A stretch of DNA of 64,000 nt from Macrostomum hystrix (lineage: Eukaryota > Animalia > Platyhelminthes). Every line of letters begins with the position of its first letter. Position 1 is the stretch's first letter. Below, piece by piece: positions 1-64,000 of this stretch. The stretch lies in NCBI GenBank assembly GCA_950097015.1, contig CATNEN010000034.1, positions 4,154,001-4,218,000 on the forward strand. Reading direction: 5' to 3'. Below the pieces are notes generated by a model. The model was not told where the DNA came from. It was given only the letters and a program-made list of their open reading frames with translations, and made no database searches. A program made the translations under genes and the position numbers.

Positions 1-83
1 TGTCATAGACACTACCTGTTAGACACTGTCTGTTAGACACTGTCTGTTAGACACTGTCTGTTAGACACTGTCTGTTAGACACT
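1..83. repeat. 14-bp tandem repeat (ctgttagacactgt)n, intronic, runs off window start
   Basis: Unit read directly; ends about 20 nt before the acceptor at 104-105. Confidence 0.9.
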
Positions 84-105
84 CTGCCCCCGCTCTCGGT
101 TACAG

Positions 106-1921
106 GTGAAAGGTGTTCAGCTAGACGACAAAGACGCAGACTTCTATGGCCGATTCAACACTGGCGCAGTCAGCATCCCGTTCCAGCAGGAGATCATTGA
201 GACCGAGTGCTTCGACGACCTGGATGTGTACTACAACTCGGAGGGCGGCCTGGTGGATTCGCTGAATCCCAGCCAGCCGCCTCCATCACCGAAGCGGGGC
301 CTGCTAAGCGGCCTTTTTGGAAAAAAGAAGGTAAGTATGAGAGATGAAGATAGGCTGAGGTGTCTGGCATCTAACCACTGATACCGTTGATAATTGTCTG
401 ATGTTTCTCGGAAATCATGCAGAATTTTTTTTGTTTATAAGTATTTCCCGCGCCCGACTTTAGGATAGGTTGCCAGGTTTGAGAAGCAGATGTGTCGGTA
501 GATGTAGTAGAATTGTCGGTAGATGTAGTAGAATTGTCGGTAGATGTAGTAGAATTGTCGGTAGATGTAGTAGAATTGTCGGTAGATGTAGTAGAATTGT
601 TGATAGATGTAGTAGAATGGTCGCTAGATGTAATAGAAGTGTCGCTAGATGTAATATAAGTGTCGCTAGATGTAATAGATGTGTCGCTAGATGTAATACA
701 AATGTAGCTAGATGTAATACAAGTGTCGCTAGATGTAATAGATGTGTCGCTAGATGTAATAGGATTGTCGCTAGACGTAGAAGTGTCGCTAGACGTAGAA
801 GTGTCGCTAGATGATGTAGAAGTGTCGTTAGATGTTGAATTGTCGCTAGATGTAACAGAAGTGTCGCTAAATGTAACAGAAGTGTCGCTAGATGTAATAG
901 AAGTGTCGCTAGATGTAACAGAAGTGTCGCTAGATGTAACAGAAGTGTCGCTAGATGTAACAGAAGTATCGCTAGATGTAATAGAAGTGTCGTTAGATGT
1001 TGAATTGTCGCTAGATGTAACAGAAGTGTCGCTAGATGTAACAGAAGTGTCGCTAGATGTAATAGAAGTGTCGTTAGATTTTGAATTGTCGCTAGATGTA
1101 ACAGAAGTGTCGCTAGATGTAATAGAAGTGTCGTTAGATGTTGAATTGTCGCTAGATGTAACAGAAGTGTCGCTAGATGTAACAGAAGTGTCGCTAGATG
1201 TAATAGAAGTGTCGTTAGATGTTGAATTGTCGCTAGATGTAACAGAAGTGTCGCTAGATGTAACAGAAGTGTCGCTAGATGTAACAGAAGTATCGCTAGA
1301 TGTAATAGAAGTGTCGCTAGATGTAACAGAAGTGTCGCTAGATGTAATAGAAGTGTCGCTAGATGTAACAGAAGTGTCGCTAGATGTAATAGAAGTGTCG
1401 CTAGATGTAACAGAAGTGTCGCTAGATGTAACAGAAGTGTCGCTAGATGTAACAGAAGTGTCGCTAGATGTAACAGAAGTGTCGCTAGATGTAATAGAAG
1501 TGTCGCTAGATGTAATAGAAGTGTCGCTAGATGTAACAGAAGTGTCGCTAGATGTAATAGAAGTGTCGCTAGATGTAACAGAAGTGTCGCTAGATGTAAC
1601 AGAAGTGTCGCTAGATGTAACAGAAGTGTCGCTAGATGTAACAGAAGTGTCGCTAGATGTAATAGAAGTGTCGCTAGATGTAGTATAACTTTCGGTAGAC
1701 TCGGACAGCTAAATTCGTGAAAGTTTTAGTCGCAATCTTCAAAGTGTCATTGGTATTTACATTTCAAATCCAAATTTTTCGCATTTTTGCTCTACTGTGT
1801 CGCAACTCTAATAAAAACATATCCCTACCCCATTTATCCCCATTTTGCCACCCTCTAAATCCGTCCCACCCAATTCACCGTGAGCCAGTCCTCTTGCTGT
1901 CCGAGCTCGTCGGAGGAATGA
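106..1921 (+). CDS. Gprk2: G protein-coupled receptor kinase, GRK4/5/6 subfamily, 3' end only: exon 106-330 plus probable terminal exon 1889-1921 (SSCCPSSSEE*)
   Basis: cag|GTG acceptor at 105/106 and AAG|gtaagt donor at 330/331 (phase 0). VKGVQLDDKDADFYGRFNTGAVSIPFQQEIIETECF...PPPSPKRGLLSGLFGKKK matches the GRK5/6 AGC C-tail (VKGV.LD..D.DFY..F.TG.V.IPWQ.E.IETECF...PPKKGL...LF). The terminal exon is less certain. Confidence 0.85.
492..1690. repeat. 21-bp minisatellite (gtgtcgctagatgtaacagaa)n with 18-bp variants, in GRK intron
   Basis: Unit read directly; explains ORFs 470-814 and 723-1688. Confidence 0.95.
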
Positions 1922-2378
1922 AGCGCTGATCAATTGCGGAGCAGTTGTGTCTGAATGGGCTATTATAGCACGTCGCAATTATCACAACACTCAAGCTACT
2001 CAGAACTATAGTAAAAATATCTCTTTCTACATCTCCTGTTTCTTCAAATACTCAGTTTTCTGATTTATCTGAAAAAAACTAAGCTGCAAACTAGAGTGTA
2101 CAGTCTGACTGTCTGCCTGCCTGTGTACGTGCTGCCTAAAATGAGATTATAAGTCAATAGCAACAGCTTCAACATGACAATGTGAGTGGGCATTAATCAT
2201 CATCTTCAGTACTTTAGCGCGCTCTAAGCTGTAGCAATCTTATTAATATTATTTAATTTCTTTCAGGATTCTGTGCAATGTGGTCCTATTTTTAGTCAAT
2301 GTTGTATGCGCCCCTGGCTCTATTATTTTTTAATGTCGAAAAAGTACCATTTTTATTACTTTTCTGGTCTCTTTTCAG

Positions 2379-4113
2379 GACTACTGTCAGTAATCTGTCT
2401 GGAGTATTGTCAGTAATCTGTCAGGAATATTGTCAGTAATCTGTCTGGAGTATTGTCAGTAATCTGTCTGGAGTATTGTCAGTAATCTGTCAGGAATATT
2501 GTCAGTAATCTGTCTGGAGTATTGTCAGTAATCTGTCAGGAATATTGTCAGTAATCTGTCAGGAATATTGTCAGTAATCTGTCTGGAGTATTGTCAGTAA
2601 TCTGTCAGGAATATTGTCAGTATTCTGTCAGGAATATTGTCAGTAATCTGTCAGGAATATTGTCAGTATTCTGTCAGGAATATTGTCAGTAATCTGTCTG
2701 GAGTATTGTCAGTAATCTGTCAGGAATATTGTCAGTATTCTGTCTGGAGTATTGTCAGTAATCTGTCCAAAATATTGTCAGTATTCTGTCAGGAATATTG
2801 TCAGTAATCTGTCTGGAGTATTGTCAGTAATCTGTCAGGAATATTGTCAGTATTCTGTCAGGAATATTGTCAGTAATCTGTCTGGAGTATTGTCAGTAAT
2901 CTGTCAGGAATATTGTCAGTATTCTGTCAGGAATATTGTCAGTAATCTGTCAGGAATACTGTCAGTATTCTGTCAGGACTATTGTCAGTAATCTGTCGGG
3001 AATATTTTCAGTAATCTGTCAGGAATATTGTCAGTAATCTGTCAGGAATATTGTCAGTAATCTGTCGGGACTATTGTCAGTAATCTGTCGGGACTATTGT
3101 CAGTAATCTGTCGGGACTATTGTCAGTAATCTGTCAGGAATATTATCAGTCATCTGTCTGGAGTTTTGTCAGTAATCTGTCAGGACTATTGTCAGTAATC
3201 TGTCAGGAATATTGTCAGTATTCTGTCAGGAATATTGTCAGTATTCTGTCAGGAATATTTTCAGTAATCTGTCAGGAATATTGTCAGTATTCTGTCAGAA
3301 TTATTGTCAGTATTCTGTCAGGACTATTGTCAGTAATCTGTCAGGAATATTGTCAGTAATCTGTCAGGAATATTGTCAGTAATCTGTCGGGACTATTGTC
3401 AGTAATCTGTCTGGAGTATTGTCAGTAATCTGTCGGGACTATTGTCAGTAATCTGTCGGGACTATTGTCAGTAATCTGTCGGGACTAGTCAGTAATCTGT
3501 CAGGAATATTATCAGTAATCTGTCTGGAGTATTGTCAGTATTCTGTCAGGAATATTGTCAGTAATCTGTCAGGAATACTGTCAGTAATCTGTCAGGAGTA
3601 TTGTCAGTAATCTGTCGGGACTATTGTCAGTAATCTGTCGGGACTATTGTCAGTAATCTGTCGGGACTAGTCAGTAATCTGTCAGGAATATTATCAGTAA
3701 TCTGTCTGGAGTATTGTCAGTATTCTGTCAGGAATATTGTCAGTAATCTGTCAGGAATACTGTCAGTAATCTGTCAGGAATATTGTCAGTAATCTGTCGG
3801 GACTATTGTCAGTAATCTGTCGGGACTATTGTCAGTAATCTGTCGGGACTATTGTCAGTAATCTGTCAGGAATATTATCAGTCATCTGTCTGGAGTATTG
3901 TCAGTAATCTGTCAGGACTATTGTCAGTAATCTGTCGGGACTATTGTCAGTAATCTGTCAGGAATATTATCAGTAATCCGTCAGGAGTATTGTCAGTAAT
4001 CTGTCGGGACTATTGTCAGTAATCTGTCAGGACTATTGTCAGTAATCTGTCAAGACTATTGTCAGTAATCTGTCGGGACTATTGTCAGTAATCTGTTAGG
4101 AATATTGTCAGTA
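2379..4113. repeat. 23-bp minisatellite (ggaatattgtcagtaatctgtca)n
   Basis: Unit read directly; the 23-aa periodicity of the short ORFs equals 3 units. Confidence 0.95.
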
Positions 4114-4469
4114 ATTATATATAACGTTTTAGGATGGCTTTAAGCTTTTCAGTTTTTTGTTTATTTTTATTTTAGCTTCACAAAAATATCTATTTTGCAA
4201 CTTTGGTAGTAGTCAGACTGGCGCATGTGAATGGATGTAGTGCAAGCATCATTATAAACGTCTTCTATTGTTTCCGATTTCGACATTAATATTCGGCTTT
4301 TAATAGTCTATTTTTATCACCTATCGTGTCGTAAGAAATCGATAATGGTTTTATTTGTGCCTGCCCGCTGAGAACTAAAAAATATGAAAATTACGCAAAT
4401 TTTCGTTAAAAAGTCCTAGAAAGAGGGTTTAAGAGCTCTGAAAAATAACTAATCTAGTCTTTTTAGACG

Positions 4470-5337
4470 AGCAACCCGCTCTGTACTGAATGTGGTTAGT
4501 CTAGCAATCCGCTCTGTACTGAATGTGGTTAGTCTAGCAATCCGCTCTGTACTGAATGTGGTTAGTCTAGCAATCCATTCTGTACTGAATGTGGTTAGAC
4601 TAGCAATCCATTCTGTACTGAGTGTGGTTAGTCTAGCAATCCGCTCTGTACTGAATGTGGTTAGTCTAGCAATCCATTCTGTACTGAATGTGGTTAGACT
4701 AGCAATCCGCTCTGTACTGAATGTGGTTAGTCTAGCAATCCATTCTGTACTGAATGTGGTTAGACTAGCAATCCGCTCTGTACTGAATGTGGTTAGACTA
4801 GCAATCCATTCTGTACTGAATGTGGTTAGTCTAGCAATCCGCTCTGTACTGAATGAGGTTAGTCTAGCAATCCATTCTGTACTGAATGTGGTTAGTCTAG
4901 CAATCCATTCTGTACTGAATTTGGTTAGACTAGCAATCCGCTCTGTACTGAATGTGGTTAGACTAGCAATCCGCTCTGTACTGAATGTGGTTAGACTAGC
5001 AATCCATTCTGTACTGAATGTGGTTAGACTAGCAATCCGCTCTGTACTGAATGTGGTTAGACTAGCAATCCGCTCTGTACTGAATGTGGTTAGACTAGCA
5101 ATCCATTCTGTACTGAATGTGGTTAGACTAGCAATCCGCTCTGTACTGAATGTGGTTAGACTAGCAATCCATTCTGTACTGAATGTGGTTAGTCTAGTAA
5201 TCCATTCTGTACTGAATGTGGTTAGTCTAGCAATCCATTCTGTACTGAATGTGGTTAGTCTAGCAATCCATTCTGTACTGAATGTGGTTAGTCTAGCAAT
5301 CCATTTTGTACTGAATGTGGTTAGTCTAGCAATCCAT
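4470..5337. repeat. 33-bp minisatellite (ctgtactgaatgtggttagtctagcaatccgct)n
   Basis: Unit read directly; 11-aa periodicity of ORF 4492-5343. Confidence 0.95.
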
Positions 5338-6079
5338 CGCTAGGCCGCGCGGTAGAATTGCCAGTTTGGTTTATTAAATCATGACGTCATTTCTGCATTT
5401 GACCCTGAGCACACCTAGTAACCAACTCGCAACAAAACTACTTCCAGAGGCCAGCAGCAACTGTGGCCAACAACAGCGCCAAAGCGTCAGCCTCTTAGCA
5501 AATTCAAGTTCAGGCACAGCTATTTATGTCTGCTATTTGTCACTTACTGTACAAGACAAATGCACCGCTTTTTTAATGCTTTTTGTTAATGCCCTAATTT
5601 GAGTCTTTTAAAATACCGAATTTTAGTTACTTTTTTTTAGAAAACCCAAGTTAACGTCTTAGCTGTGAGGAATAATCTGGTGTCTTTCTAAAGCACACTA
5701 TTTGTTTTTCTTAGGCTTAAGAGCTTATAAACATACTACTCAAATATATAATATACTACTCAGATTGCGTCCCCGTATAAGTAGTAAACTACGATCTTTA
5801 ATCGGCAATTCTGCATGTCCTATTATACAGAACAGTTTTATTAATGCACCAGAAACACCAATGTACATAGTCGCATGAAATCTCGGTGTGACGGCCTGTT
5901 CTTATTAAAAAGAAAGATTTTAATATTATTGTTTGCACAAACTACGTATAATCTATTTGCAATCATATATCTACTTGGCTTCATTATGTATGTTAATAAT
6001 GGCTTGACCATCTACTATTGATTGTCAGTTATATATTTATTGCACGCATCGTGTATTGGACTAATTGTATTTGCATGCG

Positions 6080-6171
6080 CTGTACTGAATGTGGTTAGTC
6101 TAGCAATCCATTCTGTACTAAATGTGGTCAGTCTAGCAATCCAGTCTGTACTGAGTGTGGTTAGACTAGCA
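6080..6171. repeat. About 3 further degenerate copies of the 33-bp unit of 4470-5337
   Basis: tgtactgaatgtggttagtctagcaatcc resumes after about 740 bp of unique sequence. Confidence 0.9.
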
Positions 6172-6229
6172 AGACTAGTTTTTGTGTTTTGAAATTTTAC
6201 CCTCGATTTTTTTAACTGGCTCCCCTCTG

Positions 6230-8010
6230 CTCTGGCCCATCCCCAGGACTCTCCTTCCCACTCCTATTCTCCCCTCTCCCTCACTAGCCTCTACCATTAT
6301 CCCCTCTCCCATTCTCACCTCCCCTATTCTCTCCTCTACCATTCTTCCCTACCCAATTCTCCCCTCTCCTATTCTCCTCTATTCTCTCCTCTTCCATTCT
6401 TCCCTCTTCCATTCTCCCTTCCCCCATTCTCCCTCTCCTATTCTCCCCTCTCCTTTTCTCCCCTTTCTCCCTCTCCCATTATCCCCTCTCCCATTTTCCC
6501 CTCTCCGATTCTCCCCTTTCCGATTCTCCCCTCTCCGATTCTCCCCTTTCCGATTCTCCCCTCTCATATTCTCCCCTCTCCCATTCTCCCCTCCGATTCT
6601 CTCCTCTCCCATTCTCCCCTCTCCGATTCTACCCTCCCCCATTCTCCCCTCTCCCATTCTCCCTCTCCTATTCTCCCCTCTCCAATTCTCCCTCTTTCTC
6701 CCTCTCCCATTATCCCCTCTCCCATTCTCCCCTCTCCTATTCTCCCCTCTCCAATTCTCCCCTCTCCGATTCTCCCCTCTCCGATTCTCCCCTCTCCGAT
6801 TTTCCCCTCTCCGATTCTCCCCTCTCCTATTCTCCCCTCTCCGATTATCCCCTTTCCGATTCTACCCTCTCATATTCTCCCCTCTCCCATTCTCCTCCTC
6901 TCCCATTCTCCCCTCCGATTCTCTCCTCTCCCATTCTCCCCTCTCCGATTCTACCCTCCCCCATTCTCCCTCTCCCATTCTCCCTCTCCTATTCTCCCCT
7001 CTCCAATTCTCCCTCTTTCTCCCTCTCCCATTATCCCCTCTCCCATTCTCCCCTCTCCTATTCTCCCCTCTCCAATTCTCCCCTCTCCGATTCTCCCCTC
7101 TCCGATTCTCCCCTCTCCGATTTTCCCCTCTCCGATTCTCCCCTCTCCTATTCTCCCCTCTCCGATTATCCCCTTTCCGATTCTCCCCTCTCATATTCTC
7201 CCCTCTCCCATTCTCCTCCTCTCCCATTCTCCCCTCCGATTCTCTCCTCTCCCATTCTCCCCTCTCCGATTCTACCCTCCCCCATTCTCCCCTCTCCCAT
7301 TCTCCCTCTCCTATTCTCCCCTCTCATATTCTCCCCTTTCTCCCTCTCCCATTTTCCCCTCTCCCATTCTCCCCTCTCCGATTCTCCCCTCTCCGATTCT
7401 CCCCTCTCCGATTCTCCCCTTTCCGATTCTCCCCTTTCCGATTCTCCCCTCTCATATTCTCCCCTCTCCCATTCTCCCCCTCTCCCATTCTCCCCTCCGA
7501 TTCTCTCCTCTCCCATTCTCCCCTCTCCGATTCTACCCTCCCCTATTCTCCCTCTCCCATTCTCCCTCTCCTATTCTCCCCTCTCCAATTCTCCCTCTTT
7601 CTCCCTCTCCCATTATCCCCTCTCCCATTCTCCCCTCTCCGATTCTCCCCTCTCCGATTCTCCCCTCTCCGATTTTCCCCTCTCCGATTCTCCCTCTCCG
7701 ATTCTCCCCTCTCCGATTCTCCCCTTTCCGATTCTCCCCTCTCATATTCTCCCCTCTCCCATTCTCCCCCTCTCCCATTCTCCCCTCCGATTCTCTCCTC
7801 TCCCATTCTTCCCTCTCCTATTCTCTTCTCTCCCATTCTCCCCTCCTATTCTCCCCTCTCCTATTCTCCCCTTTCTCCCTCTCCTATTCTCCCCTCTCCC
7901 ATACTCCCCTCTCCGATTCTCCCCTCTCCCATTCTCCCCTCTCCCATTCTCCCCTCTCCCATTCTCCCCTCTCCCATTCTCCCCTTTCTCCCTCTCCCAT
8001 TATCCCCTCT
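6230..8010. repeat. CT-rich ~15-bp repeat (attctcccctctccg)n with a ~330-bp higher-order duplication
   Basis: Low-complexity array; a ~110-aa block recurs in the artefactual ORF 6182-8038. Confidence 0.9.
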
Positions 8011-8680
8011 TCAGATAAGATGTCAGGTTTCGCCTTAGTTGCCTATTTACTAGGTAATTACAGATGTTATTCTTTTGATAAATAACTGTAATCATTCAAT
8101 AGAACCAATGAGCCCCTCTAAGTGCTAAGTGTTGTATTTTCTTACGTGTTTCTCTATATGACAAAGGAACTTTCATAATTAAGAGATAGAAAAGGCAGAT
8201 TTGTTGTTTTATCATTGTATACATATTATACACATGTGTATCTTAATTTTGACAGCATGCCAGTGTTATTGAATACAATCTTGTCTTTAATACTATTCTT
8301 TTTTAAGTCGTATTAACTGATTTAAGATACGCCTGTATTTGTATTTCTTGAGTTTCTGCTGTATCGAGAATGCATGCCCCCAGTTTCTACGCTCCTCTGT
8401 TCTTCAGTGTTTGCTGTTAAATTTCTGGTTCATTGCGGCAATTAATTGTGTTCAGATTATTATTATATGAATTTATAATTCTATATGCATATTATACTAC
8501 TCTCAGCGCACCGCCACAACTGGAATTTTATCTATAACAATTATATAAGAGAAATATATAGAATAATGCAGCCAGTGTTTTCAGATGTATTATGGATTAC
8601 GAATTGCTAGTATTAGTAAAAAACAGGAAACAAAACACACAACAGCATTTTCGCTTTTTATTTAATTATTACATGACCTA

Positions 8681-9146
8681 GACACCTCACAGACTGGACA
8701 CCTCACAGACTGGACACCTCACAAACTGGACACCTCACAGACTGGACACCTCACAAACTGGACACCTCACAAACTGGACACCTCACAAACTGGACACCTC
8801 ACAGACTGGACACCTCACAGACTGGACACCTCACAGACTGGACACCTCACAGACTGGACACCTCACAGACTGGACACCTCACAAACTGGACACCTCACAA
8901 ACTGGACACCTCACAGACTGGACACCTCACAGACTGAACACCTCACAAACTGAACACCTCACAAACTGGACACCTCACAAACTGGACACCTCACAGACTG
9001 AACACCTCACAAACTGAACACCTCACAAACTGGACACCTCACAAACTGGACACCTCACAAACTGGACACCTCACAGACTGGACACCTCACAGACTGAACA
9101 CCTCACAAACTGAACACCTCACAAACTGGACACCTCACAGACTGGA
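8681..9146. repeat. 16-bp minisatellite (gacacctcacagactg)n
   Basis: Unit read directly. Confidence 0.95.
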
Positions 9147-9595
9147 CTCTTCAGTGGACACCTCATAAATGGACACAAAATTCAGCCAAAGCAGAATGAA
9201 CTCAAACCGGAAGGTTGAAAGATCTTTCCTATGGAAAGATTTCTAAGGCCTATCGCGCCTTCCGATTTCATCATCAAACGAACTTCTGAAACTCGCTTTG
9301 AGTCTATTTGAGTCGCTGAGCACGCAAGCCCATCTGTTCGGTTAGCGCGTGAGGGAACTTAAAAATTCAACTTTTTTCATTCTATCGCTAGCTAATAAGG
9401 CAGGGCTAACCACATCTGGAGTGCTGCATCTGAAAATTGCCGATTTACCCCACCTATAGGAATTTCATCCCAAGCAGCGTGTGAATTTAGCACCTGTTCC
9501 CGCAGCCTGGCCAGGGGGTGGTGGAGTTTAGTTTAGCGACCACTTTGACCTAAATTTGGCAGCACTATATATAGAGAATACAGTAGGTTTTGCAG

Positions 9596-12500
9596 TAATA
9601 GATCCTTCTATTGGACTGGGGTAGATCCTTCTCACATCTCACACTGGATTGTGATAGATCCTTCTCACATCTCACACTGGACTGTGATAAATCCTCTCAC
9701 ATCTCACACTGAACTGTGATAGATCCTTCTCACATCTCACACTAGACTGTGATAGATCCTTCTCACATCTCACACTGGACTGTGATAGATCCTTCTCACA
9801 TCTCACACTGGACTGGGATAAATCCTTCTCACATCTCACACTGAACTGTGATAGATCCTTCTCACATCTCACACTAGACTGTGATAGATCCTTCTCACAT
9901 CTCACACTGGACTGTGACAGATCCTTCTCACATCTCACACTGGACTGTGATAAATCCTCTCACATCTCGCACTGGACTGTGATAGATCCTTCTCACATCT
10001 CACACTGGACTGTGATAGATCCTTCTCACATCTCACACTGAACTGTGATAGATCCTTCTCACATCTCACACTGGACTGTGATAGATCCTTCTCACATCTC
10101 ACACTGAACTGTGATAGATCCTTCTCACATCTCACACTGGACTGTGATAGATCCTTCTCACATCTCACACTGGACTGTGATAGATCCTTCTCACATCTCA
10201 CACTGGACTGTGATAGATCCTTCTCACATCTCGCACTGAACTGTGATAGATCCTTCTCACATCTCACACTGGACTGTGATAGATCCTTCTCACATCTCAC
10301 ACTGAACTGTGATAGATCCTTCTCACATCTCACACTGGACTGTGATAGATCCTTCTCACATCTCGCACTGGACTGTGATAGATCCTTCTCACATCTCACA
10401 CTGAACTGTGATAGATCCTTCTCACATCTCACACTGGACTGTGATAGATCCTTCTCACATCTCACACTGGACTGTGATAGATCCTTCTCACATCTCACAC
10501 TGGACTGTGATAGATCCTTCTCACATCTCACACTGGACTGGGATAAATCCTTCTCACATCTCACTCTGAACTGGGATAAATCCTTCTCACATCTCACACT
10601 GGACTGTGATAGATCCTTCTCACATCTCACACTGGACTGGGATAAATCCTTCTCACATCTCACACTGGACTGTGATAGATCCTTCTCACATCTCACACTG
10701 GACTGTGATAGATCCTTCTCACATCTCACACTGGACTGTGATAGATCCTTCTCACATCTCACACTGGACTGTGATAGATCATTCTCACATCTCACACTGG
10801 ACTGTGATAGATCCTTCTCACATCTCACACTGAACTGTGATAGATCCTTCTCACATCTCACACTGGACTGTGATAGATCCTTCTCACATCTCACACTGGA
10901 CTGTGATAGATCCTTCTCACATCTCACACTGGACTGTGATAGATCCTTCTCACATCTCACACTGGACTGTGATAGATCCTTCTCACATCTCACACTGGAC
11001 TGTGATAGATCCTTCTCACATCTCACACTGAACTGTGATAGATCCTTCTCACATCTCACACTGGACTGTGATAGATCCTTCTCACATCTCACACTGGACT
11101 GTGATAGATCCTTCTCACATCTCACACTGGACTGTGATAGATCCTTCTCACATCTCACACTGGACTGTGATAGATCCTTCTCACATCTCACACTGAACTG
11201 TGATAGATCCTTTTCACATCTCACACTGGACTGTGATAGATCCTTCTCACATCTCACACTGGACTGTGATAGATCCTTCTCACATCTCACACTGGACTGT
11301 GATAGATCCTTCTCACATCTCACACTGGACTGTGATAGATCCTTCTCACATCTCACACTGAACTGTGATAGATCCTTCTCACATCTCACACTGAACTGTG
11401 ATAGATCCTTCTCACATCTCACACTGGACTGTGATAGATCCTTCTCACATCTCACACTGGACTGTGATAGATCCTTCTCACATCTCACACTGGACTGTGA
11501 TAGATCCTTCTCACATCTCACACTGGACTGTGATAGATCCTTCTCACATCTCACACTGGACTGTGATAGATCCTTCTCACATCTCACACTGGACTGTGAT
11601 AGATCCTTCTCACATCTCACACTGGACTGTGATAGATCCTTCTCACATCTCACACTGGACTGTGATAGATCCTTCTCACATCTCACACTGGACTGTGATA
11701 GATCCTTCTCACATCTCACACTGGACTGTGATAGATCCTTCTCACATCTCACACTGGACTGTGATAGATCCTTCTCACATCTCACACTGGACTGTGATAG
11801 ATCCTTCTCACATCTCACACTGGACTGTGATAGATCCTTCTCACATCTCACACTGAACTGTGATAGATCCTTCTCACATCTCGCACTGGACTGTGATAGA
11901 TCCTTCTCACATCTCACACTGGACTGTGATAGATCCTTCTCACATCTCACACTGGACTGTGATAGATCCTTCTCACATCTCACACTGGACTGTGATAGAT
12001 CCTTCTCACTCTCACACTGGACTGTGATAGATCCTTCTCACATCTCACACTGGACTGTGATAGATCCTTCTCACATCTCACACTGGACTGTGATAGATCC
12101 TTCTCACATCTCACACTGGACTGTGATAAATCCTTCTCACATCTCACACTGGACTGTGATAGATCCTTCTCACATCTCACACTGAACTGTGATAGATCCT
12201 TCTCACATCTCACACTGGACTGTGATAGATCCTTCTCACATCTCACACTGGACTGTGATAAATCCTCTCACATCTCACACTGAACTGTGATAGATCCTTC
12301 TCACATCTCACACTGGACTGTGATAGATCCTTCTCACATCTCACACTGGACTGTGATAGATCCTTCTCACATCTCACACTGGACTGTGATAGATCCTTCT
12401 CACATCTCACACTGAACTGTGATAGATCCTTCTCACATCTCACACTGGACTGTGATAGATCCTTCTCACATCTCACACTGGACTGTGATAGATCCTTCCC

Positions 12501-12735
12501 ACATCTCACACTGGACTGTGATAGATCCTTCTCACATCTCACACTGGACTGTGATAGATCCTTCTCACATCTCACACTGGACTGTGATAGATCCTTCTCA
12601 CATCTCACACTGGACTGTGATAGATCCTTCTCACATCTCACACTGGACTGGGATAAATCCTTCTCACATCTCACACTGAACTGGGATAAATTCCTTCTCA
12701 CATCTCCCTCTGAACTGGATAGATCTCACACTAGA
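9596..12735. repeat. 33-bp minisatellite (tgtgatagatccttctcacatctcacactggac)n, about 95 units
   Basis: Unit read directly; source of the 682-aa RCEKDLSQSSV artefact ORF. Confidence 0.97.
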
Positions 12736-12777
12736 ATTACGACTTAAAATTCCTTCCTTGCTTCACTGAAACAATTT

Positions 12778-12942
12778 GTGTCCTTTATCTATAGACACTT
12801 AACTCTGGACTGCTTCAGGTCACCCAGCTGTTAAATGGATACCAGTCCATGGACTGAACAGTCGTACGCAGCCTTCAGATGCGCCGCGCAATAGCTGATG
12901 ATGTCATCTGCACATCTTGCCCAATTGGGGCAGGTGTAATCA
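12778..12942 (+). mobile_element. SINE family A, 5'-truncated and internally deleted copy
   Basis: cccagctgttaaatggatacc...agtccatggactg...gcagccttcagatgcgccgcgcaatagc...gtgtaatca is the reverse complement of the copy at 44053-44387. Confidence 0.8.
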
Positions 12943-13204
12943 GGTGTTTATAAGCCTTTATTATCATTTGTGTACAATCTAATAGCCTAGTACGATTATA
13001 TTACTGATTTGTTGCTAATACTACTGAATAAAGAGTTGTAATAAATAAATTTATACAAGCGAGCACTTATGCACGTGCAAGTCACTTAAAGTCTCTGCTT
13101 TTATCTCTAGCATTTGATGAATTACGATGCCGTTTCCTGTCAATACAGATTTGATTGATAAAACCAAATCGATTGAAACGATGGACTATGGCTCGTAGAA
13201 GTAG

Positions 13205-14947
13205 TTAGTCTATGATGAGGCTGCTGCGGCAAAACCTTTCAATTGTAGGCTGGACAGGCGTCTGGGCAGCCGTTGGAGAAGTCAGCGAATCCTGACTGTC
13301 GTGCAGACTTGGCGCCTGCATGAATATGCCGAATGCGCCTGCGGGTTGGTGCGTTTTGGTTTTGCTTGTGACCTTGAAAGTTTGACCTTGACAGTGCGAC
13401 CTTTCTTGAAAATGTGTGACTTTTTTAATTTGCGACCTTGAAAATATGTGACCTTGAGATGGTGTGACCTTGGAAATTCGCGACCTTGAAAATATGTGAC
13501 CTTAAAATTGTGTGACCTTGAAATGGTGTGACCTTGAAATGGTGTGACCTTGAAATGGTGTGACCTTGAAATGGTGTGACCTTGAAATGGTGTGACCTTG
13601 AAATGGTGTAAACTTAAAAAGGTGCGACATAAAAATGGTTTGATCTTGAAATGGTCACACCGTAAAATGCGATCTTTAATCTATTTGATCTTGAAATGGT
13701 CTGGCCTTAAAATGGGGTGACCTAAAACTGGTGCGATCTAAATAATATGACTTTGAAAGAATGCGACTCGATGGAATTTAGCAAAGTTTGCTGAAACTTC
13801 AAATAAAAAATTCCAAAAAAGTTCTTTGCATTATTGAGTGCTTTGTGGCTCGAATATCATGGCATTGTTTTCGGTTTTATGGTCCTCAAAGCTCCTTAGC
13901 TTTCTCTTCATTTTGGTTGTTTAAAGATTGAAACAATGGGCGTGTACTTTTATAACAAGAAGCCTCACCGATGGCAGCAGCCAGGCTAAACAGCCACAGG
14001 AATAGGCGGTCCAGGACGAACGCAACAAATTCCCATTCGTCGCGAATCTGCGGACGAAAGTTAAAGGATAGAAAAGGGAGATGGGATTTCTCCTATGAGC
14101 TCAGAAGAGGGAGATGGGATTTCTTTAATGAGCTCACAAGAGGGAGATGGGATTTCTCCTATGAGCTCAGAAGAGGGAGATGGGATTTCTCACATGAGCT
14201 CAGAAGAGGGAGATGGGATTTCTCCTATGAGCTCAGAAGAGGGAGATGGGATTTCTCACATGAGCTCAGAAGAGGGAGATGGGATTTCTCCTATGAGCTC
14301 AGAAGAGGGAGATGGGATTTCTCACATGAGCTCAGAAGAGGGAGATGGGATTTCTCACATGAGCTCAGAAGAGGGAGATGGGATTTCTCACATGAGCTCA
14401 GAAGAAGGAGATGGGCTTTCTCCTATGAGCTCAGAAGAGGGAGATGGGATTTCTCCTATGAGCTCAGAAGAGGGAGATGGGATTTCTCCTATGAGCTCAG
14501 AAGAGGGAGATGGGATTTCTCCTATGAGCTCAGAAGAGGGAGATGGGATTTCTCACATGAGCTCAGGAGAGGGAGATGGGATTTCTCACATGAGCTCAGA
14601 AGAAGGAGATGGGATTTCTCCTATGAGCTCAGAAGAAGGAGATGGGATTTCTCCTATGAGCTCAGAAGAAGGAGATGGGATTTCTCCTATGAGCTCAGAA
14701 GAGGGAGATGGGATTTCTTTAATGGGCTCACAAGAAGGAGATGGGATTTCTTTAATGGGCTCAGAAGAATGAGATGGGATTTCTCCCATGAGATCAGAGG
14801 AGGGAGATAGGATTTCTCACAGTCTTGTTTCTGTCAGCTCGTCGAAGGTGTTCAGCGATACTTCGGACGCCATCCAGTGCGAAGGCCAGATGGTCACGGC
14901 AGGCAGCAGCAGAAGCAGCGGCGGCATCACTGGAGTCTTCAGGCACT

Positions 14948-14997
<50 letters not shown>

Positions 14998-17900
14998 AGG
15001 CTGGTTCGATAGCATGGCCTGGTCTGTCTCAGTTGCCTGTCATAGGAAGGATCAGTGCGTGGGCTGTCATGGCCAGCAATGGGCTGAGAGCTCTACTTGT
15101 GAAACTCTATAGCCTTGAAGCTTCTTCGTAGACTAAGAGAGAATGTTATTAAAGTTATTAATAACCTGAGAACAGAGCTCATTCTGCCCTTAGAAACTAT
15201 GCTGTCGTTTTTATAGTTTGTGAAGAAATTATGAAATAAGCTAGTAGAAAATATAGTAGACAATAGGAGACAGGAGGGAAGACAATAGTAGACAGGAGGG
15301 AAGGCAATAGTAGACAGGAGGGTAGACAATAGTAGACAGGAGGGAAGGCAATAGTAGACAGGAGGGTAGACAATAGTAGACAGGAGGAAGGCAATAGTAG
15401 ACAGGAGGGTAGGCAATAGTAGACAAGAGGGTAGGCAATAGTAGACAAGAGGGTAGGCAATAGGAGACAGGAGAGTAGGCAATAGTAGACAGGAGGGTAG
15501 GCAATAGTAGACAAGAGGGTAGGCAATAGGAGACAGGAGGGTAGGCAATAGTAGACAAGAGGGTAGGCAATAGGAGACAGGAGAGTAGGCAATAGGAGAC
15601 AGGAGAGTAGGCAATAGGAGACAGGAGGTTAGGCAATAATAGACAAGAGGGTAGGCAATAGTAGACAAGAGGGTAGGCAATAGGAGACAAGAGGGTAGGC
15701 AATAGGAGACAGGAGAGTAGGCAATAGTAGACAAGAGGGTAGGCAATAGGAGACAAGAGGGTAGGCAATAGGAGACAGGAGGGTAGGCAATAGTAGACAA
15801 GAGGGTAGGCAATAGGAGACAGGAGAGTAGGCAATAGGAGACAGGAGGGTAGGCAATAGGAGACAGGAGAGTAGGCAATAGGAGACAGGAGGGTAGGCAA
15901 TAGGAGACAGGAGGTTAGGCAATAGGAGACAGGAGGGTAGGCAATAGGAGACAGGAGAGTAGGCAATAGTAGACAGGAGGGTAGGCAATAGTAGACAAGA
16001 GGGTAGGCAATAGGAGACAGGAGGGTAGGCAATAGTAGACAAGAGGGTAGGCAATAGTAGACAAGAGGGTAGGCAATAGGAGACAGGAGAGTAGGCAATA
16101 GGAGACAGGAGGGTAGGCAATAGTAGACAAGAGGGTAGGCAATAGGAGACAGGAGAGTAGGCAATAGGAGACAGGAGAGTAGGCAATAGTAGACAAGAGG
16201 GTAGGCAATAGGAGACAGGAGAGTAGGCAATAGGAGACAGGAGAGTAGGCAATAGGAGACAGGAGGTTAGGCAATAATAGACAAGAGGGTAGGCAATAGT
16301 AGACAAGAGGGTAGGCAATAGGAGACAAGAGGGTAGGCAATAGGAGACAGGAGAGTAGGCAATAGTAGACAAGAGGGTAGGCAATAGGAGACAGGAGAGT
16401 AGGCAATAGGAGACAGGAGGGTAGGCAATAGGAGACAGGAGGGTAGGCAATAGGAGACAGGAGGGTAGGCAATAGGAGACAGGAGGGTAGGCAATAGGAG
16501 ACAGGAGGGTAGGCAATAGGAGACAGGAGGGTAGGCAATAGGAGACAGGAGAGTAGGCAATAGTAGACAAGAGGGTAGGCAATAGGAGACAGGAGAGTAG
16601 GCAATAGGAGACAGGAGGGTAGGCAATAGGAGACAGGAGAGTAGGCAATAGTAGACAAGAGGGTAGGCAATAGGACACAGGAGGGTAGGCAATAGGAGAC
16701 AAGAGGGTAGGCAATAGGAGACAGGAGAGTAGGCAACTGGAGACAGAACGACAATGGGAAAAAATGGAAATTAAGGTCATGGATCTTTGGTAGTCAAGGA
16801 AGATGCTTGAGGACTTGGCCTAAAATAAGATTGAAAATGGAAAGGCGTATTTTTGAAAGGCTTCTCGCAGATTGATTAGTTCGGGGGTCGTTTGGCAGAG
16901 TAGAGCAATGAATAATTAGTGCGGCCATAGCCACCGACTCCTTGACTTTTAGGAGAAGAAATATTTTCTTTCGCCTGACGTGCTGACTGGGTCTTTCCCG
17001 AGAGAGACCGCCCGGAATCAGAAAATTAGTTGCCCATCCTTAATAGAAAAGTTTTGAGAATTTGTCCCTTTCCTAATCCTGCATAGCCGTACCATATTAA
17101 TCATTATCTTCTCAATCTAAATATGCGGTAAATAGGCAAGGCTGTAAGAAATTGGGAAAGCAAATGAATTTAGACATCTCAACTGCAAGTTGGCACAATT
17201 TATCCGGTGGAAAATGCTTCACATCAAATTGAGTTGCTGCTCAAGATTTTAAGCGAAATTTTCGAGTGAACTTTTGGGAATATCTTGGAAAATGTATTAC
17301 CTTTGTAACTTTATCCCATCGAACTTCAGTCTGATTGCAACTATAATCAGGCACCTGAGTTTCCTGTACCCCATTTTTCCGCGAATTTATTTTCAATCAA
17401 ACGTTTAAATTTTCCAGGATATTATTATCAATAATCAGATGCTTAAATAGGTATTGGAAATTTTTACACTTATTTTGTTTAATTTTTCATTATGAGGTTG
17501 AAAAACACAACTAATCCCCATACATACCATACTAACAACCTCGTCTGAAACTTCACATATTACCAATCATCAAACTGATTCCATTTCCCATTCCCATTCC
17601 CATTCCCATTCCTATCCCCATTCCTATTCCCATTCCCATTCCAATCCACATTCCTAACCCCATTCCTATTCCCATTCCCATTCCCATCCCCATTCCTATC
17701 CCCATTTCCATTCCCATTCCCATTCCCATTCCCATTCCCATTCCTATTCCTATTCCCATTCCCATTCCCATTCCTATTCCTATTCACATTCCCATTCCAA
17801 TCCCCATTCCTATCCCCATTCCCATTCCCATTCCCATTCCCATTCCCATTCCTATTCCTATTCCCATTCCCATTCCAATCCCCATTCCTATCCCCATTCC

Positions 17901-20900
17901 CATTCCCATTCCCATTCCCATTCCCGTTCCCATTCCCATTCCCATTCCCGTTCCCATTCCCATTCCCATTCCTATTCCTATTCCCATTCCCATTCCAATC
18001 CCCATTCCTATCCCCATTCCCATTCCCATTCCCATTCCCGTTCCCATTCCCATTCCCATTCCCGTTCCCATTCCTATTCCCATTCCTATTCCTATTCCCA
18101 TTCCCATTCCAATCCCCATTCCTATCCCCATTCCCATTCCCATTCTCATTCCTATCCCCATCCCCATTCCTATCCCCATCCCCATTCCTATCCCCATCCC
18201 CATTCCTATCCCCATTCCCATTCCTATCCCCATTCCTATCCCCATTCCCATTCCTATCCCAATTCCTATCCCCATTCCCATTCCCATTCCCATTCCCATT
18301 CCCGTTCCCATTCCCATTCCCATTCCCATCCAAATCCACATCCCTATTCCATCCCAATCCCCAACTCCAACCCAGTCGCACCTGCCCCTCAGCCTCAGAG
18401 TTCTCGGTCTGCTCGGCAACCAGAGCCGGCGGGCGGCTGATGAGCAGCAGGGTAGGCAGGGCTCGAAAGAAGAGGCGGCGGACCCAGGGCGTCATGACGC
18501 AACAGTCGGGGGAGCGCCAGTGCACATTGATGACCACGACTGTGGCCATGACCGACAGTGTGACCAGTCCCATGGTGAACAGCAGGTACTTCAGAATCAG
18601 CGGGACAACGCGCGACGTTGGCGGACAGATGTCGAAGATCAGCCAGAAGAAGACAGTCAGGGAGACAAGGATGTTGACTGAGAGTGACATCTTCTCGCCG
18701 GAGCTGCCGGGCAGGTAGAAAACCAGCACAGTGAGGAATGAGATGGCCAGGCAGGGGCAGATGAGATTAACTCCGTAGAACAGGGTCTTCCGGCGAATGC
18801 GCAGCGAGAAGGTCAAATCCAGGTAGGGCTCCGGGCAGCAGCGGTATTTGGCAATGTTGCGGCGGGCGGAGGCCTCTGTCGGGGTGGTGGTTTTGGGGGA
18901 ATGGTTTCCGAATAATGTCACTCTAAAATTATGTCACTCCAAAATCATGTCACTCCAAAACTGTCACTCTAAAACTCAGGCACTCTAGAGCTATTTCACT
19001 CCAAAATTCTGGCTATCTTAACTTCTGGCACTCTTGAATTATTTCACTCTAGAAACGTCACTCCAGGAATGTCACTCCAGAAAAGTCACTCAAAACTTAT
19101 CGTGTTACTGAATAGAAACACCGAGCTACAAATTTCCCATGTCGGAGTGAAAATGTCCCCGAAACCAATCCTCACCGAGAATATCCCACTCGCCGTTCTC
19201 CACAAACTGGCTGAGATCCACCGCGTAGTCGATGAATGCCTGGCAGTTGTCGAAGCTCACCCGCCTGCTGGCCGCGGCCTCCTCCATCTGGGCCACGTGG
19301 CGCAGGTCGATCAGGAAGCCATTGTGAGTCCAGGTGCCCAGCTTCAGGGTGCAGTTCTGAGTGTCGAACGGGAAGAATTCGACATCGATGTCGCACTGGC
19401 TCTTAAATATTATCGGCGGCTTCCACTGGACTGTGCCGTCCGAGAACACGCTGACTTTGTTGGCCGAGCTGCGCAGGTCCCAGTCACCACCGGCGCTTGG
19501 GGTGGGTGGAGTGACATCGGGAATTAAGTCTATGTATCTCCAAGTGACATTTTAAATGATTGAAAGTGATTCAGAGTGACATTGGGAAGTAATTTAAATA
19601 ATAATATTTGTAGGAGGGCTGCGGGCAATGGCACATCATTTGGTGACACTAGACCCGCAGCCAGCGAGGAGGCAGTTCTGCCCGTTTCGCTGACTCCTGA
19701 GCACACACGCACACAGATACCGTACGCAGGCACACTCTCACACTGGTGTGTACATCTGCCCTGTACACTCTCACTGTGCCTTCGAGGTTAGCCAAGTGAC
19801 ATTGTGAATGAATTAATTTGATACCGAGGGGCATTGCGAATGACTAGAAGAGACTCATTGCCATCGCTCACTTATTGTACAGCACCAGGTCAGGAGTCCA
19901 GATCTGCTCCGAAGGAATGTGCAGCACTCTGATGTTATCGTAGCTGGCCGGATCCCACACAAAGTTCGGATCGTGCCACTGCTGGAAGACCCACATGTTC
20001 AGCGTCACAATCTGGTTCTTTTCGTCCTGGATAAAAATAGATATATTTGGCTTGAAATTTGCGCAATAAATCGGGAGAGATGGAGAGCGTGAGGTGGCGG
20101 TCGAAGTCGTGCTTAAGATTGTTAACAGCCAATTAGAGCGCGGCATGAGGTGGCAGTAGAAGTCATGCTTTAGATGCTAATAGCCAATGAGAGCGCGGCG
20201 TGAGGTGGTAGTCAAATTCTGATTGAATTTTAGATTCAAATGACTACGAGTGGGCGGATGTCATTGGGGTGAGGTGGTGCGATAAATGTATACCCAGGAA
20301 AATGTAGACTTCTCAAGATCATCAGATGAAGCTTGTAGTAAAAAGTTTATTCACTTACCACGTCTAATATCTGCACAAGGCTGAGGTTCATGTAAAGCAG
20401 GATTGGCTGGCTGTGATTGGTCACAGGCCTCACGTAGGACTTATAAACGTTTGGATTTAGAAGCCGGTTAAAAAGACGCTTCGCGTCCGACATGCTGGTG
20501 GAGCCTGGTGGTGTTGAGGGGAGCAGCGGAGCCGTTGTAAACGAATCTGGTGATGAATCTGGATCTGGATGGATGAAGAGAGGGAGAGTGGGATAGGGAG
20601 TGATGGGGAGAGGAGAGTGGGATTCGGAGAGATGGTGAGAGAAGTAGAGTGGGATTAGGAGAGATGGGGAGAGGAGGAGAGTGGGATTAGAAGACATGGG
20701 GAGAGGAGGAGAGTGGGATTAGGAGAGATGTTGAGAGAAGGAGAGTGGGATTAGGAGAGATGGTGAGAGAAGGAGAGTGGGATTAGGAGGGATGGGGAGA
20801 GGAGGAGAGTGGGATTAGGAGAGAGGGGGGGGAGAAGAGTAGTACAGAGAGATGGGGAGAGGAGGAGAGTGGGATTAGGAGAGATGGGAAGAGAAGGAGA

Positions 20901-23054
20901 GTGGGATTAGGAGAGATGGGAAGAGAAGGAGAGTGGGATTAGGAGAGATGTTGAGAGAAGGAGAGTGGGATTAGGAGAGATGGGGAGAGGAGGAGAGTGG
21001 GATTAGGAGAGAGGGGGAGGAGGAGAGTGGGATTAGGAGAGAGAGGAGAGGCGGAGAGTGGGATTAGGAGAGATGGGGAGAGGAGGAGAGTGGGATTAGG
21101 AGGGATGGGGAGAGGAGGAGAGTGGGATTAGGAGAGAGGGGGGGGAGAAGAGTAGTACAGAGAGATGGGGAGAGGAGGAGAGTGGGATTAGGAGAGATGG
21201 GAAGAGAAGGAGAGTGGGATTAGGAGAGATGGGAAGAGAAGGAGAGTGGGATTAGGAGAGATGTTGAGAGAAGGAGAGTGGGATTAGGAGAGATGGGGAG
21301 AGGAGGAGAGTGGGATTAGGAGAGAGGGGGAGGAGGAGAGTGGGATTAGGAGAGAGAGGAGAGGAGGAGAGTAGGATAGAGAGATGGGGAGAGGAGGAGA
21401 GTTGGATTAGGAGAGAGAGGAGAGGAGGAGAGTAGGATAGAGAGATGGGGAGAGAGAGAGCACAGAAGGAAGGACAGTGAAATCCCATTATGTTTTAAAA
21501 GCAACAATATAATTTCACCCAAATGTGTTGTTGAACAGTCACATTTACGCTCGTAGGATCAAGAATAACCGAGAGAACATTAATGGGGGCACATCCCATT
21601 TGATAATATGGCCGTGGGATTAATGGGAATGTTATAGCAAATTGATAATACATTGATGCAAGCACTTAAACGAAGCACTATTATCCCATATCGACGAGGG
21701 AGATAGAATGAGGAAATTATTAACGGGGACAATTTCGAATTTGATGCAAGGATCAGAGGATGTTTTAGGCTGTGACAGGGAGCTGAGGATAACTATGAAC
21801 TCCAGAGCAAGCAACGATTGCAATAACAGTAGCGAATAAATACAAACTGAGTCTATACTCATAAAACGCTCGTGCGCGTAGTGTTTGCTGAAAAAAAACA
21901 CGCCAATATAAATGTATGGGCAGGTGTTCGTGTTGAGCTCTATATTTCTGACAGTTCGGAAGTGCAAAAATATAACAGGTGAAACACTTTGAGTAAATGC
22001 TTCCATTAGGACGGAGGCCAACGTTAAGCCAGCTCGTGTTTCTGATTTACACTGCCGCTTTTTCTTGGATAAAAATCTTCAAGAAAGATCGCTTTTAGAT
22101 TAAACGTGTAGTTTAAAAAATGCTGATTTTCTGTCGAACAGGATTCGCATGGATTTTTTAAGTAAAAAGTAAGATTAAAAAAATGCCGAGACAAAGAACT
22201 AGTCAAAAAGAAATCGTGATCTGTCAGCTGTTTTGTCTTGAGGTCTCTCGGCATCAATGATCAATAAATCAATCTCTGCCGAGCCTTTTGATCTTCTCTT
22301 CAAATCAGTTTTTTTACCTATAAGTTATCTACCGCAATTTTTAACCTAAGATTTGCCTTTAGACACTTGAAAAAATTTTTTATTGAAATACTACGTCTTT
22401 TAGTCTTAGCACTACTGACATGGTTACCAGTTATCTGATGACATTACTGTCACTACTGACATGGTTACCAGTTATCTGATGACATTACTGTCACTACTGA
22501 CATGGTTACCAGTTATCTGATGACATTACTGTCACTACTGACATGACTACCAGTTATCTGATGACATTACTGTCACTACTGACATGACTACCAGTTATCT
22601 GATGACATTACTGTCACTTCTGACATAACTACCAGTTATCTGATGACATTACTGTCACTTCTGACATGACTACCAGTTATCTGATGACATTACTGTCACT
22701 ACTGACATGACTACCAGTTATCTGATGACATTACTGTCACTTCTGACATAACTACCAGTTATCTGATGACATTACTGTCACTACTGACATGACTACCAGT
22801 TATCTGATGACATTACTGTCACTACTGACATAACTACCAGTTATCTGATGACATTACTGTCACTACTGACATGACTACCAGTTATCTGATGACATTACTG
22901 TCACTACTGACATGACTACCAGTTATCTGATGACATTACTGTCACTACTGACATGACTGTGGATCATCTGATGACACTCTCGTCAATATGTATTTTAGTT
23001 CAACACAAACCTCTCACCTTGGGCAAGGCCTTGGCAGTGGCAGTCGTTGATTAG

Positions 23055-23088
<34 letters not shown>

Positions 23089-23117
23089 TCACCCTTGAGT
23101 TTCATCGAATCAGCCAT
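13205..23117 (-). CDS. Nicotinic acetylcholine receptor alpha subunit; exons 23117-23018, 20564(or 20558)-20359, 20026-19872, 19495-19176, 18875-18382, 15036-14821, 14047-13969, 13338-13205
   Basis: All junctions are GT-AG and phase-consistent. Signal peptide [10 protein letters not shown](L)12INDCHC; [10 protein letters not shown]; loop [11 protein letters not shown]; Cys-loop [15 protein letters not shown]; loop B GTWT; loop C YRCCPEPY (vicinal Cys marks an alpha subunit); TM1-3 incl. [18 protein letters not shown]; MA helix [12 protein letters not shown]; TM4 [17 protein letters not shown]; tail [11 protein letters not shown]; TAA stop at 13207-13205. Extra small exons in 15037-18381 cannot be excluded. 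Confidence 0.93.
13367..13745. repeat. Degenerate 16-bp repeat (tgtgaccttgaaatgg)n in last nAChR intron
   Basis: Unit read directly; core copies at 13510-13610. Confidence 0.85.
14075..14820. repeat. 33-bp minisatellite (gagatgggatttctcctatgagctcagaagagg)n filling nAChR intron 6
   Basis: Unit read directly; abuts the donor at 14820. Confidence 0.95.
15250..16745. repeat. 22-bp minisatellite (aggcaataggagacaggagggt)n in nAChR intron 5
   Basis: Unit read directly; explains the PTLLSPIAY artefact ORFs. Confidence 0.95.
17578..18365. repeat. (ATTCCC)n hexamer microsatellite in nAChR intron 5
   Basis: Read directly; produces the GN/GM runs in ORFs. Confidence 0.95.
19597..19793 (-). mobile_element. 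SINE family B, 5'-truncated copy in nAChR intron 3
   Basis: Near-identical to the 3' half of 32570-32918 (aggagggctgcgggcaatggcacatcatttggtgacactagacccgcagcc); (TTA) tail. Confidence 0.85.
20575..21465. repeat. ~32-bp purine-rich minisatellite (gagtgggattaggagagatggggagaggagga)n in nAChR intron 1
   Basis: Unit read directly. Confidence 0.9.
22410..22977. repeat. 41-bp minisatellite (actactgacatgactaccagttatctgatgacattactgtc)n in nAChR intron 1
   Basis: Unit read directly; period checked at 22441/22482. Confidence 0.95.
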
Positions 23118-24019
23118 CGCACAGTCGCCAATTCAGAATGAGTCTGCCTGACTGGCATCAGCTCAGCAAGCGGATTTATACACGCCTCAGCTGCATCACT
23201 GGAAGAGGCTGCAGGCCATGCGAAATAAGGCGAGCCAATCGCTGACGACCTGCCAAGCTGTCCAGCATTAATGAGAGGATTTCCCTAAGGCTGTGCTCAT
23301 CGGCTCGATAATAGACTTGACCTCTCGCACAGTTTGGCCGAATTATATCTGCTTTCAATTTTCAAAAGCAACTCAACTAAAATAATGTTGCCACAGCCGG
23401 TTGAGCACAGTGATGGCATGGCTGATTGCTAATTGCCCAGCTCAAAGAAGAATAGAATGAGGCGGCGAATTGGATTTCAATAAGCTGCTAAAAGAGAAGA
23501 CCCTCTGAAGGACTGAAAGATCAGGAAATTATAGCTATAAAAAGCAAAAAGTAATATATAAAGATTTAATGAGCTTAGCTCTTGTATTATTTCTGGTCAA
23601 TAATTGATCGTTTTATTAGAAGTGAATATATGGACACACAACTCGGACAACAGATAGACTAAAAGTGCCAGAAGAAGAATAAATAAAGCAATTTAACAAC
23701 AAATTATGCAAAATATGCACAAGTAGAATTGTTTGAAATTGTACAAACTGACTGGTTAAGAATGAGATGTAATATAGTTCATGTAGTAGATAAAAACTTG
23801 AATGCTATCAAGATCGACTTTACAAAATGATTCAAAAGTCAACTTTTTCGACAAGAAACTTCAATCGGAAACTATTTTGAGAACATAGTCAGCTTGTCAA
23901 ATGACTGTAAGTAGTGACATGAGGACAGAAACATCACTAGTTGACATAAATACACTCAGGATCAAAGCTCAGATAAGACAAGATAGAGAAAGTTATAGAG
24001 AAAGGATGAAGGGACGAGA

Positions 24020-25130
24020 CGGAAATGAGAAAGCGGAAAGAAGAAAGAAGATTGAGAAGGGAAGAAAGGAAGGAGAGGGGAAGAAAGGAAGGAGACAGAA
24101 AGAAATTAATGAGAGGGGAAGAAAGGAAGGAGAGGGGAAGAAAGGAAGGAGACAAAGAAAGGAAGGAGACAGAAAGAAAGGAAAGAGAGGGAAGAAATGA
24201 AGGAGAGGGGCAGAAAGGAAGGAGACAGAAAGAAATTAATGAGAGGGGAAGAAATGAAGGAGAGGGGAAGAAAGGAAGGAGACAAAGAAAGGAAGGAGAC
24301 AGAAAGAAAGGAAAGAGAGGGAAGAAATGAAGGAGAGGGGAAGAAATGGGGAAGAAAGGAAGGAGAGGGGAAGAAAGGAAGGAGGAAGGAGAGGGGAAGA
24401 AAGGAAGGAGAAAAAGAAAGGAAGGAGACAGAAAGAAAGGAAAGAGAGGGAAGAAATGAAGGAGAGGGGCAGAAAGGAAGGAGAGGCGAAGAAAGGAAGG
24501 AGACAGAAAGAAATGAATGAGAGGGGAAGAAAGGGGGAAGAAAGGAAGGAGAAAAAGAAAGGAAGGAGAGGGAAGAAATGAAAGAGAGGGGCAGAAAGGA
24601 AGGAGACAGAAAGAAAGGAAAGAGAGGGGAAGAAATGAAGGAGAGGGGAAGAAATGGGGAAGAAAGGAAGGAGAGGGGAAGAAAGGAAGGAGGAAGGAGA
24701 GGGGAAGAAAGGAAGGAGAAAAAGAAAGGAAGGAGACAGAAAGAAAGGAAAGAGAGGGAAGAAATGAAGGAGAGGGGCAGAAAGGAAGGAGAGGCGAAGA
24801 AAGGAAGGAGACAGAAAGAAATGAATGAGAGGGGAAGAAAGGGGGAAGAAAGGAAGGAGACAGAAAGAAAGGAAAGAGAGGGAAGAAATGAAAGAGAGGG
24901 GAAGAAATGAAGGAGAGGGGAAGAAAGGGGGAAGAAAGGAAGGAGAGGGGAAGAAAGGAAGGAGAGGGGAAGAAAGGAAGGATAGGGGAAGAAAGGAAGC
25001 AGAAGGGAAGAAAGGAAGTAGAGGGGAAAAAGAGCAGGAAGAGGGGAAGAAAGAGCAGGGAGAGGGGAAGAAAGAGCAGGGAGAGGGGAAGAAATAGCAG
25101 GGAGAGGGGATCGAAGAAAGAGGATTGAGA
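24020..25130. repeat. GA-rich low-complexity array with ~250-300-bp internal duplications, between brahma 3' end and nAChR 5' end
   Basis: gaaaggaaggagaggggaa motifs; repeated blocks visible in the ORF translations. Confidence 0.9.
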
Positions 25131-25443
25131 AACAACAGAGGAAGGAGGTTAGTCCAGTGGCGTTAACAAGGCATTGCTTATCTTTGCGCACACACAGTCA
25201 CACACACATGCACACAAAAACTAGTATTACAAGTCTAGGACACAGTAAGAAAGATAAGTCTAATAAAACGGACACAGTAGACAGTAGACAACAGACGTTG
25301 TAGACTGAAATGAGACAGTAAATGTTGATTAACACGTGCAAACGTGTTTTCTAGCATTCTGAGTACTCACTCGAGATAGCGGCAGCCAAAGCTAAATAAA
25401 GAACACAACTGGGACAGTAAAAACTGATTATTATCGTCAAGAT

Positions 25444-28400
25444 CTACAGCAGAGCTGCTGAATCAGCTTCAGACAGTGATTGGACAGCTTCTAGATCTTC
25501 TTCTTCAGCCTTTACTAGCTCAAGTTGCGCATCGGTCACATATTCGGCTGTTTCCGGTGGTTCCGCTTCCGCCTCCAGTTCCGTTTCCGCTTCCGCAGCT
25601 GGTTCGATTTCTTCTTCTTCCACTTCCGGTTCCGTCTCGGGCTCCTCTTCAAGCACGGTTGCAGAAGACTGCTGCTGTTGAAGAGGCGAATTAGCTTCCA
25701 GATCTTCTCCTTCTTCTTCTTCTAGTTGGTCTCCGGGCTCCTCACCTCGGTGCTGCCCGAGTTTCACTTCCCTGTCATCGACATCCTCGTCTTCATCTTC
25801 GTTGACAAAGAAGGTTGGCGGAGGCGGCAGCTTCTGCGGCGCTCGACGCCGTCGTTTGGCGCCGCGTTTGTCAGCGCTGGCTGTCACGGATGAGGAGCGA
25901 CGCGTTGACGAGTGACGCCGCTTTCGGGTTGTGCTGGCGGCGGCAGCTGCCGAGGATGAGGAAGCTGAATGCAGCTGCGACGGGCTGGCCAGATTTGAGT
26001 CTGAAAATGGATATCAGAGGTCGATACAGAATGCGGATTGAGGATGGAAAATGGCAATGGAGATTGTGGAAGAGGGTAGGGGAGGGGAGAGGATTGAGAA
26101 GATTCAGAATTTAAAAGAAATGGCCAAGAATTGGTAGGGGAAGAGGAAGAGTTAAAAATGGAATGGGGAAGAATTGGCAGGGTGACTCGGATACTAAATA
26201 GGATAGGGAAGAGGATATTAATCGGATAGGGAAAAGAATGAACCGGATAGGAAAGAGGATGAATTGGATAGGGAAGAGGGAAGAGGAAGAATAGGATAGG
26301 GTAGAGGAAGAATAGGATAGGGTAGAGGATGAATTGGATAGGGAAGAGGAAGAATCGGATAGGGAAGAGAATGAATCGGATAGGGAAGAGGATGAATCGG
26401 ATAGGGAAGAAAATGAATCGAATAGGGAAGAGGAAGAAGCGGATAGAGAAATGAAGAATCGGATGGGGAAGAGGAAGAATCGGATAGGGAAGAGGATGAA
26501 TCGGATGGGGAAGAGAATGAATCGGATAGGGAAGAGGAAGAAGCGGATAGGGAAGAGGATGAAGCGGATGGGGAAGAGGATGAATCGGATGGGGAAGAGG
26601 ATGAATCGGATGGGGAAGAGGATGAATCGGATGGGGAAGAGGATGAATCGGATAGGGAAGAGGAAGAAGCGGATAGGGAAGAGGATGAATCGGATAGGGA
26701 AGAGGGAAGGGGGGAGAGGAAGAGGAAGAATCGGATAGGGAATAATGCTTCAAATCGGGAAAAACAAGGGAGCAGCTAACAGAGAAATGAGTCTCACCAT
26801 CCATGGATGCGTCAGCAGGTGACGACAGCGGCAGAGCGGCCTCCTCGGCAGCTAGACACTTGCGAGTTTCATCCCAGACCCGCTCCAGCACCAGGCTGTC
26901 TTGAAAGATCAAGCTGCCATCCAGATTGTAGGTTCTCGCGTTCTCAAACAACTGGCGCACGTCGCTATCCAACTCGTCCACGCCCGAGTAGCGACCGTCG
27001 CGAACTCGCTGGCGAATGCGAGCGAAATCCAGCGGCCGGCGAATTATTTCGTAATAGTCGGGCAATTCGCGACGACTGGGCAGCCGGACGAATGGCTCGG
27101 AGAGGGGTCGGTTGTCCGTTGGGTCGCGGTATCGCATGACCGGCTGCAGCATTCGCAGCAGGTGGGCCGTCACATCCGGGTGCACAGCTGGCCGAGAGCG
27201 ACCGCTCGCTGATTTGGAAGACTTCTTCAGCGATGATTTTAACAGTTTCTTCTTCCTTTTGCCGTGACTGCCCACTTTTTCGCCGCCGTCGACATCGGCG
27301 TCGTCTACGCCGCCGGGGGTGGCCAAGTCGCCGGCGCCGGATGCGAGAGAGGCCTGCGACTGTGACTGCGGGGGCGGAGAGGTTCGGTTCGCTAGTTCCG
27401 TTAGGAGGCTAGTTTGAATGGCGGGTTTGGTAAGGATGGGAAGGTAGGCTGAAGGATAGGAAGGTAGGCTGAAGGATGGGAAGGTAGGCTGAAGGATGGG
27501 AAGGTAGGCTGAAGGATAGGAAGGTAGGCTGAAGGATAGGAAGGTAGGCTGAAGGATGGGAAGGTAGGCTGAAGGATGGGAAGGTAGGCTGAAGGATGGG
27601 AAGGTAGGCTGAAGGATAGGAAGGTAGGCTGAAGGATAGGAAGGTAGGCTGAAGGATGGGAAGGTAGGCTGAAGGATAGGAAGGTAGGCTGAAGGATAGG
27701 AAGGTAGGCTGAAGGATAGGAAGGTAGGCTGAAGGATAGGAAGGTAGGCTGAAGGATAGGAAGGTAGGCTGAAGGATGGGAAGGTAGGCTGAAGGATGGG
27801 AAGGTAGGCTGAAGGATAGGAAGGTAGGCTGAAGGATAGGAAGGTAGGCTGAAGGATGGGAAGGTAGGCTGAAGGATAGGAAGGTAGGCTGAAGGGTAGG
27901 AAGGTAGGCTGAAGGATAGGAAGGTAGGCTGAAGGATGGGAAGGTAGGCTGAAGGATAGGAAGGTAGGCTGAAGGATGGGAAGGTAGGCTGAAGGATAGG
28001 AAGGTAGGCTGAAGGATGGGAAGGTAGGCTGAAGGATGGGAAGGTAGGCTGAAGGATGGGAAGGTAGGCTGAAGGATAGGAAGGTAGGCTGAAGGATAGG
28101 AAGGTAGGCTGAAGGATGGGAAGGTAGGCTGAAGGATAGGAAGGTAGGCTGAAGGATAGGAAGGTAGGCTGAAGGATGGGAAGGTAGGCTGAAGGATAGG
28201 AAGGTAGGCTGAAGGATGGGAAGGTAGGCTGAAGGATAGGAAGGTAGGCTGAAGGATGGGAAGGTAGGCTGAAGGATGGGAAGGTAAGGGTGGGAATAGG
28301 AGGATGGGTGAAGGGTAGCAGGATAAGGTGAAGGGTAGCAGGACAGGATGAAGGGTAGGAGTATCGGGTGAAGGGTAGGAGTATCGGGTGAAGGGTAGGA

Positions 28401-31400
28401 GTATCGGGTGAAGGGTAGGAGTATCGGGTGAAGGGTAGGAGTATCGGGTGAAGGGTAGGAGGACAGTGTGAAGGGTAGGAGGACAGTGTGAAGGGTAGGA
28501 GGATAAGGTGGAGAGTAGGAGGACAGTGTGAAGGGTAGGAGGATAAGGTGAAGGGTAAGAGGACAGTGTGAAGGGTAGGAGGATAAGGTGAAGGGTAAGA
28601 GGACAGTGTGAAGGGTAGCAGGATAGGGTGAAGAGTAGGAGGACAGTGTGAAGGGTAGGAGGATAAGGTGAAGGGTAAGAGGACAGGATGAAGGGTAGCA
28701 GGATAGGGTGAAGAGTATGAGGACAGTGTGAAGGGTAGCAGGATAAGGTGAAGGGTAAGAGGACAGGATGAAGGGTAGCAGGATAAGGTGAAGGGTAAGA
28801 GGACAGTGTGAAGGGTAGCAGGATAAGGTGAAGGGTAAGAGGACAGTGTGAAGGGTAGCAGGATAAGGTGAAGGGTAAGAGGACAGGATGAAGGGTAGCA
28901 GGATAAGGTGAAGGGTAAGAGGACAGTGTGAAGGGTAGCAGGATAAGGTGAAGGGTAAGAGGACAGTGTGAAGGGTAGCAGGATAAGGTGAAGGGTAAGA
29001 GGACAGGATGAAGGGTAGGAGGATAAGGTGAAGGGTAAGAGTAAGAGGACAGGATGAAGGGTAGCAGGATAGGGTAGAGTGTAAGCAGATAGAATGAAGG
29101 GTAGAAGATTTGGGTTATTCTTACCATGAGTGAGTCCTCACTAGCCAGAGCTCGTCTCATCTTCTTCCTGTGCCGCATCTGGTCCTCCTTCTCGTAGAGG
29201 GTGCCATCTTGAATAGCCCTTATAAATTGTTGATCAGTAAGCGACTCGGTGTAGTCGACCTCCTTTCGCTGCCGCTTGCCGAAGCCCACTCCGCTCTCGC
29301 TGTCCTCGCAGTCATCCATCAGGCTGGAGGTGGCCGTCTCCTCTTCGATCCTGTTGATCCAAGGCGGCAGTTCCTCTTGCGTCAGCAGCCTAGGCCGGTC
29401 GTTGTGCCGCTCTTTGTCCATACGCTGGTAGGCCTTGAACTCTTCCTCTGTGCGGGCCAGCATCTGGTTGATGGTCTCGTCGTCGTGCACCTCCAGGCCC
29501 TCGTCGTCTCCGTCCTGCTCGTCCTCGAGTAGGGCCATGAGAAACTCGCGGCGCTGCACTCCAGTGGACTTCTGGTCGAACATGCCTGCGCGAATGATTG
29601 ATTGGGTGAATCGTCAATTAGGTGAATGGTTGACTGGGTGAATGGTTGACTGGGTGAATGGTTGATTGGGTGAATGATTGATTGGGTGAATGGTTGACTG
29701 GGTGAATGGTTGATTGGGTGAATGATTGATTGAGTGAATGATTGATTGGGTGAATGATTGATTGGGTGAATGATTGATTGGGTGAATGATTGATTGAGTG
29801 AATGATTGATTGGGTGAATGATTGATTGGGTGAATGATTGATTGGGTGAATGATTGATTGGGTGAATTGGAGACTGGGTGAATGGTAGATTGGCTGAATG
29901 GTTGATTGGGTGAATTGTCAATTGGACGAATGATTGATAGGGTGAATTGTCAATTGGACGAATGATTGATAGGGTGAATTGTCAATTGGATGAATGATTG
30001 ATAGGTGAATTGTCAATTAGACGAATGATTGATAGGGTGAATTGTCAATTGGATGAATGATTGATAGGGTGAATTGTCAATTGGATGAATGATTGATAGG
30101 GTGAATTGTCAATTGGATGAATGATTGATAGGGTGAATGATTGATAGGGTGAATTGGAGACTGGGTGATTGGTAGATTGGGTAAATGGTCGATTGGGTAA
30201 ATGGTACACTAGGTGAATGGTAGATTGGGTGAATGGTAGACTAGGTAAATGGTAGACTAGGTGAATAGTAGATTGGGTGAATGGTAGATTGGGTGAATTA
30301 TCAATTGGGTGAATGATCAATTTGGGGAACGATCAATTGGGCGAGTGATTGATTGGTTAATTCAGAGGAAAATTGTGAAATTCCAAGAGGCTAATCGGTA
30401 AGTAAGGTGAACGGGCACTCAGAACAAGGCAGCAACTCACCAGCCTGAATAACCTTCTCGTCAACGTTGAGCTTGTACCTGGCAGCAGCTAGGATTCGCT
30501 CTTCAACCGAATTGACACAGATTAGGCGCAGCACCCTGACCTCATTCTTCTGGCCAATCCGGTGAGCCCGGTCCTGGGCCTGCAGATCCTGATGGGGATT
30601 CCAGTCCGAGTCGAACAGGATGACGGTGTCGGCAGCTTGCAGGTTCAAGCCCAGGCCGCCAGCTCGGGTGCTTAGCAAGAAGATGAAATAGTCGGACTCT
30701 TTGTCGCTGAATATCTGCAGCAGGGAGCCGCGATCCTCCGACTTAGTGGTGCCGTCCAGGCGCAGGTATTTGTAGCCCATGAAGTCGAAGTAGTCCTTTG
30801 GGATACGGGCGTTTGGGAAGCGGAACAATACAGGCATTTGTCTCTCCGGTTTAGCGGTCTTGCTTTGCCTTTATCCAAAAAATGTCTCGTTTAAATCTTG
30901 TTTCTTGGTTAATCTCCATATTGGATACCTCAATCTGTTTGCCCTCTTCTCTTAATTGTTTACCCTCTTCTCTTATATGTTTACCCTCTTAACTTATCTG
31001 TTTACTCTCTTCTCTTATCTGTTTACCCTCTTCTCTTATCTGTTTACCCTCTTCTCTTATCTGTTTACCCTTTTCTCTTATCTGTTTACCCTCTTCTCTT
31101 ATCTGTTTACCCTCTTCTCTTATATGTTTACCCTCTTCTCTTTTGTTTACCCTCTTCTCTTATATGTTTACCTCTTCTCCTAACTGTTTACCCTCTTCTC
31201 CTACCTGTTTATACTATCTTCTCTCATCTGATTACCCCCTTCTCCTAATTGTTTACCCTCTTGTCCTACCTGTTTACTATCTTCTCTCATCTGATTACCC
31301 CCTTCTCCTAATTGTTTACCCTCTTGTCCTATCTGTTTACTATCTTCTCTCATCTGATTACCCCCTTCTCCTAATTGTTTACCCTCTTGTCCTATCTGTT

Positions 31401-34400
31401 TACTATCTTCTCTCATCTGATTACCCCCTTCTCCTAATTGTTTACCCTCTTGTCCTATCTGTTTACTATCTTCTCTCATCTGATTACCCCCTTCTCCTAA
31501 TTGTTTACCCTCTTGTCCTATCTGTTTACTATCTTCTCTCATCTGATTACCCCCTTCTCCTAATTGTTTACCCTCTTGTCCTATCTGTTTACTATCTTCT
31601 CTCATCTGATTACCCCCTTCTCCTAATTGTTTACCCTCTTGTCCTATCTGTTTACTATCTTCTCTCATCTGATTACCCCCTTCTCCTAATTGTTTACCCT
31701 CTTGTCCTATCTGTTTACTATCTAATCTCATATGATTTCCCTTTTCTCTAATCTGATTAGCCTCTTGTCCTACCTGTTTACCCTGAGTCCCAGCTGTTAC
31801 TACACTACAAACACCAGCTCACCTGCATAATGGTCATGAGCTGAGTCATCTGGCAGAAGATCAGCACACGATGCCCGGTGGCTTTTAATTTCGGTAGGAT
31901 GCGGCTCAGCAGCTCGAATTTGCCTGAGGATCTGTACAGATCCTCGCCGTTGACATCGTGATGACCCTTGTGCTCGGTCATGGCGTCTTCGATGTGCGGA
32001 AACAGGTAGGGATGATTGCAGATCTTGCGCAGCTGCATGATTGTGTTGTTCAGCGTCTTCACACCGCCATTGCCCTGCAAATGGGGAGAAGATAGAGAAT
32101 TTAGTAATGACTAATTAAAGAATAAATTAATTAACTGCAGGACGCCTGTGGGAACAGGCATATCATTTGGCGACAGTCGACCAGCAGCCAGTGAGGAGGT
32201 ACACTTCTCTCTATTCTACTGACTCATGAGCACACACGCACACAGATGCTGAACGCAGGCACACTCTCACATCTTACATCATCTCATTGTCAGGCAGTGT
32301 ACACTCTCAATGTGCCTTGGAGGTTGGCCCTCAAGGGCGTAAATTGTACGACAAGCCCCCAAGCCTTCTCTCCGCGGCTGCACCCAAGATGAATGTGGCC
32401 TCGCCGCAGAATCGAGCTCAGGGACCATGGTGCGAGACGAAAACAAATTAATTACGAAAACTCACTAATTACAGGCATATTATAGCCTTACTTACACCTG
32501 AGAGAATTGGGTAATGACTAATTACACACCTGAGAGAATTGGGTAATGACTAATTACACACCTGATATTAATAATAATAATAATTGCAGGAGGGCTGCGG
32601 GCAATGGCACATCATTTGGTGACACTAGACCCGCAGCCAGCGAGGAGGCAATTCTGCCGATTTCACTGACTCCTGAGCACACACGCACACAAATACTGTA
32701 CGCAGGCATACGCTCACACAGGTGTGTACATCTGCCCTGACTTTCTCATCGTCTTGTCTTTGTCTTGGAGGTTGGCCCTCAAGGGCGTCAATTCTACGAC
32801 AAGCCCCAAAGCCTTCTCTCCGCGGCTGCGCCCCAAATAAATGTGGCCTCGCCGTGGAATCGAACTTAGGGACCGTGGTGCGAGAGGCAAACGCGTTAAC
32901 CGCTCTGCCACTCACCCCCACACCTGATATTGGGTTATGACTAATTATACACCTGAGACTAAGATGACTAATTACATACCTGAGACTGGGGTTATGACTA
33001 ATTATACACCTGAGACTAAGATGACTAATTACATACCTGAGACTGGGGTTATGACTAATTACACACCTAAATTACACCCTAAAGAAGTGGACCAACCTTC
33101 TTGTCCTTCTCAGAGCCGTCGGTAAGAATAACGCCCCTCTGGCTCATGTGATGATACAGAGTCCGCTGCAGGGCGCTCATGTCGCATTTGACGACGTACT
33201 CAACCTTGTCAGGCAGCTGGGATTCCACTTCTTTTTTTAGTCGGCGCAGCAGGAAAGGTCTCAGAACCTTGTGCAATCGGCGAATGATGAGCAGGGTCTC
33301 CTCCTGATTGAGTTCGACCTTCTCTGAGCCAGATAGAGCAAATGGAGCGTTGAACCATTGCTCAAATGTGGTGACAGATGAGAACACGGAGGGTAGCAGA
33401 AAGTTCATCAGGGCCCACAATTCTGGAAGTTTGTTCTGCAGCGGCGTGCCAGTCAGCAATAGGCGATATGGGGCCGTGAAGTATGTGTTCAACACGCAGG
33501 TGAGCTTGCAGTGATGATTCTTCATTCGGTGACCCTCGTCAATGATCATGTAGCGAAATTTGATTTTGGTCAGCACAGATTTATCTTTGATAATGTACTC
33601 GTAGGTGGTGAGGAGGACATTGAACTTGGCCGAGCGAAGCTCGCTCTGCTGCAGCTGGCGACGCATCTGGGGCGAGCCTGCGGTGCGGATGCCAGATGAG
33701 GAAGAAAGGGGGATATTTCATTTTTGAGGCTATTCTGAGGATTAGAACAATTATACAAATGACCTTTTTAGATGGTACAGGTGGAAAAAATAGCCGCAGG
33801 TAGATAAGACAGGTGGGATAAATAGCCGAAAGTAGGTAAGACAGGTGGGATAAATAGCCGAAAGTAGGTAAGACAGGTGGGATAAATAGCCGCAAGTAGG
33901 TAAGAAAGGTGGGATAAATAGCCGCAAGTAGGTAAGACAGGTGGGATAAATAGCCACAAGTAGGTAAGAAAGGTGGGATAAATAGCCGCAAGTAGGTAAG
34001 ACAGGTGGGATAAATAGCCGTAAGTAGGTAAGACAGATGGGATAAATAGCCACAAGTAGATAAGACAGGTGGGATAATAGTATGGAAGAAATGACGGATA
34101 ACTATTACTAGATGGGATAAGTAGCCATACGTACAGCTACGTACAGCTTTCAGTCCATGGACTGGGGGCGCCACAACCACTCTCAATTAACAGTGCAGAG
34201 TTAAGTGACTTGCTGAAGGACACATATTTGTTCTAGTGTCGTCGGGAATCGAACCCCCGACCTTCAAGTGCCGAGTCCGACGCTTTACAACTAGGCTACA
34301 AGTGACTGGATAACGCCACACGGTGGGTAAAATAAACTAAATTCCCTAATATCCCCAAAAGCGAATCCTCACCTTTGTAAAGAACTTTCTTAACAGTCGG

Positions 34401-37400
34401 CGCCCATTTGTCGAACTCAAGTGACCAATTGGACATGGTAGAAAGCGGCATAATAATAAGGTAGGGCCCATTCTCTTTCTTCTTCTCCATCAGGTAGGTG
34501 ATGAGAGCAATAGTCTGGATGGTCTTGCCCAGACCCATCTCATCGGCCAGGATGCCATTCAGATTGTTATTATACAGCGACACCAGCCATTGCAAGCCCT
34601 TGAGCTGGTACTCCTTGAGCTTGCCGTTGACTAAGATGCTGGCCTGTTCGCGTACTCGCTCCTGAATGCTGTGAGCGCTACCGTAATAGCCCTGCTGCTG
34701 GTGATAATCGTCATCCTCCGTGCCCTTCACGGCATCGTCCAAAGCCTCTTCGTCTGAGTCCTCGTCTGAGTCTGAGGAATCCTCAGCGTCGGCGGCAGCG
34801 GCAGCGGCGGCAGCCGTCTGCTGCTGAAACTGTTCCTCCAACTCCTCGGGACACAGGACGCCATCCTCGTTGACGGGGATCACCCACCAGCCGGGATGGT
34901 CGGCCAGCCAGGACTCGAGGTCGCGAGCTAGTGGGCCGTTTTCGTCTGTTAGTCGTTCGCCTGTGCTCGGGTTCAGCACGGGCACCTGAGAGGTGGGGTG
35001 AAAAGATATTGAATTAGAGACTAGGATTATAGATGCTGGGGATTAGAGACTAGGATTATAGATGCTGGGGATTAGAGACTAGGATTATAGATGCTGGGGA
35101 TTAGAGACTAGGATTATAGATGCTGGGGATTAGAGACTAGGATTATAGATGCTGGGGATTAGAGACTAGGATTATAGATGCTGGGGATTAGAGACTAGGA
35201 TTATAGATGCTGGGGATTAGAGACTAGGATTATAGATGCTGGGGATTAGAGACTAGGATTATAGATGCTGGGGATTAGAGACTAGGATTATAGATGCTGG
35301 GGATTAGAGACTAGGATTATAGATGCTGGGGATTAGAGACTAGGATTATAGATGCTGGGGATTAGAGACTAGGATTATAGATGCTGGGGATTAGAGACTA
35401 GAATTATAGACGCTGGGGATTAGAGACTAGAATTATAGACGCTGGGGATTAGAGACTAGGATTATAGATGCTGGGGATTAGAGACTAGGATTATAGATGC
35501 TGGGGATTAGAGACTAGAATTATAGACGCTGGGGATTAGAGACTAGGATTATAGATGCTGGGGATTAGTGACTAGGATTATAAATTTTAAGGATTAGAGA
35601 CTAGGGTTTTAGATGCTGGAGATAAGAGATTAGGATTTTAGATGCTGAGGGATTAGAGATGAACACAGGATTAGGGATTAGGATCATAGTCACTGGGATT
35701 AGGGGCTAGGATCATAGTCACTGGGATTAGGGGCTAGGATCATAGTCACTGGGATTAGGGGCTAGGATCATAGTCACTGGGATTAGGGGCTAGGATCAAA
35801 GACACAGGGATTAGGAGATAGGATCATAGACACTGGGATTAGGGGCTAGGATCATAGACACTGGGATTAGGGGCTAGGATCAAAGACACTGGGATTAGGG
35901 GCTAGGATCAAAGACACAGGGATTAGGAGCTAGGATCAAAGACACTGGGATTAGGGGCTAGGATCAAAGACACAGGGATTAGGAGCTAGGATCAAAGACA
36001 CAGGGATTAGGAGCTAGGATCAAAGACACAGGGATTAGGAGCTAGGATCAAAGACACAGGGATTAGGAGCTAGGATCAAAGACACAGGGATTAGGAGCTA
36101 GGATTAAAGACACTGGGATTAGGGGCTAGGATCAAAGACACAGGGATTAGGAGCTAGGATCAAAGACACTGGGATTAGGGGCTAGAATCATAGACACAGG
36201 TATTAGGGGCTAGGATCAAAGACACTGGGATTAGGGGCTAGGATCAAAGACACAGGGATTAGGAGCTAGGATCATAGACACTGGGATTAGGGGCTTGGAA
36301 ATAATAGTCACTCGATAAATATTATAGCTAAGCATTGTTTGGGATCAAAGCTTGCAACCCTAAGAAATCCAAGGAATTATAGGTCTTTATCCGATATACA
36401 ATATATAGCACTTACCCTAGCGTCAGGATCGTCGACAGCCCGTTCTAGCCAGACCTTGGCAAGGTCGGCCTGAATCTCTCTCTGTCTTAGTCGGCGCTCC
36501 TTGTGCCTCTGGGATTTCTGCTTCCGCTTGTGCACCTTGACCAGCTTGGATAGCTTAGCGGTAAACTGGTCAGTCTGCTCCAGCAGGTAGTGCAGTCGCT
36601 GATCCTTCTGCTTGTCAATGAGTTCCCTGTAGCCTTTCTCGTCCTCGGCCATGAGGCGCCGCATGCGTTCCCGTTCGATGCGTCTCGCCTCTCGCTCGGT
36701 GTTGGCATGCCAGGCCATGACCAGCCTGTTGAGCTTGACGAGTCTGGAATTGGCCGACTTGTAGAACTCGCGCAGCTCCTTGGCGTGGGCCAGGACAGCG
36801 TTGAGAAACTCCTGATGCTTCTGCTTCTGGCGCTTCTCAGCTTCCATCTGGCGCAGCAGTTCCATGCGGACTGTGCCGCGAGCCTCGCGCAGGGCCACCT
36901 TCTTCGGCTTCTTGTAGGCGCGAGCGTTCAACGCTGTGTCCAGGCTGCTGTCCCGACGGGCCGTGCTGATCACCTGATGGCAACAGGAGTTTCTTGTAGA
37001 TGATTGAAGGGACTCGGAGACTGGTAAATCTCATCTATATGGGTCACATGAACAGTCAGTGGCACAGTCGCAGCTATTGCGCGCGGGGAGAGAGTGACAG
37101 ACAGGAGAGTGAGGACTGGGGAGGGACTGACAGCCATGGGAGGGACTGACAGCCATGGGAGGGACTGACAGCCATGGGAGAGAGTGACAGTACTGACAGA
37201 CATGGGAGAGAATGACAGCCATGGGAGAGAATGACAGCCATGGGAGAGAGTGACAGACACATTAGAGAGTGACAGACGGAAGAGTGTGACACGCAGGGGA
37301 GAGAGTGACAGCCATGGGAGAGAGTGACAGCCATGGGAGACAGTGACAGCCATGGGAGAGAGTGACAGCCATGGGAGAGAGTGACAGTCATGGGAGAGAG

Positions 37401-38810
37401 TGACAGAGCGGAGAGTTATAGACATGGGACAAAGTGACAGACACATTAGAGAGTGACAGACGGAAGAGTGTGACACGCAGGGGAGAGTGTGATTGACATG
37501 AGAGTGACAGACGGAGGAGATAAAGGGTTACTGACGAAGAAAGTGGACTATTGATAAAATGACAGTGCATTAGTCCACAGATAATTGTGATATTACTAAT
37601 ACACAATAAAATAAGTGTTTGCTGTCAGTTGTGTAAAAAACTAATTAACCAGTAAGCACAGCCCCCATCATCACCTCCTGCCGCAATTGACGCTGAAAGT
37701 TGAGCAGGCGCAGAGCTCTCAGTTCGATCTGCAGTCGGGTGCGAGACTCTTCGCTAACATTGGCAGACAACTGTTCCAACTCGGCTATGCGGCTAACAAT
37801 GCGACTCTGCATGCGCAACTCGCGTTCTTTGAGTAGCTCAGCCGGGTCTAAGCCTGGTGGGCGTTCGGTTGGAACCAGACTGTGGATAATAGGAAGCTGC
37901 TGCTGCTGCTGTTGCTGTGAATTCACAATGGGAGTAGACTGCAGAGTGGGTTGCGTCAAAGGCTGTTGCTGTTGAACAGTCGGCATCGGATGCATTGACT
38001 GAATTATAGTCGGCTGCTGCTGCTGCTGCTGCTGCGGCTGATGCTGGGACAGAGACAGGTGATGTTGAATTTGCACTGGCTGGTGCTGCAGCAGAGGCAG
38101 AGGCAGAGGCATTGTAACGGGTAGGTGAGTTGGCCCGACGGCTGCCGATGTAGCCTGTTGAACAACCGTAACCTTGATTGGGATTTGGGAAGATTTTTGT
38201 GATCATCGAAATCTATATTTTTCCGCTTTGCTGGTACCCATTTAACAGCTGGGTGAGCTATAGAAGCAATACCAAGTTAAGCGTCTTGTTAAAGGACAAA
38301 CTGTTCCCGCGGATTTTGGAATCGAACCCCCGACCTTCAAGTCGTGAGTCCGACGCTCCAACCACTAGGCTACAACCCCCCAATCATGTGCCATTATCAG
38401 CCGTGTGATTGTGAGTATCCAATCTTATCATAAAGCTTGATCTTCACCTTTGGAAGCGCAGGCATTGACATGGATACAGCGGCTGGCTGCACAGCTGCCT
38501 GTAAGCCGCCAGACAATGCAACAACGGCTGTGCCGGGCAGGGCGGTTGCTACCACATCAGAAACGACTGTAGCCACCTGAGTCTGCTGGACCTGGCCAGT
38601 CTGAGCCATCAGCAGCTGAGCAATGTTATCCGGCACTGGCCTAGTGAGCGAAGTGCCCATGGCCTGGGAGCGCAGCTGCTCAGGTATTGGCTGATTCTTG
38701 CTCAAACTTTTGTAGGCATTGATCTGGGCCCGCAGCTGGGATAATTGGGCTGGGGAGAATGGCGAACCATCTGGCTGTTGGTTTCCAGGCTGAGGCGCTA
38801 TAGCAGCCAT
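25444..38810 (-). CDS. brm: Brahma / SMARCA2-SMARCA4 SWI/SNF chromatin-remodelling ATPase; exons 38810-38448, 38154-37675, 36973-36416, 34985-34373, 33677-33097, 32074-31823, 30795-30441, 29585-29125, 27365(alternative tandem acceptors)-26798, 26000-25444
   Basis: Phase-consistent GT-AG junctions. Domain order: QLQ ([19 protein letters not shown]), [23 protein letters not shown] (WLADHPGW), SNF2_N ([14 protein letters not shown]), helicase C ([11 protein letters not shown]), SnAC ([16 protein letters not shown]), bromodomain ([14 protein letters not shown]...NARTYN), acidic tail, TAG stop. The start codon and the exon 9 acceptor are less certain. Confidence 0.96.
26150..26745. repeat. ~21-bp repeat (ggatagggaagaggatgaatc)n in brahma intron 9
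   Basis: Read directly. Confidence 0.9.
27430..28286. repeat. 20-bp minisatellite (gaaggtaggctgaaggatgg)n, about 43 units, brahma intron 8
   Basis: Read directly. Confidence 0.95.
28287..29095. repeat. 20-bp/40-bp dimeric minisatellite (gaagggtagcaggataaggt/gaagggtaagaggacagtgt) in brahma intron 8
   Basis: Read directly; alternating variants. Confidence 0.9.
29592..30350. repeat. 16-bp minisatellite (tgattgattgggtgaa)n grading into 32-bp dimers, brahma intron 7
   Basis: Read directly. Confidence 0.9.
30935..31783. repeat. ~22-bp repeat (ctgtttaccctcttctcttat) grading into a 66-bp higher-order repeat, brahma intron 6
   Basis: Read directly; 22-aa periodicity in ORF 31143-31751. Confidence 0.9.
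32121..32445 (-). mobile_element. SINE family B, diverged near-full-length copy, brahma intron 5
   Basis: Aligns along its length with 32570-32918 (ggaggttggccctcaagggcgt...acgacaagcccc). Confidence 0.8.
32490..33078. repeat. Short ~26-bp repeat (tgactaattacacacctgaga..) split by the SINE B insertion
   Basis: Copies on both sides of 32570-32918. Confidence 0.75.
32570..32918 (-). mobile_element. SINE family B, full-length tRNA-derived SINE with 13-bp TSD
   Basis: Minus-strand head GGGGTGAGTGGCAGAGCGGTT (A box)...GTTCGATTCC (B box); (TTA)n tail; TSD cacacctgatatt at 32557-32569 and 32919-32931. Confidence 0.9.
33770..34120. repeat. 32-bp minisatellite (gtaggtaagacaggtgggataaatagccgcaa)n, brahma intron 4
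   Basis: Read directly. Confidence 0.92.
34136..34301 (-). mobile_element. SINE family A, 5' part with internal deletion, brahma intron 4
   Basis: Minus strand: gtagcctagttgtaaagcgtcggactc...ggttcgattcc (A/B boxes), then gtgtccttcagcaagtcacttaactct resembling the CORE-SINE domain. Confidence 0.8.
35005..35660. repeat. 29-bp minisatellite (ggggattagagactaggattatagatgct)n, brahma intron 3
   Basis: Read directly. Confidence 0.95.
35667..36298. repeat. 28-bp minisatellite (gggattaggggctaggatcaaagacact)n, brahma intron 3
   Basis: Read directly; related to the adjacent 29-bp unit. Confidence 0.92.
37085..37520. repeat. 19-bp minisatellite (acagccatgggagagagtg)n, brahma intron 2
   Basis: Read directly. 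Confidence 0.88.
38229..38376 (-). mobile_element. SINE family A, 5' half, brahma intron 1
   Basis: tRNA-like head gtagcctagtggttggagcgtcggactcacgacttgaaggtcgggggttcgattcc and ccagctgttaaatgggtaccagc core on the minus strand. Confidence 0.82.
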
Positions 38811-38896
38811 GATGCCAGCTGCAAGGTAGAAACAATGCTTGTATAAGGCATAACAAATAGCTTTATCATGTAATGGCATGTAATTATTTGAGCTTG

Positions 38897-39190
38897 AATA
38901 ATATATTATAATTATCAAGAGTGCTGCATACAATGGCACACCATTTGGTGACACTAGATCCACAGCCATCAAGGAGGCAATTCTGCCCATTCCGCTGACT
39001 CCTAAGCACACATGCACAGATACTGTATGCAGGCACACACACAGGTGTGCACATCTGCCCTGGCAGTGTACACTCTCACTATGCCTTGGAAGTTGGCATA
39101 TAATGCCAATGAATTTGGCATCACTGCAGAATTGTACACATGGACCTTGGTGTGAGTGACTAATGCCTTGACCACTTTGCCACTCACTCC
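38897..39190 (-). mobile_element. SINE family B, CpG-decayed copy upstream of the brahma start exon
   Basis: Aligns to 32570-32918 with most CpGs changed to TpG/CpA and an internal deletion. Confidence 0.8.
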
Positions 39191-40502
39191 TAAGCTTTAG
39201 CCTGGCAATTAAGTTTTTTAGCTACAATAAGGGGTTCACTAGGAAAGAAATTATTAACAGACCAATGCTGGAAAAGATGCTGTAAGATTAGACCCTAGTA
39301 ACATATGGAATGTTAAATAAGCTAGCCTATTTTTTACCAAACAATGCTAGCTATGCCTAACATTAGATAGGCATATTGCACCTTCTTAGAAAGGTTACTG
39401 GACCCTTTGTCATCAGCTTTTTGTTATCTTACACTTCCATCATCAAGTTTTCAGATTGGACATTTTTTCATCTAGCCAATTGGCAAATCCTAAAGTTAGG
39501 CCTAATGTTGGGTCAGTTTGTCACCTATCAATAGAAACTATAGACTATAGTATTGACTTGATTTATAGTTGCAGATGCATACAACATAGGGAAAACTGTT
39601 CCAGTTCCAAATGTTTAAATTCATTTATTAAAATTTATTGAACTTATATTCATACTGTAAATGTAATACAGTTTGTTGGTATGATGGACTAGGGAAATCT
39701 AACTAATCTTATTAATGAAGTAGATAACAAAGAAAACGACTAGGCTACTGGTTTTTGAGATGGTTAATTTGAAACTCTAATTTCTAATTTCTAATTTCAG
39801 GCAAAGCATTAAGATAGCCATTAAGCATCAATAGGCTTGCTGGCTTAAGTTCAACATGCACCCTGCCTTACATCATATAGGTGACAAAGCTTCTCCTAAG
39901 ACTTGGTCACTATGTCATCCACCCTCTTAGACCCTGGACACTTTGTCATCCAGAGGACAAAAAGCAGATTATGAAGTATCCAGAAACCAGAAGGAACAAT
40001 AGGCCTACTGGATTATGAATTTTAATACAATAGATATAAAAGTAGGCCTACTGGGTCTAGCTAGCAATAGATAGTAGCCTAGATCGAATGGGTGCATGCG
40101 TAGCTAGCTATATGATCGAAATTCCAAATGCAAACAGAATACAGAATTTACAGATATAGACATAGAGTTGACTCCATAGTCAGGAAGGTGGAGGATTGTG
40201 TGCCAAAATAAATTTTGACTACGAAATAATGTTTTTAAAATTAATAAAGTGATTTAGGAAAGCACACTGAAAATATACAATTAAATTAAGACATTCTGCA
40301 TATATAATATCAAATATAAAACATTTCACGCAGCTTACGCTTTAAATTCTCTACTAGGGCTTCTTTAATAAGGCCCAATCCGACCAATCGCTTTATAAAA
40401 CTATTTAACAAATAAATAAATAAATGATCAAAATTGTGTTATTTTGAATCACCGCCAGAAATTCCTAAAAATTCCTTCGTAAAGTAGTAAACGTTTCACA
40501 GC

Positions 40503-40508
40503 ATAATA

Positions 40509-40539
<31 letters not shown>

Positions 40540-40590
40540 TGATTACACCTGCCCCAATCGGGCCAGATGTGCAGCCGACAGCACAACTGC
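40503..40590 (-). mobile_element. SINE family A, 3' end fragment with long (TTA)n tail
   Basis: (aat)n-tgattacacctgccccaatcgggccagatgtgcagccgacagcac matches 44090-44145. Confidence 0.8.
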
Positions 40591-41534
40591 AACAGCATAA
40601 CTGGTTGCAACACTTTGTCTTTTCAGTGAAAAAAACATAAATTCACTGTTTTATCTTTCTTTTCAATTAAAAGTGTAATTATTAGCATGAAGGAGCAAAA
40701 GAAACTAGATAGAAAATAGTAGCGTGGCAAAATTAACCATGCAGTCTCTCTTGACGCTACTTGATGTGACGTTACTTCTAGCGTTGAATTATACTATAAT
40801 TTAAACTGATGCACTAAATGGCATACAACATGTTTCGATAGTAGCGTTAAAAATAATTTATTTTATTAGCCAGAAAAAGTTCAAGAGAATGCAAGCATCC
40901 TTTCAGATGAAATGCTGGTGAACAAGTCCGTCCTGCCACCATTCTAGACTTATAATGCAGGCAGTGATTCTAAATCGTACAAATGACATTGAAAAATAAA
41001 TACTCCGATTTTTAACTTTAGTCAACAAAACAAAAATTGTTCCAACAGCTAAGAACGTGTTTGCCGTGTGTCTCAAATCACTTGCGTTGGATTTTGATCA
41101 TGTCAGCTTCTATAACAAAACATGTTGAAATACATAAAGCGTACTTTCAGAATGGTAATTACTACTGACCAGGTAATATATGCAGTATAAACTGTTCTTA
41201 GAAACAGTTGACCATTCTTTAATTCCGTTCCAACCATTCCGCTATAATCATCACCCGGATGCGATTGGCTGAGTTCCAAAAACAACCTGCCCAAGATCTC
41301 TAACATCGCCCATCGCCACTGCAGTCACTTTAAAAGCTTCTGCAGTTTGTCTGCGATCATAAAATGCATTAAATATCATTAGGGAATTGATTCTCTCTGT
41401 TCAATGTTCATTACAGAATTGCTTAGGAGATTTTTCAAATGAAAAGCTTCAGACTTTTCTGATGCATTCGGCAAAAACTTGGTGAGTTTTGTTTTTGCTT
41501 GATCTATTTTATCTATTAATAAGATTTCATCAAG

Positions 41535-41800
41535 ATTCTCATCTGTCTCATCTGTCTCATCTCTCCGTTTTCTCATCTCTCCCCAGTTTTATCTCTCCAC
41601 AGTCTCATCTCTCCCCAGTCTCATCTCTCCCTTGTCTAATCTCTCCCCTGTCTCATCTCTCTTTTGTCTAATCTCTCCCCTGTCTCATCCCTTCCGTGTC
41701 TCATCTCTCCCCTGTCTAATCTCTCCCCTGTCTCATCCCTTCCGTGTCTCATCTCTCACCTGTCTCATCTCTCACCTGTCTCATCTCTCCCCAATCCCAT
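41535..41800 (-). repeat. Degenerate inverted copies of the 16-bp unit of 42580-43147
   Basis: tgtctcatctctcacc (exact at about 41745-41790) is the reverse complement of ggtgagagatgagaca. Confidence 0.85.
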
Positions 41801-42579
41801 CTCTTCGCTGTCAATCCGACTTGCTGTTTCGTGCATTAAAGCAGAATAATTAATGAGTAAAAATATGCATATCATTCACCTGTAAGTTAATATTCAGGTA
41901 TTGGTCGGCTGGTAAGCATTACAGGGGTGGCGGGGTGCACTTTCCCCGCTGTCCATACTCAGGGAGAGAGCACTTGATTCCTATATTTATAACCTCGATG
42001 CACTTTTTAGCATGGGACACGTGCGAAATTTGTTCCTAACTTTTTGCCTTAATATGCGTAATGAAAAAAATCTACCTACATTCGAGCTGTTATCGGTCCA
42101 AAGCCATAGCATAAATTTATTCCATGAAAATGATAAGCTCCCGCGAGGAAGCTAACAGTGAGTAGTGAGTGAGTTGTTAACGCACAACAAATGTCCCAAC
42201 TTATATGGCAGAGGCGCCGTTAAGCACTTACTTTATTTTTATATTGAACTACAGGTGCAATTCAGTTTCTCATGAGATACATTCAAAAGAATGTTTAAGT
42301 AAAGATTGACATGAAAAAAAAACAAAATATCATCACTCAGGTGTGTAGTACTAGTAGTTGTCAAATTAGACTTTGACAAGTCAATACTCTTTTAAGAAAT
42401 AGATAAGTAAATGAAAGTCTACGTCTATTGTACGGTCGGAAAAAGCAGTAATTGATGCTAGGCATGCGAATGTGGAAACCGAGATATGACTGTGGGCCGG
42501 ATTTACTAAGAAAATATATTACGAGATGATGAACAGATTTGACGTTGCAGAGATCATCAGAAAGACGAGACACGGGATA

Positions 42580-43147
42580 GATGAGACAGGTGAGAGATGA
42601 GACAGGTGAGAGATGAGACAGGTGAGAGATGAGACAGGTGAGAGATGAGACAGGTGAGAGATGAGACAGGTGAGAGATGAGACAGGTGAGAGATGAGACA
42701 GGTGAGAGATGAGACAGGTGAGAGATGAGACAGGTGAGAGATGAGACAGGTGAGAGATGAGACAGGTGAGAGATGAGACAGGTGAGAGATGAGACAGGTG
42801 AGAGATGAGACAGGTGAGAGATGAGACAGGTGAGAGATGAGACAGGTGAGAGATGAGACAGGTGAGAGATGAGACAGGTGAGAGATGAGACAGGTGAGAG
42901 ATGAGACAGGTGAGAGATGAGACAGGTGAGAGATGAGACAGGTGAGAGATGAGACAGGTGAGAGATGAGACAGGTGAGAGATGAGACAGGTGAGAGATGA
43001 GACAGGTGAGAGATGAGACAGGTGAGAGATGAGACAGGTGAGAGATGGGACAGGTGAGAGATGAGACAGGTGAGAGATGAGACAGGTGAGAGATGAGACA
43101 GGTGAGAGATGAGACAGGTGAGAGATGAGACAGGTGAGAGATGAGAC
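42580..43147 (+). repeat. 16-bp minisatellite (gagatgagacaggtga)n, about 35 near-perfect units
   Basis: Read directly. Confidence 0.97.
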
Positions 43148-43536
43148 AAAGTCTGGTCAGGCCTCGTCAAAAGCCCTAGGCATTAAACAAAGCAGGTGGG
43201 AGAGGTTGCAGTCTCATAGTATGCATATTGTGATAAAACCTTGGAGTATAGTACGTACTGTATAATTTCTGGCTAAATTCTCAGCCACGAGTCTGCCAGT
43301 TGAAATGTCTAGCTTGAAGACGGTATTGATTTACTTGCAATTATTGGTCAGCATTCTCGTTACAGCATTTTGGTCAATAATTTTATTAAACAGGGCACAA
43401 AAAATCCTGCTTAAATTAATTTTTATTTTAGAGAAAATTTCGAATTGGCTTAATCACGGTTACTTGGCAACCAAGAATCATTGTCTCGATCTGAATGAAT
43501 ATAGACTCAACATTACACTTATATCTTATCTAACCA

Positions 43537-43640
43537 GTGTCTCATCTCTCCCCGTGTCTCATCTCTCCCTTTCTCATCTCTCCCCGTGTCCAATCTCACC
43601 AGTGTCCAATCTCACCAGTGTCCAATCTCACCAATCTAAC
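43537..43640 (-). repeat. Further degenerate inverted copies of the 16-bp unit
   Basis: tgtctcatctctccccg / tgtccaatctcaccag. Confidence 0.75.
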
Positions 43641-44052
43641 CAGTCAGAGACAAGCGTATTAAAATTTAGCAGCTCCGAAAAGTAAAACTTAATAATTTTA
43701 TGCCAGTACATAGGTCTGTTGGCTTTAATTTCAAAGACTTGCGGAGTTTTTGGACAATTTTGTGAGTCTAGCAAATACAAAAATTTCAGCCTCCAATTCA
43801 GGCAGTAAAACGGAGTCCAACGTAAAAATCGTTGTCTAGCTCAGCCGTATACCTATTTAATGATGACACAGAACGTGGGATAAATTGAACAGTTCCTCGC
43901 TTCTTAATGAACTCCAGCTATGTGCATGAATATATTAACATTAGTAAATAATCTTTTTGTACATTCTGTAAGCCAAGAGAATGCCCATTAGACTCTTCTC
44001 AGTAATCAAGTGTCATTCGGTAATTACTCAAATATTTCGACTTAAACCTACA

Positions 44053-44387
44053 AATAAATAATAATTAATAATAATAATATTAACAATAATAATAATAATT
44101 GATTACACTTGTCCGATTGGGCCAGATGTGCAGCCGACAGCACAGCCGCAGCTATTGCGCGGCGCATCTGAAGGCTGCGTACGGCTGATCAGTCCATGGA
44201 CTGGGGGGACGCCACACCCACCTTCAATTATTCCAGCTAATGCTGGTACCCATTTAACAGCTGGCTGAACTGAAGCAATGCGGAGATAAGTGTCTTGCTA
44301 AAGGACACATATTGTTCCAGTGGAATCAGGAATCGAACCCCCGATCTTCAAGTCGTGAATCCGACGCTCTAACAACAAGGCTACAAC
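44053..44387 (-). mobile_element. SINE family A, full-length tRNA-derived SINE with CORE-like centre and (TTA)n tail
   Basis: Head gtagccttgttgttagagcgtcggattcacgacttgaagatcgggggttcgattcc; centre gtgtcctttagcaagacacttatctcc...ccagctgttaaatgggtacc; four partial copies elsewhere in the window. Confidence 0.88.
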
Positions 44388-45806
44388 AAAAAATAAAGCT
44401 ATCTTGACGAATTTATTGTTATATCGTCATGACAACGAACAAATAACGACCAAAGTAAAATAATATGATAATGGGTGAATTCTGTTTCACTAGCAAAATC
44501 AGTGGCATAAAAGCAAATAGTCAAACACAACGCCAATCATGTAGTTCTACAAAATATGCTGTATCAATGTAAACTGAAGAATCGCAAGCTTGCACGCACA
44601 CAGTCTGTATACTTATCATTAAACATATCCAGTATGAGTTGTCTCCAGAAAATGTGTTCACATCCATATATTCTGCTTTAGTCATCCCCGGATGTGATAT
44701 GAACTAGATCCCATTGTTGACTATCGCCTCACAGGCTCACTAAACTTGTGCTAGTTCGATTTTTTTATACAAAAAGCCAACTTCTCGTCTGCCAAATCTT
44801 TTTTATAAAGATAGCTGATCACCCTAAAAAGTTGATACCTAACAAACCAGTGAGACAAGTGTGGCACTCCAATTTGGCGGAATTTGGCATTCGAAATTTC
44901 ATTGGCTGGGGTCAGTCACGTGCTTGAGTAAGAGAACTGGTTTAAATGGGGTTGCCCACACGAATTTCTAAAAATAGCAACAATTAACAGTAGGACTACC
45001 AGCCATTTTGCCACCTGCTTTTATACCAAGGGGGATTTCCTCGGCCCGAGAATTTTTTGGCAGCGCCTGAATGCTAGCAGCGTTGGGTGGTGACTGATTG
45101 GTTGACAGGCTAGGGGATGGTGTACTGTGGTTGAGCTGCGCCTAATATTTAGGCTTGATCAGTGAAATTCGCGTCAGGGTGTCCATAGTGGCCTATTTCC
45201 ACCAGTTGTAGCCCTTGAAGGTCCAGCAGTCCGTCTAGATGAAGGAAGGTGACCACAAAAGACGGAGATGATGCAGGTACATTACGGTGACATGCTGATC
45301 AATTTTGAAGGCCTGGGAAGGCCGCACTGAGGTGCAGTGCTAATTTGTGTATAGGCGATACCATTGAATATCTCGACGGTCTGAAGAGCTGGCGACTTGA
45401 TTATTGTTTCAGAAGATGCGCAACAAAAATTTGGCTCGTGTTCTTGAGTTTCGTGTGCTTGCGTTGCTCCGTTCGGGTGCAGCACAAAAAGTTGTCACGG
45501 AGGGGAATTCTCCCTTTAGTAGTTCCAATGTTGAAGCCCTCCTGGACCAATAAAAAACCCTCAGGGCGCAGATGACGTAACAAACTTAAAGCCTTTAACT
45601 CGAAATATGTTTCAAACTAATGCGGCCTATACTTGGAATCGAACTCCGGACCGTCCAACGCGCTTTTGCTTACTTCCAGAATTAAGATTAATCCTCGCCT
45701 TTACCATAGGCTCAACAAAACAACTATTTTAGAAACCGGAAACTTACGACTAATTTCAACGAACCAAGCGTATTAAAACAAAGCAAAGGCAAACACCGGA
45801 GAGCAG

Positions 45807-46805
45807 ATGTTGACACCGCAGCAGTTGAAGGACTTCGGCCTGGCCTATCGGGCCCTGCTGCTCTGCCTCGGCCTGCCCTCCAACGCCCTGGTGCTTTTGG
45901 CCATGTCTGCCAAGCGACTGCGGGGCGGCAGCGTCAGCGTCCAGCTTCGCGGCCTCGCCGCCAGCGGCTCCATCTCGCTGCTGTGCGGCCTGACGCCGGA
46001 TCTGGCCCTGCGCGCCGGTGCCCCGCCACCGCCGGCCGCCGAGGTCACCTGCCCGCTACTTTCCTTCCTGGAATACTGCAGCGGCGATGTGGCTGTCTGG
46101 ATTGTGCCCTGCCTGGCGGCAGACAGGCTGGTAGCCCTGCTGGCTCCGGCGCGGGCGGCAAGGCGCCTGGCAACCACTCGGGCGGCGCTACTGCAGCTGC
46201 TGTGCCTGACGCTGCTGGCTGCGGCCAAGAATGCGATCGTGCTGCCAGGCCGCTCGATGGTTGTTGTTCCGGCTGCTGGCAATTCAACTCGAACGCGCTG
46301 CACCTGGCGACCGGATTTTGCTCAAGCCAGGGAGATTCGCAGCTACATTGCCATGGCAACGGTTGCTGTGGCGCCCGCACTGCTTGTGCTAGTATTGAAC
46401 GCCATTTTGCTGTGGGCATTGTGCCGACGAATGCGTCGCGGACGTCGCACGGGCGTCGCGTCGTTAACGGCGGCACCTTCTACTTCGACGGCTACGGCGA
46501 CGGCTACAGCTGGAGCGTCGCCTTCGACATCGGACGCTACAGCGAAGGCGATGAGAGCCTCCATAGCAGTCACACTGGCCATCTCTTCGAGCTTCGTTGT
46601 GCTGCTGATGCCCAACTTTGCGTACTTGATTGTCAGTGGATTCATTGTGGCCACTCAGGACACCAAGGACCTCCTGTCCGAGGTATTCCAGATGATGTAC
46701 AACCTCAACCACACCGTCAACTTTCTGCTTTACATCGCCGCTTCGCCAAATTTCCGTAGCGAATTGGCCGCCATTCTGTTTTGCCGAAAGTCTGCCAGAG
46801 ACTGA
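45807..46805 (+). CDS. Orphan rhodopsin-family (class A) GPCR, 332 aa, single exon, peptide-receptor-like
   Basis: Seven hydrophobic segments; TM1 GLPSN, TM3 Cys and DRL, ECL2 Cys (RCTW), TM5 P (VAPALL), TM6 FVVLLMPN, TM7 NHTVNFLLY, helix 8 SPNFRSEL. Confidence 0.92.
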   Translation: MLTPQQLKDFGLAYRALLLCLGLPSNALVLLAMSAKRLRGGSVSVQLRGLAASGSISLLCGLTPDLALRAGAPPPPAAEVTCPLLSFLEYCSGDVAVWIVPCLAADRLVALLAPARAARRLATTRAALLQLLCLTLLAAAKNAIVLPGRSMVVVPAAGNSTRTRCTWRPDFAQAREIRSYIAMATVAVAPALLVLVLNAILLWALCRRMRRGRRTGVASLTAAPSTSTATATATAGASPSTSDATAKAMRASIAVTLAISSSFVVLLMPNFAYLIVSGFIVATQDTKDLLSEVFQMMYNLNHTVNFLLYIAASPNFRSELAAILFCRKSARD

Positions 46806-46941
46806 GGTCGATGAAGGAATCCTGAGCCCTTGGGTAGAACTGAGGACAGACTCGCAAATTAATACATGACTGCAATCTCTGAAGACGAATCTAGTAATCC
46901 CACCTCACTGAATAATAAAAATTTCACTCGCTATTATAAAC

Positions 46942-47603
46942 TGACTGTCACTCCCTCACATCATCAATCTGTCACTCCCTCACATCATCAATCTGTCACT
47001 CCCTCACATCATCAGACTGTCACTCCCTCACATCATCAGACTGTCACTCCCTCACATCATCAGACTGTCACTCCCTCACATCATCAATCTGTCACTCCCT
47101 CACATCATCAGACTGTCACTCCCTCACATCATCAGACTGTCACTCCCTCACATCATCAGACTGTCACTCCCTAACATCATCAATCTGTCACTCCCTCACA
47201 TCATCAGACTGTCACTCCCTCACATCATCAGACTGTCACTCCCTCACATCATCAATCTGTCACTCCCTCACATCATCAGACTGTCACTCCCTCACAACAT
47301 CAATCTGTCACTCCCTCACATCATCAGACTGTCACTCCCTCACATCATCAGACTGTCACTCCCTCACATCATCAGACTGTCACTCCCTCACATCATCAAT
47401 CTGTCACTCCCTCACATCATCAGACTGTCACTCCCTCACATCATCAGACTGTCACTCCCTCACATCATCAATCTGTCACTCCCTCACATCATCAGACTGT
47501 CACTCCCTCACATCATCAATCTGTCACTCCCTCACATCATCAATCTGTCACTCCCTCACATCATCAGACTGTCACTCCCTCACATCATCACTCTATCACT
47601 CCG
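46942..47603. repeat. 24-bp minisatellite (ctgtcactccctcacatcatcaga)n
   Basis: Read directly. Confidence 0.95.
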
Positions 47604-47926
47604 ACAGGTTATCCGCACGTGGCTATTAAGAATCATACCACTTATTCCATGGTCCTGAAAGAAATTACATGGCAAAAAAATGTGATAATCGAAAAAGAAA
47701 ACAAAGTACATGCACCTTTAGATGGACGGAATGCATATCACTAATTTCTGATACATTACTTATTATTTCAACTAGTCTTAATCGTTGTCTTTGTCAAGCC
47801 TAAAATTATAATAGTTTTATATATTCAGGAGTTATCACATTTTTAATACTATTTTTATTGAGAATACACAGGCACAAAAATATCACCAATGCTTTGTTCG
47901 ATTTCCTGATCTCGTATTTTGAATGG

Positions 47927-49259
47927 GGATGAGAATCAATGAGAATCGATGAGAATCAATGAGAATCGATGAGGATCTATGGGAATCAATTAATATCTGT
48001 GGGAATCGATGAGGATCTATGGGAATCAATTAATATCTGTGGGAATCGATGAGGATCTATGGGAATCGATGAGGATCTATGGGAATCGATGAGGATCTAT
48101 GGGAATCGATGAGGATCTATGGGAATCGATGAGGATCTATGGGAATCGATGAGGATCTATGGGAATCGATGAGGATCTAAGGGAATCGATGAGGATCTAT
48201 GAGAATCGATGAGGATCTATGGGAATCAATTAATATCTGTGGGAATCGATGAGGATCTATGGGAATCAATTAATATCTGTGGGAATCGATGAGGATCTAT
48301 GGGAATCAATTAATATCTGTGGGAATCGATTAAGATCAATGGGAATCAATGAGGATCTATGGGAATCAATGAGGATCTATGGGAATCAATTAATATCTGT
48401 GGGAATCGATGAGGATCTATGGGAATCGATTAAGATCTATGGGAACCGATGAGGATCTATGGGAATCGATTAAGATCTATTGGAATCGATTAAGATCTAT
48501 TGGAATCGATTAAGATCTATTGGAATCGATTAAGATCAATGGGAATCGATTAAGATCTATTGGAATCGATTAAGATCAATGGGAATCGATTAAGATCTAC
48601 GGGAATCGGTTAAGATCAATTGGAATCGATGAGGATCTATGGGAATCGATTAAGATCCATGGGAATCGATTAAGATCCAAGGGAATCGATGAGGATCTAT
48701 GGGAATCGATGAGGATCTATGGGAATCGATGAGGATCTATGGGAACCGATGAGGATCTATGGGAACCGATGAGGATCTATGGGAACCGATGAGGATCTAT
48801 GGGAACCGATGAGGATCTATGGGAACCGATGAGGATCTATGGGAACCGATGAGGATCTATGGGAACCGATGAGGATCTATGGGAACCGATGAGGATCTAT
48901 GGGAACTGATGAGGAAGAATGGGAATCGATGAGGATCTATGGGAACCGATGAGGATCTATGGGAACCGATGAGGATCTATGGGAACCGATGAGGATCTAT
49001 GGGAACCGATAAGGAAGAATGGGAACCGATGAGGATCTATGGGAACCGATGAGGATCTATGGGAACCGATGAGGATCTATGGGAACCGATGAGGAAGAAT
49101 GGGAACCGATGAGGATCTATGGGAACCGATGAGGATCTATGGGAACCGATGAGGATCTATGGGAACCGATGAGGATCTATGGGAACCGATGAGGATCTAT
49201 GGGAACCGATGAGGATCTATGGGAACCGATGAGGATCTATGGGAACCGATGAGGATCTA
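47927..49259. repeat. 20-bp minisatellite (gggaatcgatgaggatctat)n with variant domains
   Basis: Read directly; aatcgat switches to aaccgat at about 48745. Confidence 0.95.
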
Positions 49260-49859
49260 ATGTTATTTTCGTAAAAATTTTAAGAGACAAGTTTTATTCG
49301 TTCTCTCTGAGTTTAACTTTGGAAGCGATTCCAAGGATTCATATCACTCTAACAAAATCATTTTGTGTTTTGCAAATATCGGCTAGACTAAAAGCATTAT
49401 AGAATTTACAAGGAATAGATTTCTCATCTCATTAAAAGCAGCTAGACAATAGCTTTATCGATCAAAGCCTTCAGCTAAATTGACTGTTTGAATAAATGAA
49501 AACGATCGGTCAAATTGATTTCTGAAAACCAGCTTTCACAAAAAATGTGTCACTTACTGGCATTCATAAATTTTTTGTTTTCATTTTTTTAGCGATCTGC
49601 TGACTGCTATAAAACAGATATTTGATAAAAATGTATAGAGATGTCACTACTGTGCTACTAACTAGTAGGATGCACTAATTTTATCTACGGTTTCTTACAA
49701 TGAAAACTATATTTTTAGCTTTGTTTACTAGCAACCAAGACCCCTCTTTAGGGGAAGAAAATCATGCTTTACAGAAGAATAATTAAAAATATGCATTCTC
49801 GTATCATGCTACCCCTCGATAAAGAATGCTTCCTTCGATATTACAAGTACATTCTAACC

Positions 49860-50575
49860 CTTTCGATAAATAATGTAGCCCCTCGATAATTCATGCTTCC
49901 CCTCGATAATTCATGCTCCCCCTGGATAATTCATGCTCCCCCTGGATAATTCATGCTCCCCCTGGATAATTCATGCTCCCCCTGGATAATCCATGCTCCC
50001 CCCTGGATAATTCATGCTCCCCCCTGGATAATTCATGCTCCCCCCTGGATAATTCATGCTCCCCCTGGATAATTCATGCTCCCCCTGGATAATTCATGCT
50101 CCCCCTGGATAATTCATGCTCCCCCTGGATAATCCATGCTCCCCCTGGATAATTCATGCTCCCCCTGGATAATTCATGCTCCCCCCTGGATAATTCATGC
50201 TCCCCCCTGGATAATTCATGCTCCCCCCTGGATAATTCATGCTCCCCCTGGATAATTCATGCTCCCCCTGGATAATTCATGCTCCCCCTGGATAATTCAT
50301 GCTCCCCCTGGATAATTCATGCTCCCCCCTGGATAATTCATGCTCCCCCTCGATAATTCATGCTCCCCCCTGGATAATTCATGCTCCCCCCTGGATAATT
50401 CATGCTCCCCCCTGGATAATTCATGCTCCCCCTCGATAATTCATGCTCCCCCCTGGATAATTCATGCTCCCCCCTGGATAATTCATGCTCCCCCTGGATA
50501 ATTCATGCTCCCCCTGGATAATTCATGCTCCCCCCTGGATAATTCATGCTCCCCCTGGATAATTCATACTCTCCC
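49860..50575. repeat. 20/21-bp minisatellite (gataattcatgctccccctg)n
   Basis: Read directly; C-run length varies. Confidence 0.93.
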
Positions 50576-50826
50576 CTGAATCTCACATATCCTGAATCTC
50601 ACATATCCTGAATCTCACCCTATCCTGAATCTCACCCTATCCTGAATCTCACCCAATCCTGAATCTCACCCTATCCTGAATCTCATCCAATCCTGAATCT
50701 CACCCTATCCTGAATCTCACCCAATCCTGAATCTTACCCTATCCTGAATCTCACCCTATCCTGAATCTCACCCAATCCTGAATCTTACCCTATCCTGAAT
50801 CTCACCCTATCCTGAATCTCACCCCT
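50576..50826. repeat. 17-bp minisatellite (atcctgaatctcaccct)n
   Basis: Read directly; abuts the previous array. Confidence 0.92.
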
Positions 50827-50975
50827 TCTAAAATATATAATGTAACTTTAGTTGTTCTTGAGTCTCCTTGAGACAAGAACAGGATATTCCAGTCCTTCAT
50901 CAGAGCGCTTAAATAGGTCATGTGTCTCTTCCCACGAGACTCTCCGAACCAGCAGAATATTTAACAGCAGCGTTA

Positions 50976-52678
50976 TCAGTTATTTCTGCACCAGGTGTCA
51001 ATCTCAGCCACTTGGTCATTTGTGAGCTGACCTCTAGCCAGAGCGAAGCACTGCAGCCAGCCCTTTGAGATAGATAGAGCAGCTTTGCCTGCCCCCAGTC
51101 GCAAGCAGTCGTACTGCTCAGCCGAGTTCAGACGGTCCGCAGCAGAGTTTTCAGGTACAACTGCAGGGCGTGCCTTGTACAGTCCGTTGTAATACAGAGT
51201 GGTGGAATCGTTGCTGCCAGAGCTGTAGCCATAGGAAGCGAATTCGCTAGTGTTGAGAAATGCTCTCATATTAGTACCAAACCGATTGTACTGTACAGAC
51301 TGTGTCGAAAGTTGAAATCGCACTAATGAGCCCTGAAAGGACAGGCTAAGCCGATCGCTCACGCGGCCATTATCGTTGCACTCGAAGAAGGATAGAAGGA
51401 TCATGGAATTTACTGTGTCTCTGAAATTGAATGGCAAAAAGGCGAATTCCTTGATTTGTAATGAACCTAATGAACTACAAGTGTTAATTCGATTAGAAAT
51501 CAGCTCATCTTCCTAAACAGATATTGGGCAGCAGTGACTCGGCTAATCTCGGTATTGCTGTGCCTTTTGCTTGACTGTATGTTTTACCGGCACCCTTTTG
51601 TTTGGGAATATACGTAACATACGGCTGACAGTCTTGTACGGCGCCGTCTCTGTGTCGCTCATCTTTCAAGCCCCGATGAAGCCATACCCAAGCATGATTG
51701 AGTTAGCTAAAGCTAAACGACAGTTTATTGCATCACACCATACTTAATGGCCAAGCCGAGTCAGTAGGCAGATGTCACTTACTCATTGTTCTGCTGAAAG
51801 AGTCCCCTCACGTAGACGGTGACATTTGAGACTGGGATGAACATCTCGTGCGTGTCGGGTGCAGTGGTCACAGTCAGCCAAGATCTTGGCTCACCAGTCA
51901 AGTAGATCCCCATGGACTTGTTGTAAAGCACTGCGCTGGGCACAGGTGCCATCGGGTGGCTGCCGACAGCTACTGTCGCCAGGTTGAACAGGCCGATACG
52001 GAAGTTGAGCAGCAGCTTCAGGGACTGCTGAACTGCAGTGCTCAGACTGCTAGTGTGCTCTGCAATGAGAAATTATCTCAAAGAGTAAAGTTGCTTATGC
52101 AGTGCGTGACTTGTCAGGTAGGCACACTCACACACACCAGTGCACCTGCAATTCTAGCCGTAACTCACGGTACTGCTCAAAACTCACGATGCTGGAAGGC
52201 GCTCACAGCCTTCGTGTCGACGTATGTGCCGCAGCCGTCGCCGGTGTCGGGCAGCCAGAGGCTCAGGAAGGCCTGCGCAGTGGCCCGCACGCACTGTCCC
52301 GAGCGGAGCAGCGACACGGCTGCGCACCACGGCGTCCTCCGGCAGTGCAGGACGCAGCTCAGCGTCTGGCAGCCGGCCGACACGGCCGCCGGTTGTGCGG
52401 TCGAGCAGACGACCACTCGCGACACGCTCTCGCTTGACTCGACGTCGATGCCAGTCGACTGGGCCTCCGTCAGTGTGGGACAGGCGCTGAACTTGTTGAA
52501 GTTGGCGATTTTGAGAGCGGACGCTGAGACCACGATGACCAGAGAGATGGTGAGGTAGGTGAGGCACTGAAGCACACGAGAATATGTTATTAAAGGTGTA
52601 AGCAGTAATTGTTTACTTTTTTTAAAGAAAATCCTTATTCGTAGCACGCAGAAATTTCCTCACCTGATCTAGCAGCAT
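50976..52678 (-). CDS. Uncharacterised secreted protein (~371 aa): signal peptide, PAN/apple-like Cys cluster, ConA/LamG-like C-terminal region; exons 52678-52664, 52566-52188, 52059-51783, 51420-50976
   Basis: Phase-consistent junctions (0,1,2) with gtgagg/gtgagt/gtaagt donors. N-terminus MLLDQCLTYLTISLVIVVSASA; CVLHCRRTPWCAAVSLLRSGQC; C-terminal TLYYNG...LRLG...GWLQCFALARGQLTNDQV. Domain names are pattern-based inference. Confidence 0.72.
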
Positions 52679-52789
52679 TTGTGATCTATTTGTTAGTTAT
52701 TCTCTTACTGTTTGCAAGTTTCCTACTTTCTTGAGCTGTTTTATGTTGCCAAGCCGTGGCCACGGTGGAGTTGGTTTTATGGACTTGTG

Positions 52790-53200
52790 CCGGGTAGAGA
52801 GTTGACGGCTGCTCAGCTGCCAAAGAGTTCCCTCAGAAAACAGGTGAGAACAATTTTAGTTGGCAAATTTTGAGTACAGCTGCGGAGCCATGGAAACATG
52901 GAACCAAGCAACTCAAGCATGCTATAAAAATTCTTAAAAAGCTCCTTAATCATATAAGCAAAACAGCTGATTGAGCTTATTTCTATGAGAAGTTGGTATG
53001 CAGCTGCTTCTAGCTGGATGGAAGGAATTCATTGTTGAGGAACAGCAGGCACGGCCCGGGCTTGTGTTTAAAGAAGACTTCAATACAAAAACTTGAATAG
53101 GAGCTAATAGTGCCTATAGTATGAGTAACAGGGGTATCATTTTGGAGCAGATCTGTTGAAACTCTGCTCCTGCATTTGTTGCCCTAGCCTCTTAGAGTAA
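52790..53200 (+). pseudogene. Possible highly decayed BEL/Pao integrase remnant
   Basis: Broken-frame peptides SWQILSTAAEPWKHG and FWSR loosely echo the BEL/Pao W.F.P..APW.GG and FW.RW motifs; weak. Confidence 0.25.
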
Positions 53201-53337
53201 GGAGTAACTGTGGCAATTGTGCTAATTAAAGCATGGAATTCCCTGGAGGGAATCCCTGGCCGTCCCTGGACATTCAAACCAAAACCAAGGAAATCTTTGT
53301 TGCTGGTAAGAAAAAATTATGACACCACGAGAGCTTG

Positions 53338-53742
53338 AAAGACACCACAGAAGCCATAGAACCCACAAACAATTACAGAAGCCACAGAACCCACAGACAC
53401 CACAGAAGCCTCAGAACCCACAGACACCACAGAAGCCACAGAACCCACAGACACCACAGAAGCCTCAGACACCACAGAAGCCACAGAACCCACAGACACC
53501 ACAGAAGCCACAGAACCCACAGACACCACAGAAGCCTCAGAACCCACAGACACCACAGAAGCCACAGAACCCACAGACACCACAGAAGCCTCAGAACCCA
53601 CAGACACCACAGAAGCCTCAGAACCCACAGACACCACAGAAGCCACAGACACCACAGAAGCCACAGACACCACAGAAGCCATAGAACCCACAGACACCAC
53701 AGAAGCCACAGAACCCACAGACACCACAGAAGCCACAGAACC
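53338..53742. repeat. 27-bp minisatellite (cacagacaccacagaagccacagaacc)n with 18-bp variants
   Basis: Read directly. Confidence 0.93.
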
Positions 53743-54026
53743 CCGGCTGATACGAGTATTTTCCGCTCGATCGATCAAACTACTCTAGAATTACACAACT
53801 TCGGCATTGTCGAAATATTCAACCATTCTCGTCGTGGCGATAAGTGGCAAGAACCATCAGTATAGGCATTATTTTTCTACTCACACAATTTTGTTGTGTA
53901 TTGTTAATTCTTTTGGATTGATTATATTGAATCAATATGGAAGCACCATGAGGTTTATTCAGAACAGTGTTAGTTGACCTTGTCACCAGTGTCTTCGATA
54001 CGAATCGCTGAATATGATAATCTCAT

Positions 54027-54504
54027 CACCCAGAGGCTGAGTGGTGGCACATGTGCAATGTGAGTCACACCCAGAGGCTGAGTGGTGGCACATGTGCAAT
54101 GTGAGTCACACCCAGAGGCTGAATAATGGCACATGTGCAATGTGAGTCACACCCAGAGGCTGAGTGGTGGTACATGTGCAATGTGAGTCACACCCAGAGG
54201 CTGAGTGGTGGTACATGTGCAATGTGAGTCACACCCAGAGGCTGAGTGGTGGTACATGTGCAATGTGAGTCACACCCAGAGGCTGAGTGGTGGCACATGT
54301 GCAATGTGAGTCACACCCAGAGGCTGAGTGGTGGCACATGTGCAATGTGAGTCACACCCAGAGGCTGAGTGGTGGCACATGTGCAATGTGAGTCACACCC
54401 AGAGGCTGAGTGGTGGCACATGTGCAATGTGAGTCACACCCAGAGGCTGAGTGGTGGCACATGTGCAATGTGAGTCACACCCAGAGGCTGAATGGTGGTA
54501 CATG
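54027..54504. repeat. 41-bp satellite (cacccagaggctgagtggtggcacatgtgcaatgtgagtca)n, left part
   Basis: Read directly; interrupted by LTR element A. Confidence 0.96.
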
Positions 54505-54736
54505 TGTAACACGCGGTATTTGGTGGTGTGAAACCAGATTCTACGAAGGCCCCGTGAGGCCGTGCTTGTTGTATTTATGTCAGTTGCGATTACGTAATCA
54601 GCGATGTACAGTAAATGAACGATGTTAAACGAACGAACAGTAAATACGATAGAATGATTCAGCAAATTATTAGAAATATTCCTACAATGTTACCATTCAA
54701 AAACTGTCTCAAAGGCCAGGAATAAAAACCATTACA
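54505..54736 (-). repeat. 3' LTR of element A
   Basis: Direct repeat of 63423-63654; PPT gcgggggagaaa adjacent on the minus strand (54737-54748). Confidence 0.95.
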
Positions 54737-55949
54737 TTTCTCCCCCGCGAAACAATAGACAATCTGAATCGCAAAATTGAAAACGCAGAACCAGTTAAAA
54801 AAACGCATTCACAGTCTCTGAACAGTCTCTGAACAGTCCATCGCTCTCCGCTCATTCACCGCTCACACTGAAGAAGTCCGGAGGTCGCCTCTCCCGCTCC
54901 GGGTACCGCCGCTCGGCCTGGCGGGTCTTATACGCGACCTCGTGGGACACCGGCTGCTGACGGAACTGCTCGGTGTCAGGCTGGGCTACAAACCGCCTTC
55001 GCAGCCGGTTCACGTGCACCCAGCGGACCGGTCGGTTGCCGAAGGCGCGGCGGATGCACACCGAGTGGCCGCGCTGCTCGAGCACCGTCCAGCCAGGCTC
55101 CCAGTAGGGCGCGAGCTTCGAGCGCCGCATCTCGATGCTGAGCAGCACCTCGGCGCTTTGCGGGAACTGCGGCAGGTCCGCCGCTTTCTTGTCGTGAGCC
55201 GCCTTCTGCTGCTGCCCGGCGGCCACCAGATTCTCCTCGACGAACTCGCGGATCCGGGCCAGTCGCTGCTCCAGCAGCGCTGAGTAGGTGCTGATGTCGA
55301 ACTGCCGCTCGCTGCTCTGCACCTTCGGCGGGAGTTGCGGGTCGCGGCCGGTCATCACCGTCAGCGGTGCCACCTTGGTTGAGCTGTGGACCCTGGAGTT
55401 GTAGGACAGGACCACTAGCGGCAGCTGCTCCTCCCAGCTGGACTCGGTCTCGGCGAACAGCCTCAGCAGCTGCAGCAGCGACTTGTTGCCGCGCTCCACT
55501 AGTCCGTTTCCCTGCGGATGATACGGCGTGGTGCGCGTTTTCCTGATGCCCAGCGCTTGCAGCGTCTCCTGGAACAGCTCGCTCTCGAAGTTCGCGCCTT
55601 GGTCCGAGTGGATGACGGACTCCAAACAGGGAGAAGACCTTCACTGCAGCATCCACGATGGTTTTGGCGGTCTGATCTGGCATCGGCACGGCGGTCAGTG
55701 TTGTGATTGACAATGCTTGCGCATATGCTTGAAAACTGACAATGAACTATTGACCATATTGAATGCGTGCGTGGGCGCATACGGCACTCAGGCTAGAGTG
55801 AGTAGGATTGCGTATTGAGTTGTCAACGTGCATTATTAAGCAACGTGCAAGTAGGAGATGAACTCTATAAGTATAATGTGAGCGAGACTTGTGTCTCTGA
55901 GCGTGAAACTTCAATCAACAAAACTCTTGTGTCAATTAGAACACAACAA

Positions 55950-58900
55950 ATGGCGACGAGATTTCCATACCCAGCGGAGTTTCAACCCGTACCAGGAGAG
56001 CCTCCTGTGCCATGGGCAAGGTGGATTTCGACATTCAACAACTTCCTGGTAGCCGAAGATCTCGGAGAGGCATCAGACGGTCGTAAAAAGGCGATTCTTC
56101 TGCACCTGCTTGGTGAGGAGGGACGCCGCCGAGCTGCCAACGTCGATGCAACAAAGTCACTTCAGGAGACCCAAGAGCTACTGAAGGACATCTTCAGCTC
56201 GCCGAGAAGCGTCATAGCAGAGCGCTTCGCCTTTCGGCAGCGAGCCCAGCACGATGGCGAGAGCATCAGCGACTACGTGATGGCCCTAAGAGAACTGGCA
56301 GCAACCTGCAACTTCGGCACGTTCCACGATGAAATGATCAGAGATCAGCTCGTGGAAAAAACCTGTGTACCTCGCATCAGGGAGCGACTTCTGATGGAGG
56401 AGGACAGCCTTACGCTGGCAGACGCCATGAAGATTGCTGGAAGAATCGAAGCAGCAATCAAGGATGCCAAGCAGGTCAGCAGCCAAGAGCTTCAGGTGAA
56501 AGCGGTGAACAAGAGACCAACTGCTCGTCCCATCAAGAGAATTGCAACGCCGAGTTCGAAGTGCACCCGATGCGGAGGCAATCACGAGAACAAGAGCGAA
56601 TGCAAGGCGATGGGGCAAAAGTGCAGACGATGCGGCAAGACGAACCATTTCGCGAAAATGTGCCGCATGAAAACGGTCTCTGCGATCGACACCAAAGAGA
56701 CCGTAGAGTCCAGCCTGACAGTCCTGGCCGTGAACAACAGGAGCATCGACAACTTATTCTGTGACTGCCACTTGGACGGGCAGACGATCCGACTACAGAT
56801 CGACTGTGGTGCTGCCGTCTCGTTGCTGAACGCGGAGACGTTCAAGAAGTCCTTCGCTAGGCACCCGCTGATTCCGACGAGCACAAGACTGGAGGCATAC
56901 GGCGGATTTGCGATCAAGACCATCGGCAAAGTCGAACTTCCAGTGACGTTCAACGACATCAGAACAGAAGCCACATTCTACGTCGCCGACAAAGGAGCGA
57001 ACATCCTGGGCCGCGACCTGTTTCAGGCCCTCGGATTCAGAATCTTCCAAGGCGACAACAGTGTGATGAGTATCAGCGAGACTACGATCGAGCGCGACTT
57101 TCCCGGAATCTTCGATGGCCTGGGCCGGTCCAAGAGCTTCATTCATCGGACAAAGATCGACGCCTCGGTCAAGCCAGTGTCTCAGCCAATGCGGAAGCTG
57201 CCGATTGGCCTGAAGGACGAAGTGACGTCAGAGATCAGCCAGATGGAGCAGCAAGGTATCATTGAGAAGGTCGACGCGTCCGAGTGGGTCAGCAACGTGG
57301 TCGTGACGCGCAAGAAGGAGTCCAACAAGGTTCGCCTCTGCGTGGATCTGCGGCAGGTCAACAAGGCGGTGATCGCAGACCGCTATCCGGTACCGTCAAT
57401 CGAGGACCTATCAGCCAGTATCAACGGGTCGAAGTGCTTCAGCAAGCTGGATCTGCGTCAGGGCTACCAGCAGATTCCGCTGCATCCAGACTCTCGAGGA
57501 CTGACGTGCTTCATCACTGATGCCGGCCTGTACCAGTTTACCGTGGTGCCATTCGGGCTATCCAGCTCCGGAGCTGCCTTCCAGCGAGCCCTGCAGACGG
57601 TGCTTCGAGGAGCTCCAGGCGCCATCAACATTGTGGACGACATCCTGGTGCACGGCAAGGACGAGACTGAGCACGACAAGAACCTCCGAGAAGTCCTAGG
57701 GCGGATCCATCGCGAAGGCTTCACACTCAATCGAGATAAGTGCAAATTCCGGCAGGCGAGCGTGGATTTTTTCGGATTGGTCATCTCTTCAGACGGCATC
57801 AAACCGACCAAGTCCAACGTCGACGCAATTCTAAGAATTCCTGAGCCAACAACGGTCGCGCAAATTCAATCGTTCCTCGGCGCAGTGAACTTTTTGCACA
57901 AGTTCATACCGCATTACTCAGCGATCGCAGAGCCTCTGAGACAACTACTCAAAAAGGACGCGGACTGGCACTGGGGTGAGCGAGAACGTACAGCCTTCCA
58001 CAAACTCAAGTCAGCCGTAACCAGCAGCCCAGTGCTAGCTCATTTTGACTGCCAAGCTGAGACGTATGTCACCTGTGAGACGCAAGACGCAAGACGCAGA
58101 AACTACGCAGACGGACTGGGGGCGGTACTCAGCCAAGTACAAAATGGAAAAGAGGTGCCAATCGCGTTCGCATCGAGAGCACTCAGCCCAGCGGAAAAGC
58201 GATACTCAGCCGGAGAGCGAGAAGCCCTGGCCTGTGTATGGAGCATCGAACGCTGGCACTACTATCTATACGGCAGACGAGTAACGCTGCGTACCGACCA
58301 CAAGGCCCTGACGACTCTGCTCGACTCGAAAGGCATGGGGCACAGGCCTCTGCGCATTCATCGATGGGTCGAGAGACTTCGCGGCTACGATGTCCGGTTC
58401 GAGCACATCCCTGGCGCTGAAAACAAGTGCGCGGACATGTTGTCCAGATGGGCCACGACGGAGCGCGTTCCAGCCGAGGAGACCGACGAGGAGGGCTACG
58501 TCTACGCAGTCGTCAATTCGAAGGCATTGCTGACGGCAGACGCACTGGCAACGGCGACCAAGGAGGACGAAGTGCTGCAGGCGGTTCTGCGGTACATCTC
58601 GGGCGGCTGGCCAACGAAGGTGGACAGCTCTCTGAAGCCGTACTTCAACGTCCGGGACGAGCTGTTCTGCTGGAACAACGGTCAGTGCCTCGGTCGTGGT
58701 GAACGCGCGATCATCCCGACGAGCCTACGACTTCAAGTCATCGAGGAGGCCCACGAAGGGCATCCAGGCGTCGTTCGGTCAAAGCAGCGGTGCCGCGACA
58801 CGGTCTGGTTTCCCGGAATCGACCGGCAGGTGGAGGACTACGTCAAGAACTGCACGGCCTGCACTCTGGCGGAGAAAACCGGCAAGCCTCAACAGACGAT

Positions 58901-59894
58901 CATGACACCAGTCGAGTGGCCGGCAGGTCCATGGGGCAAGATCGAAATTGACATCTTCGGCGAGATCGCTGCGGCTCCACGGCATCAGCGGTTCCTACTG
59001 GTGACCCACGACCTATACAGCAAGTGGCCGGAGATCGCAGCCATGGAAACCGTCACTTCTGCCAACATCATCAAGACGCTCCGGAAGTTATTCGGCCGGT
59101 GGGGAGTACCGAAGATGCTGATCAGCGACAACGGACCCCAGTTCGTCAGCGACGAGTTCGAAGAGTTCCTGCGAGCCGAGGGCATCAAGCACAGCCGAGC
59201 GAGCCGGTACTACCCGCAAGGCAACGGCGGAGTCGAGCGATTAAACCGCAGTCTGAAGGAAGGCCTGGCAGCGAACCTGAGGGCGGGAGCGAAGTTTGAG
59301 GACGCCATCGACCTGGTGCTCAAGACCTACAGGACCAGCCAGCACGCTCTTACCGGGCTGACTCCAGCCGAGCTGATGATCGGGCGCAAGCTGCGGTCCG
59401 GACTGCGACTGCTCAGACCGACTCAAGAACAACTGCCGAGCGACGACGACCTGCGCGACAGCATCGCACAGAGGCAAGCCAAGAACGCCGACTACACCAA
59501 CAAGCGAAGGCGAGCCCGAGACTCAGCATTCGAGGCCGGAGACTGGGTCTGGCGGCAGGTGCCGCACCGGGCGCACAAGCTGGCAACCCGACTAAAGGAG
59601 CCGCTCAAGATCGCCTCCCGAGCAGGGCGCAACACCTTCGTGCTGTCCGACGGTACAAAGTGGCACGCGAGTCGCTTGGTCAAGTGCAATGACTCGTCGG
59701 CATGCAGCGACGCAGCTGACCGAGCGGACGAGCGGTTCGAGACGCCCCTGCTGCCTGAGCCGGGGGCCAGGGCGGCGACGGCGCCGCCACCACCGCCCGG
59801 CGACCTGACACCCGAGGCGGCGCCCCGAAGGTCGACTCGAATTCGACGGCAACCGGCGCGTTACCCTCTTCCAGAAGGAGGGAGAATGTTGTGA
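55950..59894 (+). CDS. Single gag-pol polyprotein of element B (1314 aa)
   Basis: ATG at 55950. Gag with two Cys/His knuckles (CTRCGGNH..C, CRRCGKTNHFAKMC), protease IDCGA, RT IVDD, RNase H, integrase HEGHPG..CTAC, D/D(SDNG)/E. The tracked ORF start at 55815 lies in the LTR. Confidence 0.93.
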   Translation: MATRFPYPAEFQPVPGEPPVPWARWISTFNNFLVAEDLGEASDGRKKAILLHLLGEEGRRRAANVDATKSLQETQELLKDIFSSPRSVIAERFAFRQRAQHDGESISDYVMALRELAATCNFGTFHDEMIRDQLVEKTCVPRIRERLLMEEDSLTLADAMKIAGRIEAAIKDAKQVSSQELQVKAVNKRPTARPIKRIATPSSKCTRCGGNHENKSECKAMGQKCRRCGKTNHFAKMCRMKTVSAIDTKETVESSLTVLAVNNRSIDNLFCDCHLDGQTIRLQIDCGAAVSLLNAETFKKSFARHPLIPTSTRLEAYGGFAIKTIGKVELPVTFNDIRTEATFYVADKGANILGRDLFQALGFRIFQGDNSVMSISETTIERDFPGIFDGLGRSKSFIHRTKIDASVKPVSQPMRKLPIGLKDEVTSEISQMEQQGIIEKVDASEWVSNVVVTRKKESNKVRLCVDLRQVNKAVIADRYPVPSIEDLSASINGSKCFSKLDLRQGYQQIPLHPDSRGLTCFITDAGLYQFTVVPFGLSSSGAAFQRALQTVLRGAPGAINIVDDILVHGKDETEHDKNLREVLGRIHREGFTLNRDKCKFRQASVDFFGLVISSDGIKPTKSNVDAILRIPEPTTVAQIQSFLGAVNFLHKFIPHYSAIAEPLRQLLKKDADWHWGERERTAFHKLKSAVTSSPVLAHFDCQAETYVTCETQDARRRNYADGLGAVLSQVQNGKEVPIAFASRALSPAEKRYSAGEREALACVWSIERWHYYLYGRRVTLRTDHKALTTLLDSKGMGHRPLRIHRWVERLRGYDVRFEHIPGAENKCADMLSRWATTERVPAEETDEEGYVYAVVNSKALLTADALATATKEDEVLQAVLRYISGGWPTKVDSSLKPYFNVRDELFCWNNGQCLGRGERAIIPTSLRLQVIEEAHEGHPGVVRSKQRCRDTVWFPGIDRQVEDYVKNCTACTLAEKTGKPQQTIMTPVEWPAGPWGKIEIDIFGEIAAAPRHQRFLLVTHDLYSKWPEIAAMETVTSANIIKTLRKLFGRWGVPKMLISDNGPQFVSDEFEEFLRAEGIKHSRASRYYPQGNGGVERLNRSLKEGLAANLRAGAKFEDAIDLVLKTYRTSQHALTGLTPAELMIGRKLRSGLRLLRPTQEQLPSDDDLRDSIAQRQAKNADYTNKRRRARDSAFEAGDWVWRQVPHRAHKLATRLKEPLKIASRAGRNTFVLSDGTKWHASRLVKCNDSSACSDAADRADERFETPLLPEPGARAATAPPPPPGDLTPEAAPRRSTRIRRQPARYPLPEGGRML
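55951..55960 (+). other. Primer-binding site of element B (TGGCGACGAG), tRNA-Ser(GCT)-type
   Basis: 2 nt after the 5' LTR; complementary to the CTCGTCGCCA 3' end of animal tRNA-Ser(GCT), from recall. Confidence 0.7.
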
Positions 59895-60136
59895 TTGACA
59901 ATGCTTGCGCATATGCTTGAAAACTGACAATGAACTATTGACCATATTGAATGCGTGCGTGGGCGCATACGGCACTCAGGCTAGAGTGAGTAGGATTGCG
60001 TATTGAGTTGTCAACGTGCATTATTAAGCAACGTGCAAGTAGGAGATGAACTCTATAAATATAATGTGAGCGAGACTTGTGTCTCTGAGCGTGAAACTTC
60101 AATCAACAAAACTCTTGTGTCAATTAGAACACAACA
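59887..60136 (+). repeat. 3' LTR of element B
   Basis: Direct repeat of 55699-55948. Confidence 0.96.
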
Positions 60137-62603
60137 GTCAGGAACTTGGAAAACTGGTCCTGCATCACCAGCAGGTAGCTGTTGCCTCGATCTGATGTCG
60201 GCACCTTCAGCACGTCGACCGCCACCGTCTGCCAGGGCTTGCCGATCGGCATCTCACCGAGTGGGGCTGCGGGCCGGTGCTGCGCCTTTTTCAGCTGGCA
60301 GGTCTGGCACTCCTGACAGAAACTCACCGCGTCGCTCTGCAGCCCAGGCCAGTACGCAGTCTGCTTCAGAGTGTCGGCCATTTTCTCCGGTCCGAAATGG
60401 CCGCCGATGCCCTCGTGGAAGTCAGTCAGGAACTGGCGCTGCAGCAACTCCGGGATCACAGGGACTTCTCTCGGCCCCGCAGCATCATTGAAAACCCGGC
60501 AGAGAAGACGGTCTTGAATTCGTAACTTCCGCCAGATACGGCTGAGGTGTCGCAGTCTGCTGTCGGACCATCTTGGCCGAGTCCCGCTGTCGTTCTGCAG
60601 GGCATCGATGACTAGCTGAAGCTTCGGATCAGCCCTCTGCGCCTGTCGCAACTCCCGGTTGGACACCTGCGGCTGCAGCTCCGTTGCCGACGACGCTCCG
60701 ATCGTTTCGCAGTGGCCCTCGTGCATCCTCGACAGGCCGTCCGCCTCCACGTTGTCGACGCCCTTGGTGTACTTGATGGTAAAGGCGAATTCCTGCAGCA
60801 GCAACCGCCAGCGCCCGAGCCGGCCGTGGCTGTCGACCCGCTGGGAATTAAGAAACGTGAGCGGGCAGTGGTCGATGAAGACCGTGAAATGCCGACCGAG
60901 CAGGTAGTGGCGGTAAGTCTTCAGCGCGTGCAGGATCGCCAGGCACTCCTTCTCGACGGTTGAATAGCCCTTCTCCGGAGCCGTGAGTGCTCTGCTGCAG
61001 TACTCTATCACCTGGTCGCCTTGCTTGAGCACTATTCCGACTCCGGTGTTGCTGGCATCCGTGTAGAGCTGGAACTCCTTGGAAAAATCCGGGTGGCCGA
61101 TGATCGGCGGCTGCTGAAGGGCCTCTTTGAGCCGTCGAAATGCCGTGCCGCACTCGTCAGTTCACTCGAACTTCTCCGTCTTGCTTGTCAGTCTGTGCAG
61201 CGGTCCGGCGATATCGGAGAAGCTCGGCACGTACTTCCTGTACTGGTTGCAAAGGCCTAGGAACTGCCGCACCTGCGTTGGGGACTGCGGCTCCGGCCAC
61301 TCTTGGATGGCGCGCACCTTCTCGGGACTCACAGTGGCACCCTTGGCAGAGAACACGGTGCCGAGAAACGTGACCTCCGGCAGGCCCAGCTGGCACTTGC
61401 TGCCCCTGACTGTGAGCCCGGCGCCTCTGATCTTCTCGAACACTTCTCGTAGGTGCTGTAGATGTTCGGCATTCGACTTGGAGAAGCACAGCGTGTCATC
61501 CATGTAGGTGAAGGTTTGCTCGGCGCCTTTGAACACGCGGTTCATCAGGATGGTGAATGAGCTCGGGCCGCCGCAGACGCCCTGCGGCATCCTCTTGAAC
61601 TGATACAGCGGCATGCCGGGCCCAGGGTTGAAAGCTGTCTTCTGCCTGTCTTCCGTCTTCATCGGGATTTGGAAGTAGCCGCCGTTCAGATCAATCACCG
61701 AGAAGATCTCGTTGCCAGCCAGCTTGTCCTTGACAAAGTCCATCTGCGGAATGCCCTGCGCCGACCGCACCGTCTTCTTGTTCAGCTCGCGGTAGTCGAT
61801 CGTCAGCCGCAGGTCTCCGTTCTTCTTCCGAACGTACACGCCACGTACGGGCTGTCCGACTCCTCGATGATGTCGTTGTCCAGCAGCTCCTGAATGAGCT
61901 TGTTCACCTCGGGTTCCCAGTGCACCGGCAGCTTCCTTGGAGGAATCCGCACCGGAACATCGTCGATCAGGGGGATGCTGTGCTCGTGGCGATCTGTCAG
62001 TCCCGGCCGCCTGGAGAAGATGTCGCTGAACTCGTGCACCAGGGCTCGGATGTCCGGGTCCTTTACGACAGGCAGGTCGACCTCTTTCGTGCTGAAATCC
62101 GGCACGAGCTTCTCTTCGAGGTCCTCCAGCTGACTGTCTGCATCGAGATGGCTCACGCCGTCCATCACGCACGAGCTCTTTGGTGGTGCCTCTGCGCTGT
62201 CGCTGAAGTCCAGGCACATGTTGCTGGCCTTGATGAAGTCCAGCCCGATGATGACGGCAGCCACCAGGCCTTCCGACACGTAGAACGGGTGCTGCCGCTC
62301 GATGCTGCCGAGCGACACCGCCAGGCTGGCCACCTGCCGCACCGGCACCGCCTGCTGGTTGACTGCCCGCAGTTCCAGGTGGACGCTTTCCAACTGAACT
62401 CGCTGCATGCTCTGAAGGACCTGCTTGTCCACGATTGATACCTGGCTGCCCGAGTCGATCAGCGCCATGACGTCCGCACCTCCGATCTTGCACTGCAGCT
62501 TGGATGTTGCCGGGTTCGGTCTGATGACGACTGCTGCTGCGCTGCTGCCTGCTGTGCCTGCGCCGCCCCCCTCTGCGCCCCGGAACAATCCACTCACGCT
62601 GGG

Positions 62604-62660
62604 GCCCGCGCTCAGAACTGGCCAGGGTTGCGGGCTCCGCCCCGGCCGTTGCCGTTTCCC
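62604..62660 (-). promoter_or_regulatory. -1 ribosomal frameshift signal: slippery G GGA AAC plus H-type pseudoknot
   Basis: Heptamer at 62660-62654 in the gag frame; pol is in the -1 frame; stems GGCCGGGG/CCCUGGCC and GCCCGC/GCGGGC after a 6-nt spacer. Confidence 0.85.
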
Positions 62661-63403
62661 GACGGCTTCTTGCAGTTTCTGGCGAGGTGGCCGCGTTGGT
62701 TGCAGTTCCAGCAGGTTACCTCGCGCTGTCTCCTCGCACTGCGAACCGCGCAGGAGTCGGAAGCCTCCGAGCCCAGCTTCGCTGCCAGGTCTTGGACCGT
62801 CGCCTGCAGTGAGCTGACCGCGGCCCTCAGATCTGCGGTCTCGGTGCTGCCGCAAGTAGTTCCGGCTGCCGCCGCGAGGGGCGGCCGGCTTCCATCCGTG
62901 GTGGCAGAAGGCAGCTCCAGTAGCAGCTGTGCCCGCGCAAGAGCGTCGCTTACCGTCTTGACTGACGCATCGGCTCTGATTTGCCTGCTGACATCCGCTG
63001 GCAGTCCGCGGATGAAGTGATGGGTCAGCATGGTGTCTGTGGCGTCCTTGTTGCTCACGCCAGCGTCCTTGAGCAGCTGCTTCAGGTGATAGAGAAACAG
63101 CCGAGGAGGTTCCCCAGGCAGCAGCTTCCGGCTCTCAAATGCCTCCAGCGCTGAGAAGTGCTGGCTTTCTGGGTGAAATGCCTCGGTCAATGCTTGGGTC
63201 ACCTGACTGTAGTCGCTCTTATCCTTGTCGCCGAGCTCAAGGAAGACCGCCAGAGCCTCGCCATCCAGAAACGTTGGCAGATGCAAGTGCTTATCATTTG
63301 TCCACTTGTTGGCTGCCGCACACAGCTCAAACCGCTGCAGCCACTCCTTAAAGTTTCCAGAGCTTAAAGTTCTCGGAATCGCGCGATGACTGCCCTCTGC
63401 CAT
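62612..63403 (-). CDS. gag of element A with CCHC zinc knuckle
   Basis: ATG at 63403 just after the PBS; FKEWLQRFELCAAANKW; CWNCNQRGHLARNC. Confidence 0.92.
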   Translation of the reverse strand: MAEGSHRAIPRTLSSGNFKEWLQRFELCAAANKWTNDKHLHLPTFLDGEALAVFLELGDKDKSDYSQVTQALTEAFHPESQHFSALEAFESRKLLPGEPPRLFLYHLKQLLKDAGVSNKDATDTMLTHHFIRGLPADVSRQIRADASVKTVSDALARAQLLLELPSATTDGSRPPLAAAAGTTCGSTETADLRAAVSSLQATVQDLAAKLGSEASDSCAVRSARRQREVTCWNCNQRGHLARNCKKPSGNGNGRGGARNPGQF

Positions 63404-63408
63404 TCTGA

Positions 63409-63420
63409 GCTCTGCTACCA
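63409..63420 (-). other. Primer-binding site of element A (TGGTAGCAGAGC), initiator tRNA-Met
   Basis: 2 nt inside the 5' LTR; complementary to the GCTCTGCTACCA 3' end of invertebrate tRNAi-Met. Confidence 0.85.
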
Positions 63421-63422
63421 CT

Positions 63423-63654
63423 TGTAACACGCGGTATTTGGCGGTGTGAAACCAGATTCTACGAAGGCCCCGTGAGGCCGTGCTTGTTGTATTTATGTCA
63501 GTTGCGATTACGTAATCAGCGATGTACAGTAAATGAACGATGTTAAACGAACGAACAGTAAATACGATAGAATGATTCAGCAAATTATTAGAAATATTCC
63601 TACAATGTTACCATTCAAAAACTGCCTCAAAGGCCAGGAATAAAAACCATTACA
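63423..63654 (-). repeat. 5' LTR of element A
   Basis: Direct repeat of 54505-54736. Confidence 0.95.
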
Positions 63655-64000
63655 CATGTGCGATGTGAGTCACACCCAGAGGCTGAGTGGTGGCACATGT
63701 GCAATGTGAGTCACACCCAGAGGCTGAGTGGTGGTACATGTGCAATGTGAGTCACACCCAGAGGCTGAGTGGTGGCACATGTGCAATGTGAGTCACACCC
63801 AGAGGCTGAGTGGTGGTACATGTGCAATGTGAGTCACACCCAGAGGCTGAGTGGTGGTACATGTGCAATGTGAGTCACACCCAGAGGCTGAGTGGTGGTA
63901 CATGTGCAATGTGAGTCACACCCAGAGGCTGAGTGGTGGTACATGTGCAATGTGAGTCACACCCAGAGGCTGAGTGGTGGTACATGTGCAATGTGAGTCA
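63655..64000. repeat. 41-bp satellite, right part, runs off window end
   Basis: Same unit as 54027-54504, resuming in register after the TSD. Confidence 0.96.

Follow-up and report, generated by a model that had tools for sequence, protein, structure and literature searches.

The window, that is, the whole 64-kb stretch of Macrostomum hystrix DNA that was analysed, carries on its minus strand a brahma/BRG1-like gene whose body extends over 25884-38818 and whose introns are full of minisatellites. The gene had been called brahma in a first-pass annotation made from the sequence, and this assignment was supported when its exons were scanned one by one against Pfam, which gave matches to QLQ (38397-38810), HSA, BRK plus SNF2, SNF2, Helicase_C and bromodomain (25884-27326); the gene body was also traced by tblastn of two proteins, P0001 and P0002. 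The first coding exon (38445-38818, minus strand, the 3' end at about 38445 being approximate) encodes the QLQ domain (Pfam 2.4e-13), and its ATG lies at 38810-38808. A congener fragment (P0001), 77% identical in the representative-protein search, was aligned by tblastn to 38735-38439, and a homologous-protein search with the first coding exon gave no match. When the P/Q-rich N-terminus of 237 residues from a relative (P0002) was searched by tblastn, no minus-strand exon was found upstream of the ATG exon. On the opposite strand, an apparently intronless gene for a rhodopsin-family GPCR (45807-46805, plus strand) lies head-to-head with brahma. Because no upstream minus-strand exon was found with P0002 and the opposite-strand GPCR gene starts from 45807, position 38810 is probably the start codon of brahma.

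Directly upstream of this exon lies a stretch that is almost free of CpG. The desert covers 38798-40084, a span of 1287 bp bounded by the CpGs at 38796 and 40085, with a CpG o/e of about 0.04-0.05 and a GC content of 38%. For 38821-40084 the first-pass annotation had reported only two CpGs (38993 and 39737) in 1264 bp, where about 40 would be expected; the same two were counted here against 43.9 expected at 37.3% GC (o/e 0.046). Over the same interval TpG and CpA together had an o/e of 1.30 (1.27 for TpG and 1.35 for CpA taken singly), so the CpG deficit is accompanied by a reciprocal TpG/CpA excess relative to the flanks, as in a footprint of 5mC deamination; in this comparison the CpG o/e of the right flank was 0.84. 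At the right edge three CpGs fall within 33 bp, and the CpG-normal flank on the gene-upstream side (40085-40500) holds 11 CpGs in 416 bp (o/e 1.12), in agreement with the roughly 11 in about 415 bp estimated before. If CpGs occurred at the local background level (o/e 0.82), two or fewer would be found in the desert with a Poisson probability of about 5e-14. About 72% of the desert is derived from transposons, and the 352 bp that have no match elsewhere in the genome contain no CpG at all, compared with 8.6 expected (P=2e-4).

The desert is also rare against the background, where the median CpG o/e was 0.82-0.86 and only 3 of 333 repeat-masked windows fell below 0.1, two of the three being this desert. 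Minisatellites make up 41% of the 64-kb window, and several of their arrays are CpG-free owing to the sequence of the unit. After masking of tandem arrays, 61 windows of 500 bp were left, and the two with an o/e below 0.1 were both the desert. A tandem-repeat artefact was rejected, since tandem repeats are absent from the desert, whereas minisatellites account for the other blocks in the window that lack CpG. AT-rich DNA, which had been named beforehand as a cause that would speak against a methylation footprint, was ruled out by GC-stratified, repeat-masked windows: at a GC content of 0.32-0.42 their median o/e was about 0.8, and only 2 of 195 were below 0.1.

On the minus strand, the desert starts at an acceptor-like site 8 nt ahead of the brahma ATG. 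The start of the QLQ exon reads as acceptor-like ttgtttctaccttgCAG (CAG) at 38821-38819, followed by CTGGCATC and then the ATG. Because the desert lies upstream of the ATG exon and behind this acceptor-like site, it would be a 5'UTR intron or a trans-splicing outron, or alternatively promoter DNA. It has been reported that 10 to 20% of M. hystrix genes undergo SL trans-splicing (PMC10468722). The possibility that the desert is an internal intron behind an upstream P/Q-rich coding exon was rejected on the tblastn result with the relative's N-terminus. About 290 bp beyond the upstream edge, in CpG-normal DNA, CCAAT occurs at 40375 and 40384 and the TATA-like TTTATAAA at 40392, and this cluster is a candidate promoter judging by its motifs. 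No RNA family was found by Rfam in 37500-41500, no tRNA gene was found by ARAGORN, and no CpG desert was present upstream of the GPCR gene.

One of the two old transposon insertions in the desert is a SINE B copy (38897-39195, minus strand, the same sense as brahma) with an internal deletion of about 50 bp. The family is tRNA-derived, about 349 bp long with an (ATT)n tail, and at least 4269 candidates were found in the genome; at C14:899793-900017 the last 55 bp of SINE B form a tandem array beside a full copy. Its consensus, built from 29 young copies, contains 21 CpGs, and 14 of them could be aligned to the desert copy. Eleven had become TG or CA (5 TG, 6 CA), two had changed otherwise and one was kept, a stronger decay than the ten or more CpG to TpG/CpA changes originally claimed. 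The non-CpG divergence of the copy is 13.1% (20 transitions and 12 transversions). If CpGs had been lost at the same rate as other sites, 24% of them would be expected to be missing, compared with the 13 of 14 lost (binomial p=1e-7). Similarly, nine age-matched SINE B copies elsewhere (7-12% divergence) had lost 54 of 149 CpGs (36%; Fisher p=4e-5 against the desert copy), one of the nine, in a downstream brahma intron (12.5% diverged), keeps 9 of 16, and the young copies keep 587 of 609. Taken relative to non-CpG transitions, CpG decay amounts roughly to 16-fold for the desert copy, 4.5-fold for the age-matched copies and 1.7-fold for the young ones. The objection that the SINE might merely be older, which had also been raised beforehand, is correct in that the copy is old, yet its CpG loss is far above what its age predicts; simple age was ruled out by the age-matched SINE B copies and by the MITE C copies described below. 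These data also bear on an ordinary explanation of the desert as an old AT-rich intron that became CpG-poor by age or by chance. The GC content of 37% and the divergence of the repeats (13%) would fit such an intron, but the 64% of CpGs kept in age-matched repeats, the GC-matched windows and the Poisson estimate given above make it highly improbable.

The second insertion is an old copy of MITE C (39393-39988), an element of about 600 bp that ends in inverted repeats of about 22 bp. Two CpG-intact copies elsewhere in the genome (L041 and L046) have CG in common at 16 sites, of which 13 could be aligned in the desert copy. CG was kept at none of the 13 (8 are TG or CA and 5 are other), at a non-CpG divergence of 12.9% (the intact copies show 8.6-10.8%). 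For 12 of the 16 sites, TG occurs in some MITE C copies and CA in others, and therefore the sites have decayed independently from CG. There was a weak CpA excess in the MITE copies, which is inseparable from the effect of mis-inferred ancestral CpGs. Around the decayed MITE copies the DNA is CpG-poor over 1-3 kb, and around the intact ones it is normal, so the effect is regional and not bound to the element.

The two insertions raise the question of whether methylation was directed at the MITE and/or the SINE, for example via small RNAs, and spread a few hundred bp into neighbouring DNA, the position next to brahma being coincidental. It is consistent with this explanation that SINE B and MITE C account for most of the desert and that 9 of the 11 MITE C copies retrieved were CpG-decayed, but the query was itself a decayed copy, which biases the retrieval. 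Two MITE C copies of about the same age keep their CpGs in full, and the DNA around them is CpG-normal; the deserts around decayed MITE C copies reach 0.3-1.5 kb beyond the element, and two deserts described below, at the DNMT1 gene and at a Ras-type gene (L080), consist of unique DNA. Furthermore, neither the young SINE B copies nor two Ty3/gypsy elements at 54.5-64 kb of the window (CpG-normal, o/e about 1) show CpG decay. Decay thus did not follow transposon family, and we consider transposon-directed methylation unlikely as the cause of the desert.

In the desert SINE B copy, the frequency of non-CpG C>T changes (11 of 126) was close to that of A/T transitions (9 of about 119), which makes the decay CpG-specific; it is also strand-symmetric, with nearly equal numbers of TG and CA. 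Both are features of a 5mC-deamination footprint. Single-strand deamination produces a strand bias and acts on cytosines in all sequence contexts. These facts weigh against a local mutational process without 5mC, which might be cytosine deamination associated with transcription or R-loops near the transcription start site, or a process tied to sequence bearing the palindrome TAGGCCTA (see below). Such a process would explain why the desert adjoins the likely promoter and why a palindromic motif is enriched in deserts; CpG-specific and symmetric loss is hard to reconcile with it, and we hold it to be very unlikely. Repeat-induced point mutation (RIP) of fungi resembles the present pattern in the C>T and G>A hypermutation of repeat copies. 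However, RIP affects duplicated DNA only and has a CpA>TpA bias, whereas the changes here are CpG-specific without a CpA bias in the SINE copy, the unique DNA of the desert is CpG-free as well, and repeats of like age are spared elsewhere. An origin by RIP-like mutation or cDNA editing was therefore ruled out by the strand symmetry, the CpG specificity and the decay of unique DNA.

The decay has a limit on the gene side as well. Some 70 bp past the ATG exon, the next intron contains an old SINE A copy (38229-38376, minus strand). Its divergence from the family is about 12-13%, with 87-88% identity to the closest copies in the genome, yet 5 of its 6 consensus CpGs are kept, in line with what the first-pass annotation had noticed for this copy; the decay therefore ends within or at the ATG exon. 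From 5' to 3', the CpG o/e of the brahma exons was 0.43, 0.61, 0.87, 0.85, 0.78, 0.77 and 1.14, the non-repeat DNA of the gene body had an o/e of 0.78, and intronic SINE copies keep their CpGs. Thus the earlier statement that the downstream exons keep their CpGs holds for the later exons (0.77-1.14), but not for the ATG exon and the one after it. Since SINE A only about 70 bp further on is untouched, the low value of the ATG exon may come from its Q/A-rich coding sequence rather than from methylation. The CpG-normal Ty3/gypsy elements and young SINEs mean that the effect is local, neither genome-wide nor transposon-wide.

To our knowledge, DNMT1 and DNMT3 have been lost in planarians and parasitic flatworms and kept in Macrostomum. 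The M. hystrix assembly (220,453,370 bases in 42 contigs) was found to encode both maintenance and de novo CpG methyltransferases, so the check for DNMT1/3 genes suggested at first pass turned out positive, with the catalytic motifs intact. DNMT1 is located on contig C2 and has an RFD domain and the motifs GGPPCQG and LLENVRNF. DNMT3 is located on C11 (3925561-3928589) and has an ADD domain, a methyltransferase match and the motif GGSPCN. A third C5-methyltransferase was found on C39, together with two SRA-domain loci and MBD in the genome. No PWWP domain was matched near the DNMT3 locus at E<=0.01. In other animals, DNMT3 is tied to H3K36-methylated gene bodies through a PWWP domain. Four PWWP matches with identical scores were found at C10:2398436, C33:2666344, C39:286970 and C39:4733598 in open frames of 838-1163 aa, which looks like a repeated, possibly transposon-borne gene carrying PWWP.

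The presence of these genes has to be considered together with the possibility that the desert is a fossil, i.e. that it records methylation in an ancestor and that today the mark is not placed on this region, or on any other in such a pattern. Sequence records past mutation only, and it has been reported that the congener M. lignano has kept DNMT1 and DNMT3 with low 5mC, which is also low in the adult (PMC11292947, PMC10658182). Against a fossil domain, the DNMT1, DNMT3, SRA and MBD genes are intact where examined, and decay is near complete in insertions that are only about 13% diverged, so the process must have acted after those insertions. An extinct mark is in our judgement distinctly unlikely.

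Deserts were also sought elsewhere in the genome, the rule being a length of 600 bp or more, an o/e <0.1, an expectation of 10 or more CpGs and a tandem-repeat share below 30%. The sample outside the 64-kb window was about 270 kb and partly biased. Outside the loci chosen via the decayed MITE, five deserts were found in about 290 kb (about 230 kb of it free of tandem repeats), that of brahma included, and only about 2% of the sampled DNA lies in such domains. One of them (L006:2216-3084; C2:2160425-2161293) lies directly upstream of the ATG exon of DNMT1 (MGRKRK..., with RFD). It consists of unique DNA and has 2 CpGs compared with 21 expected, and the DNMT1 exons have an o/e of about 1. Another, also of unique DNA, lies in front of exon 2 of the Ras-type gene L080, and two more were found at L029 and L072. 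The open reading frames beside the MITE-locus deserts gave no Pfam match. None of 27 full-length, mostly single-exon Ras-type genes sampled had a desert within 1.5 kb upstream, and therefore the pattern is not general for gene starts. At C29:4.80-4.85 Mb, at least 14 single-exon Ras-family genes form a tandem cluster.

A palindrome is enriched in the deserts. In the 64-kb window TAGGCCTA occurs three times (39497, 40000 and 40043), each time in the desert, with 0.65 expected per window. The first copy occupies 39497-39504, and the other two are a pair of TAGGCCTACTGG motifs (40000-40050) located 41-84 bp inside the gene-upstream edge. Across the sample, TAGGCCTA was counted 14 times in 18.6 kb of deserts and 20 times in 312 kb outside, an enrichment of about 12-fold in deserts, and the median local CpG o/e was 0.245 at motif sites compared with 0.78 at GC-matched control positions. 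In repeat-masked deserts it was the second most enriched 8-mer (p=3e-8, about 1e-3 corrected), and the only GC-balanced 8-mer near the top of the enrichment. At genes of known direction the motifs are found nearer the upstream edge (40000 and 40043 at brahma, L006:3237 at DNMT1, and L080:3198). Further sites were found at L029:2993 and 3071 and at L040:1445-1680, and the motif is often clustered or present as TAGGCCTAGGCCTA. The MITE consensus contains a version of TAGGCCTA that is one base shorter. TAGGCCTA may act as a promoter element, serve as a boundary or as a seeding site, or be left over from MITE-like sequence; no mention of it in this sense was found in the literature searched.

Taken together, the desert is a real and non-random feature, in which almost all CpGs of two dated transposons and of unique DNA have been converted to TpG or CpA. 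The explanation that we judge likely is a footprint left by a dense and symmetric domain of CpG methylation in the germline or stem cells, only about 1.3-1.7 kb in size and located upstream of the first coding exon of brahma. The reading of the first-pass annotation, deamination of 5mC confined to the 5' transcribed region of a housekeeping gene, is thereby supported in part: the CpG-specific and strand-symmetric decay, the brahma-like gene, the flatworm genome and the DNMT1 and DNMT3 genes were all established, 5mC itself is what we infer from them, and transcription of the desert and the housekeeping role of the gene are assumptions of that reading. The likely promoter and the first coding exon would flank the domain, whose most probable setting is a 5'UTR intron or a trans-splicing outron. 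DNMT3 would set the mark, and DNMT1 together with an SRA-domain (UHRF1-like) protein would maintain it. Deamination of 5mC would then remove CpGs at about 16 times the rate of other transitions on both strands equally, and the CpG-normal flank at 40085-40500 would correspond to the protected promoter. The domain might be one of a few thousand islands that precede early coding exons in conserved genes and carry clusters of TAGGCCTA as a mark. Several observations stand against this explanation: the gene body downstream is hardly CpG-depleted, unlike in classical gene-body methylation, SINE A close behind the ATG exon is untouched, most of the desert comes from transposons, the 27 Ras-type genes have no such desert, and the sample outside the window is small and partly biased.

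The desert was further compared with known methylation systems. It shares with the mosaic CpG methylation of invertebrates (molluscs, annelids, cnidarians and Ciona) a bounded CpG deficit with TpG/CpA excess in a CpG-normal genome, the presence of both DNMT1 and DNMT3 and the involvement of conserved genes. However, the footprint here is only about 1.3 kb long and lies upstream of the first coding exon, and the rest of the 13-kb gene body is near background; the depletion across the transcribed body that characterizes gene-body methylation is absent, because the body is not depleted. In hymenopteran insects intragenic methylation is sparse and 5'-biased, located after the translation start site (PMC3622302), and in the honeybee about 1% of CpGs are methylated (PMC9246332). 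What these insects share with the domain proposed here is methylation that is low overall and concentrated, in some of the genes, in a short region on the 5' side, but here the decay precedes the ATG exon and hardly touches the coding exons, so the insect type does not apply. Vertebrate global methylation with CpG islands likewise has a CpG-normal promoter flank beside CpG-depleted DNA; the polarity is inverted here, since it is depletion that forms rare islands, in a genome of normal CpG content at large (median o/e about 0.82). The desert thus works like known methylation footprints, yet it is without the defining features of gene-body methylation or of insect-type 5' methylation.

The deserts suggest a placement unlike that of gene-body and transposon methylation, with methylation restricted to short stretches ahead of the first coding exon and accompanied by a motif. 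A more far-reaching and rather doubtful extrapolation from these sequences is that macrostomids might have a kind of methylome that has been described for no animal so far: a few thousand near-fully methylated islands of about 1-2 kb, set in the first intron or outron between promoter and first coding exon of conserved genes, the DNMT1 gene included. The islands would be marked or seeded by clustered TAGGCCTA and methylated by a DNMT3 in which PWWP was not detected, gene bodies and transposons being unmethylated. The deserts can be used as a locus-level prediction of germline 5mC sites in Macrostomum. If the prediction is true, they would offer a compact system for studying how methylation is aimed and what role it plays near promoters, in an animal whose adult stem cells are pluripotent.

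In addition, some features of the repeats in the window were recorded. Over 1-54500, the minisatellites have units of 12-63 bp, fill the brahma introns and the neighbouring DNA, and many of them have an extreme strand skew. One 16-bp unit forms inverted arrays at 41552-41812 and 42563-43148. The two Ty3/gypsy elements are represented by an open frame of 1359 aa (55815-59894, plus strand) and a broken element (60124-63583, minus strand), and they lie in a 9-kb block that has the same 41-bp minisatellite at both ends (54027-54506 and 63654-64000).
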